In this document: positions 1 through 64,000 of the stretch, in pieces | How the letters are laid out: each line of letters opens with the position of its first letter | Position numbering within the stretch: position 1 is the stretch's first letter | Assembly (NCBI GenBank): GCA_035271645.1 | Contig: DATERJ010000012.1 | Location: 93,551-157,550 of the forward strand | Direction of reading: 5' to 3' | Length of the DNA: 64,000 nucleotides | DNA from: Candidatus Dojkabacteria bacterium | Lineage (GTDB): Bacteria; Patescibacteriota; Dojkabacteria; SC72 | Notes under the pieces: generated by a model | The model's database searches: none | What the model was told of the DNA's origin: nothing | The model's input: the letters and a program-made list of their open reading frames with translations, nothing else | Translations under genes and position numbers: made by a program

Positions 1-525
1 TTTAGGGAAGTAATCTTCAGATAGTGGATATGCAATTAAAATCTTTTCAGCATATTTACCAACAATTTTGTTTGAAAGCCCTACTGCAGCTGTTTGTTCA
101 TGGAGATAGATTTTTGCTTTAAAGAAGAATTTCCCAATTAAGCAAACAGGAACAGTTACGAAGCCTCCCGTGGAGATAATTATGTCAGGTTTGTATTTAC
201 TTAATATTTTGTATGAGTCTACAAAACCTAAAATGGTTCTTAGAAGTAGGTAGATTCCTCTTAAGCTAAATCTTCTCTGTAGCTTTCCTCCTCGAATATA
301 TCTTTGATTTATCCTCTCTTTCTTCATCACTTTCATATCTAATGATGAACCAGGTTTTTCTCCTACCATTCCTAAATCACTTCCAATGTAGAGGAGGTTG
401 TCGCTTGTGATTCGAAATCTCTCTTTAATTTCATCAATAATGGCTTTAGCAGCAGAAATATGTCCCCCAGAACCACCTCCTGTTATAATGATTTTCTTCT
501 TCAATTCTTCCCTTTTACTCTGCAT
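1..525 (-). CDS. murG: MurG, UDP-GlcNAc:lipid I GlcNAc transferase (N-terminal part; 3' end runs off the window)
   Basis: Translating the minus strand from the ATG at 523-525 gives MQSKREELKKKIIITGGGSGGHISAAKAIIDEIKERF..., which carries the MurG N-terminal GGTGGH motif. Its start overlaps the ftsW stop, as in dcw clusters. Confidence 0.8.
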   Translation of the reverse strand, partial: MQSKREELKKKIIITGGGSGGHISAAKAIIDEIKERFRITSDNLLYIGSDLGMVGEKPGSSLDMKVMKKERINQRYIRGGKLQRRFSLRGIYLLLRTILGFVDSYKILSKYKPDIIISTGGFVTVPVCLIGKFFFKAKIYLHEQTAAVGLSNKIVGKYAEKILIAYPLSEDYFPK

Positions 526-1714
526 TCTTACTTGTCGAATATTTACTAATGTTTAATAGTATACCAATTCCCACTAGTGTAGTGACAGTACCAGAGCCAC
601 CATAGCTAAGAAGTGGTGCTGGTATTCCTGTGAGTGGTATGAGTCCTACATTGGCAGCCATATTAAGAAGTGCTTGTACTGTCAACCATGTTGATATACC
701 AATAGCGAGGAGTTTACCAGCTTTGTCTGGTGCACTATTAGCAATCTTTATCCCTCTTAAGAAGAACAAGACCCATGTAATTATTAAAATTACTCCACCC
801 AAGAATCCTAGCTCTTCTAAAATGACTGCGAAGATAGAGTCTGTGAATGCTGTACTTTCTACCAAATACCCAAATCTCTGTCTTGATTGCCCAAAACCTT
901 TACCAAAGAAGCCACCAGATCCAATTCCAATTAATATCTGATGTATTTGGTATCCTGCACCTCTAGGATCAGAAACCTCACCGTTTAGGAGAAGATGTAT
1001 GTATGTCTTGATTCTTTCTAATCTATACGGTGCTAATATTGCGGCAATTAAACCTAGTGGTGTGAAAAGAGCAAGAAGACTAAGTATTGAATATTTAGCA
1101 TGATCTTTGTGATTCTTTGCAACAAAGAACATGGCGAATGCAGTAAAGGCAATGATAGCTGTAGTTCCTAGGTCGGGTTCGAGTATGATTAAAACAGCTA
1201 CTAGTCCCAATATCACAAAAAAGCTAATTAGTACCTTCAAGAAATTACCTTTCAAATCTACTTTTACTTCATCTTTGAAGTATGAGGCTTTTGACATCCA
1301 ACTTGAGAAGTAGAGAACTATTGCGAGTTTTGCAAATTCTGCAGGTTGGAAGTTGCCAAATCCTGGTAATGTAAACCACCTTTTTGCACCATTGATATCT
1401 TCTCCTAGAGCAAGGACTAAAACTAACAAGATAATGACAACAATTAATATAGGTAATGAGAGTTTAAGAAGTTTTCTGTAATCCCAGAAGTACATAAGTG
1501 TTGCTAAAAGTCCTCCGATGATTAACCACCCTATCTGTGATTTTAGGAAGTAAAACGGGTCTCCGAAGATTTCATTTGCTTTAAACACACTTGCATCAAA
1601 AATCATGATGGCTCCAAATATTGCCATTATGATAAAGAAAGTGAGTATTACCTTGTCAGGTGAATACTTTTGTTTAATTCTTTTCTTCTTGGGTTGTTTT
1701 GGGTCTCTCGACAT
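515..1714 (-). CDS. ftsW: SEDS-family peptidoglycan glycosyltransferase FtsW/RodA
   Basis: 399-aa polytopic membrane protein with SEDS-like motifs (…PDLGT…, …GYQIHQ…, C-terminal …SYGGSGT…). It sits immediately upstream of murG. Confidence 0.85.
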   Translation of the reverse strand: MSRDPKQPKKKRIKQKYSPDKVILTFFIIMAIFGAIMIFDASVFKANEIFGDPFYFLKSQIGWLIIGGLLATLMYFWDYRKLLKLSLPILIVVIILLVLVLALGEDINGAKRWFTLPGFGNFQPAEFAKLAIVLYFSSWMSKASYFKDEVKVDLKGNFLKVLISFFVILGLVAVLIILEPDLGTTAIIAFTAFAMFFVAKNHKDHAKYSILSLLALFTPLGLIAAILAPYRLERIKTYIHLLLNGEVSDPRGAGYQIHQILIGIGSGGFFGKGFGQSRQRFGYLVESTAFTDSIFAVILEELGFLGGVILIITWVLFFLRGIKIANSAPDKAGKLLAIGISTWLTVQALLNMAANVGLIPLTGIPAPLLSYGGSGTVTTLVGIGILLNISKYSTSKNAE

Positions 1715-1744
1715 ATGTTAATTATTAATATACTATATATACTA

Positions 1745-2344
1745 ATGAATATGAAGAATCTACTTTTTGTTGTAGGTGGTCCCGGTAGTAGTGGTTCATC
1801 TACAATTGCTAAAATGTTAGCTGAGTATTTTAATGTAGAAAGGGTGTATTCGGGGGCTGTTTTTAGAGAGGTTGTTGCATCTCAGGGGTATAAAACTTTG
1901 GATGACTTCTACATTGCAAACAAGGATAACAAAGAGAAGTTTTTTGAGATTGATAGGAAGGTCGACTCTTTTATGTTAGAGAGAGCAAAGGAAGGTAATG
2001 CTTTGATGGATTCAAAGGCTTTTGCAGGTTTGGCCACGATAAATGGGATTTCTTGTACTGCAAAGATATGGTTGGAAGCAAATATTGATACTAGGATAAA
2101 GAGGTTTTTGGGTAAGCAAGAGAATTTAACACCACTTAAAAAAGTATTTCTCTACATTAAGACATTTTTTGATTTGACTAGGAGGAGAAAAGCAGATGGT
2201 AAGAGGTTCAAGGAGTTGTATGGGATAGAATATGGTAATCCAGAGTTGTATAATGATATTGTGTTGGATACTAGTGATATTGGTGTGAAAGAAACATTTG
2301 ATTTAATTTTATCTAAGCTTAAAGATGGAGAATACATCAGTTGA
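1745..2344 (+). CDS. Putative cytidylate kinase, archaeal type (P-loop nucleotide kinase)
   Basis: MNMKNLLFVVGGPGSSGSSTIAKMLA… has a G-rich P-loop without Lys, as in archaeal-type CMP kinases, and a VYSGAVFRE motif. The ATG at 1745 is preferred over the track start at 1670, which overlaps ftsW. Confidence 0.45.
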   Translation: MNMKNLLFVVGGPGSSGSSTIAKMLAEYFNVERVYSGAVFREVVASQGYKTLDDFYIANKDNKEKFFEIDRKVDSFMLERAKEGNALMDSKAFAGLATINGISCTAKIWLEANIDTRIKRFLGKQENLTPLKKVFLYIKTFFDLTRRRKADGKRFKELYGIEYGNPELYNDIVLDTSDIGVKETFDLILSKLKDGEYIS

Positions 2345-2552
2345 AAATATACAAACCCCACCTATTCCACCAAGTGGTGTGCCAATTGAATTTTCTAAAG
2401 AGAATCCAAATCCTGTTAATGAAGATTTAGATAGTATGTGGTTGAGATGGAAGTGTTTGGTTTGTGGTTATGTTCATGAGGGTGCTATACCACTTAAGGT
2501 TTGTCCAAAGTGTGGGAATAGTAATCCTGATAAGTTTGATGATGCTGAATAA
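2325..2552 (+). CDS. Small rubredoxin-like zinc-ribbon protein
   Basis: C-terminal WKCLVCGYVHEG…CPKCG gives a CxxC…CxxC knuckle typical of rubredoxin-like domains. Confidence 0.5.
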   Translation: MENTSVENIQTPPIPPSGVPIEFSKENPNPVNEDLDSMWLRWKCLVCGYVHEGAIPLKVCPKCGNSNPDKFDDAE

Positions 2553-2559
2553 TTGTTAG

Positions 2560-2935
2560 GTTTGTAGTTTTTAGGGAATATGAGGAGAGAGAGAATGCAG
2601 GGGGTGTTGTTACATAGCAAGGCGGTTGTAAACCGGCAGGCAGCTTGCACAAACCCACTTTTTACCGCAAACCTCTCTCCTTTTTGTTCTAAAATTATAT
2701 GTATATAATTTTAGATAGGACCATCTCGGATTCTGTTTCCGTTCATTGTACCTCCATACAATGTTTTTGTTTCTCCACAAACGTGTTTGTGAAGTTGATT
2801 TACAAGGAGAGCAGCCGAGCAGGCATGAAGCCTGATGTCGTGTACGCGGTGCTTCCCTGTTGTTAACTTTTCAGATCTAGTCAGAATCGAGATGACTAGT
2901 TCTTTTTTTAAGAGCTAGGATTTTATTATCCTACA
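2560..2935 (-). ncRNA. Candidate ~380-nt non-coding transcript B driven by a consensus sigma70 promoter (identity unknown)
   Basis: No ORF of 60 aa or more; it lies between convergent genes. The perfect TTGACA-N17-TATAAT promoter at 2939-2967 (minus strand) points into it. It contains a GGAGAGAGAG…CCUCUCUCC long-range pairing and an SRP-helix-8-like stretch. Confidence 0.25.
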
Positions 2936-2938
2936 TAC

Positions 2939-2979
2939 ATTATATAATATTCTTTGAGAAATGTCAATACTATGGGTTG
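2939..2979 (-). promoter_or_regulatory. Consensus sigma70 promoter (TTGACA-17-TATAAT) with upstream CCAACCCATAG motif
   Basis: Minus-strand reading is CCAACCCATAGTATTGACATTTCTCAAAGAATATTATATAATG. The -35 is plus 2962-2967, the -10 is plus 2939-2944, and the spacer is exactly 17 nt. Confidence 0.6.
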
Positions 2980-2994
2980 GGACTTGTAAAGTCC

Positions 2995-3370
2995 ACATTA
3001 CAACTGATTAATTTGGTTATAATAGAGAATACAAGTGATAATAAAGTTTTAGTTTTTAAGGAAATAAGGGTGAGAGGGGCGAGTGCAAACAAATGGGTTT
3101 GTTAACCACTAATGTGGCAACTCGTTGAAGTCCCCTCCCACCAAGCTCTTATTAAGAGTCGTTATCTGCCAATAAGCAGAATAAAATTCCGATTGCAAAG
3201 TAAAGACAGGAGTCACAAGCACCTAGATGATGCAGGACTTCAGTCTATGCCTCACTTAAAAAAATGTAAAGTGGGCACAAGAGCCACAAAACCAATATGG
3301 TTTGGGTCAAAGACGTCTCACGATGTCGGAAAAGTGACACTTTTTAAGAGCTAGGATATATTATCCTACA
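2995..3370 (-). ncRNA. Candidate ~380-nt non-coding transcript A driven by a second copy of the same consensus promoter (identity unknown)
   Basis: Same promoter module at 3374-3416 (minus strand). There is no credible ORF; the 80-aa plus-strand ORF at 3112-3354 lacks an RBS and context. The plus-strand complement holds a 76-nt tRNA-like stretch ending in CCACCA at 3141. Confidence 0.25.
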
Positions 3371-3373
3371 CAC

Positions 3374-3416
3374 ATTATATAATATTCTTTGAGAAATGTC
3401 AACACACTATGGGTTA
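3374..3416 (-). promoter_or_regulatory. Consensus sigma70 promoter (TTGACA-17-TATAAT), copy 2 of the ~90-bp repeat
   Basis: Minus-strand reading is CCTTAACCCATAGTGTGTTGACATTTCTCAAAGAATATTATATAATG. The -35 is plus 3397-3402 and the -10 is plus 3374-3379. Confidence 0.6.
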
Positions 3417-3420
3417 AGGC

Positions 3421-4254
3421 TTACAGTCTAGATCCTTTATACTTAAACAACACGGATGGTCTATGTCCCCCTCCTGTTTTCATATTCTTTGTTTTTGTGA
3501 CTTTATTTTTAATAATTCTTCTAAAGGCAGCATCTAATAACTTCTTACCTAATATCACTTCATAGACTTGTTGTAATTCCCCTAGTGTAAATAACTCAGG
3601 CATCATATTAAAAACAATATCAGTATACTCTATCTTGTTTTTTAATCTTTCAATTCCAAGAGCAATTATAGAAGCGTGATCAAAAGCAAGATACTTGTTT
3701 TCGACAGCATCATACTGATACTTCTCTGTGGTATGTTGGATTAAACGTTTTTCTACAGTAAAGCTAATCTGTTCCTTATCACTTTTTAATTTAATATCAA
3801 TATATTGTCCTCTTTCCTTTATTGTAATATCAAACCAAGCAGCATTAGAAGGCAATTTGTCACTAAGTAGATTTTTATCTATTAATGACATATATGCAAC
3901 ACTTAAAACTCTCATTCTAGGGTCTCTATTAACCTCTCCCATTGTATATAACTGTTCTGTATATATATCATGGAGATTTGCTTCATCTGCCAACACTCTT
4001 TCTACAGCATCTTCTATTGTTTCTTTAACATCAATAAAGCCTCCAGGTAAACACCATTTATCCTTAAAGGGATGAGTATTTCTCTTAACTAGAAGAACGG
4101 AGAAATTCTTTTTGTTAAGCTTTCTATAGTTTGTTGTAGGTGTGTCTGAAACACTAAAAATCAGTATATCAACAGTAGCGGATAAGCGTTCATATTTGCT
4201 AGGATCATAGTGTTTTAGAAACTCCTTTTCTGATTTATATTGTTTTTCTTTCAT
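3421..4254 (-). CDS. nrtR: NrtR-family Nudix-related transcriptional regulator of NAD metabolism
   Basis: Nudix box GGFIDVKETIEDAVERVLADEANL plus a C-terminal winged-helix tail. It is the last gene of the nadD-nadE-pncA-pncB operon, the typical NrtR context. Confidence 0.7.
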   Translation of the reverse strand: MKEKQYKSEKEFLKHYDPSKYERLSATVDILIFSVSDTPTTNYRKLNKKNFSVLLVKRNTHPFKDKWCLPGGFIDVKETIEDAVERVLADEANLHDIYTEQLYTMGEVNRDPRMRVLSVAYMSLIDKNLLSDKLPSNAAWFDITIKERGQYIDIKLKSDKEQISFTVEKRLIQHTTEKYQYDAVENKYLAFDHASIIALGIERLKNKIEYTDIVFNMMPELFTLGELQQVYEVILGKKLLDAAFRRIIKNKVTKTKNMKTGGGHRPSVLFKYKGSRL

Positions 4255-4828
4255 AAAGCTGTTTCTCTCTAATATATTTTAGTATATTTTCATCTAAATG
4301 TCTTTTTAAAATCTTACTATCATCTTTTTTTAATAATTCTTTACGTATAATTGTTGAAGAAATGTTGTAGTTATAGTTGGGTGTTACTAAGGTAATCTTT
4401 TTTTCATACTCTTTCAATTCTTCTGGAAAGAAGAAAGGTTCTCTTTTGATGACAATGAGTGGGTAATTTTCTAATATATACCTATACTCTCTCCATGTTG
4501 TGAAATTTTCAAGGTTGTCACTACCACATATTAGATAGATATCATCAGAAGGATAAAGAGATTGAAAATGGTCTAAGGTTTGGTATGCATATACCAATTC
4601 TTTATTTTGCTCGAAGTTGGAAACAGAAATGTTTTCTTCATCTTCGGTCATAATCTGTAACATTTTATACCTATGTTTGTTAGGTACTAAATCATTTTTG
4701 TCGTACCTATCTCCAGTTGGGACAAAGATAACATTGTCAACGTAGCCTCCGTTTACAATGTTTTTCGCTATTTGATAGTGTGCCTTGTGTGGTGGATTAA
4801 AAGATCCTCCAAATATTCCAATTCTCAT
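4235..4828 (-). CDS. nadD: Nicotinate/nicotinamide mononucleotide adenylyltransferase
   Basis: MRIGIFGGSFNPPHKAHYQIA carries the (H/T)xGH nucleotidyltransferase motif and matches the NadD fold length. Confidence 0.8.
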   Translation of the reverse strand: MRIGIFGGSFNPPHKAHYQIAKNIVNGGYVDNVIFVPTGDRYDKNDLVPNKHRYKMLQIMTEDEENISVSNFEQNKELVYAYQTLDHFQSLYPSDDIYLICGSDNLENFTTWREYRYILENYPLIVIKREPFFFPEELKEYEKKITLVTPNYNYNISSTIIRKELLKKDDSKILKRHLDENILKYIREKQLYERKTI

Positions 4829-5587
4829 CTACCTTCTGTATGTTGGTATACTGAATTTATGTTGTGAGTTCTCATGCATTTTCTTAATCTTCTCTCTAGC
4901 ATCTTTTGACACCTTGTTAGGGTCTTCCATGTAATCAGCAACTTGGTTGTAGTTTATTCCTAACTTCTCTTCATCTGTTTTGCCGGAGAGGCCATCATCT
5001 GGGGTTTTGTAAAGGCAAGCCTTTGGTACCTTTAGATATTCTCCAATCTTAATGACTTCTTCTACTGTATAGTCTGCAATTGTTGCCATGTCACTTGCAC
5101 CATCACCCCATTTTGTAAAGTAGCCAATAAATATTTCGCACTTGTTTGATGTTCCAGCAACGATATGTTGTTTTCCTGTTTTTGCAGTCATATATGCTGC
5201 GATGTAGTAAAGGGTAGCCATTCTCATTCGTGGTTTTACATTGATATCTGCATTAAGCATATATTTTTCATCTTCCCCTACTACCTTTGTGACTTCTTTT
5301 TTAAATGTATCGTATGTTTCTGTAAGTTCAAAGGAGAGTAAATCTACACCATAGTAGTCGGCAACTTCTTGAGCATCTTTCATATCTTGAGATCTAGAAT
5401 GGCAAGGCATCCATACACCAACAACATTCTCCTTGCCAAGTGCTTTAACAAGAAGTCCTAGTACTATTCCACTATCCTTTCCTCCGCTAACTCCAATGAC
5501 TACTCCACCAAGATTATATTTTTTGAAGTGATTTCTGATGAACCGTACTATGTTTTTAGTTTCCTTCTCTGCATCAAACTCTTTCAT
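4829..5587 (-). CDS. nadE: NH3-dependent NAD+ synthetase
   Basis: VVIGVSGGKDSGIV carries the SGGxDS PP-loop; 252 aa. Confidence 0.85.
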   Translation of the reverse strand: MKEFDAEKETKNIVRFIRNHFKKYNLGGVVIGVSGGKDSGIVLGLLVKALGKENVVGVWMPCHSRSQDMKDAQEVADYYGVDLLSFELTETYDTFKKEVTKVVGEDEKYMLNADINVKPRMRMATLYYIAAYMTAKTGKQHIVAGTSNKCEIFIGYFTKWGDGASDMATIADYTVEEVIKIGEYLKVPKACLYKTPDDGLSGKTDEEKLGINYNQVADYMEDPNKVSKDAREKIKKMHENSQHKFSIPTYRR

Positions 5588-5615
5588 TTCATTCTTTTGT
5601 TAATTTAATAAGTTA

Positions 5616-6266
5616 TTAACTAAGAGGGTATGACTCTTCCCATTCGTTGTCAATATCTGTTTCTTGCTTATACTCCGGAACGACTATTACTCCTGCTCCC
5701 TTCATCCATTCTAATGCTTCATGGCTTCTTTCCTCTCTGTTTTTACCATTTACCTCGCCACGGAATGTGTCAACAGCATTTTCTGGAACAATGAGTTTTG
5801 TTTCACTTTTCCTCTCATCTAAATAGTCTTGAAGTGATAATGCTAGGTGTAAAACACAGATATCTGTGCAACAACCGACAATTACAATTTCATCTAGATT
5901 ACTTTCTATTTTTTGTAATTCTTTGCAAAATTCATCACTTTCCATAGCGTTTGTTGAGTCTTTTTTACATATAGTTGCTTCTCCACGCTCTACATATCCC
6001 TTTAACGCATCAATAGGTTCTGCTTCTTCAGTCTTATCGAGACAATGGACAGGATAATTTTTAAACTCTTCGCTATTCTCATTATGTGCATCATTAGCGT
6101 AGATAACACGACCCCCTGCTGTTAAGAATTTGTCTATGAGCTGAGTGATTGCAGGTACTATTTGACCAATATTTGGGTCTGCAAGTGCACCTTTTTCGAC
6201 AAAACCCTTATTCATATCTACTACAACTAGTAGTTTTCGATATTGGTTTAAATCTTTGTTTTTCAT
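5616..6266 (-). CDS. pncA: Nicotinamidase, isochorismatase family
   Basis: Catalytic D (VVVDMNKGF), K (ICKKDSTNA) and C (VGCCTDICV) triad in isochorismatase-like spacing. Confidence 0.75.
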   Translation of the reverse strand: MKNKDLNQYRKLLVVVDMNKGFVEKGALADPNIGQIVPAITQLIDKFLTAGGRVIYANDAHNENSEEFKNYPVHCLDKTEEAEPIDALKGYVERGEATICKKDSTNAMESDEFCKELQKIESNLDEIVIVGCCTDICVLHLALSLQDYLDERKSETKLIVPENAVDTFRGEVNGKNREERSHEALEWMKGAGVIVVPEYKQETDIDNEWEESYPLS

Positions 6267-6441
6267 TTAATGTGAATAATAATTTATTTTGATATTAACA
6301 TTATGACAAAAACAGGGCTTTTTGTCAAGGGGTTGTCTATATTTATGAAAAAAGCACCACTTGAGGTTGGTTTAAGATATTAGAATGTACATTGTTGTAC
6401 ATATATCTTACCTCTTGTGGTGCTTTTCCGTTCCTTATTGT

Positions 6442-7887
6442 TTAGCAGTATTGAACGCCTCTTTGTTCAAAGATCATTCGATTCCTCATATCTGCCAGTT
6501 TGACAGAAAGGTCAACGTAGTAGCCATGCGGATTGTCTAAACGTATGACTTCTGGATAGAGAGTTTGAAATTCTCTTGAACAATAATCCTGGCTCTCTTC
6601 GAGTGATGGGACATTGTAAACTAACTCTCCCTTTTGGAAAATTGGAACTTGAAGTTCTTTCAATATATAATTCGACAGATCTTTGTATTTCCAAGGATGA
6701 TTATGGTCTACTAACCTATACTGGTCGGTAGGAATTACCTCATCTGCTAAGGCAACTAAGTCGCCAAGAGCAAAGCGAGTATCCTTATCGTAGAAACGAT
6801 ATACCTTCTTAAACCCTGGTGTGGTAGTCTTTGTATTGTCTTCGCTCACTTTGATTGTAGGAATGATTAAACGGCCCTTTTTTATTGCAGCAAGCTTGTA
6901 GACACCTCCAAAAACGGGGGTTCTTTTTGAAGTGATGAGGTTTTCACCAACTCCAAAGGAATCGATGGGTGCTCCCTGTGCAAGCAGACTTTGGATAGTG
7001 TACTCATCCAAGGAATTGGATGCTACAATTTTGCAGTCTTGTAATCCTGCCTCATCAAGCATTTTTCTTGCTTGCTTGGCAAGGTAGGCTAAGTCCCCAC
7101 TATCCAAACGAATACCCTTCAATCTTTGACCTAGAGGTTCAAGATATTCCTTTGCTACTCTTATAGCATTAGGTACTCCACTTCTTAGTGTGTCGTATGT
7201 ATCTACGAGTAGCACAGTATTGTGTGGAAACTCTCTTGCATATGCAATGAAAGCTTCATATTCAGTATCAAATTGGGTTACGAGACTATGTGCCATAGTT
7301 CCAAGTAGTGGAACATTGTACTCTAACCCTGTTCCATAGCACGATGTGCCAGCGCACCCTGCCATGTAAGCATATTTCGCGCCGTTGATAGCTGCTGTTA
7401 GTCCTTGTGCTCTTCGAGCTCCGAACTCCATTACTGATCTTCCTGCTGCGGCATGGACAATTCTTTTTGCCTTGGTAGCAATCATTGACCCATGATTGAA
7501 GCGATTCAATATGTCTGTCTCAATGATTTTTGCTTCAATTGCTGGAGCCCATACTGTTATTACAGGCTCGTTTGGGAAAATGGGTGTACCATCTGGAATG
7601 GCATACACATCTCCAGTAAACTTGAATGTTCTTAAATATTCTAAGAACTCTTTTTTCAAGTCACTATTCTTGCTCAGGTAGTCTATTTCTTCCTTAGAGA
7701 ATGACAGGTTCTGAATGTAATCGATGATTTCATTTAAACCTGCACTTATAGAGTACCCCTTCTGTTCTGCTCCTTCTCGTCTATCGTTTCTGAAATAGAC
7801 ATCAAAGCATTGCCATAGGTTTTTGAAGCCGTGAAAGTAATCAACCTGAGCCATTGTTAGCTCATAAAAATCTACAACTTTTTTCAT
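6442..7887 (-). CDS. pncB: Nicotinate phosphoribosyltransferase
   Basis: 481 aa. N-terminal YELTMAQ… and central motifs are typical of class I NAPRTases. It completes the pncA/pncB/nadD/nadE salvage set. Confidence 0.8.
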   Translation of the reverse strand: MKKVVDFYELTMAQVDYFHGFKNLWQCFDVYFRNDRREGAEQKGYSISAGLNEIIDYIQNLSFSKEEIDYLSKNSDLKKEFLEYLRTFKFTGDVYAIPDGTPIFPNEPVITVWAPAIEAKIIETDILNRFNHGSMIATKAKRIVHAAAGRSVMEFGARRAQGLTAAINGAKYAYMAGCAGTSCYGTGLEYNVPLLGTMAHSLVTQFDTEYEAFIAYAREFPHNTVLLVDTYDTLRSGVPNAIRVAKEYLEPLGQRLKGIRLDSGDLAYLAKQARKMLDEAGLQDCKIVASNSLDEYTIQSLLAQGAPIDSFGVGENLITSKRTPVFGGVYKLAAIKKGRLIIPTIKVSEDNTKTTTPGFKKVYRFYDKDTRFALGDLVALADEVIPTDQYRLVDHNHPWKYKDLSNYILKELQVPIFQKGELVYNVPSLEESQDYCSREFQTLYPEVIRLDNPHGYYVDLSVKLADMRNRMIFEQRGVQYC

Positions 7888-7957
7888 TATGTTTCTCCTT
7901 TACTACTTGACTATTTCTATATATTTTTCTAATTTTTAAAGAACAATAAGGAACGAT

Positions 7958-8000
7958 GTGTAAATTCACTAAGTGATATATTTACACATGCATTATATCA
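7958..8000 (-). promoter_or_regulatory. Extended -10 promoter (TGaTATAAT) for the NAD operon, with a nested perfect palindrome that is a candidate NrtR operator
   Basis: Minus-strand CTGATATAAT lies at plus 7992-8000. At 7958-7987 is GTGTAAAT-tcactaagtgatat-ATTTACAC, an 8-bp perfect inverted repeat enclosing the TCACTAAGTGA palindrome, positioned at the expected TSS. Confidence 0.45.
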
Positions 8001-8017
8001 GAAACCCACCACATATG

Positions 8018-8590
8018 CTATAGGGTTTGTGCTTCTAGATATTTTAATGCCTTTTTTAAAATAACTTCCCTGTTTTTCGATGTGTCAAAAAATTTTATAT
8101 TTAAATCTTTACACTCTTTTTCTAAAACTTTGCTGAACTTAATGTTCGAAACCACAATCTTTCTTAGCTTATCTTTACTTAAACCATAGGACCAGGAACA
8201 TTTGGGGTCATGTTTTTGAATTAATTCTATCTTCTTCTCTGTGGTTATATTGGGATAACCAAGGAATATTACTATAGTGTCTTTATTGTTTAGATTTGCA
8301 ACATCTCGAGGGTATAATGTCGGAATATCAAATATGTAAAAATGTTTGTTGATATTAGAGTTGTTTGACCCTGTGATGCTGTTCATAAGCTTTACCAATT
8401 TAGGGCTTGCCTGAGGCCATCTTTTCCCACTAGTTTTGACGAAGTTATTAAATATCCCTCTTTTTATACTATCCATAGGTATGTAATTGTAGTAGGATTT
8501 CTTTTTTCGTATCATGGAAGCTAAGGTGGTTTTACCAGACCTACTAGTTCCTGCAATTATGATATGTTTTTTCTTTTTAGCTTTATTCAT
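8018..8590 (-). CDS. P-loop NTPase/kinase (AAA_18/nucleoside-nucleotide kinase-like), translationally coupled to radical SAM 1
   Basis: Walker A HIIIAGTSRSGKTTLA; 190 aa. Its start overlaps the stop of the upstream radical SAM gene by 8 nt. Confidence 0.6.
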   Translation of the reverse strand: MNKAKKKKHIIIAGTSRSGKTTLASMIRKKKSYYNYIPMDSIKRGIFNNFVKTSGKRWPQASPKLVKLMNSITGSNNSNINKHFYIFDIPTLYPRDVANLNNKDTIVIFLGYPNITTEKKIELIQKHDPKCSWSYGLSKDKLRKIVVSNIKFSKVLEKECKDLNIKFFDTSKNREVILKKALKYLEAQTL

Positions 8591-9608
8591 ACTTCATTAA
8601 AATATCTTCATTATCTACCCAGCTACCATTAAGATTCCCATTTGGATGGAAAACCATTTCATAGACTTTATCTTTATGTTTAGCTTTCTCTGCGTATAGC
8701 TTTTTAAGGTCTGCAGATTCGGAGCATACAACTACATTATTATATTGGTATATCTCTACATAGTAGTAATACCCTAAAATATTTTTGATAGGTACAAATT
8801 TGGGGTTTTTATCAATTTCTTTCCAGATGTCATTCAGTACTACTTTGTTTTCTTTGCAATATTTCATTTTTTCGATATTTGACATAGATTTTTCATCATA
8901 ATCCATCAGTTCTCTGAAGATGACATTATCAATTCCAAGCTTTTCATAGAATTGAATGTAGTTCTCTATGTCTTGCATTGTACTGATACCACTTTTTAGC
9001 AAGAGACAACTTAGTCTTGGTCTTAACTTTCTTTCCAAAGCATATGGTATTATTTGTGCTAAATCTTCATTAGAGCAATACCCTTCTCTATATCTCATTA
9101 TTTTCGTGTTTATATTGTCATCATAATGTGTTTTACTAATATTCAAATGATCAAAGTTATATTTGATTAGTAGATCGAGGATACTTTTACCATTGATTTT
9201 GTGTAATAGGTAGCTTCCATTTGTGGTTATGGTTCTTTTTCTCATATTATGTTTCTCTAAGAGTTCTAGAATACCTGGTAACTTAGGTGATGCAGTTGGT
9301 TCTCCACCAGTTAATGAAACACTTAAATTAAGGGGTTCTAACTTTGTTAGCACTTCATCTAACCTTTTGTAGTATTCATTAGTATTCTTAATTGTTTCTT
9401 TTTTGTAGATTTTAGCCACATTCTCATATCGTAGTTGTGCTACACAGAATTTACAGTCCGCATTACAGAAATCATCAACAAATATTGATAGATTACAATT
9501 CCCGTAGACCTTTTTCTTCAACCCATCAAAGTCAAAATCTATAAGCTCCTTTTGATTTATGTCAAAATTTGCTTGACGTGTATATCTTAGTTTTTCAAAT
9601 TCAGACAT
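8583..9608 (-). CDS. Radical SAM enzyme 1 (MoaA/viperin-like core, no SPASM/twitch Cys cluster)
   Basis: CNADCKFC (CxxxCxxC), then LTGGEPT (SAM glycine-rich motif) and TTNGSYLL. 341 aa; paralogous to 9619..10602. Confidence 0.75.
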   Translation of the reverse strand: MSEFEKLRYTRQANFDINQKELIDFDFDGLKKKVYGNCNLSIFVDDFCNADCKFCVAQLRYENVAKIYKKETIKNTNEYYKRLDEVLTKLEPLNLSVSLTGGEPTASPKLPGILELLEKHNMRKRTITTNGSYLLHKINGKSILDLLIKYNFDHLNISKTHYDDNINTKIMRYREGYCSNEDLAQIIPYALERKLRPRLSCLLLKSGISTMQDIENYIQFYEKLGIDNVIFRELMDYDEKSMSNIEKMKYCKENKVVLNDIWKEIDKNPKFVPIKNILGYYYYVEIYQYNNVVVCSESADLKKLYAEKAKHKDKVYEMVFHPNGNLNGSWVDNEDILMKYE

Positions 9609-9618
9609 GTTTTTATAT

Positions 9619-10602
9619 TTAATAATTTAATAAAACCTTACTTCTGTTATTCCAATCTGTATCCATCAAACGTCCGTCTGCATAGAAAACAAAATCTCTT
9701 ATAATGTCATTGTCGTAATCTTTTTCTGTATAGCACTTAACAATAGAATCTTCATAAGCAAATACTTGTACAGAGTAATAAAGTCCCTCCATATCTCTAA
9801 TATGTTTAAATTTTTGATTTTTTCTTAATTCCTTAACTATTTCTGATATGTCAACAAATTTATTCATGTAATTGTCATAATTAGGTGCAGATTTCTTAAT
9901 GTTGACTAGCTCCCTAAAGAGTGTAGTTTCAACTCCAAGGTTTTTATAGAAATCTCTATAATCTAGTATTTCTTTTAAGTTTGTTACTCCTCCTTTTTGT
10001 AGAGTACATCCCATTCGAACTCCCATTCCGTTTGTGTTACAAAATGTTGCAATCCTTTGTACATCTTCATTAGAGATGGCATATGGAGTCATCATAAGTT
10101 TTGAATTTACTCTTTGGTCTGAATGCATGCGACTAATATTTATATTCTGAACTACATTGTTTTCTAACATATGTTGTAATATTGGCTTGTTGTCAACTAA
10201 ATCTAGCAAGCCACTACCATTGGTTGAGAAACTTTTATATCTGTATCCATATCTTTTAATAAGTTGTAAGGTTGGTACTAATTTTGAACTTTTTGTAGGT
10301 TCTCCACCAGTTATAGCTATTGCTGGGTTTAAATCTTTTAGTTGGTTTAATACATAATCTAGTCTTTCAATATATTCTTTATCACTATTAATCTCTTTGG
10401 AGTAGAGATAATTATCCTCGTACTTATTCATACAGAAAGGACAATTAGCATTACATTTGTTAGTTATATATATTGTCAGAGAAGCATTCCCGTATACTCT
10501 GTATTTCTTTTTATTAAAAATCTTCTCTTTGATGTCATAAACCTCTATATTGTGTGTTTCAGTTCTTTCATTACTTGCTGGTGTAAATTTTATTGTATTC
10601 AT
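9619..10602 (-). CDS. Radical SAM enzyme 2 (paralogue of enzyme 1)
   Basis: CNANCPFC, then ITGGEPT and STNGSGLL. 327 aa. The C-terminal tail (…FYADGRLMDTDWNN) is similar to enzyme 1 (…FHPNGNLNGSWVDN). Confidence 0.75.
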   Translation of the reverse strand: MNTIKFTPASNERTETHNIEVYDIKEKIFNKKKYRVYGNASLTIYITNKCNANCPFCMNKYEDNYLYSKEINSDKEYIERLDYVLNQLKDLNPAIAITGGEPTKSSKLVPTLQLIKRYGYRYKSFSTNGSGLLDLVDNKPILQHMLENNVVQNINISRMHSDQRVNSKLMMTPYAISNEDVQRIATFCNTNGMGVRMGCTLQKGGVTNLKEILDYRDFYKNLGVETTLFRELVNIKKSAPNYDNYMNKFVDISEIVKELRKNQKFKHIRDMEGLYYSVQVFAYEDSIVKCYTEKDYDNDIIRDFVFYADGRLMDTDWNNRSKVLLNY

Positions 10603-11273
10603 TATTTTAACCCCCTTTCATAATTGCTTCTTGCTATTAAATCTTGCTTAAAGTTTTTACCATCGCAGGAGTAAATATACCAATCATCAACATTCTGGAC
10701 AATTACAGGCAAATCATATTCACTTTCGTTTTCATATTTTCCATATCGTTGTAGATAGTAAAGATTTGATATCTTCTCTAAATCTTTTTCTTTTATTAAT
10801 TTTTTTAACCAATCATCTTTTTTTCTCAATCTTACATTTAAAATAATGTTGAAGTCTTTTATGAATTCAGTAGAGAGGTGTAAATCTTTAGCCTCATCTA
10901 TACAATTCTTATTCATGTTATATAACCAATAGTTGATACTAATTTTTATAAGAACAGGTGTTTTGTACCATTTGTGAAGTTCAACTAATCTATGTATATG
11001 TCTTTTAAGTAATATGCCATTTGTTACTATGATTATTTTCTTACATCTATTTGTACTTTGAGCGTATTCTATAAATAGATATAAGTCTTTGTGTAGGAGT
11101 GGTTCTCCGCCTTCGAGTTGAAGTTCGAAGTCATCATCATATGAGTCTATAATTTCTTTAAATTTATCAAATGAGATGAAAGTGGTTTTTGATGATTCGG
11201 ACCACATGCAGCAAAATTCGCAATCCGCATTACACTTGTTGGTTAGATTAATATATATTCTTATTAGTTTCAT
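10602..11273 (-). CDS. Radical SAM enzyme 3 (short, QueE/NrdG-activase-like size)
   Basis: CNADCEFCC, then LEGGEPLL. 223 aa. Its stop overlaps the start of enzyme 2 (ATGA). Confidence 0.7.
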   Translation of the reverse strand: MKLIRIYINLTNKCNADCEFCCMWSESSKTTFISFDKFKEIIDSYDDDFELQLEGGEPLLHKDLYLFIEYAQSTNRCKKIIIVTNGILLKRHIHRLVELHKWYKTPVLIKISINYWLYNMNKNCIDEAKDLHLSTEFIKDFNIILNVRLRKKDDWLKKLIKEKDLEKISNLYYLQRYGKYENESEYDLPVIVQNVDDWYIYSCDGKNFKQDLIARSNYERGLK

Positions 11274-11312
11274 TGTGTTGTTTTAATACAGATATATGTT
11301 ATTTACATTTTG

Positions 11313-11341
11313 ATAATATCACACCTAGGGGTATCTGTCAA
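11313..11341 (-). promoter_or_regulatory. Near-consensus sigma70 promoter (TTGACA-17-TATTAT) for the rSAM3-rSAM2-rSAM1-kinase operon
   Basis: Minus-strand reading is CACTTGACAGATACCCCTAGGTGTGATATTATC. The -35 is plus 11336-11341 and the -10 is plus 11313-11318, about 35 nt upstream of the ATG at 11273. Confidence 0.5.
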
Positions 11342-11396
11342 GTGTGTGAAAATGATTACTAATCTAAGCATGTTATCTAAATTTAAACATTATGGA

Positions 11397-12077
11397 TTAT
11401 ATCTCTATCTGAGAGTTAAAATCCCATGTAGAATATAGATTACCATCTGTTCTGTATACCAGATATCTGTTTGTACTATCCATACATGATTCATCAACCC
11501 ACACATTATATTTCTCTCTTAATGTTTGAGCTTCTGTAGTTGAAAAAGTCTGTCTATGTTCTTCTATATATGCATCTACCTTAGGGTGATGGTTTGATGT
11601 TTTTTGTAAGTATTTAACTGTTATCTGTTTATCATCCCCTGCTCTTTCTCTTAACCTTACGATATCGGTATATGATAATTGATCTGTTAGGATAACTGTA
11701 TATCTAGTAATTCCAAAATCAGCAACTGGAAGCTTAGTTGGAATTTTATTCATAGAATATGCTACTACATCTATTTCAGGAAGACCTTTGAAGTTCTGAT
11801 TAGCTGTTTGTATTTCTACTTTACACTCTTTATGTTTAGAAAGTATTTTTAAGGAGTTGGTTATAAAATCAGGAAAGAGTGTTGGTTCTGTCATTCCTGT
11901 AATGACAACGGTAGATATATTGTGATTGGTTATGACATTGTCTAATCTTTTTAAATATAACTCTGTATTATTATTGTAGAAATCATCGTTATATGGATTC
12001 TCTCCCTCAAAAGCTGATACACAATATGGACAACCATATGGACACTTAATATATGGACTGGTTAGTTGTAGGTTCAT
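11397..12077 (-). CDS. Radical SAM enzyme 4 (divergent; CPYGCPYC cluster)
   Basis: The N-terminal CPYGCPYC fits CxxxCxxC. ITGMTEPTLF replaces the GGEP motif. 226 aa. Confidence 0.6.
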   Translation of the reverse strand: MNLQLTSPYIKCPYGCPYCVSAFEGENPYNDDFYNNNTELYLKRLDNVITNHNISTVVITGMTEPTLFPDFITNSLKILSKHKECKVEIQTANQNFKGLPEIDVVAYSMNKIPTKLPVADFGITRYTVILTDQLSYTDIVRLRERAGDDKQITVKYLQKTSNHHPKVDAYIEEHRQTFSTTEAQTLREKYNVWVDESCMDSTNRYLVYRTDGNLYSTWDFNSQIEI

Positions 12078-12100
12078 TTTTGTTAAAATATTGGTAAGAA

Positions 12101-12184
12101 TGCAGGAAGAGGGAATCGAACCCTCACTCTATTGCTAGAACGGGATTTTAAGTCCCGCGCGTCTGCCTATTCCGCCATTCCTGC
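12101..12184 (-). tRNA. tRNA-Leu (anticodon TAA), long variable arm, CCA not encoded
   Basis: Reverse complement GCAGGAATGGCGGAATAGGCAGACGCGCGGGACTTAAAATCCCGT…GAGGGTTCGATTCCCTCTTCCTGCA shows a cloverleaf with a CTTAAAA anticodon loop. Confidence 0.85.
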
Positions 12185-12227
12185 TAATAGGTGTGTGTAT
12201 TCTATCAAAAAAGACTTAGAAATATAA

Positions 12228-12299
12228 GGTGACGACGGGATTCGAACCCGTGGTAGTGGTTTTGCAGACCACGGCCTTAACCAGCTTGGCTACGTCACC
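12228..12299 (-). tRNA. tRNA-Cys (anticodon GCA)
   Basis: Reverse complement GGTGACGTAGCCAAGCTGGTTAAGGCCGTGGTCTGCAAAACCACTACCACGGGTTCGAATCCCGTCGTCACCT, with discriminator U. Confidence 0.85.
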
Positions 12300-13703
12300 C
12301 TAGAGATTAAGAATATCTTTGACAGTTAAGATTTCTAATATACTATCTGAGTCTTTGTTTTTAATAGAGCTTCCGCTAATTATAGCGATTTTGTCTAATA
12401 AATCCAACTCCCCACTACCATATACTTTTTCTACTGCAAGAATAACGTTGGCATCTCGATCATCAGATAGTTCTTTTATGTGGAATGTTTTTACTCCACG
12501 ATAGATAGCATTCTCTCGGACTGTTTTAATAGAGGAATTAAGAACATAGATTGGTACATTAGGTCTGTGTCTACTAACACTACCTACAATACCTTCTGAA
12601 TTAGATATGATTATGATTCCCTTAATTCCAATTTCCTCAGTTAGTTTACATACTGTTAAACCCAAACAATCTTCATGTTCACCTGCAGATGTTTTTCCTT
12701 CAATTGGTGAGAGCTTCATAATGGCTTCTGTTTTCATTGCAATTCTATTCATTGTTTGGACAGCTTCAACAGGATAATTCCCAGTAGAGGTTTCGGCAGA
12801 GAGCATTACACAGTCAGTTCCATCCATTACTGCGTTTGCTACATCTGACACCTCTGCTCTTGTTGGTCTCTTGTTCTCTCTCATAGACTCCAGCATCTGT
12901 GTTGCAACAATTACTGGTTTACCTGCTTGTCTACATTTGAAGATTAACTGCTTCTGAATAATGGGAACATCTTCTAAATCCATCTCTACTCCCATATCTC
13001 CCCTAGCAATCATTACAGCATCTGTCTCTTTAAGTATCTCATCAAAATTTGCAACACCTTGCTCATTCTCTATCTTCGCAATGACCTTAGTTCCATTCTC
13101 CCCTATCAACTTTCTAACTAAAAGAATATCCTCTTTACTTCTTACAAATGAAGCACTAATGAAGTCAAAGCCATGATTTGCGGCATATATGATATCCTTC
13201 TCATCTTTTTCTGTTAGCGCTGGAAAGTTAAGATTAACAGAAGGAATGTTGACAGTTTTGTTAGGCTTTAGAATACCACTCTGAATGACATCACACAGAA
13301 CCTCAGTACCTTTAATCTGTTTAACTATTAGTTGAATATTTCCATCATCAAGCATAATCTTTGTACCAATTACAACATCTTCATGAAGTGTTGGATATGT
13401 AACTTTAATGATATTTTCATTTGGATTATCTACAGAAGAAAGAACAAGTGTGTCTTTAACCTCAACCTCTTTGGCTAATCCCCTAACTCTAATCTTTGTT
13501 CCTTGTGTATCTAGAATGGTTGCAATTCTGGGAGATATATCCCTAAGTTGTTTTGATACTCTTTCCAATTCCGCTTCATCGGCAAAAGAAGCATTAATTC
13601 TAGCTAGCCTCATGCCATTCTCATACATCTTTTGGAGTATCTCATTATCCCATGTAGAGGGACCTATGGTGGCTACAATTTTTGTTTTTGCGACATTTTT
13701 CAT
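12300..13703 (-). CDS. pyk: Pyruvate kinase
   Basis: 467 aa. MKNVAKTKIVATIGPST… N-terminus and a conserved …MIARGDMGVE… motif. Confidence 0.85.
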   Translation of the reverse strand: MKNVAKTKIVATIGPSTWDNEILQKMYENGMRLARINASFADEAELERVSKQLRDISPRIATILDTQGTKIRVRGLAKEVEVKDTLVLSSVDNPNENIIKVTYPTLHEDVVIGTKIMLDDGNIQLIVKQIKGTEVLCDVIQSGILKPNKTVNIPSVNLNFPALTEKDEKDIIYAANHGFDFISASFVRSKEDILLVRKLIGENGTKVIAKIENEQGVANFDEILKETDAVMIARGDMGVEMDLEDVPIIQKQLIFKCRQAGKPVIVATQMLESMRENKRPTRAEVSDVANAVMDGTDCVMLSAETSTGNYPVEAVQTMNRIAMKTEAIMKLSPIEGKTSAGEHEDCLGLTVCKLTEEIGIKGIIIISNSEGIVGSVSRHRPNVPIYVLNSSIKTVRENAIYRGVKTFHIKELSDDRDANVILAVEKVYGSGELDLLDKIAIISGSSIKNKDSDSILEILTVKDILNL

Positions 13704-13793
13704 TTGAGCAGTTTCTTAATATTTTAGTATACAGCATTGTAAAAGTTTTGGGAATCTAGTATCCTAAGGTTAGTAAATTGTAGGTTTATTTTA

Positions 13794-14201
13794 ATGAAAG
13801 AAGGTTCAAAATTAGTTCTTGTTGGGATGCTAGTGCTCTATTTCGTTCTAAGTTTGTTTGGAGATGCTTTTCAATTACCAGAATCTTTTCTCTATCTCTT
13901 CCTAACTCTTTTAGGAGGTGGGATTGCTTTGCTTCTTGCTTGCCCTGTTCTTAACTTTTTGACAGTTAAATGTAACTTCATAACCTTTCTTTTGATGGGA
14001 ACTTTAATTTTAACAGGAGTATTGCTCTTAATGAACTTAATTATGGTTGGTTTTACTGTTAATGAATTTCAGTTTGCTGGATTGAAATTAGGTAATGTCC
14101 AAATTAATGAATTTAAAGTAATTCCCCTTGTGTCTATCGCTATCGCTTCTTTTCTAGCATCATTGTTAACAGCAATATACAAAGAGCTTGATAGGGAGTA
14201 A
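13794..14201 (+). CDS. Hypothetical membrane protein (4 TM)
   Basis: Hydrophobic 135-aa ORF with no recognisable motif. Confidence 0.4.
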   Translation: MKEGSKLVLVGMLVLYFVLSLFGDAFQLPESFLYLFLTLLGGGIALLLACPVLNFLTVKCNFITFLLMGTLILTGVLLLMNLIMVGFTVNEFQFAGLKLGNVQINEFKVIPLVSIAIASFLASLLTAIYKELDRE

Positions 14202-14215
14202 TTTTTCTTAATTTA

Positions 14216-14458
14216 GTGTATAATTCAATTATGGATACAACAAAAATATTATCGATAGTACAAATAGTGGTCTGTGTAATACTTGTTATCAGTATTCTTC
14301 TTCAAAACAGAGCTGAGGGTTTGGGACAGATGTTTGGAGGAGGTGGTGAGATATTTAGAACTAAGAGGGGTTTAGAAAAATTCCTTTACTATCTAACAAT
14401 TGGAATGATTGCAGTATTAGTTATCACCTCTGTAGTGATTTTGAAGCTCTCTTCTTAG
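14216..14458 (+). CDS. secG: Preprotein translocase subunit SecG
   Basis: An 80-aa two-TM protein with the SecG signature …LLQNRAEGLGQMFGGGG…. Confidence 0.6.
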   Translation: MYNSIMDTTKILSIVQIVVCVILVISILLQNRAEGLGQMFGGGGEIFRTKRGLEKFLYYLTIGMIAVLVITSVVILKLSS

Positions 14459-14481
14459 GTAGATAACCAGCTGGTAATTTT

Positions 14482-16248
14482 ATGAAAAAGAAGAAAAGAG
14501 ATATTGTTGCTGATAATACGATGAAGGATGCTCTTGAGGACTTGAATATTTCAGCTCCTTCAACTTCTCCTGAGAAGAAATTTAGTATTCGTGATGCCAT
14601 TTGGAATTATCCTAAAACCTTCCTCATGCTCTACAAGAAGTTAATTCCACTTAGCTATATTTTCCTTTTTGCAATCGTGGCAGGTATTTTAGTTTTGTTT
14701 TTAAATAGCTCTGTGGTTAGTAAGGTGGGTAAGGAAAGTGTTAGGAAAGACACTTTTGTCGAGGGTTTAGTTGGAACTGTTGATTCTCTAAATCCTTTGT
14801 TTGTGACAAATAACTTTTCGGATAGAGCTATCCAGAGTCTTGTTTTTCAGAAATTTGTTAATATTGATAATGAGGGAAATCCAATAGCAGGTGTGGCAAG
14901 TAGTTGGATTACCAGTGAAAATGGATTGGTTGTAGATTTTAAGATAGATGATGGATTGAAATGGAGTGATGGTAGCGATTTAACAGTAGATGATGTTGTT
15001 TTTACTTTCGAGACTGCCATTGCTCTTGCTAAACGTAGTGGTTTTGACTCTGTGGGAGAGGCTTTTCAGGATATAGGGGTGGAGAAAATTGATAATGAAA
15101 CAGTTAGGTTTCAATTGAAGGAGAGAAATCCTGTTTTTTTTAAAGCGATATCTATATATATAGTTCCAAAATCTAGACTTGAAGAGGTTGATGTTGGGAG
15201 GATGGCATTTGATCACTTTGCTAAATATCCGATGGGAAGTGGAAAATTTCATGTTGTAAAGATAGATGATTACGAGGTTGTGCTCGAGGACAATGAGTAT
15301 GATAAGTATGAGCCAAAGATTAAGAAGCTTGTATTAAAGATATATCCAACATTGGAAGCAGAAGAGATGGCTTTTAGAGTGGGAAATTTAGATGCCGTTG
15401 GTGGATGGGATAGGAAATCGTTTAGGTATACAGAGGAGTACAGGAATTATTCTAAATATTCTATGACTATTAGGGATAGAGAGAAACTAATTTTCTTTAA
15501 TCTTCGTAAGGATTCTTTGAAGAATGAGAATATGCGAAGGGCTCTAAACTATCTGCTTGATAAGGAGAGGTATCTGGAGGAGCTTGATGTTGGAGGTGAG
15601 ATTATGCATGGTCCATTCCCTAAGACTTCTTGGGCATATAGTGATGATTTTGAGAAGTATCAATACAATCCGCAGAAAGCTAAAGAGTTGTTAAAGGATT
15701 TGGGATATGTAATGAATACTGAGAGTGGTTATTATGAAACGGAGAATAAGGAGATTCTTAACTTCACTCTTAGCTATCTTGATACACCTACAAATAGTAG
15801 AATGGCAGAGTTGTTGATTGATTATTACAAAAAGGAGGGAGTATTTCTTAAGGGTAATGGGGTTGGGTATGATCAGATTACACAAGAAATTATTGCAACA
15901 AGAAATTTTGAGATGCTTCTTTATGAAGTGGAGACAGCAATAGACCCAGATCAGTATAATCTATGGCATTCACTTAAAGTTAATTATCCAGATTTGAATC
16001 TTTCAGGATATGATTATGAAAGAGTAGATATTTTGCTTGAGGAGGCTAGACAGACAATAAACAAGGATACAAGAAAACAGAAGTATACTTTGTTTCAGAG
16101 GTATCTAAATAATGACAGTCCTGTGATTTTTCTCTATAACCCATCTTTTGAATATATTGTTGATTCAGGACTTAAAGGAATCGACTTGGAATCTATAAAT
16201 AACTCGTATGATAGATTTCATAATATTGAAGAATGGTATTGGGAGTAA
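14482..16248 (+). CDS. ABC transporter substrate-binding protein, family 5 (peptide/nickel type), membrane-anchored
   Basis: 588 aa with an N-terminal TM helix. Its size and composition are typical of SBP_bac_5 (Opp/Dpp-like) proteins. Confidence 0.55.
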   Translation: MKKKKRDIVADNTMKDALEDLNISAPSTSPEKKFSIRDAIWNYPKTFLMLYKKLIPLSYIFLFAIVAGILVLFLNSSVVSKVGKESVRKDTFVEGLVGTVDSLNPLFVTNNFSDRAIQSLVFQKFVNIDNEGNPIAGVASSWITSENGLVVDFKIDDGLKWSDGSDLTVDDVVFTFETAIALAKRSGFDSVGEAFQDIGVEKIDNETVRFQLKERNPVFFKAISIYIVPKSRLEEVDVGRMAFDHFAKYPMGSGKFHVVKIDDYEVVLEDNEYDKYEPKIKKLVLKIYPTLEAEEMAFRVGNLDAVGGWDRKSFRYTEEYRNYSKYSMTIRDREKLIFFNLRKDSLKNENMRRALNYLLDKERYLEELDVGGEIMHGPFPKTSWAYSDDFEKYQYNPQKAKELLKDLGYVMNTESGYYETENKEILNFTLSYLDTPTNSRMAELLIDYYKKEGVFLKGNGVGYDQITQEIIATRNFEMLLYEVETAIDPDQYNLWHSLKVNYPDLNLSGYDYERVDILLEEARQTINKDTRKQKYTLFQRYLNNDSPVIFLYNPSFEYIVDSGLKGIDLESINNSYDRFHNIEEWYWE

Positions 16249-16331
16249 TGCCAAGGGGGGGAGTTGAACCCCCACCCTATTGCTAGGACTACGTTCTGAA
16301 CGTAGCGTGTCTGCCATTTCACCACCCTGGC
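16249..16331 (-). tRNA. tRNA-Leu (anticodon CAG), long variable arm
   Basis: Reverse complement GCCAGGGTGGTGAAATGGCAGACACGCTACGTTCAGAACGTAGTCCTAGCAATAGGGTGGGGGTTCAACTCCCCCCTTGGCA. It abuts the SBP stop codon. Confidence 0.85.
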
Positions 16332-16333
16332 AA

Positions 16334-17470
16334 CTATTTCTTTGAGGTTAATGATACTTTTACTTTCTTCTTCTCCTTTCCTTTATCATCATCAGGGTCT
16401 TCATGTTTAAAATCCTTAAGGAAATCTATCTTTGTGACAATTCTTTCTTTCTCTTCTTTTTTAGGTTCCTCTTCAGATTTACTGGCAGTCTTTATCTCAT
16501 TTATCACTACTGGTTCTACATTTTCCTCCTCTTCAATAGGTTGCTCTTCAACAGGCTTTTCAAATCCAACTTCTTTATTAATCAATTTCTCTCTTAGTGT
16601 CATAGGTTTTTCCTCGGTGTTAATGGGTTTCTCTAGTGTCTTAGATGCGATTTCAACTACTTTGTTCTCTCTGTTTTTCTGAGAGATTGTTGTAAAAAGT
16701 AAACCGAAAAGTATCCCTAAAACTAATGCAGATGCAAGGAGCATTATTAAATCAGTATTAGTAGAGAAAACTTCTTTGATATTAGTACTATCAATATCTT
16801 TGAAGGAGAAGTGGATTTTCTGTCTTTCATCTTCTTTAATCTCTGGCTTCTGGTTGTTTCCAATATCTAATGTCATCGAATCTGCTAAGTTACTTGCGTA
16901 TCCGTATTTTCTTACATATGCTGTAAAGGAATAGGTTCCTGTTGGTATACTATCAACAACTTCAATTCTCCATTTTCCATCCTCATCAACCTCTCCTACT
17001 TTGGTAATCATTTTTTTATCTGTACTTAGTAGTAGAATTACCTCTGAACCTGCAAGTCCAGAACCAGAGAAGATTATCTGTGATGTTTCTACAGAGGGGG
17101 TATTTAATATTGGAGCTCTAGGAATGATAATAATTTCCTTATCTATTGTTTGTGTTGCACCATATTTGTCTACAAACTTGAATTTAAGTAGGTGATTCCC
17201 AATACTTAGAGCTGGCAATGAGTATGGACTTTTTATTGTAGTAAAGCCTTTTTTATCTATCTCCAAGTGAACACCTTCCTTCTCTGTTGATGGGTCACTA
17301 AATGTAATAATTAGGCTTGGATTATCAGTTATTGTCGGTAGTTCTAGTGCAAGTTCTTCAATTGTAATTGTTTTTCCCTCTTCTTTGTTGTTCTCTGCAA
17401 AAACAAGGAAAGGTGAAAAGATAAATGATAATATTACGAGAACGATTGATGCTTTTTTAAGAAATTTCAT
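16334..17470 (-). CDS. Hypothetical secreted/anchored protein (signal peptide, C-terminal TM, Lys/Glu-rich tail)
   Basis: N-terminal MKFLKKASIVLVILSFIFSPFLVFA signal peptide. A TM helix near residue 250 is followed by a charged low-complexity tail. Confidence 0.4.
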   Translation of the reverse strand: MKFLKKASIVLVILSFIFSPFLVFAENNKEEGKTITIEELALELPTITDNPSLIITFSDPSTEKEGVHLEIDKKGFTTIKSPYSLPALSIGNHLLKFKFVDKYGATQTIDKEIIIIPRAPILNTPSVETSQIIFSGSGLAGSEVILLLSTDKKMITKVGEVDEDGKWRIEVVDSIPTGTYSFTAYVRKYGYASNLADSMTLDIGNNQKPEIKEDERQKIHFSFKDIDSTNIKEVFSTNTDLIMLLASALVLGILFGLLFTTISQKNRENKVVEIASKTLEKPINTEEKPMTLREKLINKEVGFEKPVEEQPIEEEENVEPVVINEIKTASKSEEEPKKEEKERIVTKIDFLKDFKHEDPDDDKGKEKKKVKVSLTSKK

Positions 17471-17496
17471 TTTAGGCAGAATTTAATTAAATTAAT

Positions 17497-17970
17497 TTAT
17501 ATCCTATCGATAAATAATACACCATCTAGGTGGTCAATTTCATGTTGTATAGTAATTGCATTAAAATCACTATATTTTTCTGTATGCCACTGACCCTTTT
17601 TGTCCTGATATTTGATTTTCACCCTCCTATATCTTAATACTTTTTCCTCTCGATTGGGAACACTTAGACAAGATTCCATCTCTTTGCTTTTTACAAAACC
17701 AATTGGTTCTACCGTTGGGTTGATAAAAAGTTTCCACTCATCGGTATCGTAATCTAGAATGTAAAAGATCCTTTTATTTACACCAACCTGTGGTGATGCG
17801 ATTCCACCTGCAGGTTCTTCACTCTCTTGTGCAGTAAGTAGGAGGTCATCTAGAAACTCTTGAAACTCTTTAGAGTTAAACTCTTCCTCTTTAACAGGAA
17901 TACTCGGTGTCCTTAATGAAACCTCATCTTCCTTTTTATCAATTTTTAGTATTCTTAAAGCCTTTGCCAT
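17497..17970 (-). CDS. def: Peptide deformylase
   Basis: PDF motifs GIASPQVG (G-phi-AAxQ), ESCLSVP (EGCLS) and QHEIDHLDG (HExxH). Confidence 0.85.
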   Translation of the reverse strand: MAKALRILKIDKKEDEVSLRTPSIPVKEEEFNSKEFQEFLDDLLLTAQESEEPAGGIASPQVGVNKRIFYILDYDTDEWKLFINPTVEPIGFVKSKEMESCLSVPNREEKVLRYRRVKIKYQDKKGQWHTEKYSDFNAITIQHEIDHLDGVLFIDRI

Positions 17971-18033
17971 AATGAAAGTATATCATATTTAGATGTGAGG
18001 ATTTTGTGATGTTGTTTAATGTAAAATGATTAA

Positions 18034-19137
18034 ATGAGTAATAGAACAAGTATGAAGCTTGAAGACAGCTTAAATGAATATACCTTAACTGTTGTTAAGG
18101 ATCTTTTTCTCTGTACATTAGTAATGTCTTGTCTTAGTCTTCTACTCTGTTTTTATGGTATGGGAGAGCATTACTATCATCTGTCTTGCCTTTTCTTTTT
18201 ACTTGCAATCTTTCTGTTTGTTGTACTCAAAAGAAGAGATAAATGTGGGAAATTTTTGACAAAGATGATAGCTATATTCACTCCACTACTACTTTTGGGT
18301 CTTTTTTTAGTTGATGACTTTGTAATTTCGATAAAACCTTTAGTCTACCTCTATTTCACTTTCTTTTTGATAGAGATTATTAGGATGGCATTTTTGTTAG
18401 ATTCTTATGTAAGGTCTCTTTTAAAGAAACAGCAAGAATATCAGATTGTTGCGAGTTTTGAGAATCGTAACAGGCTTTTAGGTAAGGTTTCTAGGTCATT
18501 ACTTCACGATATCGCTACACCAGTAAGTATTCTTCTTGGTTGTTTAGAATTGTCAGAGGGTAGAAAGTTGAGCAAAATAGAGCGAGAGGATTTATACACC
18601 AATGTTAAAATAGCTGTAAATCAAATGGATTCCATATTGCATAGCACAGATTTTTTGATGAAGAGGTCTTCTTCTGTTGAAAGCTTTTCAATTGATGAGT
18701 GTATAGAGGAGATAGTTACTTTGCTAAGGGTGAGGACTGATGAGGCATGTATTCTAGTTGAAAGAAATTATCATACTAAAGAGAATATTACAGGAGATAG
18801 AAATGTGTTTTTAAGGGTGTTTCTTAATGTTTTTCTGAATGCTATAGAGGAATTGGAGAAAAGGAAGAGAGATGTTAGAAAAATATCAATAAAGACATCA
18901 GAGACACCTGAATTCTTTACAGTATACATCTTTGATAATGGGGACGGTTTCGATTCTAAGTTGCAGAGAGTATTTAACAATGAGGAGTTTATCTTTTCTG
19001 GAAAAGCTTTAGATTTAGGAAGTGGTTTGGTTTTTGTAAAGTATTGTGTGAGAGAGATTTTTAATGGAGATATTAAGATTGAGAATCATAAAGGTGAAAT
19101 GAGGAATTGTTTAAAATTAGTAATCCCTAGGGATTAG
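18034..19137 (+). CDS. Membrane sensor histidine kinase
   Basis: N-terminal TM helices, the H-box LLHDIATPVSIL, and an HATPase region FDNGDGF…LGSGLVF. Confidence 0.7.
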   Translation: MSNRTSMKLEDSLNEYTLTVVKDLFLCTLVMSCLSLLLCFYGMGEHYYHLSCLFFLLAIFLFVVLKRRDKCGKFLTKMIAIFTPLLLLGLFLVDDFVISIKPLVYLYFTFFLIEIIRMAFLLDSYVRSLLKKQQEYQIVASFENRNRLLGKVSRSLLHDIATPVSILLGCLELSEGRKLSKIEREDLYTNVKIAVNQMDSILHSTDFLMKRSSSVESFSIDECIEEIVTLLRVRTDEACILVERNYHTKENITGDRNVFLRVFLNVFLNAIEELEKRKRDVRKISIKTSETPEFFTVYIFDNGDGFDSKLQRVFNNEEFIFSGKALDLGSGLVFVKYCVREIFNGDIKIENHKGEMRNCLKLVIPRD

Positions 19138-19794
19138 TATTCGATACCCTATCCCCGATACAGTTTCAATAATTTCTTCTTCACAATGTCCTAACTTTTT
19201 TCTTAATCTACATATTAGTGTGTCAATACAGTGTAGACTTCTCTCTTCATAGTTAATATTTAATCTTTTTAAAATGTTTTCTCTTGTACATACATGTCCA
19301 TCTGATTCTAATAGATACTCTAGGCAGATTTTTTCCATTTTAGTCAGAGAGATTTCTTTGTTCTTTCTTCTAACTACTCCTTTTGTGATATCGATGAGAA
19401 CATTCTTTGTTTTGAAGATGTTGTTTTTACAATCAGGTACAAGGTTCTCAATTTGAATACCTAAGAGTTCGAAGCAGATAGGTTTTTTGTGGAAGATGTT
19501 AACTCCTTTTTTGTAAATATTTATTTCTTTTTCAATATCTTTGGGTTGTGAAATTGCGATAATGGATAGGTTTTTCTTTACCTCCTTTATTTTTTCAACA
19601 ACCTTTAACCCACATATATCTGGTAATCCAATATCTATGATTGCAAGGCAGATGTCATTTTCTATTCCTAACCTTATACCGTCGCTTCCGTTACATGTAC
19701 ACACTACTTTGTATCCTTGCTTTTTGAGGTACTTTTCTAAAACAAATATTAAACCTGGACTGTCCTCTACAATAAGTATTTCCTTCTTATACAT
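19117..19794 (-). CDS. OmpR-family response regulator
   Basis: REC domain (ILIVEDSP…IIDIGLPD) plus a C-terminal winged helix. Convergent with the histidine kinase, with a 21-nt 3' overlap. Confidence 0.75.
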   Translation of the reverse strand: MYKKEILIVEDSPGLIFVLEKYLKKQGYKVVCTCNGSDGIRLGIENDICLAIIDIGLPDICGLKVVEKIKEVKKNLSIIAISQPKDIEKEINIYKKGVNIFHKKPICFELLGIQIENLVPDCKNNIFKTKNVLIDITKGVVRRKNKEISLTKMEKICLEYLLESDGHVCTRENILKRLNINYEERSLHCIDTLICRLRKKLGHCEEEIIETVSGIGYRILIPRDY

Positions 19795-19971
19795 ACACCA
19801 ATATACAACAAAGGATATTACAAAGTTGTTACAATTCCTCTTCTTCCTCTTCTCTCCTTTCTTCTCCTTTGTCTTTAGGTATGAGAAAGGAGATTAACAG
19901 AAGTATTAGGAGCATTGTAGGAAAAGCGATTACTATCAACCAAAGGTAATTCATGGAATAGTTGACTTAAA

Positions 19972-20361
19972 TTATTTCTCTTCCTCTTTTTTCTTTTTAG
20001 GTTTCTTTGTAAATATGAAGATGCCAGCAAAGAAAATGATAGAAGAGGTTAAAATTAGATAGAAAGAGAATGAGTCTCCGACTAATCCGAATTGATTAAC
20101 TATATTTCCCCCTTGGGCAAGGACAGAAACACTTGCAAAGAATACTGTTAATAAATTAATGAATGCTAGTTGTTTTACATCCAGTTTTTTATATAAGAAT
20201 ATGAGGACTAAAAAGTTAAAAAGGACAATGAGGGAGAGAGCTATTAAAGGTGTTCTAAAATGTGTTAATACCAATGTATGTTCGTTTGTGAGTGTATCCA
20301 TAATTAATTCATGTAAATTTATTTGTATGATTCTATCATTTTCTCCACTAGTGAGAAACAA
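19972..20361 (-). CDS. Small hypothetical membrane protein with Lys-rich tail
   Basis: 129 aa, 3 predicted TM helices and a KKPKKKKEEEK C-terminus. Confidence 0.35.
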   Translation of the reverse strand: MFLTSGENDRIIQINLHELIMDTLTNEHTLVLTHFRTPLIALSLIVLFNFLVLIFLYKKLDVKQLAFINLLTVFFASVSVLAQGGNIVNQFGLVGDSFSFYLILTSSIIFFAGIFIFTKKPKKKKEEEK

Positions 20362-20885
20362 CAGCCACAGTAATTCTGTTTGTAGAAACCACCATGCTTC
20401 TCATTTGAACCTGAATCTATTTCAACAACATTCAGTTCATATTTTTTTCTTAACTCATTGAGTATTGAAAGTATATTCTTTTTTGATTGATAATGGCTAG
20501 TTAGTAGTGTTGTTGTAACATTCTCAATATTATTCTCTTTTGCATATCTTAATGAATACTCAAGTCTTAATCTCCAACACTTCATACACCTCTCTCCTAC
20601 TTCTCTATCTCCTTTCATTATCTCTCCCATATATTCTTTTGGTGAATAGTTGGGTATTACAAGTTTGATATTCCATTTCTCTTGTAATTGAGGAAGTATT
20701 TTTTGTACAGCTTTTAATCTTTCTAAATATTCTGTTCTAGGATGAATGTTGGGGTTGTAAAAGAGGGAGGTTATCTCAGTTTTACTGTTAATTAACTTCT
20801 TATCCTCTAGATTAAGTAATGCATTAAGTAAGCAATCAGCACAGCATGTATGTATTAGTAAGTTTTTCATATTTGATTTTATCAT
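20319..20885 (-). CDS. queH: Epoxyqueuosine reductase QueH (DUF208)
   Basis: LLIHTCCADC N-terminal Cys motif and a C-terminal …YCGCCFS…; 188 aa, typical of QueH. Confidence 0.7.
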   Translation of the reverse strand: MIKSNMKNLLIHTCCADCLLNALLNLEDKKLINSKTEITSLFYNPNIHPRTEYLERLKAVQKILPQLQEKWNIKLVIPNYSPKEYMGEIMKGDREVGERCMKCWRLRLEYSLRYAKENNIENVTTTLLTSHYQSKKNILSILNELRKKYELNVVEIDSGSNEKHGGFYKQNYCGCCFSLVEKMIESYK

Positions 20886-21032
20886 ATAAAGTGACTTGCG
20901 AACTTTTTAAATTAGAGTGCTTGGTGTATAATGAAGGCCCTGTTGAAAAAGAGATGGTAGAATTTCTTTTTAGCAGAAAGAAGATATATTAACTTCTGTT
21001 GAATACTCCCCTATTCAATGTTTTGATTAAAT

Positions 21033-21506
21033 ATGGAGAATATAGTAGAGGAATATTTTGACCAAACAGATACAGATGATTTGTTTGTACGTCCAATTCT
21101 GTTTGTTGGAGAGAATAGGAGCAATATGGCTCAAGAGAAGGACTGGAGTTGGGAAAGATGTCAACTGGAGAAGAAACCTAGGAATTGTGCTAATCAGCTT
21201 TTTGATGCTTTAGAATATTGTGGTATAGATCCATATGATATTTCAAAGATACATTTTATCAACGCCTTTGAAGATGACCTTACTGAGTGGGTGGTGAATG
21301 AAGATTTGCATGACATTTTTCGTTTTTACTGCGAATCTGGTTTTGCGATAGTTTCTTTAGGAAATCGAGTTCACAGACATTTGGAGGAAATTGATATACC
21401 ACATATTCAATTAATACATCCTGCTGCAAGGGGAAAGATAAGGAAGAAGGAGAATTATAGAGAGCATGTAAGAGAGAGACTATTTGAAGGTTTGACTCAT
21501 TGGTAG
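21033..21506 (+). CDS. Hypothetical protein, possibly uracil-DNA-glycosylase-like superfamily
   Basis: ILFVGENRS (GEAPG-like motif A) and HPAARG (HPSP-like motif B) in UDG-like spacing. The similarity is weak. Confidence 0.3.
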   Translation: MENIVEEYFDQTDTDDLFVRPILFVGENRSNMAQEKDWSWERCQLEKKPRNCANQLFDALEYCGIDPYDISKIHFINAFEDDLTEWVVNEDLHDIFRFYCESGFAIVSLGNRVHRHLEEIDIPHIQLIHPAARGKIRKKENYREHVRERLFEGLTHW

Positions 21507-21635
21507 TTCCCCTGTTTACATTCTCCAATTTATGGTATAATTAAAATAGCTATGGAAGCTTTCTGTGATAGACTGCTTAGAGTGTAATCTCCCATATTTA
21601 TGGTGTAGCAAATTTAATTTTTATTTATATAAATA

Positions 21636-21896
21636 ATGGGTAAAAAGTTATTTGTAGGCAACCTCAGCTGGAACGTTAGAGACGAGGAGTTGAAGGAAGC
21701 ATTTGCTCCATTTGGTACTGTTGAAGAAGCAGTCGTTATCATGGATAGAATGAAGAACAGATCTAAAGGATTTGGCTTTGTTACAATGTCCACAGAGGAT
21801 GAAGCACAGAAAGCAATGACTGAAATGGATGGTAAAGAGATTGATGGTAGACCTGTCAATGTCTCATTGGCCAGAGAAGAGAAAAAGGAAGAGTAA
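21636..21896 (+). CDS. RRM-type RNA-binding protein
   Basis: RNP2 LFVGNL and RNP1 KGFGFVTM; 86 aa. Confidence 0.8.
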   Translation: MGKKLFVGNLSWNVRDEELKEAFAPFGTVEEAVVIMDRMKNRSKGFGFVTMSTEDEAQKAMTEMDGKEIDGRPVNVSLAREEKKEE

Positions 21897-21918
21897 TCCT
21901 TTTTAATCTAGGAATTGC

Positions 21919-21950
21919 AGAGGGGGTAGAAATACCTCCTCTTTTTTTTT
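21919..21950 (+). terminator. Rho-independent terminator of the RRM gene
   Basis: AGAGGGGGTA-GAAA-TACCTCCTCT stem-loop followed by T9. Confidence 0.7.
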
Positions 21951-22170
21951 GTATATGTACGACTTTTTTAGGGTCTGCTTTAAGGTCTGACCTAGGTCTG
22001 TCCTCCATTTTCCTTAGCTATCTACCTACTTATCAAGGTTTGTTGGTTTGGACACTTCTGATTTCGGCTTACAAAGTTCAACCGAAATACGACGCCGTGG
22101 ACTAGGAAACGGTTGTACAATGTGAAAACCGAAGGGAATTTAAGGTCTGACCTAGACCAGATCCTTAGGG

Positions 22171-24081
22171 CTATTCCTCTGCGTTTAGCTTGTCGAGCTG
22201 TTGTTTTGCATAGAAGGTGAGGTTCTCTCTCTTTGCCCATATCCTTTCGGTACTTTTAAGAAGCTTCTTTCTAAGTCGGATATGCTTAGGTGTTACCTCT
22301 ATCAACTCGTCATCTTTTATAAATGACAATGCATATTCAATGGTAAGTTGGATTGGTGTTTTAAGTGCAATCTCTGTCACCTGTGCATGGGACATCCTAA
22401 CATTTGTCTTATGCCTCTCCTTACATGGGTTTACCTCTATATCATCCGTTGTGTTAGTAACACCAATTATCATACCCTCATATACCTCTGTTGAACCTGA
22501 TATAAAGAGTCTACCTCTCTCTTGAACACTCATAAGGGCATATGCAAGAGCTGTACCAGTCTCTGATGATATGATAACTCCTTTTCTAAATAGTTCATCT
22601 CCTTTCTCATGAGGGACATATTCTAAAACAGCACTGTTGATAATGGCAGTACCCTTTGTTGCTGTCATTAAGTTCCTATGCAACCCAATTAAATTCCTAG
22701 TTAGAATATGATATGTAAACCTACTCTGTCCCTCTTCACTCTCCATATTAACCATCTTTCCTTTTCTCCCACTAACTTCTTCTGTAATTGCACTTAGGTA
22801 TTCTTCTGGTGCATCAATGATTAACTCCTCTAATGGCTCACACTCTACACCATCAATGTTTTGCAAAATAACCTCAGGCTTTCCTAATTCAAACTCATAT
22901 CCTTCTCTTCTTAACTGTTCAACCAAGATTGCAAGTTGTAGTTCCCCTCTTCCAGAAACATAGTGGGCATTTGCACCTTTACTTTCAATCTTTAGACTAA
23001 TATTTAACCTTTTCTCTTGGTCTAACCTCTGTTGTAATTGTTTTGCAGTAACGAACTTACCTTCTTTTCCAACAAATGGAGATGTGTTAGCAGAGAACTT
23101 TACTCTAACTGTTGGAGGTGTAATCTTAATATCAGGCAATGGCTCTGGATTATCAACACTACAAAGTGTGGCACCAATATCTGTAGAATCAATACCAGTA
23201 ACTGCAACAATCTCCCCTACTCCAGCTTCATTAATTGGAGTCCATTCTAACCCAACTTTAGTAAAAAGCTCATTAACTCTTCCCTGTTTCTTTTCAAAAT
23301 CTTCTTGGTTAGAAACAAGAACAATTGGATCTCCTACCTTTACTTTTCCATTTGATATCTTTCCAATCAAGTATCTTCCTAGATGTTCATCATATTCAAT
23401 ACTTGTTATCTGCATCTGAAATGGTTTGTTAATATCCCCACTTGGTGCAGGAAGGTTTGTAACTATCTCATCTAATATTGGAGTTAGATCTCCACTTGTG
23501 GTTTCTGGTACTGTTAAATCTCCTTTTGGCATCTCTTTGAAAACTTTTCCTTCTCTGGAGATACCATAATATATTGGGAAGTCTAATTGTTCTTCTTTGG
23601 TAGCTAATGAAAGGAAAAGATCATTGATTTTAGATGTTGTCTTTTCAATGTTAGCTAGCTTCTTATCTATCTTGTTAATTATCACAACTGGCTTTAATCC
23701 TAACTCTAATGCCTTCTTAAGAACAAACTTTGTTTGAGGCATCGTTCCTTCTTTTGCATCTACAAGTAGAAGACAACTATCTGCCATATTAAGAGTTCTT
23801 TCTACCTCTCCACCAAAGTCAGAGTGTCCGGGTGTGTCAATAATGTTTATCTTTACTCCTTTGTATTTAATAGCGATATTCTTTGCATTGATTGTAATAC
23901 CTTTCTCTTTTTCTAGTTCTCCTTTGTCTAGTATTCTTGTTTGTTTCATCTCCTCTTGGTTATCTCTAAAGAGGTGTGTTTGCTTCATGAAGGCATCAAC
24001 CAAGGTTGTTTTGCCATGGTCTACATGTGCGATGATAGCAATGTTTCTTAGGTTGTTTTTGTCATTCATATTCTCTGACAT
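22171..24081 (-). CDS. typA: Ribosome-associated GTPase TypA/BipA
   Basis: IRNIAIIAHVDHGKTTLVD G1 motif and DTPGHSDF; 636 aa with EF-G-like domain order. Confidence 0.85.
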   Translation of the reverse strand: MSENMNDKNNLRNIAIIAHVDHGKTTLVDAFMKQTHLFRDNQEEMKQTRILDKGELEKEKGITINAKNIAIKYKGVKINIIDTPGHSDFGGEVERTLNMADSCLLLVDAKEGTMPQTKFVLKKALELGLKPVVIINKIDKKLANIEKTTSKINDLFLSLATKEEQLDFPIYYGISREGKVFKEMPKGDLTVPETTSGDLTPILDEIVTNLPAPSGDINKPFQMQITSIEYDEHLGRYLIGKISNGKVKVGDPIVLVSNQEDFEKKQGRVNELFTKVGLEWTPINEAGVGEIVAVTGIDSTDIGATLCSVDNPEPLPDIKITPPTVRVKFSANTSPFVGKEGKFVTAKQLQQRLDQEKRLNISLKIESKGANAHYVSGRGELQLAILVEQLRREGYEFELGKPEVILQNIDGVECEPLEELIIDAPEEYLSAITEEVSGRKGKMVNMESEEGQSRFTYHILTRNLIGLHRNLMTATKGTAIINSAVLEYVPHEKGDELFRKGVIISSETGTALAYALMSVQERGRLFISGSTEVYEGMIIGVTNTTDDIEVNPCKERHKTNVRMSHAQVTEIALKTPIQLTIEYALSFIKDDELIEVTPKHIRLRKKLLKSTERIWAKRENLTFYAKQQLDKLNAEE

Positions 24082-24257
24082 ACCAGCGGTGATTCTATCA
24101 CTGTTTTTGGTTTATGGAAAGGTGGTTACAATGAGGTATACATGGGTATTGCAAATCTATGGGACATTTGGTATAATTCGGTAATAATTAATTTAAATTA
24201 GGTGTGTTGTCTTTACATACCATTAGATAATATTTATTAATTTTTAATTACAAATTA

Positions 24258-27200
24258 ATGAAGTTCAACAAAAAATCTTTTTGGAAGTCTTTGTACAAGA
24301 TTTCGACAGTCCTATTTTTAGTAGGATATAACTTTGCCCCTGTTGCTTTAGCAGCTGAAGAAATTTCTAACCTTGAACCTGATTCTAATCAATCGGTATC
24401 TGTTACAACCGAAGATACTAGTGAAGACATTCTTGATGAAGGTATATCTAACCCAGAGGGAATTGCTAAAGGAGAGAATGTAAAAGGGGAAGAAGCACAG
24501 AAATCAGTTTCATTGCAAGACACTGTATCTAAGAAAGAGAATGACAGTCAAACGAAAATAGAACTCAAAGCTTCTCCTATGGGAAATTCTGATTTTATTA
24601 ATATCACTTCTGTTACTGTTGATAACCAGTCACACACCACTGTTGTACGTCCGGGCACAGTCAGAGTAAGGGTAGATGCTACAAAGAATATCCCTTGGGG
24701 ATCTACTTATTATAAGTTGAGTAACAACAAGTATGCATGTGTGGTTAAAAGTGATACAGAAGGCACAACACATGAGTTTGACCTTGATATTGGAATGGAT
24801 GTTGGACTTGGTGAATATGATTTGAGTATAACAGCTTACGAGAGATCGGATTGTTCTACAGGTTGGTTCTGGAATCCTAGTTACAAATCAGATACAAAAG
24901 TTCTAGCGAAAGCTGTTAAAGTACAAGATGCTCCTAACCCGTTACTAGGTCAAACTTGTGGCTTAGATATCTCTTTGGTTTTAGATACATCAGGTAGTAT
25001 CGGTTCGACAAAGCTTCAACAGATGAAAGAGGCTTTCTATCTGTTGATTGATTCCTTAAAAGGTACTCCTACTAGGTTCTCTTTAGTAGAGTTTAATACT
25101 AAAGCATATGTGAGACAAGACTTTACTGATGATTTTGATTTAGTAAAAACTAAAATAGCACAATTCCAAAGTAGTGGTAGAACAAACTGGTACGATGCTC
25201 TTTTAAAGTCTGAAAGTACATTTGACCCAAGACTTGATAAAGCTGATTTAATAGTGTTCGCTTCTGACGGAAATCCAAACGAACCATCGAATGCATTAAA
25301 TAAAGCTATTGAACAAGCAAACTTAATCAAAGGTGATGATATAAGAATTTTAGGAATAGCAATTGGTATGAATGTGAACTTGAACAATATGAAAGCTATT
25401 ACTGGTCCAAATCTAAATACTGGTGATTTCCGAACATCAGATGTCATATCCGCTGATTTTGATACTCTTGCAGACCAGTTAGGTAAATTTGCAAGTGATA
25501 CTTGTGGTGGTTCAATTTCCATAAATAAGTATATTGGAAGTCTTGGAACAAAAGGTGGTGCAGGTTGGGAGTTTACAGTAACACCTTCTGACCCTCTTCT
25601 GAAATTGGTAACAGATGAGAATGGACAAGTTAACTCTGGAGAGTTATCTGTAGGAACATATTCTGTAATAGAAACCTCTTTAAGTGGTCATAATTTTGTT
25701 TCAGCTTCTTGTAAAAAGGGCAGTGGGATATTAGTTGGTCAACCTACTAAGAATGGTGTTAAGAATATTCCTGTTAATGCAGATGATATTATAACTTGTG
25801 ACTTTATTAACGACTTGTCATGTAAGGCTGGACAACATACATTAGAAGGACAGATAAAAGGAAATGGGTATACAACAGGGCAACTTTGTGCAGGTAGTGG
25901 TGCTTGTTGGGCAGAAGGTGATAATGTCCCCGCACGATTAACAATAACAGGATTAGAAGTTGGTACATCTTACTCTGCGATTGTATCTCACGATTTTGAA
26001 AATGCATACGGTAAAGTTGGTTATGTCAATTTTAACAATGTGCATAGTGGAAATAATACCGCGACAAACATCACTCTGTCAGAACCTACTATTGAAGGAA
26101 CAGGTCCGACAACAAAGAAGTACACGATTACATTTACTCCTACAAATAGTACAGTTCAGTTAGATTGGAATGCATTATTAAGTGATGAGGCTGGAGAATG
26201 GAGTGGTGGTTCATTACACTATCGATTGGAGGATGGGGTTTGTGGTGGTCTTGGTAAAAGAGAAATACCTATAAACCCAAATCAGATTCAAATAAAAGGT
26301 TCTATTAAACCTATCAAATCAAGTGAAAACAATATCAATCCAACACAGTGGTCATTTAACATCTCTGGTTTGGTAAATGTAAATAATGTTGCTAGTGGTG
26401 AAAAGGCTACAGGTTTACCTCTTGGTGATAAGAATGCAGATGCAACATATACAATAACTGAGACAGGATTAAGTGGATATGAATTAGTTTCTGTTAGTGA
26501 GCCTTGTGTTTTAGATGACGATGGAAAAGTCACTGTTACTTTAACTAAAGCTAATCCTGATGTTGAATGTACATTTGTTAATAAGTTAATGGTTGGAAAT
26601 ATCATTGTAAAGAAAGTAACAGAACCTTCTGGAAGTACAGAAGTATTTACATTTACTACAACTGGAACGGGGTATAATGGCTTTACTTTGACAGATGCAA
26701 CCTCAAATACTCAGACTTTAGTTCCTGGTACATATACAGTCTCCGAGTCTCTAACTGAGCTACAAAAAGATAGCTGGTATTTAAAGAGTTCTACTTGTGA
26801 TAGCTCTATCGTTGGGAAGTCACAGTCTCCTTCAAACTTGAATTTAGCAAGTGGTGAGACTGTGACTTGTACATTTACCAACACACAATATGGCTCTATC
26901 TCAGGTCATAAATGGAATGATGCAGACGGTTCTGATCTTACAACAGATGATAGGACAGGAGTTAAAAATTGGAGGATTTTCATAGATGAAAACGGAGATG
27001 AAAAATATGATGAAGGTGAGAAAGTTCTTCTAACTGATGAGAATGGCTTCTATAAATTCGAAGATCTCAAACCAGGTACATATGTAATTGTAGAAGATAT
27101 GAACTCTTTAGATGGGTGGTATGGCTTAAAGGAGGGTATCAGTCATACAGTATATGTAGGGCCAGGAAAGGATGTGGAAGATGTTGACTTTGTTAATGTT

Positions 27201-30200
27201 AAATATGGAAGCATTACAGTCTTAAAGAATGTTGATGGTAATGGAGATGGGGATTTAGATGATGAGGTTGATGTAAAAGGTTCAGACCAGTGGAATTGGA
27301 CAATTAATAGTGCTGATGCAGGTAAAACTGGAAGTACTCAGTCTAACTTAAAGACAGGTGAGTATATTATTAATGAAAAAGATGGTCCAGTAGGTTACTC
27401 TCTGGTTTCAGTAGAATGTACAGGTAGTGAAGGTATGAAAACAGATGCGGATGGTACAACTACAGTAAACCTAAAGTCAGGTGAAAATGTAACATGTACA
27501 TATACTAACGCAAGAGATACAGGCACATTGATTGTTGAGAAAATAGTTGTAGATGCTGATGGTGGAATTCTCCAAGCAAAAGACTTCTCATTTAAGGTTG
27601 ATATGATAAATGAGGATGAAAGTACTACAGAATATATTTCTCCTACTTACTTTACTCCAAATACAGAGAACCCTCTATCAGGTAAAAATACAATTACACT
27701 AGTTCCAACAGGTACCTACTCTATTACAGAAGTAGAGGCAAATCAGAGAGGATATACAACAACATATAGTGATAATTGTACTAATAATGTAAATATCCAA
27801 AAAGGGGACACAGTTACTTGTACTATTACTAATACGCCCAGTGCTCCAACATTGAAGATAGTTAAGGATGTTATTAATGATAATGGTGGTAATGCAACAA
27901 TATCAACCTTTGGTATTACATTAACAGATACACCATTAACATTTGGAGATGGAACACCTGTTAATGAGACTACTACTAGATATGAAGCTACTCCAACAGT
28001 TGTTGCTAATAAGACATATACCTTGTCAGAGTTAGATAAAACAAAAACAGGATATGAGCAAAAGAAACTTGAGTGTTTAGATACAGATACAAATACAAGA
28101 GTTGATAACAAAGGTGTATTTAGATTAAATCTTGGTCAAAACATAGAGTGTAAGATTGTAAATGATGATATCGTACCAGTATTAATTCTTGACAAGGAAG
28201 TCAATAACAAAGATCTTCCATGGTATTTAAGAAAATCAGCATCAGCTTGGACATTAACGGCTACTGGTCCTACTACATTAAGTGGTAAAGGTAGGAGTAA
28301 CTATGCAAATGATGTTCCGAGTGGAAAGAAATTCAAGGCTGGTACATATACTCTTTCAGAAACAAATATCCCAGGATTTAAATCAGTTAATGGTTGGGTT
28401 TGTAATGGTGTAGCTTTAGGAGAGGATAATAAGATAACTCTTGGGGTTGGAGATAGAGTTACTTGTAAGATTGTTAATGAAAGTGTTTACGGTAAGATAA
28501 TTGTCAAGAAGTTAGTTGAACCTAAAACAGATCCTACTTTGTTTACTTTTACAGGTGATGTGGCTGGAATAATTGGTCATAATGGAGAAATTTCAAAATA
28601 TGTAATTCCTGGAGAGTACTCTGTAACAGAAAAATCTAAAGATGGTTGGAATCTAAGAGATTTAACATGTACAGATCCTACAAATAACAGCTCTCAAGAT
28701 TCTACCAATAAGTATAAAGCAAACATCAATGTAGGAGATAATGAGACAGTCCGATGTACATTTACTAATGAAAAGTTAGGAATAATTTCTGGCTTCAAAT
28801 ATGAAGATAAAAATGGAAACGGAAAATGGGATGTTTTACCACTATTCTCAGAATTACCATTAAGAGGTTGGAGAATCTTCATTGATTTGAACAACGATGG
28901 TGTTCTAAATGTAGGAGAGCCATCTACCACAACAGATGTGTTTGGATCTTACACATTCACTAATCTACCAGTAGGAGGCACATATGTTGTTCGTGAAGTA
29001 CAGCAAGATGGTTGGACTCAAACAACTGCAGATCCTGCTCCTATCACAATTGCAGCAGGAGATGTGAGATTGTTGGTCAACTTTGGTAACTTCAAAGATG
29101 CTACAATCAATGTAACTAAAGATGTTGTTGGAATTGACGGTAAAGCAAATGTTGCAGACACACATGAATTTACTGCACTTTTAAACGATGAAACAGTTGG
29201 TAAGATAATTGCAGAAGGAACCACAGCTACATACAAAGTAGCAAATGGTGCACATACAATAACAGAAGCAGAAGATGAGGACTACACATCTCTGGGTTGT
29301 TTCATTGGTGATGAAGAGTTTACTAATTACTCGGTAAAGAGTGGTCAAACATACAATGTAGTATGTAAGAATGCACAACTACCAGCAACACTAATCGTTA
29401 GAAAGAATGTAGTCAACAGCGAAGGAAAGGATGAGGGTGTGTTCTCAGATGATCAGTTTGATATTGTCTTGGGTGAAGAAACACAACAGATTGCGGATAC
29501 TGCAAATGGTAAACAACCAGCAATATTTGAAGGATTACAGCCAGGTGTTCATACATTCACAGAAACACCAAAAGAAGGATATATCTTCGAAGGATGTACA
29601 GATGATGGTGAGGTTACATTAGGAAGTAATCAAACTCTTGAAGTTGTATGTACCAACAAAGTAATTGATCCAATCCTTAAGATTGAAAAGAGTAATGATG
29701 CAGTAAGTTCATTGTTAGCAGGTGATATGGTTACATACACAATTACAGTAACAGCACCTATTGATGATATAGAGGAAGGTACATATGTTCTAAATAATGT
29801 AGTAGTCTCAGACATTGCTCCAGCAGGATTCAAATATATCCTTGGCTCATGGACAGTAGAGAAAAACAGTGTTGATATTACAGATGAAGTTCCAGAACCA
29901 ACATACAATGATACAAATGTAGCACAGTGGATGATTGGAGATATGAAAGAAGGGGATGTTGTAGTACTAACATACAGAACTAGAATCTCTCTCTTACAAG
30001 ATCCTGGTAACTATCCAGACATTGCATGGGTAGCAGGTACATCACTAATAGATGGTGCAGTACTAGGTGCTTCTACAGTAGACCCACTAACACCATTTGT
30101 AGGGACAGATGTAACAGTCATAGAGCCTGATATTGTAGAAGAAGGAGAAGTATTAGGTGCTTCCATCACCCTGCCAGATACAGGTGCAAGCACATATCTA

Positions 30201-31193
30201 ACATTAGGTGCATTAATTATGATGATTCTAGGTGTAATTGCCCTACTCTTTAAACCATTCAAGAAGCTAAACTATGCTCTTCTTACTGGTCTAATGGCAG
30301 TATCATTTGTAACCCTACTTACTCCTAACAGAGTATTAGCAGAAGACAGTGATATTAAGGTAAGAATTATGCAACCAGCAACTCCAACAAACAAGAGTAG
30401 CTTTAATGTCGGATTTGTAGCATTAGACCTTAAGAACAATCCAATTACAGTAGAATGTTACAAAGATGCAGTCCTGTTTGAAACACTTCCAAATGTAAAT
30501 ACAGGTAATTGTCCAGCAAAAGTAGATGCAAGTGGTACATATACTTTCTATGTCATTGCAAAATCTACTTCAGGTGAGCAAAAATCAGCAGATGTAACAG
30601 TAGTGGTAGATTTAGAAAAACCATCACCCGTAATTGATTACTCAAAAGCAGGTAATGTATTAAAGTTCAAAACAGCAAATGATGGTAAAACAAAGAAGGT
30701 TGAAATCCATAGGTCTACAACACCAAAATATACTGCAAATGAAAGTACAAGAATTCATACCATGGATGTATTACCAAATACAGAATACTCATGGACAGAT
30801 ACAACAGCAGAAACAGGAAAAACATACTACTATGCTCTTAGAACAGTAGATGCAGTTGGAAACGTATCTACAATAGTATCAGACCCTGAGGTTAAGATTG
30901 TACCACCTACTACAACAGGTACAGGAACAACAGCTACTGTTACTACTCCAACAGAAGGTGAAGTAGCTGGTCAAACAGATACCAAGAAAGAAGGAGAAGT
31001 AGCAGGTGAAGCAGATGACCTTGTAGAGGGAGAAGAAAAAGATGTAGAGAAGAAAGAAGAAACAAAAGAGGATACAAAGGCTGATTTGAAAGAAACAGGA
31101 AAGAAGATTTTAAACAAATGGTACATCTGGGTTGTAGCAATCCTAGTACTTGGAGGAGTAGCATTCTATGTCAAAAAACAAAAGAGTAATTAA
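24258..31193 (+). CDS. Giant cell-surface adhesin/pilus-tip-like protein with an internal sortase signal and a membrane-anchored C-terminal module
   Basis: Signal peptide, then a vWA domain (MIDAS DTSGS at ~aa 240). About 10 Ig-like isopeptide (CnaB/SpaA) repeats carry E-box motifs (YTITETGLSGYE, YSVIETSLSGH, YTLSETNIPGF…), with SdrD-B-like Ca-binding inserts (DENGDEKYDEGE, DKNGNGKWD). LPDTG lies at aa 1972 (nt 30171-30185), followed by TM plus KPFKK. A further ~335 aa carries a signal-like segment, an FN3-like domain, a Thr-rich linker, an acidic tract and a TM plus KKQKSN. Confidence 0.8.
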   Translation: MKFNKKSFWKSLYKISTVLFLVGYNFAPVALAAEEISNLEPDSNQSVSVTTEDTSEDILDEGISNPEGIAKGENVKGEEAQKSVSLQDTVSKKENDSQTKIELKASPMGNSDFINITSVTVDNQSHTTVVRPGTVRVRVDATKNIPWGSTYYKLSNNKYACVVKSDTEGTTHEFDLDIGMDVGLGEYDLSITAYERSDCSTGWFWNPSYKSDTKVLAKAVKVQDAPNPLLGQTCGLDISLVLDTSGSIGSTKLQQMKEAFYLLIDSLKGTPTRFSLVEFNTKAYVRQDFTDDFDLVKTKIAQFQSSGRTNWYDALLKSESTFDPRLDKADLIVFASDGNPNEPSNALNKAIEQANLIKGDDIRILGIAIGMNVNLNNMKAITGPNLNTGDFRTSDVISADFDTLADQLGKFASDTCGGSISINKYIGSLGTKGGAGWEFTVTPSDPLLKLVTDENGQVNSGELSVGTYSVIETSLSGHNFVSASCKKGSGILVGQPTKNGVKNIPVNADDIITCDFINDLSCKAGQHTLEGQIKGNGYTTGQLCAGSGACWAEGDNVPARLTITGLEVGTSYSAIVSHDFENAYGKVGYVNFNNVHSGNNTATNITLSEPTIEGTGPTTKKYTITFTPTNSTVQLDWNALLSDEAGEWSGGSLHYRLEDGVCGGLGKREIPINPNQIQIKGSIKPIKSSENNINPTQWSFNISGLVNVNNVASGEKATGLPLGDKNADATYTITETGLSGYELVSVSEPCVLDDDGKVTVTLTKANPDVECTFVNKLMVGNIIVKKVTEPSGSTEVFTFTTTGTGYNGFTLTDATSNTQTLVPGTYTVSESLTELQKDSWYLKSSTCDSSIVGKSQSPSNLNLASGETVTCTFTNTQYGSISGHKWNDADGSDLTTDDRTGVKNWRIFIDENGDEKYDEGEKVLLTDENGFYKFEDLKPGTYVIVEDMNSLDGWYGLKEGISHTVYVGPGKDVEDVDFVNVKYGSITVLKNVDGNGDGDLDDEVDVKGSDQWNWTINSADAGKTGSTQSNLKTGEYIINEKDGPVGYSLVSVECTGSEGMKTDADGTTTVNLKSGENVTCTYTNARDTGTLIVEKIVVDADGGILQAKDFSFKVDMINEDESTTEYISPTYFTPNTENPLSGKNTITLVPTGTYSITEVEANQRGYTTTYSDNCTNNVNIQKGDTVTCTITNTPSAPTLKIVKDVINDNGGNATISTFGITLTDTPLTFGDGTPVNETTTRYEATPTVVANKTYTLSELDKTKTGYEQKKLECLDTDTNTRVDNKGVFRLNLGQNIECKIVNDDIVPVLILDKEVNNKDLPWYLRKSASAWTLTATGPTTLSGKGRSNYANDVPSGKKFKAGTYTLSETNIPGFKSVNGWVCNGVALGEDNKITLGVGDRVTCKIVNESVYGKIIVKKLVEPKTDPTLFTFTGDVAGIIGHNGEISKYVIPGEYSVTEKSKDGWNLRDLTCTDPTNNSSQDSTNKYKANINVGDNETVRCTFTNEKLGIISGFKYEDKNGNGKWDVLPLFSELPLRGWRIFIDLNNDGVLNVGEPSTTTDVFGSYTFTNLPVGGTYVVREVQQDGWTQTTADPAPITIAAGDVRLLVNFGNFKDATINVTKDVVGIDGKANVADTHEFTALLNDETVGKIIAEGTTATYKVANGAHTITEAEDEDYTSLGCFIGDEEFTNYSVKSGQTYNVVCKNAQLPATLIVRKNVVNSEGKDEGVFSDDQFDIVLGEETQQIADTANGKQPAIFEGLQPGVHTFTETPKEGYIFEGCTDDGEVTLGSNQTLEVVCTNKVIDPILKIEKSNDAVSSLLAGDMVTYTITVTAPIDDIEEGTYVLNNVVVSDIAPAGFKYILGSWTVEKNSVDITDEVPEPTYNDTNVAQWMIGDMKEGDVVVLTYRTRISLLQDPGNYPDIAWVAGTSLIDGAVLGASTVDPLTPFVGTDVTVIEPDIVEEGEVLGASITLPDTGASTYLTLGALIMMILGVIALLFKPFKKLNYALLTGLMAVSFVTLLTPNRVLAEDSDIKVRIMQPATPTNKSSFNVGFVALDLKNNPITVECYKDAVLFETLPNVNTGNCPAKVDASGTYTFYVIAKSTSGEQKSADVTVVVDLEKPSPVIDYSKAGNVLKFKTANDGKTKKVEIHRSTTPKYTANESTRIHTMDVLPNTEYSWTDTTAETGKTYYYALRTVDAVGNVSTIVSDPEVKIVPPTTTGTGTTATVTTPTEGEVAGQTDTKKEGEVAGEADDLVEGEEKDVEKKEETKEDTKADLKETGKKILNKWYIWVVAILVLGGVAFYVKKQKSN

Positions 31194-31830
31194 CAAAAAG
31201 GTTCTAGTAGGAGTAATATTACTCCTACTAGGCCTCACTGCCCTTCTCTTGACATACTGGCCAGTAATTAGGGCTAAGATATCTCAATGTAGGTTCTCAG
31301 AACCATCTACAACCAATGTAGTTATATCCGAAAATCAAGATATTACCAAAGAGATTACCCCAGATACAGAAGAAGTAATCCTAGATCCAAAGTTCGGTTT
31401 GTATATTCCTAAGATTAAATCTAATGCATCAGTTGTAGCTGATGTAAATGCATATGACAAGGGGGAGTATATCAAGGCATTAGAGACGGGTATTGCTCAT
31501 GCAAAAGGTACAGTAACACCTAACAAAGAAGGTAATGTATTTCTTTTTGCACACTCTGCTGTTAATTTCTATGAAAGAAACAAATATGATGTATACTTCT
31601 ACCTTCTTCATGAATTGAAAAAAGATGATGAAATATTTGTAAGTTATGATGGCATTATCTACAAATACAGAGTTCAAGAGGTAAAAATTGTAAACAGAGA
31701 TGAAGTTAAATACTTAAGTAAATACTCTGATGAAGATACCCTAACCTTAATGACCTGCTATCCTGCAGGTACAGACTGGAAGAGAACCATAGTGATTGCA
31801 CACAGAGACAATACGACTCCTTTTCTTTAG
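31168..31830 (+). CDS. Sortase (transpeptidase), membrane-anchored
   Basis: N-terminal TM helix, catalytic TLMTCYP (TLxTC), upstream His (LFAHSAV) and Arg (VIAHRD). It overlaps the adhesin 3' end by 26 nt. Confidence 0.8.
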   Translation: MSKNKRVINKKVLVGVILLLLGLTALLLTYWPVIRAKISQCRFSEPSTTNVVISENQDITKEITPDTEEVILDPKFGLYIPKIKSNASVVADVNAYDKGEYIKALETGIAHAKGTVTPNKEGNVFLFAHSAVNFYERNKYDVYFYLLHELKKDDEIFVSYDGIIYKYRVQEVKIVNRDEVKYLSKYSDEDTLTLMTCYPAGTDWKRTIVIAHRDNTTPFL

Positions 31831-31905
31831 AGTTACCACCTTGTTCGTTTTTTCCACATAGTAGTGTATACTGAAATTGGTTAATTAAATTATTAGTTAA
31901 TACAT

Positions 31906-32289
31906 ATGACAAAAAGATATCAAGTATACAAATGTAATATCTGTGGAAATATTGTAGAAGTATTACATGAAGGAGGTGGTACGCTAGTATGTTGTGCTCA
32001 AGATATGGTCCTTTTTGAAGAGAAAAAAGAAGATGAAGGTAATGAAAAACATCTACCTGTTGTAAAGATAGAAGGTAACAAAGTAGTTGTAGAGGTTGGT
32101 TCAGTCCCCCACCCTATGGAAGAAGTACACTACATTGAATGGATTGAGGTAATCAATGGTGATGAAAGCAAGAAAGTGTTTCTTAAACCAGGTCAAGAAC
32201 CTAAAGCAGAGTTCCTTTTTGAAAATATTGGTAAATTAAGAGTCAGAGAATACTGCAATCTTCACGGTTTGTGGGAAGTAGAGGTTTAA
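31906..32289 (+). CDS. dfx: Desulfoferrodoxin-type superoxide reductase
   Basis: N-terminal desulforedoxin CNICGN…CC motif and a C-terminal neelaredoxin domain (HPMEEVHYIEWIE). Confidence 0.8.
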   Translation: MTKRYQVYKCNICGNIVEVLHEGGGTLVCCAQDMVLFEEKKEDEGNEKHLPVVKIEGNKVVVEVGSVPHPMEEVHYIEWIEVINGDESKKVFLKPGQEPKAEFLFENIGKLRVREYCNLHGLWEVEV

Positions 32290-32293
32290 TTTT

Positions 32294-32719
32294 CTACTGA
32301 TTTGAAACTACAAAGGAAACAGTAGCTTCAGAACTCGCAGAAAATGTTCCTCTTTCTGTAAACTCCTCTATCACCTGTATACAGTTTGTATCTGGCTCAG
32401 GTGATAGTACAGAGAGATTAACAGTTACTTGTTCAGGAAGGCTTTCGTTAATGAACACCTCATGTTTTATTTCATGACAAGGACTTGGTTTGGTTCCAGT
32501 AATTGTATACTCCCAGGTGTTCTTTTCTTTGTATTTTGCATCAAACTGATATCCATCCTGTTCTATACTAACACTCTTCTGCTCTATTTTAACGATATTA
32601 TTATCTACAGCATCATCAGCCTTGTTTTTATCTAAAACAAAAACCTTAACCAATATTCCTCCAATGATTGTTAGAATTATGATTAACATACCTACTCCAA
32701 ATACATTGTTTCTGTTCAT
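32294..32719 (-). CDS. Hypothetical secreted protein
   Basis: Signal anchor plus a small domain containing two Cys. Confidence 0.35.
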   Translation of the reverse strand: MNRNNVFGVGMLIIILTIIGGILVKVFVLDKNKADDAVDNNIVKIEQKSVSIEQDGYQFDAKYKEKNTWEYTITGTKPSPCHEIKHEVFINESLPEQVTVNLSVLSPEPDTNCIQVIEEFTERGTFSASSEATVSFVVSNQ

Positions 32720-33351
32720 TTCTTTCCTTTCTTATTATTTGAAATATGACTCTTCCTTTTCTCAACAGTAAATATTGCTAATACTGCGAGACTACCTAGC
32801 ATCATTACAATGCCAGCACTGACTATTACAAAATCAAAATACACTTTGTTTAAACTTGCCAAACTTCCAATCAATATACTAAGCCCTGCTGTAAAGAGGC
32901 TGATAATTGTTTCGTAAAATCCATATTGTAGCCCCTCTATACCACTATCTACATTCATAGCAAAAAGCTTTCTCCAGTTTGTAACACTTAGTGCAACTCC
33001 AAAACCAAATACAAATTGTAGAAGATAGTAGTGCCAAGGTTCTGTTATATGAGGATAGAAGGTATATGGAAGACCCATTAGTATCGTACCTGCTGCAAGA
33101 AGAAGTATCTCATCTTTATCACTCTCAATCTTATCAGTAAGATAGCCCATTGGAATTTGTAATATGGCTCTTGTGAAGAAGTATATTGATGTCCCTATTC
33201 CAACAAATTTTACTGCATCAACACCTAGCTTGTCAGAAAGGTAGATACCAGAGAGCGCGGAAATGATGAGAAAAGGTCCCCATGAAAGCATATCTGAGAG
33301 AGTTAAGAGCATGACTACTTTGTTCGGTCTTTTTCTTTCATGTTTCTCCAT
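32716..33351 (-). CDS. Hypothetical 6-TM membrane protein (half-MFS-like)
   Basis: 211 aa, about 6 predicted TM helices and no diagnostic motif. Confidence 0.35.
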   Translation of the reverse strand: MEKHERKRPNKVVMLLTLSDMLSWGPFLIISALSGIYLSDKLGVDAVKFVGIGTSIYFFTRAILQIPMGYLTDKIESDKDEILLLAAGTILMGLPYTFYPHITEPWHYYLLQFVFGFGVALSVTNWRKLFAMNVDSGIEGLQYGFYETIISLFTAGLSILIGSLASLNKVYFDFVIVSAGIVMMLGSLAVLAIFTVEKRKSHISNNKKGKK

Positions 33352-33403
33352 ATATATAGATTACAATGTTGGAAAATATTTATCAATATGTTAAATTGGA
33401 ATC

Positions 33404-35026
33404 ATGAATCTGTCCACTTCTGAAAGTATATCTCTTTATCTATCTGCATTGGCAGGTATTGTTCTTTTCCTCTTCTCAATTCAATCACTTGGACATGAAG
33501 TACAAGCATTAGCCACTGAGAAGTTTCGAAAGAACTTAGTCAAGTGGGTCAAGAACAGGTTTAGTGGTGCGTTAGCAGGGGCTCTATCTACGGCACTTGT
33601 TCATTCTAGCACCGCTATTACAACAATTACTGTTGCTTTGGTGAACTCTGGTGTTATCTCTTTTCATAGTAGCTTAGGAGTTATCTTAGGAAGTGGAGTT
33701 GGTACAACTATTACAGCACAGATTGCACTATTAAGTGACACCCCTATTGCCCCTATTTTAGTAATATTAGGTTTTCTGATGCAATTTCTAGGAAAGAAAG
33801 TTAAGAAGTACAGTAATACGGTTCTATATATCGGCCTTATCCTTCTCTCTTTAGGTTTAGTTTCATCTTCGGTTACTACATTAAGCCAAAATCAGGTTTT
33901 TGACTCCCTATTTACCTCATTCTCCAGTCCTCTTCTTGCATTCCTCATCGCCTTTATATTTACTGTTTTAGTAAACTCTAGCTCCATTACTACTGGTCTT
34001 TTGGTTATTCTGGCCAGTACAGGGGCTATACCTGCAAATATGGCGATAGCGATGGTTTTAGGAGCTAATATGGGGACAAGTATTACCTCTTTAATTGTAA
34101 CTCATGATTACTCTCTCTTTGCAAAAAGAGCTGGATATGCAAACTTCTTCTTTAAAGCGATAGGGTCTTTAATATTCTTGCTTCTCATTAAACCATTTAC
34201 CCACCTTATGACAATGATAACTCCTGATATTGCAGCTCAAGTTGCCCTCTCTCACTTGATTTTTAACCTAGTTAATACCTTCATCTTCTTGCTATTCCTA
34301 ACACCTTTTGAGAAATTTATAAAAATTGTAGTTCCTGGTGATGAGAAAGAGGTTTTGCTAGAGACAAGATATATTGATGAGAGGAAAGATAAGGAGTTTA
34401 AGGAAGAGATTGAGGATATTAAGAATGAGCTAGTATATGCTGTTGATAATACAATACGAATATATGAGAAGAGTCTTGGAATATATTACAATCCTACTGA
34501 AAGGCTAAGATTGGAGATTGAGAAGTATGAGACACTTAACGACTACTTAGATGATGCCATTACAAAAGCACTTCTAGGACTTTCTAGGTACAAGCTATCT
34601 AGGAAAGTAGCTAAAGAGAGTGTTGTGTTAGTTAAGATATCCAATACGATTGAACAACTGGGTGATTTGGGGATAGATTTTGGTGATGTATTTAGAAGGA
34701 TGCACAAGTCTGCTATCTCTCCAGATGAAATACCTCTACAACGACTTACAGACCTCTATGACAAACTCATGGAGCTTTTTGAGGGTATTAAGGTACAGAT
34801 TAAGAAACAGGATATAGATGAGTTAAAGGCTATGAAGGAGTATGAGGAAGAAATCTATGCAATTACTCGAGAGGAGTATGATAGGCATGTACAGAGATTA
34901 CAGGAGAGTACTAGCTATGATGGTAATGTCTTTGTAGATGCTGTCTCTGTTATTGAACTTTCTGTCTCTAAGCTCAGAGATATTAGGAAACTGTTACTAG
35001 GATTTGCTAGAGAGTTTAGTAAATGA
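33404..35026 (+). CDS. Na+/phosphate cotransporter family protein (NptA-like) with PhoU-like C-terminal domain
   Basis: Duplicated Na_Pi_cotrans hydrophobic halves, followed by a ~200-aa charged helical domain. Confidence 0.65.
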   Translation: MNLSTSESISLYLSALAGIVLFLFSIQSLGHEVQALATEKFRKNLVKWVKNRFSGALAGALSTALVHSSTAITTITVALVNSGVISFHSSLGVILGSGVGTTITAQIALLSDTPIAPILVILGFLMQFLGKKVKKYSNTVLYIGLILLSLGLVSSSVTTLSQNQVFDSLFTSFSSPLLAFLIAFIFTVLVNSSSITTGLLVILASTGAIPANMAIAMVLGANMGTSITSLIVTHDYSLFAKRAGYANFFFKAIGSLIFLLLIKPFTHLMTMITPDIAAQVALSHLIFNLVNTFIFLLFLTPFEKFIKIVVPGDEKEVLLETRYIDERKDKEFKEEIEDIKNELVYAVDNTIRIYEKSLGIYYNPTERLRLEIEKYETLNDYLDDAITKALLGLSRYKLSRKVAKESVVLVKISNTIEQLGDLGIDFGDVFRRMHKSAISPDEIPLQRLTDLYDKLMELFEGIKVQIKKQDIDELKAMKEYEEEIYAITREEYDRHVQRLQESTSYDGNVFVDAVSVIELSVSKLRDIRKLLLGFAREFSK

Positions 35027-36071
35027 TATTTACTTCTGGAATGAGTTCAATATCATACTGTTCCTTCACATCTCTCTGCATCTCCTTAATGAAATTTAAT
35101 ATCTCCTCTCCTGTTGCATTCATATTTGTAACAACACAGAGAGCATGTCTTTCAAATGTTGCTACATTGCCAATCTTTTTTCCTTTCCAACCTAGCTCAT
35201 CTAGTAATCTTCCAGCAGGAATCTTCAAATATTCATCACTATACCCCTCTGCGGGATATGATTGAAGTTCCTCTATTATCTTAGAAAGGTCATTAAACTT
35301 CTCTACTGTTACAATTGGATTGGCAAAGAAACTACCTGCTGTTCCATATTCTTCAACACTTGGTAATCTTTTGCCTCTCTGTCTTACTATCGCTTCCATC
35401 ACATCTTGAATACTGTATGGTTCTTTAGCGAAAGAATCTAACTCTTCCTTCAATGATCCATATCTTCCGGCTCTTTCATGATAGCTAAGTTCAAATTCTT
35501 TAGTATGTTTCGTTAGTTTAAATATGGTTGATGTAATTAAATATCTATTTTGCCATATATTCTTAAAATTACTCTTTCTGTATCCATATGCACAGTCCTT
35601 AGGTTTTAATCTTTTCTCTTCAAATGTTTCAATATCCAACACCTTTATCTCTTCAATAACCTTACTTATCTCTTGTCCATATGCACCGATATTTTGTGAT
35701 ACTCCTCCACCAACAGTACCAGGTATCATTACCATATTCTCAATTCCTGCATAATCATTCTTAACACACCATCTTACAAACTCATCCCAAATCTCTCCTG
35801 CACTAGCTTGAACATATACATGTTTATCATCTTCTTTAACCACATTTATTCCCTTTAGATTAGGAATTAGTACTAATCCATCCCAATCTTTTGTGAACAA
35901 AACATTACTTCCACCACCGAGGATAATTAGTTTTTCATCTTTGAACTTTTCTAAAACCCCTTTTATCTCTTCAATTGTTTTGGGTATTGCTAGATATTTA
36001 GCTTTTACATCTACTTTAAATGTATTGTAATTTTTTAATGAGGTGTTCTCCTCAATTTTTAAGTTTTTCAT
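35016..36071 (-). CDS. murB: UDP-N-acetylenolpyruvoylglucosamine reductase MurB
   Basis: FAD-binding ILGGGSNVLF, …GTAGSFFANP… and the C-terminal MurB domain. Confidence 0.75.
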   Translation of the reverse strand: MKNLKIEENTSLKNYNTFKVDVKAKYLAIPKTIEEIKGVLEKFKDEKLIILGGGSNVLFTKDWDGLVLIPNLKGINVVKEDDKHVYVQASAGEIWDEFVRWCVKNDYAGIENMVMIPGTVGGGVSQNIGAYGQEISKVIEEIKVLDIETFEEKRLKPKDCAYGYRKSNFKNIWQNRYLITSTIFKLTKHTKEFELSYHERAGRYGSLKEELDSFAKEPYSIQDVMEAIVRQRGKRLPSVEEYGTAGSFFANPIVTVEKFNDLSKIIEELQSYPAEGYSDEYLKIPAGRLLDELGWKGKKIGNVATFERHALCVVTNMNATGEEILNFIKEMQRDVKEQYDIELIPEVNIIY

Positions 36072-36152
36072 TAGTTAATATTACAATTTTCAAAGAGATA
36101 TGTTAAGTGGTAGAATGTATAGGTAGTTTAATTAAATTTATTAAATAAATAT

Positions 36153-36554
36153 ATGAAAGGATATGTAGATGATATTGAGAAGATTACAGAAGAGAATACA
36201 AACTTTAGAAAGGTTGTATATACTGGAAATCATCTTCAGTTAGTAGTTATGTCTCTAAAACCAGGTGAGGATATTGGTGAGGAAGTTCATCCTAAGGTAG
36301 ATCAATTCTTTAGAGTTGAAGAAGGTAAAGGAAAGGTAATTATGGATGGTGAAGAGACAGAGTTTGAGGATGGTTTTGCAATTGTAGTTCCTTCTGGTGT
36401 AAGTCATAATGTGATTAATACTGGTGATGAGGATTTAAAGCTTTACACAATCTATACTCCAGCTAATCATATTGATGGTATTGTGCATGCTACTAAGGAA
36501 GATGCTATGGCAGATGAAGAGGATGAGGCATTCTCTGAGAGTGTTAATGCATAG
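36153..36554 (+). CDS. Cupin-domain protein
   Basis: 133 aa, beta-rich, with conserved His in HPKVDQFF…HNV. Confidence 0.45.
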   Translation: MKGYVDDIEKITEENTNFRKVVYTGNHLQLVVMSLKPGEDIGEEVHPKVDQFFRVEEGKGKVIMDGEETEFEDGFAIVVPSGVSHNVINTGDEDLKLYTIYTPANHIDGIVHATKEDAMADEEDEAFSESVNA

Positions 36555-36739
36555 TACTGAGAAAGGAAAGAAGTGGGTCAAATCTGAGCTTAGTCTTGGA
36601 AAAGACCCACTTGTCCTGTAAAATTTAACTTACTAGAAGCTTTGTCTTGTAGTATATTAACTAATCGTAACAAAACAGATATAGTCCTTACTGTATATAG
36701 AGAAATTGATAAGGTAACCACAATCAAGTATAATCTGTT

Positions 36740-37495
36740 ATGCTTGAAAAACTACTTATAGAGAAGAATATATCTTCCATAGGGTTTGATTTGGATAATA
36801 CGCTTCTTGACACAGATCCGTACTATATAAGGGTGAAGGATGCTGTGTTTAAGGAGTTTGTTGATACATATTTTGATGGTAATGATAAGGAAACAATAGT
36901 TGAGAAGTTGGCAGGTGCTGCAGATTTTAGATATAAACATGAGCATCGACATGGTCTTAAACCCACCCTAATCTTTGATGAATGTTACAGTACTATATCA
37001 GATACCTTTCCCAATATCTTAGATGATAGAGTAGATGCTATCTTAGAGAAACATACAAAGGATTTTTACAAAAAGTCTCCTGATTTGTATCCAGAAGCGA
37101 TAGAGTTTTTAAATATACTTACAGAGATGGATAATGTAAAGCATATTTTTGGGGCTACAGATGCACAGGAGGAGTGGTCAAGAATCAAGGTTGAGTATAT
37201 ACTTAAAAGTACTAATTTGAGTAAATTCCCCTACTTCTCAACTGATTTAAAGGTACGAAAGAATCCTACATGGTGGTTGTCTGTTTTTTCAAATCTGCAT
37301 GTTAAACCAGAGAATATTTTGATTGTTGGAGATAATTACTATACAGATGTGTATAGCTCACTTCTTGCAGGTGTAAAGCATGCCGTATGGGTTAATAGAT
37401 ATGGAAAGAGTATTGATGAGTTTGGTGAATATCCCCTACCCGAGCATGCAGAGGTAATGGTTGTACGTAGTATTGATGAAATATTGAAATTATGA
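36740..37495 (+). CDS. HAD-superfamily hydrolase
   Basis: Motif I GFDLDNTLLDT (DxDxT). Confidence 0.6.
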   Translation: MLEKLLIEKNISSIGFDLDNTLLDTDPYYIRVKDAVFKEFVDTYFDGNDKETIVEKLAGAADFRYKHEHRHGLKPTLIFDECYSTISDTFPNILDDRVDAILEKHTKDFYKKSPDLYPEAIEFLNILTEMDNVKHIFGATDAQEEWSRIKVEYILKSTNLSKFPYFSTDLKVRKNPTWWLSVFSNLHVKPENILIVGDNYYTDVYSSLLAGVKHAVWVNRYGKSIDEFGEYPLPEHAEVMVVRSIDEILKL

Positions 37496-37596
37496 AATAA
37501 TAATATGCAACACTACCATTAATCCGCAGCATATATCTATTGGTTGTTGCAAAGCAACCTCTTTTGGTTGCTAAAAATAACTTTAGAAATATATAA

Positions 37597-38772
37597 ATGA
37601 GAAATGTCGGAACTGTGGTCAGAGGAATTAGAACTCCAATAATTAAGAATGGTGATAATCTTGTAGATGTGGTTGTTGATTCATTAATTAGAGCTTCAGA
37701 GAGTGAAGGTTTTGAGTTTAACGATAGGGATGTTGTTGGGATTACGGAGGCAGTTGTATCTATATGTGATTCTAATTATGTAACTGTGGATGATGTTGCA
37801 AAAGAGATTGGAAAGAAATTTGGTAACAAAGAGATTGGGCTTGTCTTTCCAATACTGAGTAGAAATAGGTTCTCAATGATACTTGAGGCTGTTCTGAAGG
37901 CTTGTAAGAAGGTGTATATTCTGTTCAGTTTCCCATCTGATGAGGTTGGTAACCATATTGTTGATCCAAAAATGATGGAGGATGTGAGCTTAGATGATTC
38001 TTTTGATGAGAGATGTTTTAGGGATATTTTTGGATATGACTTTAGGCATGAGTTTACAGGTATGGACTACATTGAATACTACAAAAGTTTAGGAAAGGAA
38101 GGACAAGTTATTCCTCATTTCTCAAATGATCCAAGGGAAATATTAAATCTAACAAAGAATGTTTTAGTTTGTAATATTCATGCTAGAGAAAAAACAAAAA
38201 GGTTGGTCAAGGAAGCTGGTGGTGAGATTGTATATGGTTTAGAAGATATTTGTAATGAGGTTGTAGAGGGAAGGGGTTACAATGTAGATTATGGTCTTCT
38301 AGGTGCTAATAAGGTTGGTGATGGAAGCATGAAGTTGTTTCCAAGGGCTAAAGAAGGAAGAGATTTAGTGGTGAAGATACAGGATGAATTATTAGAGAAA
38401 ACAGGTAAGAAAGTAGAGGTTATGATATATGGTGATGGTGCTTTTAAAGATCCTGTTGGACAGATTTGGGAATTAGCAGATCCTGTTGTTTCTCCTGCAT
38501 ATACTGATGGGCTTGTTGGTAGACCTAAGGAGATAAAATTGAAAGTAATATCTGAAAATTGGGATGGTAATGGTGATATTGAGGAGTATGTTAAAAATGC
38601 AATTAATGAGAAGAAAAAGAGTGAGTACAATGGGGAGAATTCTTTAGGAACTACTCCTAGACAGTTAACAGACCTTTTAGGAAGCCTTATGGATCTAACA
38701 AGTGGTAGTGGTGATAAGGGAACGCCTGTGGTATTAGTACAGGGGTATTTCGATGATTATACTGTAAAGTAG
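37597..38772 (+). CDS. CofE-like (F420-0:gamma-glutamyl ligase family) protein with C-terminal extension
   Basis: PIIKNGDNLVDVVV…DVVGITEAVVS resembles the CofE N-terminal signature; 391 aa. Confidence 0.35.
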   Translation: MRNVGTVVRGIRTPIIKNGDNLVDVVVDSLIRASESEGFEFNDRDVVGITEAVVSICDSNYVTVDDVAKEIGKKFGNKEIGLVFPILSRNRFSMILEAVLKACKKVYILFSFPSDEVGNHIVDPKMMEDVSLDDSFDERCFRDIFGYDFRHEFTGMDYIEYYKSLGKEGQVIPHFSNDPREILNLTKNVLVCNIHAREKTKRLVKEAGGEIVYGLEDICNEVVEGRGYNVDYGLLGANKVGDGSMKLFPRAKEGRDLVVKIQDELLEKTGKKVEVMIYGDGAFKDPVGQIWELADPVVSPAYTDGLVGRPKEIKLKVISENWDGNGDIEEYVKNAINEKKKSEYNGENSLGTTPRQLTDLLGSLMDLTSGSGDKGTPVVLVQGYFDDYTVK

Positions 38773-39140
38773 GCAACAAAAAAGGATGGCAGTCCCAATA
38801 TACCCCATCCAACGGTAGCATTGCATGTATTACTACATACATATTCGGACCTTAGAGACGAAGAAGAGAGAGTGATTCTCAAATCCCGCCACTAAGGCAT
38901 TAATGTTGCAATCATTAATATATCATCTAAAACCTCAGAAGCAAAGATACAGGAAATTGGTCCTATACCAAGGCTTGGTACCAATCTGATAGGATTTAAA
39001 TGTGCTAGTAATTTATGCTAAGCATAATAAAAAGATATGTCAATGATTAAATACTAAAGGTTTGTTTCATAGGGAATGCCAAAGTGTAGGATTCTTTGTT
39101 AGTACTTGTGGAGTGGTTGTTTTTAGATGTGTGCTATAAC

Positions 39141-39200
39141 ATACTAAAAAGAGAGTACACATTTGATAAAATATTATCAATTGGTCGCGTGTACTCTCTC
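39141..39200 (-). terminator. Rho-independent terminator downstream of 39207..39845
   Basis: An 11-bp perfect stem (AGAGAGTACAC/GTGTACTCTCT) followed on the minus strand by TTTTT. Confidence 0.55.
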
Positions 39201-39206
39201 TAGCAC

Positions 39207-39845
39207 TTAATCAATCATTCTGAGAAGAATGAACAACCTCTCAGAAGAATGTGGGTTTGAAGGTTCTATGCAAGTTACCAAGACAAAGTCATTGGTTTGT
39301 AATATTGGGAATAGGTCAAATGATGAGACACTTCTGTTTGTATGACTAGCAACGACTGCATCTACTACTTGTAGACATTTTGTGTTAGTAATACAAATCA
39401 GTGCATCTTGAAGAGAATCTTTGAGATATAATTGTCGGAGGACTTCTCCAAATTCCATATCCCATGGGAGATTTGTAAATCTACCTGAATGGGTATGTAA
39501 GATTTGATGATCCTGAACAATTTTCCAATGACTCTCTTGATACCTAAACAATTCTGTTATCTCCTCATAGTCACATTCATCAGAACATGTTAAGATTTCA
39601 AGATCTTTTAACATATCTTCTCCATTTAGAGTTACTTCATATATTCCTTCTTCTAGTATCTCTAATGTAGGGATAGGAGTTGGAGATGGTGTAACTGTTG
39701 GAGTAGGCTCTATAGTTAGAGTCGGAATGTTTGTACTTGTAGGGATAACAGTTGGAATGTACACTTCAATAGTGGGAGTAGGCTCCTCTATCGTAGGTGC
39801 ATATCCAGCAGTTGTTTTTACTGCTGCCATGGATAGTGATAGCAA
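39207..39845 (-). CDS. Hypothetical Pro/Thr-rich protein (no signal peptide; TTG start in the track, ATG at 39830)
   Basis: N-terminal PT-rich segment, then a Cys-containing ~130-aa domain. It lies 26 nt downstream of the PT-repeat gene. Confidence 0.35.
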   Translation of the reverse strand: MLSLSMAAVKTTAGYAPTIEEPTPTIEVYIPTVIPTSTNIPTLTIEPTPTVTPSPTPIPTLEILEEGIYEVTLNGEDMLKDLEILTCSDECDYEEITELFRYQESHWKIVQDHQILHTHSGRFTNLPWDMEFGEVLRQLYLKDSLQDALICITNTKCLQVVDAVVASHTNRSVSSFDLFPILQTNDFVLVTCIEPSNPHSSERLFILLRMID

Positions 39846-39870
39846 TATTGCTATCAGTATGAAAAACCGT

Positions 39871-40707
39871 TTACCTAATTTTCTTCCGAAAAAACATTAA
39901 AACGAATATTCCTCCAAGTATAAGCGCACCAATTCCTATGTCCTTATAAAAGACATTAGGATTACCACTACCTCCCGAGGGGGGGATAATGATATCAGGA
40001 GTTGGTGTCATTGGAGGATCTGTAGGTTCCTCCGTAGGCACTTCAGTTGGCTCCTGTGTTGGAGCATTCGTTGGCGTTGCCGTCGGAGATTCCGTAGGCG
40101 TCGCTGTCGGAGATTCCGTAGGCGTCGCTGTTGGAGATTCCGTAGGTGTTGCCGTCGGAGATTCTGTAGGTGTTGCCGTTGGAGGTTCCGTAGGCGTCGC
40201 TGTCGGAGGTTCCGTAGGTGTTGCCGTTGGAGATTCTGTAGGTGTTGCTGTTGGAGATTCTGTAGGCGTCGCTGTTGGAGATTCCGTAGGTGTTGCTGTT
40301 GGAGCTTCCGTAGGCGTCGCTGTCGGACATATTTCTAAATAACTCACATGACTTAGGTCATGTCGGCACGGAGACAAAACAAAATGATATGGCATCTCCT
40401 CAGGTGGGTCTAGATATATCGGTCCTGGGCAGTCGTTACCAGCCTTCCAACAATATCCAGCAAGAAGACAACCATCTTGACTGGGATTGAACCAGTATTC
40501 ACAAGGTTCCGTTGGATTATCATCCTTAATCCAACCATTACCTTCAGGACATGTCTGTTGCCCTGGTTTAGTTGGAGTTGGGGATGAAATTGTATAGATA
40601 TTACCTAATTGCTCTTTTGCAGAGACATTTGTATCTGCAGATGTAAAGATGCTAAGAGAAAGTAGGATTACAAACAATACGATAGAAATTGAAATGAATT
40701 TTTTCAT
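39871..40707 (-). CDS. Secreted Pro/Thr-repeat surface protein with C-terminal TM anchor
   Basis: Signal peptide and a Cys-rich N-terminal domain. About 12 tandem PTATPTES octapeptide repeats, then …GALILGGIFVLMFFRKKIR. Confidence 0.6.
   Translation of the reverse strand: MKKFISISIVLFVILLSLSIFTSADTNVSAKEQLGNIYTISSPTPTKPGQQTCPEGNGWIKDDNPTEPCEYWFNPSQDGCLLAGYCWKAGNDCPGPIYLDPPEEMPYHFVLSPCRHDLSHVSYLEICPTATPTEAPTATPTESPTATPTESPTATPTESPTATPTEPPTATPTEPPTATPTESPTATPTESPTATPTESPTATPTESPTATPTNAPTQEPTEVPTEEPTDPPMTPTPDIIIPPSGGSGNPNVFYKDIGIGALILGGIFVLMFFRKKIR
40036..40330. repeat. 24-bp tandem repeat array (~12 units) encoding the PTATPTES repeats
   Basis: Unit gtcggagattccgtaggcgtcgct with wobble variants. 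It explains the antisense GVAVGDSV ORF at 39989..40342. Confidence 0.85.
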
Positions 40708-40869
40708 TTAAACCTCTTCTTTCTTTTTTTATAGTTTCCTATTCTCAATATTCAACTTTTAAAGTGCTATATTAAAATCATAAAGCGATTAAATATTTAG
40801 CGACCAAGCTCGTATCTAATCAGATTTCAACATCATATTATATCACAAAAGTGGACAGAACACAGCACA

Positions 40870-42048
40870 CTATGGGGTGATAGTGTATCTAATTTTTGTT
40901 TCAAGAATCTTTAGGACTTTTTGATCAACATTTATCTCTTTTGTCTTAACTGCATCTAAAAGTGATTGATATGCTACTCTTTGTGAATATCTATCATCAT
41001 TAGAATATTGAATATACATTAACATATCCATACCGCTTTCTATCGATTGCCTTGCTAGATTTGAAGGAGTGTTTAAGTTCTTTAATGCTCTCATCTCCAT
41101 ATCATCAGAGATTATGAGACCTTGGTATCCTAAATCATTGACTAATCTGTTTGTAATTATTTCTTTTGAGATAGAGGCTGGTAAAGAAGCGATATTAGGA
41201 AAGAGAATATGTCCAACCATAATACCATCAATATCTTCCTCTCTGATGACTTGACTAAAAGGTCTAATGTAGTTATCCCATTGTTTTTTAGTAATATTAA
41301 CACTAGGTAGTTTCTTATGTGGGTCCGTAGTTGTTTCCCCATGTCCAGGGAAGTGTTTAAGTACAGCTAGTACATTGGTATCCTTGTACCCTCTTACGGA
41401 AGAGATGGTTTTTTGTACAGTCTCTTCCATATCTCCTCTGTATGTTCTTTGGTACATAAAGGAGGTTGTTGAATTACTAAATTCAGCAACTGGTGCTAGG
41501 TTCATGTTAATGCCTAAACCTCTTAATATCTCTCCTCTACTCTTTGCAATCTGATATGCTTCTTCTGGGCTGGATATATTCCCTTGAGGTTTGGTTAAGG
41601 TTTCATTCCATTTTAATCTTGATACTACCCCACCCTCTTGATCTATGGAGATAAAAAGGGGAATGGTGGGGTTTGTAGATTGAATTTCAGCAATGAGGTT
41701 CTTTAACTGTTTTTCATTAGTGATGTTTTTAGAGAAGAGTATTACTCCTCCAGGTTTTGTATCTATGAGAAATTGTTTATTTTGTGGGTTTAGAGATTTA
41801 TTTCCTTCAATACCAAAGATGAATAATTGTCCTACTTTTTCTTCAGGTGTCATTTGAGATAGGAGTACTTCTTCATATGGTTTTGGAGGTTCTGATTCCT
41901 CTGTTTTGTCTATTATAATTTCTTCAACATTGGGCTGTTCTATTTCAATCACTACACTCTTCTTTTGATAGTGTTGATATATGCGAAGCGATATGAGCGA
42001 GATAATTGAAAGTATTAATAGAACAAGAAGTACTGTCTTTCGTCTCAT
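40870..42048 (-). CDS. nagZ: Beta-N-acetylhexosaminidase, GH3 family (NagZ-like), membrane-anchored
   Basis: GH3 KHFPGHGETTTDPH motif and N-terminal TM helix. Confidence 0.75.
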   Translation of the reverse strand: MRRKTVLLVLLILSIISLISLRIYQHYQKKSVVIEIEQPNVEEIIIDKTEESEPPKPYEEVLLSQMTPEEKVGQLFIFGIEGNKSLNPQNKQFLIDTKPGGVILFSKNITNEKQLKNLIAEIQSTNPTIPLFISIDQEGGVVSRLKWNETLTKPQGNISSPEEAYQIAKSRGEILRGLGINMNLAPVAEFSNSTTSFMYQRTYRGDMEETVQKTISSVRGYKDTNVLAVLKHFPGHGETTTDPHKKLPSVNITKKQWDNYIRPFSQVIREEDIDGIMVGHILFPNIASLPASISKEIITNRLVNDLGYQGLIISDDMEMRALKNLNTPSNLARQSIESGMDMLMYIQYSNDDRYSQRVAYQSLLDAVKTKEINVDQKVLKILETKIRYTITP

Positions 42049-42092
42049 GGCTAATTATATCATTACGGTTAAGATATATGGTATAATATGCT

Positions 42093-42797
42093 ATGGGTTG
42101 TGAAAACATTGAAAATCACAATTTAGGTAATGAGCCAAGAGATTTAGATGATATGAGAGGTGAATATGATGTAGCTATCATTGTTTTAAGTGGTCCTGAT
42201 GAAGATGAAAAGTTTAGGGAGTATGCAGCAACACTAGCTCATTTTGAAGCAGGGCTAATGGGTAAGAAAGCTGTTATCATTACTGCTGGTAGTCGTTCTC
42301 ATTTGATAAAAGACAGGCTTGTTAATGAAAGAGATATTCCTGAAGAGGATATAGTTGTTGAGAACCATTCCTATGATACTTCTAGCAATGCTATTTTTAC
42401 TAGTGAGATGTTAATGAGATTAGGATTTGAGGAGCAAGGGGATGTTCTGTTGATAACAAATGGATATCATTTACCTAGGTCAGAGATGTTGTTTAGAAGA
42501 TATTGGGGACCTAGTTTTAAGCCTATCAATGCTGAGAGGTTTCTTTATGAGAATCGTCCTGATAGTTATTCTTTACCAGGTGATACAGAGCCTTATCCAT
42601 ATGGTTTAGATGCAAAGAATCATGAGAATGAACCTAGAACCAGAATCCTTAAGTTTATAGATAGTGTTGTATTCAAAACTATTTATAAATATCCTGCAGG
42701 AGAGTTACTTATGAGAAGTTTAGCTAAAAATAGGTTGCAACAGAGAAAGAAATCACGTAGTCAAATTAATCAAGAAAACCTTCACTTTTCTTCTTAA
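42093..42797 (+). CDS. DUF218 (YdcF/ElyC/SanA-like) protein
   Basis: LLITNGYHLPRSEMLF matches the DUF218 signature. The track ATG lies inside the GCTATGGGTTG motif; the true start may be the ATG at 42153 (MRGEYDV…). Confidence 0.55.
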   Translation: MGCENIENHNLGNEPRDLDDMRGEYDVAIIVLSGPDEDEKFREYAATLAHFEAGLMGKKAVIITAGSRSHLIKDRLVNERDIPEEDIVVENHSYDTSSNAIFTSEMLMRLGFEEQGDVLLITNGYHLPRSEMLFRRYWGPSFKPINAERFLYENRPDSYSLPGDTEPYPYGLDAKNHENEPRTRILKFIDSVVFKTIYKYPAGELLMRSLAKNRLQQRKKSRSQINQENLHFSS

Positions 42798-43886
42798 ATC
42801 CTCTTCACAATTCTTTTTAATTTCATCAAATGTTTGATTTGGAGAAGCTACTTCATATATATCTTGTATTAGATATTCTTTCTTTAACTTACCATCATCT
42901 AATTCATTCCTACCAGCAAAGATAACTAAAGGTATATTTCTTTTAACAGTTCTTTTTGCAATACCACTAATTGTTTTACCCATCATAGATTGTTTATCAA
43001 ACTTCCCCTCCCCTGTTATCACTAAATCAGCATTTTTTAGGGCATTATCAAAATCACAGATATCCAAGATTAGGTCTATACCATGTACAATTTCTGCATT
43101 AAGAAAGAATGAACATGATGCACCTATACCACCAGCAGCACCTCCTCCTTCTATTGTTGATAAATCAACACCAAATTGTTCTTTTACAATTTTTGAGAAG
43201 TGTTGTAGTCCTTCATCAAGAAGTACAACTTCACTATCACTTGCACCTTTTTGTTTGGCATATATGTATGCTGCACCGTTCTTTCCATAGAGGGGATTAA
43301 GGACATCACAGAGGAGAGTAAATTCAACATCTTTTATTCTTTCATCTAGTAAGGTTTTATCAATCCTTACAATATCTTTTAATGTAGATCCTACTGGTAT
43401 GAATTCTTTGTTCTCTTTATCTAAAAACTTAACACCTAAAGCTGATAATAGACCTGTACCTGCATCATTTGTAGCACTTCCACCTAATGCAATGTATATT
43501 TTCTTTACACCTGAAGATATTGCATGGTCAATCTGTTCTCCCATACCTAAGCTAGTTGTATACATTGGGTTTTTAGACTTTGCAAAGAGTAATCCTGCAC
43601 ATTGTCCTGCTTCTATAACCGCAGAGTTATTAAACTTTACATATTTAAAATTTTTCTTAGTAAAATTTGGGGAGGTAAAGGTATCTTCTACATACTCTCC
43701 ATTGAGGTTTTCATGGAAGGTATCTATTGTCCCTTCTCCTCCATCTGCTACTGAGAATCGAATAGTTTCTATATTAGGTATCCCTTTCTCTATCTCTTCC
43801 TGAATAATCCTACCTGCTGTAAGGGAGGTCATTGTTCCTTTGAATGAGTCAGGAGCTATTACAATCTTTATCCTTTTCTTTTCCAT
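42753..43886 (-). CDS. Glycerate kinase
   Basis: KIVIAPDSFKGTMTS N-terminal motif; 377 aa. Confidence 0.8.
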   Translation of the reverse strand: MEKKRIKIVIAPDSFKGTMTSLTAGRIIQEEIEKGIPNIETIRFSVADGGEGTIDTFHENLNGEYVEDTFTSPNFTKKNFKYVKFNNSAVIEAGQCAGLLFAKSKNPMYTTSLGMGEQIDHAISSGVKKIYIALGGSATNDAGTGLLSALGVKFLDKENKEFIPVGSTLKDIVRIDKTLLDERIKDVEFTLLCDVLNPLYGKNGAAYIYAKQKGASDSEVVLLDEGLQHFSKIVKEQFGVDLSTIEGGGAAGGIGASCSFFLNAEIVHGIDLILDICDFDNALKNADLVITGEGKFDKQSMMGKTISGIAKRTVKRNIPLVIFAGRNELDDGKLKKEYLIQDIYEVASPNQTFDEIKKNCEEDLRRKVKVFLINLTT

Positions 43887-45103
43887 AGTTCTCTTTCAAA
43901 TACATTTTGTCCTAAATTTTTTGATTTTTTAGACCAATATCTAGGTAGTTGTTTGTAATCAAATGCATTGATTTTATCAATATATTGATTTACTAAATCT
44001 TCTTCTTTTTGGCTACATCTTTTTGAGAATTCTACTAGTTCTGTATATGTGGCGTTTTGTGAGGCGAGTTTTCTGTCTTCTTCTATGAATTCTTTTTCTA
44101 GTGTTCTTGCTTTTTGCATCCATTCACCTATATCTATGTTGTTTGTATATATTAATCTGTTTAGTTTTTCTCTTTTTAACCAGTATTGGAGACTTTCTTG
44201 CTCGTTTGTAAAGCATGGTGGTACTACAAAGTCTCCTGTGGGGTTGAAGTAGAGAGGTTTGAAGATTGAGAGACATGGTGTTGAACTTCCTGTTATCCAT
44301 ACTGTTATACTTTTGTCATTTACGATTGATACCATACTACCTGTTGAGTGGTCTGTTAGTATTCCTGCATGCATACATATGCTAGTAGATGTTCCATTTT
44401 TGATTGCTTTTTCTTGTGTGGTTGTATGTAGTCTTAGAATATTGAAGTATTGTTCTAAGTTATGTTCTTCTATCTTCTTTATATTCTCTGTACCCATATC
44501 CATTCTACTTTTAGATCCTGAGAAGAATGTTACTATTGGTTCTGTGTGTTTTTGTGCGAAGTTATCTAATGATAGTCTGTTAGAGATGTTTGCACATTGT
44601 TCTACTTTTTTGAGTTGGTATTCTTTTCCTGCTGTTTCTAGTATGTATGCTTCTTCTTTGTCTGCAATTATATATGAGTTGTCATAGTAGAATTCATTAT
44701 CAAAGCCACAGTTTCCACCTTGTCCGTATTCTAGTAGTAGTCTAATTATTTCTTCTGATGCTTGTTTAGCTGTTTTAGTTCTTTCAAGAGCTAGTCTTAT
44801 GAAGTCCATACCTATTAGGGATGGTGTTTTTTTGTTTTTAGATTTTGTAAATACTGCTTCATTCCCTATACTTACTCCATATTCGTTTATTCCCATTTCG
44901 GCTCCCCATATCCATGATGGTTTTACAAGTAATACAGCACAGTGTTCTTTGGGATCAGGTATGGATATGTATGTACATTGTACTTCTCCTCTAGCATTAC
45001 CTGATGGAAAGAAGAGTACTAGATTGGGTTCATTTACAGATCTATCACTGTTTTTAAGGAGTACAGAGTATTGGTTTTGTTTCGTCCATAGTGTATCACA
45101 CAT
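43868..45103 (-). CDS. Ntn-hydrolase peptidase, C69 (dipeptidase)-like
   Basis: MCDT… N-terminal nucleophile Cys directly after Met, and LLKNSDRSVNE; 411 aa. Confidence 0.5.
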   Translation of the reverse strand: MCDTLWTKQNQYSVLLKNSDRSVNEPNLVLFFPSGNARGEVQCTYISIPDPKEHCAVLLVKPSWIWGAEMGINEYGVSIGNEAVFTKSKNKKTPSLIGMDFIRLALERTKTAKQASEEIIRLLLEYGQGGNCGFDNEFYYDNSYIIADKEEAYILETAGKEYQLKKVEQCANISNRLSLDNFAQKHTEPIVTFFSGSKSRMDMGTENIKKIEEHNLEQYFNILRLHTTTQEKAIKNGTSTSICMHAGILTDHSTGSMVSIVNDKSITVWITGSSTPCLSIFKPLYFNPTGDFVVPPCFTNEQESLQYWLKREKLNRLIYTNNIDIGEWMQKARTLEKEFIEEDRKLASQNATYTELVEFSKRCSQKEEDLVNQYIDKINAFDYKQLPRYWSKKSKNLGQNVFERELWKRKG

Positions 45104-45192
45104 ATGTTATTTAAAGATATCATATGGGGGTGGAGGGTGTAAATGATAAAAAGACATTTCTAAAAATATTTGTTAAAATCATGTTGATTTAA

Positions 45193-46134
45193 TTGTTAAG
45201 AAATGTGTTAATGATAGATTTCTCAAAAACACTTCAGTCTTTTTTAAAACAAGCTAATACTTCAGATTTGAAGACTAGTTTGTATCCTAAAGTTTACAAT
45301 GACTTAACAGTAAAAGTCTCTTTTGGACAAGGATCTTCGGCTAGAATTCCTTGGATTGCTTTTCTTACTGATGGAATCCAGGTTAGCAATGGTTTTTATC
45401 CTGTTTATCTCTATTACAAAGAATACAATACACTTATTCTTTCTTATGGTATAAGCGAAACTAATGAATTTAGTTCTACATGGCCACCTGAAGTAATTGG
45501 ACTAGCTCCAACGATTTTTGATTTTTTTAGTCATAAAGTAGCTCGATATGGAAGTTCATATGTTTACAAAGCGTATAATGTTGAAATTACTAATAACGAG
45601 GTTTTCTTGTTAGATACACATGATGGAAAGAAAAAAAATAGTGATGAGATAAATAATGATTTGCTAACTATTTTAAATAAATATAAAAAAGTGTTTGATG
45701 AGGGTGAGCATACTGAAACAGTAGAAAATATAGGTATAGGACTCTTTTACATGGAAAAACAACTCGAGGACTTCCTTATTCAGAATTGGGATAATACAGA
45801 GTTTGGAGAGAAATATGAATTGATCATAGAGGAAGGTGAGATTGTTAGTCAACAATACAGAACAGATGTCGGGCCAATAGATATACTTGCTAAAGATAAG
45901 GTTAACGGTAATTATGTAGTAATAGAATTGAAAAAAGATCAAACCAATGATAACACCATTGGGCAACTAACTCGATATATGGGTTGGGTAAAAGAAAAAT
46001 TAGGGGATAACAATGTTAAAGGTATTATTATCTCAGGAGGATATAATAAGCAACTAGATTATTCTGCAAAGATGGTACCTAATGTTGAGGTATATTCTTA
46101 TAAAATAGATTTTAGAGTTAAGAAGGAGAATTAA
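45193..46134 (+). CDS. Modification-dependent (type IV-like) restriction endonuclease candidate: McrB-N/DUF3578-like reader fused to a NucS/DUF91-like PD-(D/E)xK nuclease
   Basis: N-terminal half has VSFGQGSSARIPWIAF (PWI motif). C-terminal half has GPIDILAKD…YVVIELKKD (D…E-x-K nuclease core). Confidence 0.5.
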   Translation: MLRNVLMIDFSKTLQSFLKQANTSDLKTSLYPKVYNDLTVKVSFGQGSSARIPWIAFLTDGIQVSNGFYPVYLYYKEYNTLILSYGISETNEFSSTWPPEVIGLAPTIFDFFSHKVARYGSSYVYKAYNVEITNNEVFLLDTHDGKKKNSDEINNDLLTILNKYKKVFDEGEHTETVENIGIGLFYMEKQLEDFLIQNWDNTEFGEKYELIIEEGEIVSQQYRTDVGPIDILAKDKVNGNYVVIELKKDQTNDNTIGQLTRYMGWVKEKLGDNNVKGIIISGGYNKQLDYSAKMVPNVEVYSYKIDFRVKKEN

Positions 46135-46148
46135 TTCTTCAAACTCCC

Positions 46149-47585
46149 CTACTGCAACCTCTCAAATTTACCATCTTCTAATTGTCTATAATATCCTGAT
46201 CCCTCTGGTCCATATAGACTCCATGAGTTAATAGGAACTTGATATGCTTGACCTGTACTTGGTGAAGATAATGTCTCATATCCTCTCATACCCTCTACCC
46301 ATTTCTCACTAGATTCAGTTATTAAACCTTTATGATAAGCACTACTTTGAACAGTAATAGAAGCTCTTGTATTCTCAGTAGGTTCAACTATTGGTAGTAA
46401 TGTATTCTTCCTTATCATACTACTATCAACAAAATCAAAACTATCTTGCATCTTCTGTAAGGTATCTTTTACATTATCCCAATTCTCAGCTAATGTCATC
46501 TGTCCAAATCCATAAGCTGATGCATATTTAGTCTCACCTGCAGAGTATGGAGGCTGATATATTCCTACAGTTATTTTACCTAGAATAGGTATACCTTGCA
46601 TCTTAGCACTAAGGTTAAACTCCTGTACACTATACCCTAATACCTGAGAAGGTAATACTGTTTCATCTGTTAATGTAAGATCTGTTATTTCCTTAACCTC
46701 TGCGAACGTCTCTTCTACCCAAAATTTAGGTGTATAGTCACCTTTTAATTCTGTTGTGTACATGTAGCTAAGTAATGTTCTTTGATCAGGTCCTACTAAT
46801 TGAATAAAACCTTCTTTCTCTTCTGAGATGGTGTAACCGGTAGCCTTATCTAACTGGAAGTATTTTCCTTTGTATTTCTTAAAACCTTCTGGAGTCTCTT
46901 CCTTTACTTCTTCTTTGGGTTTTGCTGTTAAAATTTCATCTGTAAGTACTTTTGTTCTTGCAAAACACCCAGTAATTTCCTTTAAGAAACCTTCTCTCTC
47001 TTCAAATATCTCTGCAGGTGCCCAATATGCTTTAAATGTAACAAAATCTTTTGTTTTAGAAATATGCATCTTCCCCTTAATATCATATTCGTTGATTTGA
47101 GCTATGACATCTGCATAAATCTCGTCCTCTAACTCTTCTATCTCTTGAATCTCCTGCATCTCAAATGTCCCACCTCCTTCTTCAGTAGTTTCTTTTAAGA
47201 TTTTAGAGAATGTATTTAGGAAATCCTCTTTTGTTAATTCTGGCTGTAATTTAGCAGTATATATGAGTACTGCAGTAGTATTTGTCTCATCTTCCATTAT
47301 TGAGACAGTACCGCTTTCAACCGCATAATACCATCCATTTGGAACACCAATACTAAAGGCGTTCTCAGGATACTCTATCCTCTTCAACGAACAACTAGGG
47401 TTGTCGTTTTCTACAGTCTCAGCATAATACTCATCCCTACCAATACCTAAGTCCTTTAGAATTGTTTCTAAAGATCCTGTTAGGTAGAGAGCACCTAAGA
47501 GTGCAACTACGAGGATTATTATGATTGAAATAATTATAGATTTCTTGTGTTTTGTAAAGAAATCTGTAGACTGGGCTTCTTTCAT
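46149..47585 (-). CDS. Hypothetical N-terminally anchored extracytoplasmic protein
   Basis: TM helix at aa 18-40, then a 430-aa acidic domain with no known motif. Confidence 0.35.
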   Translation of the reverse strand: MKEAQSTDFFTKHKKSIIISIIIILVVALLGALYLTGSLETILKDLGIGRDEYYAETVENDNPSCSLKRIEYPENAFSIGVPNGWYYAVESGTVSIMEDETNTTAVLIYTAKLQPELTKEDFLNTFSKILKETTEEGGGTFEMQEIQEIEELEDEIYADVIAQINEYDIKGKMHISKTKDFVTFKAYWAPAEIFEEREGFLKEITGCFARTKVLTDEILTAKPKEEVKEETPEGFKKYKGKYFQLDKATGYTISEEKEGFIQLVGPDQRTLLSYMYTTELKGDYTPKFWVEETFAEVKEITDLTLTDETVLPSQVLGYSVQEFNLSAKMQGIPILGKITVGIYQPPYSAGETKYASAYGFGQMTLAENWDNVKDTLQKMQDSFDFVDSSMIRKNTLLPIVEPTENTRASITVQSSAYHKGLITESSEKWVEGMRGYETLSSPSTGQAYQVPINSWSLYGPEGSGYYRQLEDGKFERLQ

Positions 47586-47694
47586 ATTATTTAAATATAA
47601 AAAATTAAGTCCTTAGATAAATAATAGCAGATATGTGAGTGGTGTCAAATAGATTGCATAGGTTACAAATATATGAATTCTAAAGCCATACAGT

Positions 47695-49347
47695 TTATCC
47701 CTTAGCCACTAAAACAAATCTTTCTATTGTATCTCTACTCATATTCAATGATTTGGGAAGTTGTTCCTCTATTCTATCAACCCACCTACCTTCTAGAAGA
47801 TGTATGTTCTTAATTTCACTTACACTCTCCCCAACACTCATATACAGTTCATCTAAAGTATCCTTACCCTCTTTAGCAGAATGTAAGATTGTATCTTGCA
47901 TAGACTTGCTAACAGAATACTTACCAAAATCTCCAACAAATATATTTGAAAAATATTCTTTTAGGTATGAGGTAGTTATAGAGGTAGTAGGAAATATACC
48001 ATCTTTATTTCTTATCCCATTCAATACCACTTTAGGTTTAACAACCCTATCAAACCCTGCAGAGAGTCTAAGATAATCCAAAGTATTACTATCAGCACCT
48101 GTTGTTTTTAAATATTCCAACACCTCATCAACCTTGCTCTCAAATGAAAGTAGTTCACCTAAGTTACTGTTGCTATCTCTCACTTGTGAGTACTTAAAAA
48201 TATCACTAATCTTTTTAATAATATTATTAGGAATATTACTGTCTCCTACAATCTCTACTATATCATCATCTGATAGGATCCTATCAACATCTTCAGTTGT
48301 ATACTCCTTCTTAACCTCATACTCTAGATTGTAATCATTCTTAAGAAGATACTTTATCTCATTGTACAAAACTACTCCTAATATCGGTTCATCTTTAGTA
48401 AATTCTCCAATCCACATTCTAAGATTTCGCCCTATCCTGTTCTGCTCTTTTGTACTTTTTGTACCCATTCTCTCTTTAAGAGCATTAGCCATCTCTCTAG
48501 CTATCTCTGTATGTACTAACTTCTCAGGCTCATATTGGCCTGGAAAAGTAATGACTTCATTGGTTGATAGTACAAATTTGTATTGTAATGGCTTCTTATC
48601 TCCATCACGACTTTTTTGTTCCACTTCTATTTTGTAGAATGAGGAAGTTAATGATTTATCCTCAAGAAGTAATTTTAAAGCCAGAACACTATCAAATCCA
48701 TGTTTTTCAACAGAATGACCATCGTATGATATTCTTTCTGGATTATCTAAATATATCTGGAAGTACTCTTGTATCTTTGACATATCACCTTTCACATTGG
48801 ATAGGTTAAAACCATACTCTAATTTATTAGAACGGTATACTGGTATTTCTAATCCATTCTTGTCTAAGACAGCAGTACCATCTTCATATCTATATATCTT
48901 CTTCCTTTTTCCATTTGGTCCATTCTCATATTGTAAATATCTAGCTTCTTCCTCATTACTATTTATATGCGAAAGGTCTGGTTTGAGTATTCCGTATGAT
49001 AAATCTCTTCTTCTTACAAATATCATATCTCCATTAAATTTTATACCTTTTGTATGTCTTAAGTATTCTTCTGTAACGATAGTAATACCTTTAGATCTGT
49101 ATACATGAGTATTTACAAAAGCATTACTAACCTCATTACTATCTATACCTTCAATTCTGTTAATATCTAAATTCTTAGTTTCGTATGTCTGAACTCCAAT
49201 TACTAAAGGAAAAGGAAGGTTCTCCTTTATCAGTCGATTGAACTGATCAACTTCTACAGAATTAGAACCAGGTGTTATTAATGATACTGGGGTTGTATCT
49301 AGTTCTGTTTCTTCAGTTTGTAATGTTGGATCATCATCTATACCCAT
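47695..49347 (-). CDS. Hypothetical 550-aa protein (orphan)
   Basis: Long ORF with ordinary coding composition and no recognisable motif. The GCTATGGGTTG promoter module lies ~50 nt upstream. Confidence 0.35.
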   Translation of the reverse strand: MGIDDDPTLQTEETELDTTPVSLITPGSNSVEVDQFNRLIKENLPFPLVIGVQTYETKNLDINRIEGIDSNEVSNAFVNTHVYRSKGITIVTEEYLRHTKGIKFNGDMIFVRRRDLSYGILKPDLSHINSNEEEARYLQYENGPNGKRKKIYRYEDGTAVLDKNGLEIPVYRSNKLEYGFNLSNVKGDMSKIQEYFQIYLDNPERISYDGHSVEKHGFDSVLALKLLLEDKSLTSSFYKIEVEQKSRDGDKKPLQYKFVLSTNEVITFPGQYEPEKLVHTEIAREMANALKERMGTKSTKEQNRIGRNLRMWIGEFTKDEPILGVVLYNEIKYLLKNDYNLEYEVKKEYTTEDVDRILSDDDIVEIVGDSNIPNNIIKKISDIFKYSQVRDSNSNLGELLSFESKVDEVLEYLKTTGADSNTLDYLRLSAGFDRVVKPKVVLNGIRNKDGIFPTTSITTSYLKEYFSNIFVGDFGKYSVSKSMQDTILHSAKEGKDTLDELYMSVGESVSEIKNIHLLEGRWVDRIEEQLPKSLNMSRDTIERFVLVAKG

Positions 49348-49866
49348 ATTTCATATTAACAAAATTAGATGGATATTAGTAGGTAGAAATGATATAATGC
49401 TATGGGTTGAGATCGTTGAAAATGGAGGTGTAGTATTACAAAAAAGATAGTTATTTGGATTGTTGGGAATCAGTACATTGGGGCAAAAGATACATCTGGG
49501 TTAATTTATATTAATTTAACTCAAAATGATTTAATAATTCCCCAATCTGGACATATTGCATATGTTCTTGAAAAGAAGATCATCGGACTTCCTCCGAGGG
49601 TGGATAATGTTCGTTTTGTTGTAGATAACTTTGTTCTTCTTATGTCAGGAAGAAAAGATTTGGTATCTATTGATACTGTAGAACAATTACTATCAAACTC
49701 AACCTAATTGGTAGGTATCTTATATTTTTAACAAGAAGATGCCTACCTTTTCTTTATTCCACCTAGATAGCATATTGATTTACAAAAAAAAGGAGCACCT
49801 CCGGTATAATCACTCAAATGAGTAGATATTGTTTTACCATCAACGGTGCTCGTCTTGCATTAATAG

Positions 49867-50247
49867 TTATTCTGGTGCAATGGTTGCATCCACTTCCTCG
49901 TTTAGTATTTGTACTAATTCGGTTATGGGGTCTATGTGTAGATGAGAGCCAACTGGAAGTGGTTTAACTTCATGGGTTTCACCATACTTCTGAACAATTG
50001 CATTTAGCCAAGTTTCAAAGTTCTCCTTGGTTACTCCCTCTGCTGAAATATCTGCCAACCAAGGCATTTGTTCCAAAAGAAATGGTTGGCACTCTTTAGA
50101 TGCTCTTGGTAATTGGTGGGTAAATAGGTTGTCATTTGTCATAAAGTTGAGTATTGCATAAACACCCTCCATATGACTAGGGGCCAGTAGATATCCAGTG
50201 GTGACTGACAAAATATCCCCAATGTGAAAAGCTTTAGATTTAGACAT
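49867..50247 (-). CDS. Hypothetical 126-aa protein (orphan)
   Basis: Preceded by duplicated promoter/leader module copy A. Confidence 0.35.
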   Translation of the reverse strand: MSKSKAFHIGDILSVTTGYLLAPSHMEGVYAILNFMTNDNLFTHQLPRASKECQPFLLEQMPWLADISAEGVTKENFETWLNAIVQKYGETHEVKPLPVGSHLHIDPITELVQILNEEVDATIAPE

Positions 50248-50284
50248 ATTTTTATTCTCCTTGTTTCTTTGTTGTTTTTAACAT

Positions 50285-50585
50285 ATCCGAATGGATAGCT
50301 TATTAACTATTAGATTAGTAATAAGTAATAGGCTACCCACTCAAGATTAAAAAAGAGAGAACCCCAATAAACTATTAAAGTGCAAGTATTTATATTATAT
50401 CATAAAATGAAGAGAAATGCTATGGGTTGTGAGTTGGTTGACATAATTATGAACTTAGAACTGTAAGAGATTTTTTATCTTGAAAATGTGCTTAAGGAAA
50501 GAATGTTGTTTTATAAAGAAGAAAAGCCTGAAGGTTTATGAGATAGATGGATAGTATACACTACACGGGAATCCCTACTTCAGGC
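50285..50585. repeat. ~300-bp promoter/leader/3'-hairpin module, copy A
   Basis: Shares with copy B ATCCGAATGGATAGC…GCTACCCACTC (a hairpin-forming leader), TTAAAGTGCAAGT, the ATTATATCATAAAA -10, CTATGGGTTG and a near-identical 165-nt tail ending in the AGCCTGAAG…CTTCAGGCT stem. Confidence 0.8.
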
Positions 50586-50603
50586 TATTCTTGCACTTAT
50601 TTA

Positions 50604-51215
50604 TTAATCAAATGTGGAAGTTACCTCCAAGACATACTTTTTGTCAGCATTTTTTACGATTGCTGCTGTAGTTAGTGCTCCCCCTCCTATTGCAAGGATA
50701 ACTAATAAGATTATTAGGAATCCTGCAGCAGAGTCCTTACTACTACGTCTTTTATTACTTTTACTACCCCCTAAGAAGAAATCTGTAACACTTTGAAATG
50801 CTCCAGGTGTATGTTTAGCTGCAGACCATATATTTCGTGCCTGAGCGTAAGTATTCCAGCCAGCTACAGCAATATCTCCAAATTGTCTTTTTTTCCAAGC
50901 ATTAATAATAGAGTGAACCCAAATCACAGTTCCACTTGTAAGTAATGCAGGGATTAAAATGAGATATCCTAGGTTGAACATCACCGAGGCTTGATCGGGA
51001 GTTAAATATTCTAATGCTGTAGCACCAATTGTCAGAATAGTCAGATATACCCAAGTAAATCCAACTGCTGACATAACAACACTGGCCCAAACAAGAACTC
51101 TTGGCCAGCCTTTGATAATCTTTACTTCGGTCCAAAATCGACCAGCACTCCAAGCATTCCACCACGAAATGCCGAAGTTCAACAACAGACATAACAACAA
51201 AATTAATGGGTTCAT
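50604..51215 (-). CDS. Hypothetical 5-TM membrane protein (Trp-rich)
   Basis: 203 aa with hydrophobic helices. It is flanked on both sides by the duplicated module. Confidence 0.4.
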   Translation of the reverse strand: MNPLILLLCLLLNFGISWWNAWSAGRFWTEVKIIKGWPRVLVWASVVMSAVGFTWVYLTILTIGATALEYLTPDQASVMFNLGYLILIPALLTSGTVIWVHSIINAWKKRQFGDIAVAGWNTYAQARNIWSAAKHTPGAFQSVTDFFLGGSKSNKRRSSKDSAAGFLIILLVILAIGGGALTTAAIVKNADKKYVLEVTSTFD

Positions 51216-51262
51216 TATTTATTCTTCTCCTTTACATGGTAATTTACTGCAATTTGCAGGCA

Positions 51263-51569
51263 ATCCGAATGGATAGCTTCTGAGGTATTAGGAGATTACT
51301 TAATACCGTAGAAGCTACCCACTCTTTTTGAGAGTAAAATGAGAAGTAACCTTCCATCGATTGTTAAAGTGCAAGTGGTTACATTATATCATAAAACGAG
51401 AAACAACACTATAGGTTGTAGGTCAATTGGTTGACATAATTATGAACTTGGAACGGTCAGAGATTTTTTTATCTTGAAAATGTGCTTAAGGAAAGAATGT
51501 TGTTTTATAAAGAAGAAAAGCCTGAAGGTTTATGAGATAGATGGGTAGTATACACTACACGGGAATCCC
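51263..51569. repeat. ~300-bp promoter/leader/3'-hairpin module, copy B
   Basis: See copy A. The distal 165 nt are ~97% identical, and the leader hairpin keeps its base-pairing through compensatory substitutions. Confidence 0.8.
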
Positions 51570-51601
51570 TACTTCAGGCTCTGTCTTTAACAAACTGATA
51601 T

Positions 51602-52030
51602 TTACTCTTTCCTGTGGCTAATATGGCCATAGATACGATATGGATAACCATTTCCGCGGTTGACACCAGCAATTATATGAACCAATTGAAGAGCAGGATT
51701 GTTATAATACCTTCTCAAATAATCTTCATATAATGCAGGGGTTCCTTCTGGGAAATTCTTACTTGCTTCCTGAAAAGACTCTTGAGATTTCTTGTAATCC
51801 CATTCATACAGTTGGTCAGAATAAACGTAATTGACACCAACCACAATATCGCTCCCGAATGAGGAAATCAATTCATTGCCAGGGGCTAGAAAGATGGTTT
51901 GCTCGTTGTTGTGAAAGCGACCGTCTGAGTAATGGGGATTCAAGAGATTCCAAGTTATAGGCGTGTTTTTATCTGTTTCAACATGAATAATTTGTCGAGT
52001 CATTTTCTTTTCCTTTCTAGTTGAGAACAA
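51602..52030 (-). CDS. Hypothetical 142-aa protein (orphan)
   Basis: Located immediately downstream (on the minus strand) of tRNA-His and the GCTATGGGTTG/TATAAT module. Confidence 0.35.
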   Translation of the reverse strand: MFSTRKEKKMTRQIIHVETDKNTPITWNLLNPHYSDGRFHNNEQTIFLAPGNELISSFGSDIVVGVNYVYSDQLYEWDYKKSQESFQEASKNFPEGTPALYEDYLRRYYNNPALQLVHIIAGVNRGNGYPYRIYGHISHRKE

Positions 52031-52106
52031 ACGGATCGAGTAAACTTTTTAGTTGTTAAATAACTCTATAATTATATCAAAGAACAGGGGAAATTGCTAT
52101 GGGTTG

Positions 52107-52184
52107 TGGGGTGGAAGATGGGACTTGAACCCACAACCTCTGGTGCCACAAACCAGCGCTCTAACCAGTTGAGCTACATCCACC
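52107..52184 (-). tRNA. tRNA-His (anticodon GTG), G-1 and CCA encoded
   Basis: Reverse complement G-GTGGATGTAGCTCAACTGGTTAGAGCGCTGGTTTGTGGCACCAGAGGTTGTGGGTTCAAGTCCCATCTTCCACC-C-CCA. The extra 5' G pairs with C73, as is typical of tRNA-His. Confidence 0.85.
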
Positions 52185-52310
52185 ATATTCGTATATATTA
52201 TTATACTACATAATCTGTCCCTTAGCTATTGGTACTTGTGATTTTATCTCTTGAGTGTTATGATTATCTGCTATTTGATTTCCAAATATTTTAATTAGCT
52301 ATTTAATACA

Positions 52311-52772
52311 ATGAAAGACAACAAACTAATCATCTCTAAAGATATGTTTGCTAAACTTAAAGAAGAACTCAGGAAGCTCCTAGAGACTAGGAAGGAACTA
52401 AACAAAAACTTGGAACATGCTAGACAGAGTGATGTTAGCGAAGATACTGATTCCATTGCTGCTGTTACAGATGAGATAAGTAAGATTAATATGAAGGTTG
52501 AGGATATTGAGGAAACTCTCGAGCACGCAACTGTTATGGAGAAGAAAGGAAAAAAGACATGTGTTGATATAGGGTCTGTTGTAAAAGTAAAAACTAATGG
52601 TAAGACTCAGGAGTTTACAGTAGTTTCTGATGTAGAAGCTAATCCCTTAGAAAGAAAGATTTCAGATAAATCTCCATTAGGTAAACAATTGATGAATGGT
52701 AAAAAGGGGAAGAAAGTTGTAGTTAAAACAGAAGATGGAGATGTTGAATATGAGATAGTCGAGGTTTCTTAG
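52311..52772 (+). CDS. greA: Transcription elongation factor GreA
   Basis: N-terminal coiled-coil plus C-terminal FKBP-like ISDKSPLGKQLMNGKKGKKVVVKTEDGDVEYEIVEV. Confidence 0.8.
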   Translation: MKDNKLIISKDMFAKLKEELRKLLETRKELNKNLEHARQSDVSEDTDSIAAVTDEISKINMKVEDIEETLEHATVMEKKGKKTCVDIGSVVKVKTNGKTQEFTVVSDVEANPLERKISDKSPLGKQLMNGKKGKKVVVKTEDGDVEYEIVEVS

Positions 52773-54082
52773 GCTATATATTCATCTAAATCCTCAATCT
52801 TTACTCTTTCCTGTTTCATTGTATCTCTATCTCTTACAGTAACAGTATTGTTTTCTAATGTCTCATAATCAATTGTGATACAGTAAGGTGTCCCAATTTC
52901 ATCTTGATATCTGTATCTCTTACCAATATTTCCTCTACCATCCCATACAACTTTGTAAGAATCAGAGAGCAAGTCAAAGACCTCTCTTGCTTTCTTAACA
53001 ATATCTTCCTTGTTTCCAACAAGTGGAAATATTGCAGCTCTGTATGCAGCAATATCTTTGTGTATCTTTAATACTGTCCTAATATTTCCTCCACCCAAAT
53101 CTTCTTCTTCGTATGCATCAAGGAGAAGGTAGAGGAATGTTCTAGTAACACCACCAGATGTTTCTACAATGTTTGGAATATATTTTTCATTTGTAATTGG
53201 GTCTGTATATGTTAAATCTGTTCCTGAGAACTTCATATGTTGTGTTAAATCATAGTCACCTCTCCAATGTATACCTTCATTCTCAGCCCATCCCCAAGGA
53301 GTTAAATATTCAATATCGTATGCATCTTTAGCATAGAAGACTAACTTGTCTTTTGGATGCTGATAGAATCTAAGATTGTCATGTTTTCTGTAAAGTTCTT
53401 TGTAGAACTTCATTCTTTCTTCTTTCCAATATTCAAAATATTTCCCCATATCATTAGGATGCACAAAGAATTGTAAATCCCACTGTTCAAACTCTCTCAC
53501 TCTAAAGGTAAATCTTCCAGGAGTAATCTCATTTCTAAATGCTTTACCTATCTGTGCAATACCAAAAGGAATCTGTTGCCTTGTACTATCTACAACATTC
53601 TTAAAGTTTAGATATATATTTTGGCATGCTTCACCTCTTAGATATGCTTTTACTTTAGAACCTTCAATTACACCAACTTCTGTTGCAAAGAGAAGATTAT
53701 ATGACCTGGGTTCTGTAAAATCTTTCTTACCACAGTTTGGACACTTCTCTTCAATATCTTCAGGTCTAAATCTCTGATGACAACCCTTACATTCAACTAC
53801 CTCATCACCAAAATTTTCTACATGACCTGATGCTTCCCAAACCTTAGGATGTGTAATGATTGTTCCATCAATTCCAACAACATTCTCCCTTTTATCAACC
53901 ATATTCTTCCACCAGTACCTCTTAAGGTTGTTCAACATCTCAACACCTACAGGACCGTAGTCATAGAAGCCCCCTATACCTCCATATATCTCTGAATTTG
54001 GGTATATTATCCCTCTTCTCTTACAAAGGGCAACTATATTATCAAGTGTATTTTTATCTTCCATGGATTTATTATATATCAA
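52769..54082 (-). CDS. glyQS: Glycine--tRNA ligase, dimeric alpha2 type
   Basis: N-terminal …CKRRGIIYPNSEIYGGIGGFYDYGPVG… and class II aaRS motifs; 437 aa. Confidence 0.85.
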   Translation of the reverse strand: MIYNKSMEDKNTLDNIVALCKRRGIIYPNSEIYGGIGGFYDYGPVGVEMLNNLKRYWWKNMVDKRENVVGIDGTIITHPKVWEASGHVENFGDEVVECKGCHQRFRPEDIEEKCPNCGKKDFTEPRSYNLLFATEVGVIEGSKVKAYLRGEACQNIYLNFKNVVDSTRQQIPFGIAQIGKAFRNEITPGRFTFRVREFEQWDLQFFVHPNDMGKYFEYWKEERMKFYKELYRKHDNLRFYQHPKDKLVFYAKDAYDIEYLTPWGWAENEGIHWRGDYDLTQHMKFSGTDLTYTDPITNEKYIPNIVETSGGVTRTFLYLLLDAYEEEDLGGGNIRTVLKIHKDIAAYRAAIFPLVGNKEDIVKKAREVFDLLSDSYKVVWDGRGNIGKRYRYQDEIGTPYCITIDYETLENNTVTVRDRDTMKQERVKIEDLDEYIA

Positions 54083-54159
54083 ATATTTAAGTAAACCAAT
54101 ATTTTTAATTAAAAACTATACATCATTGCTTCTTTCTTCATATTCCAATATATTAATAT

Positions 54160-55110
54160 ATGTCTTCATTAAAGAAACCTAAGGAAACAGTATCCATATC
54201 TCTAGGAGCAGTATTAGGTATTGTGGTAAGTATTCTCTTAGTTCCCCTCTCCCTTTACCTTGTTCATAGGGAAGAACAGAGGTATGTAAAGCAGGTGGAA
54301 GGTCCTGATGTCAAAGGAGTTGAAATAGATAGTACAGAAAGTATCCCTGCTTCCGAAGTAATAGAAGGGATTAATCTTCTAGGCAAAACAGAAGAATACT
54401 TTGTAAGAATGAGTTTTGAGGGAGTGTACAAAACAATATCACATGAGGATTTCTCTACATTCATTACAGATACAGATTTAGATAGGGAGAAGTTTGATGA
54501 TTATGTAAATGAGAAAATAGCCCCATATTTTGATACAATCTTTGGAGAGAAGGAGCTAGTGAAGAACAGTAAAGGACAATTCTATACTCGTAAGGGCGAC
54601 ATTGCTCCTGACTTTTCAACTCTTTATGACAAAGTAAATAGTGCTTATCTTAATGGTGAAAAGGATATACGTGTTCAGATAGATGGTGGACAGATGCCAG
54701 GAACAGATGGTAGGTATGCAGGGAAATATATGGAGGTAGATAATTCTCAACAGAAGCTTTATGTCTGGAAAGATGGAGTTGTTGAGAAGGTAATTGGTTT
54801 GTCAGGTCCAGTATATGGTTTTCAGGTGTATGGTGTTTTTCCCATTGTTGACAAAGGGAGAGAACCGATAGCACCAGGAGGAAAATATATGCCATATTGG
54901 ATGGCTTTCCATTATAGTCGCAAGCAGGACTCTTGGTATGGATTACACGGATTAATCTGGATGTACAAAGAAGATGGAAGTAAATGGTTTGAACCTGAGA
55001 GCAACATATATACTCGACAGAGTGCAGGATGTATTAGAATGGTTGTAAAAGATGCTAAGTATCTCTATGAGAATTTTCAGAAAGGAGACCTTCTGCTAAT
55101 ACATGAGTAG
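54160..55110 (+). CDS. L,D-transpeptidase (YkuD domain), membrane-anchored
   Basis: C-terminal catalytic HGL…SAGCIRM motif and N-terminal TM helix. Confidence 0.75.
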   Translation: MSSLKKPKETVSISLGAVLGIVVSILLVPLSLYLVHREEQRYVKQVEGPDVKGVEIDSTESIPASEVIEGINLLGKTEEYFVRMSFEGVYKTISHEDFSTFITDTDLDREKFDDYVNEKIAPYFDTIFGEKELVKNSKGQFYTRKGDIAPDFSTLYDKVNSAYLNGEKDIRVQIDGGQMPGTDGRYAGKYMEVDNSQQKLYVWKDGVVEKVIGLSGPVYGFQVYGVFPIVDKGREPIAPGGKYMPYWMAFHYSRKQDSWYGLHGLIWMYKEDGSKWFEPESNIYTRQSAGCIRMVVKDAKYLYENFQKGDLLLIHE

Positions 55111-55123
55111 TTTTTACTTCCCC

Positions 55124-56908
55124 CTATTTAACTGTAACAGATTTTGCTAAGTTCCTAGGTTTATCTATATTATTCCCTAATACAAGCGAGAGATAGTATG
55201 AGATCAATTGAAAAGGTATTACATTAGCAATACTTGAGATATTCTCTATCTGTGGAACAACAATATATCTATCAAACACCTCATTCTTCTGGAAATCTTT
55301 TGAACCTACCCCTATGGTAAGAGCTCCCCTACTTTTAACCTGTTCCATTGCACTAATTAGGTCACTACTTTCATTATGTTTTTTCTCTGGCATTATTCCA
55401 AACACTACTGTCCCCTTCTCTATCAGCGCTATGACACCGTGCTTTAACTCACCAGCAGCGAAGCCTTCTACATGTTTGTAAGATATCTCTTTAATCTTTA
55501 GAGCACCTTCTAGGGCAATACAGGAGTTCTCACCTTTACCTAAGATAAAGGCATGGTCTTTCTTTTTCATTAAGTTACCAACAGATTTAGTTTGTGCAAG
55601 AGCTTCTTTTGTGAATAGTTTACTTAACTGTCTTGTAAGCTTTTTGATATTCATTTGAGCTTCTTTGTATTGCTTAACTAAGACCATTGCAAGTAAGTAT
55701 CCCCATGCACATTGAGCAGTAAAGACCTTTGTCGAAGCAACACATATCTCTGGACCCGAGTTAGTGTAGTATTCATAGTCTGACATTCGACTAATTGTTG
55801 TACCAAACATATTAACAATACTGGCTACTTTACATCCTTTCTTCTTCAAGGCATCTATGGCTTCAATTGTATCAGCTGTTTCCCCACTTTGAGAGAATGC
55901 AATTACAACATCTCTCTTCTTAATTATCGGTAAGTATGAATTATATTCATAGCTCTTTATCTCTTGAGCATCTATCTTTGCAATATTTCTTAAGAAATAT
56001 GCAACTTGTCCTGCAGCAAAACCAGCTGTTCCTGCTCCTACTGTATATACCCTTTTAGCTTTCTTAATTGCTTGTGTAAGGGGTTTTAAGTCCTTCTCAG
56101 TATATTCTGTTGCTAAAGGTATTGTTTTCTTTTGATCTACAATTTCTTTGATCATAAAATGCTTGAATTTACCTTTGTCTATTTCACTAAATTGGTGCTT
56201 TAATTCTTTTACCACTATATTCTTCTTCCCTTTTTTCATTAAGTTTTTAATCTTAATATCTGTTCCGTCTATCTCAACCATATCGTAGTCATCTAAGAGA
56301 ATAACCTTGTTTGTTGCTGTTGAGAAAGAGAGGGTGTCAGATGCTAAATATGTACCATCTTCAGCTACACCTAATACTAAAGGTGAACCATTCCTAACTG
56401 CATATATCTTTCCACTCTTACTATCTAAAACAGCAATGGTATTTCTTCCTTCTAGTCTCTTAAAAACAGTTACAATTGCATCTTTTAATGTTTTTTTCTT
56501 AACTAATTCTTGTTCAATTAGTTTTACTATTACCTCTGTATCTGTTTGGGATACAAACTTTTCTTTCTTTTTTAGTAATTCTTTTTTTAATGAATCAAAA
56601 TTCTCAACAATACCATTCTGAACAAGTGTAAATTCATTGTGAGATGAGAGATGAGGATGAGCATTTTTTACAGTAACACCACCATGTGTAGCCCATCTAG
56701 TGTGACCTATACCTACAATTCCATCTTGAAGTTTTGTTAACTTATCATCTTTTTTAATCTCTCCGATATTCTTGTATTGATATATCTTGTTTTCATTAAG
56801 TATTGCTATCCCCCACGAATCATATCCTCTATATTCCAACCTCTTTAATCCATTAAATATCGCTTCTTTAGTTTTCTTCTCTCCTGAATATCCAAAAATA
56901 CCGCACAT
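55124..56908 (-). CDS. glmS: Glutamine--fructose-6-phosphate aminotransferase
   Basis: MCGIFGY N-terminal nucleophile and two SIS domains; 594 aa. Confidence 0.9.
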   Translation of the reverse strand: MCGIFGYSGEKKTKEAIFNGLKRLEYRGYDSWGIAILNENKIYQYKNIGEIKKDDKLTKLQDGIVGIGHTRWATHGGVTVKNAHPHLSSHNEFTLVQNGIVENFDSLKKELLKKKEKFVSQTDTEVIVKLIEQELVKKKTLKDAIVTVFKRLEGRNTIAVLDSKSGKIYAVRNGSPLVLGVAEDGTYLASDTLSFSTATNKVILLDDYDMVEIDGTDIKIKNLMKKGKKNIVVKELKHQFSEIDKGKFKHFMIKEIVDQKKTIPLATEYTEKDLKPLTQAIKKAKRVYTVGAGTAGFAAGQVAYFLRNIAKIDAQEIKSYEYNSYLPIIKKRDVVIAFSQSGETADTIEAIDALKKKGCKVASIVNMFGTTISRMSDYEYYTNSGPEICVASTKVFTAQCAWGYLLAMVLVKQYKEAQMNIKKLTRQLSKLFTKEALAQTKSVGNLMKKKDHAFILGKGENSCIALEGALKIKEISYKHVEGFAAGELKHGVIALIEKGTVVFGIMPEKKHNESSDLISAMEQVKSRGALTIGVGSKDFQKNEVFDRYIVVPQIENISSIANVIPFQLISYYLSLVLGNNIDKPRNLAKSVTVK

Positions 56909-57163
56909 ATTTGTGTAGCTTTAATTTATCTAAAAGGGAATTGTTGATTACCTCTTTGTTGAATTGTAGGTAATCTTTAGGTCAACAATATGACCTGAGA
57001 GTATCCGCTGATTATCCGACTGCTCTCTCCTCGTAGTAGTTCCTAGCTACCCATACGCTATTTATGTTAAATATCCCTTGGGTATATATTACAGGATTAA
57101 AGTTTTAGGTCAAGTTTGCTATATATCCTTTGTCATATTAATATCAATATTGTATATTTAAAT

Positions 57164-58012
57164 ATGGAATTTAAGAAAGGTCAAAAATATATCTGTCTTC
57201 TTGCACCATCTTTCATTACAGAATATGAATACCCTAACATTATTTACAGATTAAGAAAGCTTGGGTTTGATAAGGTGATGGAAGTTACTTTTGGTGCAAA
57301 AATGACTAATATTACATACTACTCCCTTCTCAAAGAGAGTTTAGAGAAAGGAGAAAAGAAAACATGGATAGCTAGTCCTTGTCCTACAATTGTTAACTTC
57401 ATTAGAGTAAAGTATCCGCATTTAGTTGAGAATCTTGTTTCTGCACACTCTCCGATGGGTTGTATGGGATTGTATGTAAAAAAGAAGTATCCTAAACGCA
57501 AGGTTGTTTTCATAGGTCCATGTATGACTAAGAAGCTTGAAGCAGGAGAAACAGGTGTGGTTGATGATGTTCTAACTTTCAAGGAGCTTGAGGAACTTTT
57601 TAAGAAGTACAATATTGAAGAGGAGGTTAAAGAGAACAAGTACTGTATTGGGTTTGATAAGTTGTACAATGACTATACTAAGATATATCCAGTCTCAGGA
57701 GGACTCTCAGATACATTGCATGGTGGTTTGCTTAAGGACAAGGACATTTTGATAATGGAAGGTCTTAACAATCTAATGCCTGTTTTTGATGCTTTTAAGG
57801 ATGGTGTTTACAAACATTACAAGTTTTTAGATATTCTTAATTGTGATGGTGGTTGTATTAATGGTCCAGGTATGATTAGTGAGAAGAATATTAAAGAGAG
57901 AAGGAAGAAGGTCTTTAAGTACAGGGATTATGCAAGAAGATATGAGAAGGATTTGGGAAGGACAGGTCTTAAAGCTCATGCTAAGGGTATTAATTTCAAA
58001 AGGGAGTTCTAA
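57164..58012 (+). CDS. [FeFe]-hydrogenase H-cluster-domain-like protein (Fe_hyd_lg_C/Narf-like), lacking ferredoxin-like N-terminal domains
   Basis: Motifs in H-cluster order: IASPCPTIV (L1-like), FIGPCMTKKLE (L2, MPCxxKxxE-like) and DILNCDGGCINGPGM (L3, CxxGCxxG-like). Start placed at MEFKKG (57164) rather than the track start 57116. Confidence 0.5.
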   Translation: MEFKKGQKYICLLAPSFITEYEYPNIIYRLRKLGFDKVMEVTFGAKMTNITYYSLLKESLEKGEKKTWIASPCPTIVNFIRVKYPHLVENLVSAHSPMGCMGLYVKKKYPKRKVVFIGPCMTKKLEAGETGVVDDVLTFKELEELFKKYNIEEEVKENKYCIGFDKLYNDYTKIYPVSGGLSDTLHGGLLKDKDILIMEGLNNLMPVFDAFKDGVYKHYKFLDILNCDGGCINGPGMISEKNIKERRKKVFKYRDYARRYEKDLGRTGLKAHAKGINFKREF

Positions 58013-58014
58013 GA

Positions 58015-58451
58015 TGAATGAGTTTATGCAATTAGCTATATACAAAGCCCGAGAAGGTATGCAGAGGGGTCACGGAGGTCCTTTTGGTGCTGTTATTGTA
58101 AAAGATGGTCAAGTTATTGCCTCTGCACATAATGAGGTTTTGAAAGAGGATGATCCTACTTCTCATGCAGAGATTCAAGCAATTAGAGAAGCAAGTGAGA
58201 AATTAGATACACATGACCTTTCAGGTTGTGAGTTATATACAACAGGTAAGCCTTGTCCTATGTGTAAGAGTGCTATACAGTGGGCAAAGATAGAGAAGGT
58301 GTATTACGGTTGTGATTATGAAGATGCTAAGAGAATAGGTTTTGATGAAGTAAGTGGTAATAGTGAGAGCTATACAGAAGAACAGATTGATCATAAAGAG
58401 TGTCAAGAACTTTATGATGAATATCTATCTTCAGATAGAGAAACCTATTAG
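58015..58451 (+). CDS. CDA-fold nucleotide/tRNA deaminase (TadA/guanine-deaminase-like)
   Basis: HAEIQAIR (H-A-E zinc ligands) and PCPMCKSAI (PCxxC). An RBS aagggag lies before the ATG at 58015. Confidence 0.7.
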
Positions 58452-58552
58452 CCTTTATATTTCCTATAAGAAAAAGCCTGAGATTGTTGAGGTTAGTGAT
58501 GGTCTTAACCAATCATTGTAACCTCTCTCAGGCTATCATACTTTAATATAAT

Positions 58553-59047
58553 CTATTGGTTCGGTTTTAATTCAACAAGTTTACACTCATTGAAATGGTA
58601 AATATCATAACAACCAAGACGGGTTGGCCCACTTTCGTATTCACATATTTGTTGTAAATCTCTGGTACATACGAAAGAGGCTATCTCACCAGCTTTTAAT
58701 GCCATAACCCTTAAGTCGTTGGCTGTAATAATATTGATATCTCCTTTTGATACAAAATCAACAGGAGGGTTTACCTCTAAGACTTCACCGCGTATGATTT
58801 GGTTATTGTCTTGAAAGAAATCCCCTATTGTTCCATGCCTCATAGAACCAATTAGTTCTGTTGGGTAGTTTTCTGGTTCTTCTGTGAGTTTCATGGTAAC
58901 GAGATGAAGTTTTGTATCACGAACTTGGTTTGCTTGGGTGGTTTGCGGTACTGGACCACAACCACTAAGAGCAATCAGTAAAGATAGGGCAAGAATAAGA
59001 GATATTCTTTTAAACATTTTGATACTCCTTTTTAATAATCTCTCCAA
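58553..59047 (-). CDS. Hypothetical lipoprotein
   Basis: Signal peptide with LSGC lipobox; 164 aa. Confidence 0.45.
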   Translation of the reverse strand: MERLLKRSIKMFKRISLILALSLLIALSGCGPVPQTTQANQVRDTKLHLVTMKLTEEPENYPTELIGSMRHGTIGDFFQDNNQIIRGEVLEVNPPVDFVSKGDINIITANDLRVMALKAGEIASFVCTRDLQQICEYESGPTRLGCYDIYHFNECKLVELKPNQ

Positions 59048-59580
59048 ATTTTCCTACATTCCTCTAAAACACCCCACGCTTTTTCAACAAACTTAGGATT
59101 AAAACGAGGTTTTCTTCGCAGTAATTCTGGTACAATCATTTTTGAACCAGATAACGGGTATTCAAATCTTTTCATATAGTGTAGACAACTAAGGATTTCC
59201 ATCCATTCTACTTTACTAGTTGGTAACCCATGGTCCAGAACTTTTAAATCTTTTCGTACTTGTATTACGATTGCTTTATACTCTTCAGTTAAATTGATGT
59301 TATCAAGATCAGCACCGTTCTTTATTTTCTCATCAAGAGATTGTAGGTCCCAGTCAAGACGAGTTGAGTAAGGCCCTGACCAATTCCATGAAAAGCTGAA
59401 ATCTTTAAATTCTCCAACAATAAACATTTTCAGGAAATAGCACATTTTTTGTGCCATGTCATGAACAACTGCGAACCTACGATTTCCCTTATCTGTAGGA
59501 TAAGCGGAATAGTCTTCTTCGTAAAATAATGCGAAAAGTGTCAAGAACTTCTTTTCATTAAAATCAAGTGTTGTATCCAT
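59032..59580 (-). CDS. Hypothetical 182-aa protein
   Basis: Its start overlaps the downstream lipoprotein gene. A promoter module with TTATAAT and GCACTTTAACAA lies upstream. Confidence 0.35.
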   Translation of the reverse strand: MDTTLDFNEKKFLTLFALFYEEDYSAYPTDKGNRRFAVVHDMAQKMCYFLKMFIVGEFKDFSFSWNWSGPYSTRLDWDLQSLDEKIKNGADLDNINLTEEYKAIVIQVRKDLKVLDHGLPTSKVEWMEILSCLHYMKRFEYPLSGSKMIVPELLRRKPRFNPKFVEKAWGVLEECRKIWRDY

Positions 59581-59703
59581 CTTTTTTCTCCTTTTTTATA
59601 TATTTTTTGTGATTACTTCTAACCAATAGATTGTTAAAGTGCGACAAGGTATTATAACAATCTGAACGGGACAAAACAAGGCTATGGGATTGGTTGTGTG
59701 GGA

Positions 59704-61815
59704 TTACTTCTTCACATATAGTTTGATATCAACAGCATATGCCTTCTCTTCATTAAGCATAACTGGATTGATATCCATTGATATTATCTCAGGGTATGTA
59801 ATGAGCAAACTCTGTATTTTCATTATAATATCAACAAACTTCTCTCTAGCTAGTTTTGGTTTACCCCTATACCCATCAATTATCTTAGAAACACTTGTTT
59901 CAGAAAGTATATGGTCTACCTTCTCTCTCATCTCTGGGATAAGGACATGTTTAATATCTTTGTAAACCTCTGTGTATACACCACCCTTACCAATTGCCAT
60001 TAGATGGCCAAAACCTACTCCATCTTTCTCGTAAATATGACTATCTCCATCTCTATTTGCACCTATGAACATCTCAATCTTACTGTTTTCTATCATCTCC
60101 TGTACAAGTATCTTCGGAGAGGGATTCCCTGTTATCTTTGTAATACCTTCTTTAAGTTCAGTATATTTCTCTTCGAACTCAGTAATCGTTCTAATATCCA
60201 AATGTAATGCTTTAAAATCTGTTTTGTGTGCTAAGTCTTGAGATGTTGCTTTAATTGCTACTGGGAAAATAGTTGCTGCAAAGTCTCTAGCCTCTTCTAA
60301 ACTACTTGCAACCAGTTGTTTTGGCATCTCAATACCAAATTCTTCAAATATTGCAATTGCCAACTCATCAGGTAGTACAGCCGTTTCTGTATTGTTGTTC
60401 ACAAATTCTTGAATTTCTCTCTTGTTTCTAGTTCTTCTAACATATTCCTTGCTATTTATCAGCTTGTTTAATCCTTTTCTCATCTCGAAATCTGCAAGTT
60501 TAGCAATAAGGTGCATGGTTTCTTCTACATCATTAAACCACCCTATTCCATTACTTTGTAAAATCTTGTATGCAGGTCTAACATCTTTTCCTCCTAGAAA
60601 ACAGGCGTAGATTGGTTTGGAGTTCTTTTTGGAAAGTTCCACTATTGCCTCAGCCGTACCTTCAATATCGGTCATTAGTTGTGGTGTAAGAAGGACTACT
60701 ACACTGTCAACATTTACATCTTCTAAAACTGTTGCGATTGCAGCTGAGTATCTGTCGCTTTTACCATCACCTAAGACATCAACAGGGTTTCGTGTAGAAG
60801 CCTCAACAGGTAGAATGGTTCTTAATTTCTGTTCTGTTTTCTCTCCTAAATCTACAATATTTAAACCTTCTATCTCTGCCCTATCTACTGCTGTTATACC
60901 AGGACCACCTGCATTAGAAACTATTGCAACATTCTTGCCTTTTGGTGTAAATCCTGTGTTAATTAATTCCATGAGCTTGTAGAGCTCTTCAGAGTTCTCT
61001 GCAAGAATGATATTTGCCTTCTTGACTGCAGCTAGTACAGCATCGTAAGAAGATGCAAGTGAACCGGTATGGGATGAGATAGCTTGTTTTGACTTTTCAG
61101 AACTACCAGGAGCAATTAGTAATACTGGCTTCTTAGACCTTTGTACAATTGATACGAATTCTTTTCCATCAGCAAATTCCTCTAGATATATTGCCACAGC
61201 TTTTACAGAATTGTTGTTTAAAAAGTATGGAAGTAGTTCATTTTCATTAATATCTGCTTTGTTACCTACGGATATGACATGTGAGAAACCCATTCCTGTT
61301 TCTGCTGCCATATCTAAAATGGCTGTACAGAATGCTCCAGATTGTGATATGAAAGCGATATTACCATCACCTGGGTTTGATCTAGCAAATGTTAGGTCTA
61401 TCTTAGCTTTGTTGTTGATAAAGCCAAGGCAGTTCGGTCCAATGAGGCGAATGTTCGCTCCTCTTAGTTTGTTTGTAATCCTTTCTTCTAATTCTTTTCC
61501 TTCATCTCCTGTTTCTGCAAATCCTGCAGACACTATTAATACCGACTTAACCTTTTTCTCTATACATTGGTCTACTACTTCTTCAACGAATTGGTAAGGT
61601 AAGGCTATTGCTACCATATCTATCTCTTCATTAACTTCAAGAATGGTTGGGTATGCTTTTCTACCTTGTAGTTCTGTATATTTAGGATTTATTGGATATA
61701 TTCTTCCATTGTATCCAGTCTCAAGAAGGTTTTGCATCATGACAGAACCTACTTTCTCAGGGTTCTCTGAGACTCCAACTATTGCAACAGACTTAGGTGA
61801 GAGTATTGTTTCCAT
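59704..61815 (-). CDS. Acetyl-CoA synthetase (ADP-forming), fused alpha/beta (NDP-forming acyl-CoA synthetase family)
   Basis: N-terminal CoA-binding KSVAIVGVSENPEKVGSVMMQNL…, a succinyl-CoA-synthetase-like ligase domain and a C-terminal ATP-grasp; 703 aa. Confidence 0.8.
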   Translation of the reverse strand: METILSPKSVAIVGVSENPEKVGSVMMQNLLETGYNGRIYPINPKYTELQGRKAYPTILEVNEEIDMVAIALPYQFVEEVVDQCIEKKVKSVLIVSAGFAETGDEGKELEERITNKLRGANIRLIGPNCLGFINNKAKIDLTFARSNPGDGNIAFISQSGAFCTAILDMAAETGMGFSHVISVGNKADINENELLPYFLNNNSVKAVAIYLEEFADGKEFVSIVQRSKKPVLLIAPGSSEKSKQAISSHTGSLASSYDAVLAAVKKANIILAENSEELYKLMELINTGFTPKGKNVAIVSNAGGPGITAVDRAEIEGLNIVDLGEKTEQKLRTILPVEASTRNPVDVLGDGKSDRYSAAIATVLEDVNVDSVVVLLTPQLMTDIEGTAEAIVELSKKNSKPIYACFLGGKDVRPAYKILQSNGIGWFNDVEETMHLIAKLADFEMRKGLNKLINSKEYVRRTRNKREIQEFVNNNTETAVLPDELAIAIFEEFGIEMPKQLVASSLEEARDFAATIFPVAIKATSQDLAHKTDFKALHLDIRTITEFEEKYTELKEGITKITGNPSPKILVQEMIENSKIEMFIGANRDGDSHIYEKDGVGFGHLMAIGKGGVYTEVYKDIKHVLIPEMREKVDHILSETSVSKIIDGYRGKPKLAREKFVDIIMKIQSLLITYPEIISMDINPVMLNEEKAYAVDIKLYVKK

Positions 61816-61820
61816 ATGGT

Positions 61821-62699
61821 TTAACTATTCGTGTATTTTAATAGCTCTTTAATATTATATTCCTTGACCTCCTCTGCTAATTCAGAAATTATTCCTTTTC
61901 TACTGTGTAGGTTGTCATAGAAGGTGGGAATGGTGGTATCTTGGAATATTATGCCTGTATATATCTTCTTTGTTTTGTTTGCAGTTTCTAGGAGTTCTTT
62001 TGCAGCTTCCATTGAGTTTGAGGAGTATTCAGGTAGTGTATCGAGTTTGATAATGTTTTCTTTAAACCATTGAGGTGTCATCTCTCTGTTGTATGTAGGA
62101 CAAGATTGTGAGATGTTGATAACGCTACATCCTTTGTGTTGTATTCCTTTCTTGATTATCTCAGTTAGTTGTAGTGGGTCTCCAGAGTATGCTTTAGCGA
62201 AGAATGTTGGATGGAGATTGAGAATGAAGCTGTCAACATCTAGATTTCTCTCTGGACTTCCATGTGGTTGAGCGTACATCTTTTTTCCTTTAGGTGTGGT
62301 TACAGTTGCCTGTCCTGTTGTAAGAGCAAAGTTCTGATTGTTGTGTATGAGGATTGTAATGTCATAGTTGGATTTAATAGCATTTACTAGGTGGTCTAAT
62401 CCTTCATGAAAACACCCACCATCACCAATATCTGCAATTACTGTGAACTTTCTGTTTGCAAGATGTACACCAGAAGCAACTGCTATTGATCTGCCGTGTA
62501 GACCCTTGAAGGCATATGTACCTACTGTATCAGCACCATTTCCATTACAACCGATATCAAAGGATATTAGTGCTTCTGATGGTTCAATATTTAACTCAAT
62601 GAGTGCTTTTTTTAGTGCTGTGTGTATAGCAAAGTTTCCACATCCTGGACACCAGGTAGGAAGTGTTGTTGAGTTGTAGTCTTTTAGTTCTAGTGCCAT
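61821..62699 (-). CDS. korB: 2-oxoacid:ferredoxin oxidoreductase beta subunit (TPP-binding)
   Basis: TWCPGCGNF N-terminal motif and TPP-binding GDGG…. Confidence 0.85.
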   Translation of the reverse strand: MALELKDYNSTTLPTWCPGCGNFAIHTALKKALIELNIEPSEALISFDIGCNGNGADTVGTYAFKGLHGRSIAVASGVHLANRKFTVIADIGDGGCFHEGLDHLVNAIKSNYDITILIHNNQNFALTTGQATVTTPKGKKMYAQPHGSPERNLDVDSFILNLHPTFFAKAYSGDPLQLTEIIKKGIQHKGCSVINISQSCPTYNREMTPQWFKENIIKLDTLPEYSSNSMEAAKELLETANKTKKIYTGIIFQDTTIPTFYDNLHSRKGIISELAEEVKEYNIKELLKYTNS

Positions 62700-63995
62700 C
62701 TATTTATTTAAGTAATCTAATATATCATCTACAAAGAAAGGTCTTCCATCATACTTGAGAAGTTTCTCTTTGAACTCGTAACTACATTTCTCTCTAATGA
62801 GGTTTCCTAGTTGTCCTGTCTGGTTGTTTTCAATTAATATCATTCTTTTTCCTTTCTCTGCAAGCTTAAGCAGAGTGCCTGTTTTTAGTGGAAGGATATA
62901 TTCATATGAGAGGTATGCGATATTTTCTCCTGTTGATTGTGCATCTAATACTGCATTCTTTGTGCTTCCACTTCCTATAAATATTGCTTCTGCGTTCTCA
63001 CTTCCAAAAAGTATTGGTTCTGGTATCTCTTGTTCGAGTGTTTGCATCTTTCTTGCTCTCTTTTCGGACATTTCCTTAACTTCATCCGCAACATCAGTAG
63101 AATGTCCGTTTTCTGTATGTTCATCGCTTGTGCTAATGTATGGTTTTAATCCTTTTGTTGGCATCCATCTAGGAGAGATTCCTGATTCTGTAATTTGGTA
63201 TCTAAACTCTCCTGTTGAGAGTCCTCTGTCTACTTTTTGTATCGGTGGTAGAGAGGATGTTGAGTATATTGATTCTGCTATCTGCTTCTCTGTGAGGATT
63301 ATAACTGGTAGTTGATATTTATCTGCAATGTTAAATGCTTTTTGTGTTAGTTCAAATGCTGAGTTAATGTCTGATATTGAGATTACACATCGTGGGTAAT
63401 CTCCGTGTCCTCCCTTAGTGGCTACAGATATATCTCCACTTCCAGTCCATGTGGGTACACCTGTTCCAGCTCCTATTCTTTGTGCTAGGACTATAACAAG
63501 AGGGGTTTCTGAGATTCCAGCACATGAGAGTGTTTCTGTCATTAAGTCAAATCCTCCTCCTGAGGTTGCAACTAAGACTCTTGTACCCATGTACATACTT
63601 CCAAGTGCCATTAGGGCTGCTGTTATCTCGTTTTCTGCTTGTTTGACTAGTATCTTTGTTTCATCAGCTGTTTCTCCTAAAAATTTCTGTATTGATGTAG
63701 CTGGTGTCATTGGGTATCCATAATATGCGCGTACTCCTCCTGCTAACGCTCCTAGTGCTACAGCTTCATTACCTGTCATGAGAAGTTTACGTTGTAGTGA
63801 TTTGGAAGGAAGTTCTATATCTTCCCCCAATGTATTCCTATATGATGGATGACTGTATCCCGCTACTATACATGCTTTCTCTGCTTCTATATCAATCTTT
63901 TTACCTTCCAAGAGTTCTAGTACTTCCTCAATGAGAATATTTACATCCTGTTTTAATATTTTCCATATATATCCTAGAAGGACGACATTGGCCAT
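62700..63995 (-). CDS. korA: 2-oxoacid:ferredoxin oxidoreductase alpha subunit (with N-terminal gamma-like domain)
   Basis: 431 aa with a POR/KOR alpha pyrimidine-binding domain. It is directly upstream of korB. Confidence 0.8.
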   Translation of the reverse strand: MANVVLLGYIWKILKQDVNILIEEVLELLEGKKIDIEAEKACIVAGYSHPSYRNTLGEDIELPSKSLQRKLLMTGNEAVALGALAGGVRAYYGYPMTPATSIQKFLGETADETKILVKQAENEITAALMALGSMYMGTRVLVATSGGGFDLMTETLSCAGISETPLVIVLAQRIGAGTGVPTWTGSGDISVATKGGHGDYPRCVISISDINSAFELTQKAFNIADKYQLPVIILTEKQIAESIYSTSSLPPIQKVDRGLSTGEFRYQITESGISPRWMPTKGLKPYISTSDEHTENGHSTDVADEVKEMSEKRARKMQTLEQEIPEPILFGSENAEAIFIGSGSTKNAVLDAQSTGENIAYLSYEYILPLKTGTLLKLAEKGKRMILIENNQTGQLGNLIREKCSYEFKEKLLKYDGRPFFVDDILDYLNK

Positions 63996-64000
63996 AATCT

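Follow-up and report, generated by a model that had tools for sequence, protein, structure and literature searches.

A McrB-N reader fused to a NucS-type nuclease in Candidatus Dojkabacteria: a candidate stand-alone, modification-dependent restriction endonuclease

The fusion gene and its conserved residues

The window analysed here, a 64,000-nucleotide stretch of a Candidatus Dojkabacteria genome, carries an open reading frame at 45193..46134 on the plus strand, in which a McrB-N reader domain is joined to a NucS-type nuclease. Read from the TTG codon at 45193, as in the ORF list, it encodes 313 aa. Close homologues, however, are 303-319 aa long and all begin at the Met equivalent to the ATG at 45211, and given this shared length and N-terminal Met we took 45211 as the start, the TTG form with its 6 additional residues probably being an over-extension. 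The resulting 307-aa protein is exactly NCBI HKM19992.1, annotated as "endonuclease NucS domain-containing protein" in a MAG assigned to Candidatus Dojkabacteria (WS6, CPR). The GC content of the gene is 31.0%, compared with 35.1 +/- 2.6% for the window's large ORFs, and the gene is flanked by a divergent gene for a 411-aa AAT/C69-like protein and a convergent gene for a 478-aa orphan, a membrane protein. The genes further along encode another orphan (550 aa), a DUF7736 protein and two small orphans, followed by tRNA-His. ORFs lacking family matches form a block that runs up to tRNA-His at 52107..52183, in agreement with the orphan cassette that the first-pass annotation had placed at the border of the gene; that it is the only plus-strand gene holds for ~42.8-52.3 kb, but a DUF218 gene at 42093..42797 also lies on the plus strand. 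The features of the gene are as follows.

45151..45179, plus strand: candidate sigma-70-type promoter, AAGACA-17-TAAAAT with an upstream TG (consensus scan, divergent intergenic region)
45211..46134, plus strand: CDS of the McrB-N/NucS_C fusion protein, 307 aa, ATG start (ORF list, NCBI identity, homologue starts)
45211..45699, plus strand: McrB-N (DUF3578/ADAM) modified-cytosine reader domain, aa 1-163 (Pfam, NCBIfam, PDB 3SSC, Foldseek)
45328-30, plus strand: Q40 wedge codon, equivalent of McrB Y41; Met in 111/121 relatives, Gln in 10/121 including this protein
45352..45549, plus strand: predicted flipped-base pocket codons W48/Y63/L67/Y113, equivalents of McrB W49/Y64/L68/Y117 (profile alignment)
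45352-54, plus strand: W48 codon, equivalent of McrB W49, kept in 120/121 relatives
45397-99, plus strand: Y63 codon, equivalent of McrB Y64, kept in 113/121 relatives
45409-11, plus strand: L67 codon, equivalent of McrB L68, kept in 121/121 relatives
45547-49, plus strand: Y113 codon, equivalent of McrB Y117, kept in 121/121 relatives
45700..45750, plus strand: flexible interdomain linker, aa 164-180, ~17 aa (AlphaFold2 pLDDT <50; lowest column conservation in the family alignment)
45751..46131, plus strand: NucS/RecB-type PD-ExK nuclease module, aa 181-307 (Pfam NucS_C, PDB 2VLD, Foldseek, PADLOC PDC-S02)
45880..45978, plus strand: catalytic core codons D224/E239/K241/Q252/Y256 (alignment to P. 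abyssi NucS)
45880-82, plus strand: D224 codon, aligned with P. abyssi NucS D160
45925-27, plus strand: E239 codon, aligned with P. abyssi NucS E174
45931-33, plus strand: K241 codon, aligned with P. abyssi NucS K176
45964-66, plus strand: Q252 codon, aligned with P. abyssi NucS Q187
45976-78, plus strand: Y256 codon, aligned with P. abyssi NucS Y191

The promoter is a candidate only, as the consensus scan returned no more promoter-like sites than the shuffled expectation. Curated HMMs, sequence matches to solved structures and fold comparison all agree on a fusion of a McrB-N/DUF3578-like domain to a NucS-like domain, as first proposed, although the reader spans ~165 aa rather than ~200 aa and the nuclease module ~130 aa rather than ~110 aa. 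In an AlphaFold2 model for which 27 sequences of the family were used (pLDDT 79.6), residues 164-180 were disordered, and the mean column identity over the whole protein was 67% in a family alignment with taxa from both Bacteria and Archaea.

The N-terminal half matched Pfam MrcB_N (formerly DUF3578) over aa 14-85 (2.9e-10; 40.5 bits against a cut-off of 25) and, among sequences in the PDB, the DNA-binding domain of EcoKMcrB (3SSC, 1.9e-23). Superposition on McrB-N with Foldseek gave target-normalised TM scores of 0.81-0.83 at 34% identity (E about 3e-10), and the family profile aligned E. coli McrB at 2e-33, with McrB Tyr117 falling on an invariant RYG motif. The motif VSFGQGSSARIPWIAF, which had been singled out in the first reading, is present at aa 42-57 (313-aa numbering). 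In McrB-N, Ser38 and Trp49 clamp the DNA phosphates, Tyr41 intercalates, and Tyr64 and Leu68 touch the methyl group of 5mC (Sukackaite 2012, PMC3424535), while the DNA bending and base flipping by this domain resemble the action of a glycosylase (review PMC3874153). Besides the four predicted pocket residues, the equivalents of McrB S38 and T85 were each kept in 121/121 family members and that of S60 in 119/121. With MrcB_N above the Pfam cut-off, the 3SSC match, the fold and the conserved pocket, the fusion protein contains a modified-base-recognition domain, a close relative of the one structurally characterised 5mC-flipping McrB-N. The wedge residue differs from that of E. coli McrB; Tyr41 is not conserved among McrB homologues, where Gln occurs, and the Y41Q substitution weakened DNA binding by E. 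coli McrB (Sukackaite 2012, PMC3424535).

The C-terminal half matched Pfam NucS_C over aa 209-283 (1.7e-14; 54.3 bits against a cut-off of 24), so that both Pfam families scored above their gathering thresholds, and it matched P. abyssi NucS (2VLD, 1e-5) in the PDB and superposed on NucS/EndoMS with an r.m.s.d. of 3.3 over 119 columns. The PADLOC PDC-S02 model PDLC04824 was matched at 7.8e-44 over aa 165-311, the module and the preceding helix, corresponding to profile positions 161-307 of 308. A Pfam YhcG_C match (1e-6) fell below its cut-off. The module includes an invariant helix, FYMEKQLEDF..NW. Of the core first described as GPIDILAKD-x8-YVVIELKKD, both motifs are present, but they are separated by five residues (KVNGN), not eight. 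The catalytic residues of this PD-(D/E)xK core are all retained, since D224, E239, K241, Q252 and Y256, together with E182, were invariant in 121/121 family members, placing an intact predicted active site in the same polypeptide as the reader. As both the pocket and the catalytic residues are invariant or nearly so, the two halves are under purifying selection as functional units. Matches to Shedu (SduA_C, 0.088), Cas4 (0.07), YraN/UPF0102 and HSDR_N_2 were not significant and reflect only the common PD-(D/E)XK fold.

The same nuclease module recurs in many other proteins. An exhaustive search with aa 165-307 recovered 2,808 clusters at 50% identity (1,183 with E <= 1e-10), in which the module was nearly always C-terminal in host proteins of 165-500 aa. 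Across 94 diverse proteins carrying it, the D/E/K residues were the sole invariant columns. Among 94 longer carriers, the N-terminal Pfam partners were MrcB_N (4), DUF7669 (3), Mrr_N (2), EVE (2), and DUF4357 and an OGG-like domain (1 each), besides some HTH domains. The majority of N-domains had no Pfam annotation, and at one further locus (L074) a DUF3427-like N-domain just under the Pfam cut-off preceded the module. Mrr_N, EVE, DUF3427 and McrB-N are reader domains of type IV enzymes (PMC3874153, PMC7641849, PMC6765204). The module is a shared effector, and modularity of this sort is typical of type IV enzymes.

Distribution, exchange and neighbourhood of the family

A word-indexed search returned 2,157 matches, the best 120 of which shared the architecture and length of the fusion protein at 53-66% identity; with more than 2,000 proteins in the family, the fusion is neither rare nor unique. 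Full-length copies numbered 56 in species-representative genomes (47-63% identity), all from MAGs or single-cell genomes and 0/56 from cultured isolates. The carriers comprised CPR bacteria (Saccharibacteria, Parcubacteria groups, Peribacteria and Levyibacteriota), DPANN and other archaea (Woesearchaeota, Micrarchaeota, Aenigmatarchaeota, Bathyarchaeia, Nitrososphaerales and Thermoplasmata), as well as SAR11, SAR86, SAR324, Prochlorococcus, Marinimicrobia, Bacteroidota and Chloroflexota. Such patchy spread across domains of life at high identity indicates horizontal transfer. One identical marine relative was found in several different contexts, three beside a tyrosine recombinase, and the fusion ORF of the window was intact and identical in 19 contigs. 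The full fusion had no match in 50,697 phage records and was absent from 72,556 plasmids and from IMG/VR, where the nuclease module alone was present, in 27 of the plasmids and in 1 viral contig. On these grounds, an origin from a phage or plasmid was rejected.

Comparison with a contig from another Dojkabacteria lineage, L095, revealed two nested regions of elevated identity around the gene.

42761..47654, no strand assigned: 4.9-kb segment, 94.7% identical to L095, against 73-76% identity in the remaining syntenic flanks
44901..46460, no strand assigned: 1,560-bp tract, 100% identical to L095, comprising the gene and ~300 bp on each side

The larger segment contains a glycerate kinase gene, the gene for the 411-aa AAT/C69-like protein, the fusion gene and the gene for the 478-aa orphan. 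No difference fell within the 1,560-bp tract, compared with 254 in the rest of the segment, where the next-longest identical run was 119 bp, and the stretch from the exchanged cassette to tRNA-His was completely different between the two genomes. The pattern points to a nested and recent horizontal exchange centred on the fusion gene, as judged from this sequence comparison; an assembly chimera in L095, a Logan contig, could also have produced the identical tract.

No methyltransferase, McrC, McrB or restriction-model match was found among the 53 other ORFs of the window with PADLOC, nor any methyltransferase among the 9 ORFs nearest the fusion gene with Pfam. A census of 150 neighbours at ~50 related loci, covering the two nearest ORFs on each side (Pfam, PADLOC), yielded no recurrent partner gene: the commonest families were the DUF2075/Schlafen-type helicase (4) and MazG-like proteins (3), followed by 2 integrases and 1 methyltransferase, the rest being housekeeping genes. 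McrC-type genes were found neither in the window nor among these 150 neighbours, and tblastn detected no homologues of the window's neighbours at 80 related loci. A conserved partner gene was rejected on the basis of the census and the tblastn search. With no McrC, no GTPase, no nearby methyltransferase, no conserved neighbour and evidence of horizontal spread, this context fits a stand-alone type IV enzyme. As a counterpoint to a role in defence, comparison across related genomes showed that the loci mostly have housekeeping surroundings, such as dnaG-rpoD in SAR11, rather than those of classic defence islands.

Relation to known modification-dependent enzymes

The fusion protein shares with EcoKMcrBC a homologous McrB-N reader with conserved pocket and phosphate-clamp residues, and the two have the same predicted targets, 5mC, 5hmC or 4mC, preferentially after a purine. 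In contrast to EcoKMcrBC, it carries its nuclease in cis, has Gln or Met in place of the wedge Tyr41 and would not be expected to use translocation or a two-site collision mechanism. The AAA+ GTPase domain of McrB (Walker A/B, NxxD) is missing, and the protein ends after the nuclease domain. The NCBIfam McrB equivalog was matched (9e-25) over profile positions 8-172 of 459 only, scoring 87.3 bits against a cut-off of 637, and McrB proper was rejected on this score and for want of a GTPase and McrC.

In layout, the nearest characterised analogues are the McaZI group and the MspJI family. Enzymes of the McaZI group (DUF3427 plus PD-(D/E)XK, ~336 aa) bind 5mC and 5hmC, restrict the 5hmC phage T4gt and show toxicity in Dcm+ cells, and their genes are often found near DUF2075 genes (Lutz 2019, PMC6765204). 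Like the McaZI group and YenY4I, the fusion protein is a single chain of similar size with an N-terminal modified-cytosine reader, a C-terminal PD-(D/E)XK domain and no NTPase, and occasional association with a DUF2075 helicase is common to both; the reader is DUF3427 in the former and McrB-N in the latter, and the nuclease DUF3883 and NucS_C, respectively. The type IIM enzymes MspJI, AspBHI and LpnPI likewise combine a base-flipping 5mC reader with PD-(D/E)XK and cut at a distance without NTP, but their reader is SRA-like and their nuclease belongs to another PD-(D/E)XK branch, and the whole-chain Foldseek match to MspJI was weak (E 1.4e-3, TM 0.27).

The nuclease module also links the protein to PDC-S02 through PDLC04824, but only the C-terminal half of that model was matched, the PADLOC family having another N-terminal domain. 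PDC-S02 is itself only a candidate defence system, one representative of which, its architecture unspecified, gave no protection against T4, T5 and T7 in E. coli B (bioRxiv 10.1101/2024.09.26.614923). Because these three phages carry no plain 5mC, the assay is weak in this respect and would be blind to a 5mC-dependent enzyme.

In the literature searched, no biochemical, genetic or other characterisation of McrB-N/NucS_C fusions was found. Since the principle of joining a reader to a nuclease is well known and public records already label both domains, the McrB-N/NucS_C fusion represents a new pairing of domains in a known kind of protein, not a new kind.

Proposed function and competing explanations

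The domain identities, residue conservation, architecture, lack of partners and horizontal spread described above are the observed basis for a functional proposal. We consider it likely that the protein is a stand-alone, single-chain, nucleotide-independent, modification-dependent restriction endonuclease of type IV or type IIM-like character, and the type IV reader-nuclease interpretation put forward in the first-pass annotation is supported in silico by domains, residues and context. The substrate, cleavage geometry, oligomeric state and defence role we infer as follows. The McrB-N domain would bind duplex DNA from the minor groove and push its wedge residue, Gln40 here and Met in most relatives, into the helix, thereby flipping a modified cytosine into the pocket formed by Trp48, Tyr63, Leu67 and Tyr113. 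The flipped base would be 5mC, with 5hmC or 4mC as further probable targets by analogy with E. coli McrB, and Tyr63 and Leu67 would sense the methyl group. Tethered by the flexible linker of ~17 residues, the NucS/RecB-type PD-ExK nuclease (Glu182, Asp224, Glu239, Lys241, Gln252 and Tyr256) would use Mg2+ to cut the DNA close by, and it would probably act as a dimer or a larger oligomer so that both strands are cut. As there is neither a GTPase motor nor McrC, recognition and cleavage are presumably coupled by the fusion itself, as in MspJI, McaZI, TagI and VcaM4I, rather than by translocation. NucS-type domains natively act on mismatched or branched DNA, and cleavage chemistry on plain duplex is therefore an assumption of the model. 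The enzyme may serve its Dojkabacteria host in defence against phage or mobile DNA with methylated cytosines, in which case the host's own DNA must be free of the targeted mark.

Three other explanations are each less likely than a stand-alone restriction enzyme. The one that survives best, though we regard it as improbable, holds that the fusion protein is a helper-dependent component, weak or inactive alone and working with a DUF2075 (Schlafen-like) helicase and a MazG-like protein, so that the window's copy would be orphaned or partly functional. Indeed, a pair of genes for a MazG-like protein and a DUF2075 helicase adjoins the fusion gene in 7/56 full-length loci from both Bacteria and Archaea, lying immediately upstream on the same strand in 4 of those 7, and for DUF3427-PD-(D/E)XK fusions, often encoded beside DUF2075, very little in vitro cleavage was seen and joint action with DUF2075 was proposed (Lutz 2019, PMC6765204). 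However, the pair is missing at 49/56 loci, including the window, conservation of the fusion protein is the same whether or not the pair is present, and the DUF3427 fusions restricted T4gt in vivo with no helicase added (Lutz 2019, PMC6765204).

A housekeeping role in repair or strand discrimination appears highly improbable, whether as an EndoMS-like enzyme with another DNA-binding head, a MutH-analogous methyl-directed nickase or an enzyme that, like Vsr, targets deaminated 5mC. The homology of the C-terminal PD-ExK domain to that of the mismatch-repair nuclease NucS/EndoMS (2VLD, 5GKE), with all active-site residues aligned, would suit such a role, as would the glycosylase-like base flipping of McrB-N and the many housekeeping neighbours. 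Against it, the alignments to NucS in Pfam and the PDB span only residues 140-210 of the NucS chain, and the NucS N-domain, which serves mismatch binding and dimerisation, is lacking, the N-terminal half being McrB-N. The NCBIfam NucS equivalogs matched the catalytic domain only and scored far under their cut-offs (NF003270, 54.7 against 216; NF002876, 38 against 252). Inspection for a sliding-clamp (PCNA or beta) motif, of the form Q-x-x-[LIM]-x-x-[FY][FY] or the QLxLF type, found none, the C-terminus reading ...MVPNVEVYSYKIDFRVKKEN and ending in YKIDFRVKKEN. Orthology to EndoMS with a PCNA-binding motif, which had been named at the outset as a finding that would overturn the type IV reading, was not borne out when the N-domain, the scores and the C-terminus were checked, and an EndoMS/NucS orthologue was rejected on these three points. 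The other finding named there, an N-domain unrelated to modified-base readers together with a C-domain devoid of catalytic conservation, was likewise contradicted by the matches and alignments of the two halves. In addition, the methyl-sensing pocket residues are conserved, the flanks of related loci show no linkage to MutS/MutL or to a methyltransferase (one methyltransferase in 150 neighbours), and, unlike NucS/EndoMS, the family has an accessory and patchy distribution, with members at 50-60% identity in different domains of life and recent exchange of sequence tracts.

Least credible of all is a DNA-binding protein or decayed remnant devoid of nuclease activity, such as a methyl-DNA-binding regulator or a binding-only toxin: the binding of modified DNA with very little cleavage in vitro by DUF3427-PD-(D/E)XK proteins (PMC6765204) and the PDC-S02 member that gave no phage protection (bioRxiv 10.1101/2024.09.26.614923) are in its favour, but a complete catalytic set invariant in 121 relatives and 94 distant carriers would not be expected of an inactive domain, and the ORF is intact and identical across its 19 contigs.

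In CPR bacteria, DPANN archaea, SAR11 and Prochlorococcus, genomes are small and few defence systems have been recognised. A more far-reaching possibility, which we hold to be doubtful, is that GTP-independent methylcytosine restriction by this family is one of the main barriers that uncultivated streamlined microbes (CPR, DPANN, SAR11, SAR86 and Prochlorococcus) possess against methylated DNA from outside, crossing the boundary between Bacteria and Archaea and sweeping through populations, for which the identical tract is suggestive, while a subset operates as an as yet undescribed three-gene system with the DUF2075 helicase and the MazG-like protein. With the reader-nuclease principle established and the domains of the family already labelled, the gain from a stand-alone restriction enzyme of this kind would be incremental rather than conceptual. 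If the proposal is correct, a 307-aa, NTP-independent protein would offer a reagent for mapping or depleting 5mC- and 5hmC-containing DNA, like MspJI and AbaSI, and would represent a natural experiment in which a McrB reader works without its GTPase motor. It would also provide a likely defence gene in CPR, DPANN, SAR11 and Prochlorococcus, lineages in which few are known.

Sequence identity around the fusion gene

Comparison of the window with L095, a syntenic contig from another Dojkabacteria lineage, revealed a 1,560-bp tract (window 44901..46460) containing the fusion gene with 100% identity between the two contigs. This tract is nested within a 4.9-kb cassette of 94.7% identity (window 42761..47654, corresponding to L095 952..5846), whereas the syntenic flanks outside the cassette share only 73-76% identity. 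This stepwise pattern suggests nested recent horizontal exchange; an assembly chimera is possibly its source instead.

Within the cassette, the fusion gene faces a convergent neighbour:

46149..47585, minus strand, 478-aa open reading frame (ORF), with 14 bp between its end and that of the fusion gene

The encoded protein contains a hydrophobic segment at its N-terminus and lacks any family match. No homologue was found at the 80 related loci searched, and the 478-aa ORF and the fusion gene occur together only within Dojkabacteria.

The variable block near tRNA-His

Between the cassette and the tRNA-His gene lies the following block:

47655..52104, 550-aa orphan, DUF7736 protein, 203-aa orphan and 142-aa orphan

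The counterpart in L095 (5847..7993) instead carries unrelated genes, including a polysaccharide deacetylase and an acetyltransferase, and the gene content beyond tRNA-His differs between the two contigs as well. The region resembles a variable hotspot beside the tRNA-His gene, and no integrase was seen nearby. A direct repeat of ~220 bp with 90% identity (50375..50592 and 51364..51587), also present in L096-L098, brackets the 203-aa ORF (50604..51215).

Other ORFs in the window

A 278-aa protein (39871..40707, minus strand), secreted or anchored, contains a long near-perfect run of TPTESPTA / TPTEPPTA repeats, and local GC content rises to 0.42 at its gene. A giant 2,311-aa ORF occupies 24258..31193 on the plus strand. 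Among the 53 other ORFs in the window, three gave matches down to 1.3e-14 with PADLOC's models of viperin-like radical SAM proteins (pVip) and probably encode housekeeping radical-SAM enzymes, and one matched PDC-S07.

Gene neighbours and carriers of the fusion family

In 7 of the 56 related loci, spanning Bacteria and Archaea, the fusion gene adjoins a MazG-like protein and a DUF2075/Schlafen-type helicase, with an operon-like placement in four loci, directly upstream on the same strand. No such pair is present in the window.

MazG-like and DUF2075/Schlafen-type helicase pairs at related loci
L001, 6092..7985
L002, 6081..7984
L055, 6048..7969
L010, 1768..4094
Other loci: L006, L011, L024

A comparable DUF2075 association has been reported for the DUF3427-nuclease fusions, single-chain reader and PD-(D/E)XK enzymes (Lutz 2019, PMC6765204).

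All 56 full-length relatives from species-representative genomes derive from metagenome-assembled or single-cell genomes of uncultivated lineages, with no cultured isolate among them, and streamlined genomes are common, including those of CPR, DPANN, SAR11, SAR86 and Prochlorococcus.

Follow-up and report, generated by a model that had tools for sequence, protein, structure and literature searches.

An anaerobic-digester bacterium of the Candidatus Dojkabacteria (CPR/Patescibacteria) carries, on its chromosome downstream of the tRNA-His gene, a block of genes that probably represents a set of insulated accessory-gene cassettes. Their leader would gate translation, and recombination at regulatory parts that the cassettes have in common would shuffle them. 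The block, which lies in the window (the whole 64-kb stretch of DNA that was analyzed), would be a hypervariable accessory region where small genes, several of them from phage accessory-protein families, form self-contained expression cassettes. Each cassette would combine a promoter (a CCCATAG motif plus an extended −10 element), a leader of 140 to 160 nt, the gene, and a conserved long-stem intrinsic terminator. With the leader fold closed, the cassette gene would be translationally silent, and its expression might be set by a factor acting on the BoxA element or on the hairpin; candidates include the NusB/NusE complex (as in suhB and lambda N), a hairpin-binding protein, and RNase III. The shared regulatory parts would supply the homology for gain, loss, and movement of cassettes. 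The anatomy of the parts, their conservation, the covariation in the leader, its complementarity to the Shine-Dalgarno (SD) sequence, and the presence/absence polymorphism of the genes are the established elements of this picture.

If correct, this arrangement would be the equivalent, in a cell, of the promoter-early stem-loops (PeSLs) of T4-type phages (Arbiol et al. 2010, PMC2839356; Comeau et al. 2014, PMC4122927). PeSLs are likewise small composite terminator/promoter cassettes, located in hyperplastic regions between unrelated genes of mostly unknown function, and close relatives gain, lose, or replace genes at such sites (PMC2839356, PMC4122927). In contrast to PeSLs, the parts described here are found on a cellular CPR chromosome and include an additional long conserved leader RNA with a BoxA-like element, an anti-SD stretch, and a hairpin. 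The two systems share no sequence similarity; recombination and mini-circles are features of the PeSLs, whereas here the identity patterns suggest recombination at the tails that follow the genes.

Gene Turnover Next to tRNA-His

The tRNA-His (GTG) gene (52107 to 52183, minus strand, CCA encoded) anchors the variable region and is found at the same junction in the compared Dojkabacteria genomes L094, L096, and L104. Comparison of these genomes with the window for presence/absence and gene swapping supports the variable accessory region that the sequence-only reading had proposed, as gene content differs among all four. Swapping affects the genes that separate tRNA-His from a conserved core of hid90, o550, and o478, and the regulatory parts recur. 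The cassettes of the window contain o142, o203, and o126. In L104, a DUF7736 gene immediately follows tRNA-His. L094 encodes a 104-aa membrane protein behind the same regulatory parts and retains a C-terminal remnant of o142, which, with its tail, directly adjoins hid90. The tRNA-His region of L096 contains a 78-aa gene and homologues of o182 and o164, the latter with a full leader and tail. The suggested reuse of promoter, leader, and terminator before unrelated genes is thus seen in relatives as well: in L094 the parts precede the gene of the 104-aa protein, and in L096 they precede the o164 homologue. A defense island, also suggested, is not apparent: PADLOC matches are limited to the neighboring nuclease and to o182, which shows weak similarity to the C-terminal part of DarG.

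The five minus-strand genes of the block had been described as orphans, but strictly speaking the term applies to none of them, as homologues or families were found for all five. o142 (51602 to 52003) more likely encodes 133 aa, starting from the ATG at 52003, than the 142 aa obtained from the TTG at 52030; its family of small proteins is large, with 409 cluster representatives, and carries no annotation. o203 (50604 to 51215) is a multi-TM protein of the phage family phrog_37671, with homologues in jumbo phages (38 to 42% identical), and is missing from the corresponding region in L094, L096, and L104. o126 (49867 to 50247) is a DUF7736 (phrog_15963) protein, and its homologues are found behind the same leader in L097, L104, L124, and L141.

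The view that all five genes are cassettes does not hold, since o550 and o478, together with hid90, form a conserved clade-specific core instead. o550 (47695 to 49347, minus strand) is Dojkabacteria-specific and has no Pfam match and no PDB fold match. Homologues of o550 and o478 in Dojkabacteria show 77% and 69% identity, which for o550 are the values in L094 and L096, respectively. o478 (46149 to 47585, minus strand) consists of an N-terminal membrane anchor and two PsbP/Mog1/DcrB-like domains, has its own promoter (TTGACA-16-TATTAT at 47621 to 47648), and has two paralogues in L094. The ORF-poor gap at 49410 to 49866, suspected of holding a decayed gene or very short ORFs, holds the conserved plus-strand gene hid90 (49435 to 49707, ~90 aa) with an ATT start 5 nt past GGAGGTG. 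It has its own extended −10 element (49390 to 49398) and a hairpin terminator 3′ of the gene, and its orthologues in L094 (TTG start) and L096 are likewise divergent to the o550 gene.

Promoters

The promoter elements noted earlier, CTATGGGTTG, the extended −10 TGATATAAT, and TTAAAGTGCAAGT, are all present. The cassette promoter is a strong extended −10 TGATATAAT with the CCCATAG motif 20 nt upstream of it, and the transcription start sites of the cassettes are predicted from sequence. In the first-cassette promoter (52071 to 52106, minus strand), the CAACCCATAGCA motif (52095 to 52106) abuts the 3′ end of the tRNA and the extended −10 TGATATAAT occupies 52071 to 52079; a tRNA-adjacent promoter of the same type is found in L096 and L104. 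Promoter A (51383 to 51418, minus strand) contains the CAACCTATAGTG motif at 51407 to 51418 and TGATATAAT at 51383 to 51391, and promoter B (50394 to 50429, minus strand) contains CAACCCATAGCA at 50418 to 50429 and TGATATAAT at 50394 to 50402.

Shorter versions of the promoter had been placed at three further sites. Those beside tRNA-His and upstream of 59032 to 59580 are confirmed, but upstream of 47695 to 49347 only the CCCATAG motif is found: the CAACCCATAGCA motif between hid90 and o550 (49398 to 49409, minus strand) adjoins a TGATATAAT element that belongs to the plus strand. The short cassette of o182 (59032 to 59700, minus strand) combines a CCCATAG-type promoter, TGTTATAAT, and a BoxA-like GCACTTTAACA (59632 to 59642), and lacks the hairpin.

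A Leader RNA Family in CPR Bacteria

Judging from sequence comparison, the leader is a structured RNA family, which the sequence-only reading had missed. It consists of a single-stranded 5′ BoxA-like element, a pyrimidine stretch able to pair with the SD, a 22-bp hairpin, and, often, a small 3′ hairpin. Leader A (51216 to 51376, minus strand), the 5′ UTR of o203, contains the BoxA-like GCACTTTAACA (51362 to 51372), the pyrimidine anti-SD stretch, the conserved hairpin (51268 to 51324), and the SD, with a model score of 89 bits. Leader B (50248 to 50387, minus strand), the 5′ UTR of o126, scores 88 bits and has the BoxA-like GCACTTTAATA (50373 to 50383), the anti-SD stretch, the conserved hairpin (50290 to 50342), and the SD. 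These are the only two full copies in the window. A scan of metagenomes with the pattern GAGTGGRTAGC-N18-48-GCTATCCATT gave 49 matching stretches, 2 of them due to chance, and ~45 loci in CPR bacteria (Dojkabacteria and WWE3, the latter with a single locus). Model R1, applied to a further 1.18 Mb of CPR sequence, revealed no additional copies of greater divergence. With no match in Rfam, the leader appears to be a family absent from that database and found in several CPR lineages.

The genes downstream of the leader encode 32 unrelated small proteins that share no common pathway. Many of these are small transmembrane proteins and some are soluble, with 120 to 250 aa; they often belong to phage families, with matches that include phrog_2169, phrog_15963/DUF7736, phrog_37671, and Tad4. 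Such matches, like the phage families of o203 and o126 themselves, might indicate a prophage remnant or an integrative element at tRNA-His, whose parts would be leftovers of the early region of a CPR phage or of another mobile element. The tRNA adjoining the block, the FtsK/SpoIIIE ATPase encoded two genes past the L104 cassette, and the fact that the closest analogue of the architecture, the PeSL, is a phage feature all fit this origin, which we nevertheless regard as unlikely. As the sequence-only reading had stated, no integrase is seen in the neighborhood; phage structural genes are not seen there either. Apart from the promoter motif itself, the 3′ end of the tRNA is not repeated, and the GC and GC3 values of the block do not deviate from those of the rest of the window. 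The leader pattern has no match among the 2.9 million viral contigs of IMG/VR, leader loci are flanked by cellular housekeeping genes, including those for RpoC, S7, and EF-G, and the CCCATAG promoter motif also precedes housekeeping genes, such as the one at 42048.

Leader Fold and SD Sequestration

The compensatory differences between the two copies of the leader hairpin GAGTGGGTAGC...GCTATCCATTC, noticed earlier, are real and are part of a wider pattern. Among 32 nonredundant copies, 94.6% of the hairpin cells are paired, versus 33 to 45% with partner columns slid, and both sides have changed in 11 of the 22 pairs. Double-changed cells number 81, compared to 28 in shuffles, and the observed value was reached in 0 of 500 shuffles. 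One of the two G-U pairs is kept in all 32 copies and the other in 22, and the leader model scores 80 to 100 bits on the sense strand versus 27 to 50 bits on the antisense strand, indicating that the fold exists at the RNA level and is strand-specific. The basal 11 bp of the hairpin are identical in every copy found, which is partly an ascertainment effect, as these bases were fixed by the search pattern.

In 22 of the 32 minimum-energy folds, the SD is paired with bases immediately 5′ of the hairpin; the other 10 leaders show no clear anti-SD pairing. The longest complementary run averages 5.19 nt, compared to 4.01 nt (maximum, 4.44 nt) in shuffles that control for base composition only. The 5′ motif GCACTTTAAnA matches 10 of the 11 positions of the BoxA consensus GYTCTTTAANA. 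All four exact BoxA-like copies in the window lie within 5′ leaders and in the coding orientation.

BoxA-containing 5′ UTRs under the control of the Nus factor complex are known from Escherichia coli suhB and from the lambda N leader, which has nutL and an RNase III-sensitive structure; the BoxA elements mediate repression of translation (PMC5725501). The leaders described here share with them a BoxA-like element near the mRNA 5′ end and a structured stretch plus the SD within ~150 nt, an arrangement that represses translation in suhB and lambda N (Baniulyte et al. 2017, PMC5725501). Translational gating by the leader is a plausible prediction, and Nus factors might, by analogy, be involved at the BoxA-like element. 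Unlike the suhB and lambda N leaders, those of the cassettes carry one mismatch to GYTCTTTAANA, are only putative targets of NusB/NusE, lack boxB and the N protein, and have a sequence-invariant hairpin base that is not known for those leaders. The genes behind the cassette leaders are variable and accessory, whereas the known leaders control a Nus factor or a phage regulator. BoxA-type elements directly past strong promoters are also found in rRNA antitermination leaders (boxB-boxA-boxC) and upstream of CRISPR arrays (Stringer et al. 2020, PMC7665894), but those shield long untranslated transcripts from Rho (PMC7665894), whereas here a short translated gene is followed by its own intrinsic terminator.

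Sequestration of the SD and the frequent small transmembrane products are also features expected of a metabolite riboswitch or of the SD-occluding leader of a type I toxin mRNA, which encodes a small toxic membrane protein controlled by antisense RNA. Either identity appears improbable, given that the downstream genes share no pathway and include the soluble proteins mentioned above, that the conserved fold is a single long helix without a multihelix junction or binding pocket, and that a BoxA-like element is typical of neither class.

Tails as Predicted Terminators

The near-duplication of the two intergenic regions is confirmed: a gapped alignment extends over 318 nt at 82% identity, with a core of 154 nt at 96.8% and matching pieces of 116 nt (99%), 48 nt (90%), and 56 nt (80%). 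The same repeat arrangement is found in contigs L001 to L005, from five independent assemblies of other digester metagenomes, so the duplication is not an assembly artifact; the layout is identical in all same-species contigs compared. The parts of the proposed module are indeed reused, but not as one duplicated unit, as the tails are 97% identical and leaders A and B only 68%, a similarity no greater than that between leaders from separate genomes. Read on the minus strand, the module is a composite of the upstream gene's long-stem terminator, a promoter, a leader RNA, and the next gene, so the two duplicated modules would be simply terminator(n) plus promoter and leader(n+1).

Tail A (51508 to 51580, minus strand) is a long irregular hairpin with the basal stem AGCCTGAAG/CTTCAGGCT and a U-run, and we read it as the intrinsic terminator of o142. 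It opens a 154-nt block (51427 to 51580) that is 97% identical to 50434 to 50586 and contains the 9-bp stem reported earlier, with a T-run after it on the minus strand. Tail B (50514 to 50586, minus strand), 97% identical to tail A, would terminate o203. Identity to the tails of relatives is 80% in L094 and 66% in L096. Each tail begins ~20 nt past a stop codon and can form a long hairpin, after which a U-run occurs on the minus strand but not on the plus strand; this argues for intrinsic termination. The earlier idea that a 165-nt tail is an sRNA or micropeptide gene was rejected, because its 22-codon plus-strand ORF, although present in both copies, is not preserved where L094 and L096 have related tails; the tail represents the upstream gene's terminator plus a spacer.

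An array of unrelated single genes parted by imperfect palindromes, with content that varies among relatives and with o203 flanked by near-identical tails, resembles integron cassettes, and the tail hairpins could be taken for attC-like sites of a recombinase-driven system. We consider this very doubtful, since no integrase or IntI-like ORF is seen near the array, the tails lack RYYYAAC/GTTRRRY core sites by inspection, the U-run that follows each tail on the coding strand is terminator-like, and each cassette, unlike those of integrons, has its own promoter. Plain local duplication with drift, in which the similarity would be a historical accident and the hairpin a generic stabilizing stem-loop, agrees with the two full copies in 64 kb but is highly improbable and already contradicted by the sequence comparisons, namely, leader covariation over ~32 diverged loci that include another CPR class, leaders A and B as diverged from each other as from those of other genomes, and different genes behind the same parts in relatives. 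The cassette arrangement is completed by the predicted terminator of o126 (49784 to 49851, minus strand; GAGCACC...GGTGCTC plus T8), an 83% identical copy of which is found in L096.

Layout of the duplicated intergenic regions

The window, with a GC content of 35%, contains GlyRS, GreA, glmS with its ribozyme, and four tRNAs. In the minus-strand gene block next to tRNA-His (46149-52106), the intergenic regions upstream of o203 (50604..51215) and o126 (49867..50247) are near-duplicates, as the sequence-only reading had described, and contain all the sequence strings named there. A repeat search of the window recovers the duplicate in pieces of 116 nt (99%), 48 nt (90%), and 56 nt (80%); gapped alignment and BLAST align the two regions over 318 nt at 82% identity, with a 154-nt core at 96.8%. 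The same two copies are found in an identical arrangement on five contigs independently assembled from other samples (L001 to L005), which excludes an assembly duplication. The 203-aa product of o203 is found in exact copies on contigs of several anaerobic-digester metagenomes. Judged by GlyRS, the nearest public genomes are Candidatus Dojkabacteria MAGs, which places the organism among the uncultured CPR (Patescibacteria) bacteria.

In both copies, the conserved block begins about 20 nt past the stop codon of the preceding gene (minus strand). It starts with a long irregular hairpin, the basal stem of which is AGCCTGAAG/CTTCAGGCT, followed by UUUUCUUCUUU; this is the layout of an intrinsic terminator, and it is present on the minus (coding) strand only. 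About 90 nt beyond this tail lies the motif C(A/T)ACC(C/T)ATAG, with the extended -10 element TGATATAAT 20 nt after it, and then a leader of 140 to 160 nt, the Shine-Dalgarno (SD) sequence, and the gene. This order of parts indicates that each "module" combines the predicted terminator of one gene with the predicted promoter and leader of the next. Tails A (51508..51580) and B (50514..50586) are 97% identical to each other but match their counterparts in two related genomes at only 80% and 66%. Leaders A (51216..51376, the 5' UTR of o203) and B (50248..50387, that of o126) are 68% identical, no closer than leader pairs from different genomes (62 to 79%). Judging from these identities, the tails flanking o203 have been recently duplicated or homogenized, and the leaders are old paralogs.

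Two other interpretations were rejected. The plus-strand 22-codon open reading frame (ORF), proposed as a possible micropeptide gene, is identical in both copies only because the underlying DNA is identical, and it is disrupted in the Dojkabacteria genomes L094 and L096. On inspection, the element has neither the terminal inverted repeats nor the target duplications of a miniature transposable element, which is also disfavored by its fixed position relative to genes.

A structured leader RNA family

Scanned once against metagenomes, a pattern that includes both arms of the leader hairpin, GAGTGGRTAGC-N18-48-GCTATCCATT, returned 49 stretches from sludge, sediment, groundwater, and other samples, two of which are chance matches in coding regions. 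In the leader alignments A1 and A4, the consensus opens with cTTGCACTTTAAnAAnTTGCGGAAAg and a variable stretch, often CCTCCT/CTCCTT, and continues with GAGTGGGTAGC, a covarying inner stem and loop, and GCTATCCATTCGGaTAGCC, often followed by a small hairpin and then by the SD and the start codon, which lies 12 to 62 nt beyond the leader hairpin. This hairpin consists of 22 bp, with compensatory changes at 11 pairs according to RNAalifold. Among 32 distinct leader sequences, 94.6% of the hairpin cells are paired, compared with 33 to 45% when the partners are slid; double changes occupy 81 cells, compared with 28±4 in shuffles, and none of 500 shuffles reaches any of five measures. The invariance of the basal 11 bp is partly built in, as the search pattern demands them; these pairs are common to loci that differ widely in the remaining leader sequence, in GC content (29 to 49%), and in host class. 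Two G-U pairs are retained, one in all 32 leaders and the other in 22 (A-U in the rest), and a calibrated leader model scores sense copies at 80 to 100 bits and antisense copies at 27 to 50 bits. Both observations mark the hairpin as an RNA feature of the mRNA strand.

The flanks of the leader loci are cellular and include rpoC, ribosomal protein S7, EF-G/EF-Tu, thymidylate synthase, and transporters. At locus L123, the encoded RpoC shares 82% identity with proteins labeled candidate division WWE3, and the window, L094, L096, and L104 represent Dojkabacteria. No match to the leader pattern was found in 2.9 million IMG/VR contigs, and leader model R1 found no further divergent copies in 1.18 Mb of CPR (Patescibacteria) sequence. 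Rfam 15 has no match at the leader and tail positions of the window (E ≤ 10) or in 20 other leader loci (E ≤ 1), and literature searches for the leader sequences, CPR RNA motifs, and DUF7736 returned nothing relevant. By these comparisons, the leader belongs to a structured RNA family that is conserved across CPR lineages and not described in Rfam or the searched literature, which gives the locus its greater interest.

The 32 distinct ORFs found downstream of the leader code for unrelated small proteins of 48 to 400 aa, many with transmembrane helices. About 10 of them match PHROG families (phrog_2169, "membrane protein, moron"; phrog_15963/DUF7736; phrog_37671; 26039; 9822; and 30702), and one matches Tad4 in Pfam, an anti-Thoeris protein. 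The leader precedes a DUF7736 gene in at least five loci of different lineages.

Predicted SD sequestration and the BoxA-like element

In 22 of the 32 minimum-energy folds, the SD pairs with the pyrimidine stretch directly 5' of the hairpin, forming a helix that closes around it. The mean length of the longest perfect complement to the SD region within this 24-nt stretch is 5.19 nt, compared with 4.01 nt for shuffled stretches (maximum of 4.44 nt in 200 shuffles), and a complement of at least 5 nt is seen in 21 of the 32 leaders where 8.4 are expected.

The motif GCACTTTAAnA (GCACTTTAA type) at the 5' end of the leader agrees at 10 of 11 positions with GYTCTTTAANA, the BoxA consensus of Baniulyte et al. 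(PMC5725501); the BoxA consensus drifts between phyla. Full matches occur in two family members, L139 (GTTCTTTAATA) and L103 (GCTCTTTAAAA). In the Dojkabacteria copies, the motif lies 8 to 10 nt downstream of the extended -10 element (start sites are predicted), and it is unpaired in most minimum-energy leader folds. Exact copies in the window start at 40757, 50373, 51362, and 59632, all four in 5' leaders and on the coding strand. No rRNA operon or 16S rRNA gene is found in the window or in the leader loci and relative contigs examined. By sequence similarity, the CPR motif may be a genuine BoxA; the leader would then be a candidate for BoxA use outside rRNA, CRISPR arrays, and Nus-factor genes. 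The BoxA located within the 5' UTR of suhB mediates Nus-factor-dependent translational repression, and lambda N is repressed likewise through BoxA together with nutL and a structured, RNase III-sensitive region in between (PMC5725501). By analogy, and with low confidence, opening of the leader might involve translation control linked to Nus factors and BoxA or to a hairpin protein and RNase III.

Nine leader loci from outside Dojkabacteria (L099, L101, L110, L118, L122, L128, L132, L136, and L142) contain a terminator-like hairpin and T-run that end 4 to 26 nt before the BoxA-like motif. This leaves little space for a separate promoter, so either the promoter and terminator overlap or the hairpin is a part of the leader in a boxB-boxA-like order.

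Genes of the block

The five genes of the block had been considered orphans, a description that does not hold. Homology searches assign o126 to DUF7736/phrog_15963, with homologs in mycobacteriophages and Caulobacter jumbo phages, and o203 to phrog_37671, with jumbo-phage relatives at 38 to 42% identity. The gene o142 probably starts at the ATG at 52003, the gene callers' choice (133 aa; 51602..52003); a search at E ≤ 1e-3 places 409 cluster representatives in its family, which has no Pfam, PHROG, or PDB match. Both o550 (47695..49347) and o478 (46149..47585) encode proteins of the Dojkabacteria lineage. AlphaFold models o478 (pLDDT 73) as an anchoring helix at the N terminus plus two domains that resemble PsbP/Mog1/DcrB (Foldseek E = 3e-7). 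The o550 model (pLDDT 68) has no significant fold match in PDB, and o550 used as a query in viral contigs found no relatives.

The ORF-poor gap between o126 and o550, where a decayed gene or ORFs of under 60 aa had been suspected, contains a conserved gene that escaped the ORF listing. This gene, hid90 (49435-49707, plus strand), encodes about 90 aa from an ATT start 5 nt downstream of GGAGGTG and has its own extended -10 element and terminator. It is identical in five assemblies and was skipped by the gene callers as well; L094 (with a TTG start) and L096 conserve it in a divergent pair with o550. Its product has no Pfam, PHROG, or PADLOC match.

A defense island, as suggested earlier, is not supported by any direct match of the block proteins: in PADLOC, four of the five have no match and o550 has a marginal one (PDC-S05, E = 0.005). 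A defense role is hinted at only by two neighbors. The flanking nuclease (45193-46134, plus strand; 313 aa) combines an MrcB_N-like N-terminal domain with a NucS_C/PD-(D/E)xK nuclease domain and strongly matches the PADLOC candidate system PDC-S02 (E = 8e-44); a related nuclease in L094 adjoins a type I HsdR. The second is o182 (within 58553-59580, minus strand), which shows weak similarity to the C-terminal part of the DarG antitoxin model (PADLOC, E = 2e-5) and is overlapped by o164, a lipoprotein-like gene. In L096, homologs of both lie within the tRNA-His variable region; in the window, the two genes lie 7 kb off, preceded by a CCCATAG promoter and a BoxA-like element but no hairpin.

Cassette turnover next to tRNA-His

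The informative relatives were obtained through o550 homologs. Synteny based on GlyRS yields distant relatives only (GreA 30 to 52% identical); there, the position of the tRNA-His block is taken by tRNA-Glu and a second GreA, which makes these relatives uninformative on the block's presence or absence. In the nearest GTDB Dojkabacteria genome, L011, compared with 52311-54082 of the window, GlyRS is 95% and the adjacent GreA 52% identical, and synteny ends there; this points either to unusually uneven divergence or to a transferred GlyRS.

Read from tRNA-His, the window encodes o142, then o203 and o126 (these two each behind a tail, promoter, and leader), a terminator, hid90 (reverse strand), o550, o478, and the nuclease (reverse). 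In L104, a promoter and leader with a DUF7736 gene directly follow tRNA-His, ahead of a 142-aa ORF and an FtsK/SpoIIIE ATPase. The L094 region begins with a leader hairpin and a 104-aa phrog_2169 membrane protein, then a deacetylase (reverse); farther on come a C-terminal remnant of o142 with a tail, hid90 (reverse), o550, two copies of o478, and later the NucS-type nuclease and HsdR. Here the tail is joined straight to the hid90 terminator, where the window has two cassettes. L096 has a promoter with a 78-aa ORF, a 237-aa ORF (reverse), hid90 (reverse), a frameshifted o550, and an o182 homolog, followed by a deacetylase (reverse), a promoter and leader with an o164 homolog and a tail, and an o478 homolog. 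Thus, the small genes between tRNA-His and hid90/o550/o478 turn over, and the promoter, leader, and terminator parts recur attached to different genes. The earlier proposal of a variable island is borne out for this cassette-like reuse beside tRNA-His and for gene swapping among relatives, but not for hid90, o550, and o478, which form a conserved core. The L104 ATPase (5964-6815, plus strand; E = 1e-38), two genes downstream of the leader-DUF7736 cassette, hints at mobile-element genes in the same hotspot.

Comparison with known systems and proposed model

The closest analogs are the promoter-early stem-loop (PeSL) cassettes of T4-type phages, terminator/promoter units that provide homology for gene gain, loss, and movement (PMC2839356, PMC4122927). 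As in PeSLs, a strong sigma-70-like promoter joined with a stem-loop terminator recurs between unrelated genes, and insertions, deletions, and replacements between relatives are bounded at cassettes (the tail-hid90 junction in L094; DUF7736 after tRNA-His in L104). However, PeSLs reside in hyperplastic regions of T4-type phages, and recombination or mini-circles have been demonstrated for them, whereas exchange is here deduced from comparisons. Given the cellular chromosomal context and the absence of matches in viral contigs, we do not count these cassettes as PeSL members.

A prophage remnant or genomic island integrated at tRNA-His is a weaker reading: the only repeat of the tRNA-His 3' end is a 12- to 14-nt promoter motif rather than an att-type repeat, GC and GC3 are typical of the window, and no integrase is seen. 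An integron-like cassette system is also a weaker explanation, as the ORFs neighboring the block include no integrase, in agreement with the sequence-only reading, and direct reading of the tail finds none of the RYYYAAC/GTTRRRY cores of attC. Accidental duplication of intergenic regions, and a riboswitch or type I toxin leader, are likewise weaker readings. A phage origin of the cassette genes themselves is likely.

The initial observation is confirmed and its interpretation supported in part. The best-supported reading is that accessory genes, many of them phage derived, sit here in expression cassettes that are insulated and self-contained, each controlled by a conserved leader that would fold and hide the SD. 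The repeated regulatory parts could serve as homology for cassette gain, loss, and movement, as in PeSL cassettes; the near-identical tails around o203 and the L094 junction lacking both cassettes fit such exchange by recombination. We consider possible, though somewhat improbable, a broader joint reading: a new CPR-wide class of cis-regulatory RNA (BoxA-like element, SD-sequestering helix, and hairpin whose base is invariant) that gates horizontally exchanged phage-derived accessory genes. Under this reading, the signal to which the leader responds may be phage infection or the condition of the transcription-elongation (Nus) machinery. Combined with conserved terminators and with a CCCATAG promoter element specific to CPR bacteria, the leader would form a system of integrase-free cassette exchange in minimal episymbiont genomes.

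To our knowledge, almost nothing is known of gene regulation in CPR bacteria. The leader adds a covariation-supported RNA family that lacks an Rfam entry and occurs in at least two CPR classes, and the locus appears to be a hotspot where small phage-family genes (DUF7736 and, elsewhere, one for a Tad4-like protein) are swapped as units ready for expression. Should the leader gate translation, it would offer a handle for locating accessory, possibly phage-interaction, genes in CPR genomes and a usable part for the genetics of co-culturable CPR bacteria.

The CCCATAG promoter motif

Motifs of the AACCCATAG type are found upstream of predicted minus-strand promoters at 2977, 3414, ~8020, 40880, 42098, 49407, 50427, 51416, 52104, and 59690. 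The motif sits just upstream of the -35 position and abuts the TTGACA -35 element where one exists. Some of these promoters precede housekeeping genes, and the motif is general, not confined to the block. It also occurs before promoters upstream of leaders in other CPR loci (e.g., L097, L104, L108, L133, and L140), which makes it recurrent in several CPR lineages, and may represent a transcription-factor site or an element upstream of promoters that is specific to CPR bacteria.

At 42089-42100 and 49398-49409, the motif also abuts a plus-strand TG-n-TATAAT. At the former site lies a candidate leaderless mRNA (42079-42095, plus strand), in which the ATG (42093) of a 234-aa ORF lies in the motif complement, 6 nt after TGGTATAAT; a divergent minus-strand candidate (42048-42062) has the ATG of a 392-aa glycosidase-like ORF 6 nt after TGATATAAT.

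Two tandem units of ~430 nt each occupy 2560-3420 (minus strand) and share 47 nt at 96% identity. Each has a near-consensus promoter (CCCATAG and TTGACA-17-TATAAT) followed by a hairpin, GTAGGATAAT..ATCCTA, and by GCTCTTAAAAA, which resembles lambda nut BoxA. They contain no ORF and have no Rfam match even at E ≤ 5; like the leader and tail, they return nothing in Rfam at either gathering or E-value thresholds. These units may be unrecognized noncoding RNAs. The product of the gene at 39871-40707 (minus strand) is secreted or anchored, and its PT-rich region is encoded by 24-nt tandem repeats (at least 11 copies, 39971-40354); the gene has a CCCATAG promoter and the BoxA-like GCACTTTAAAA within its leader.
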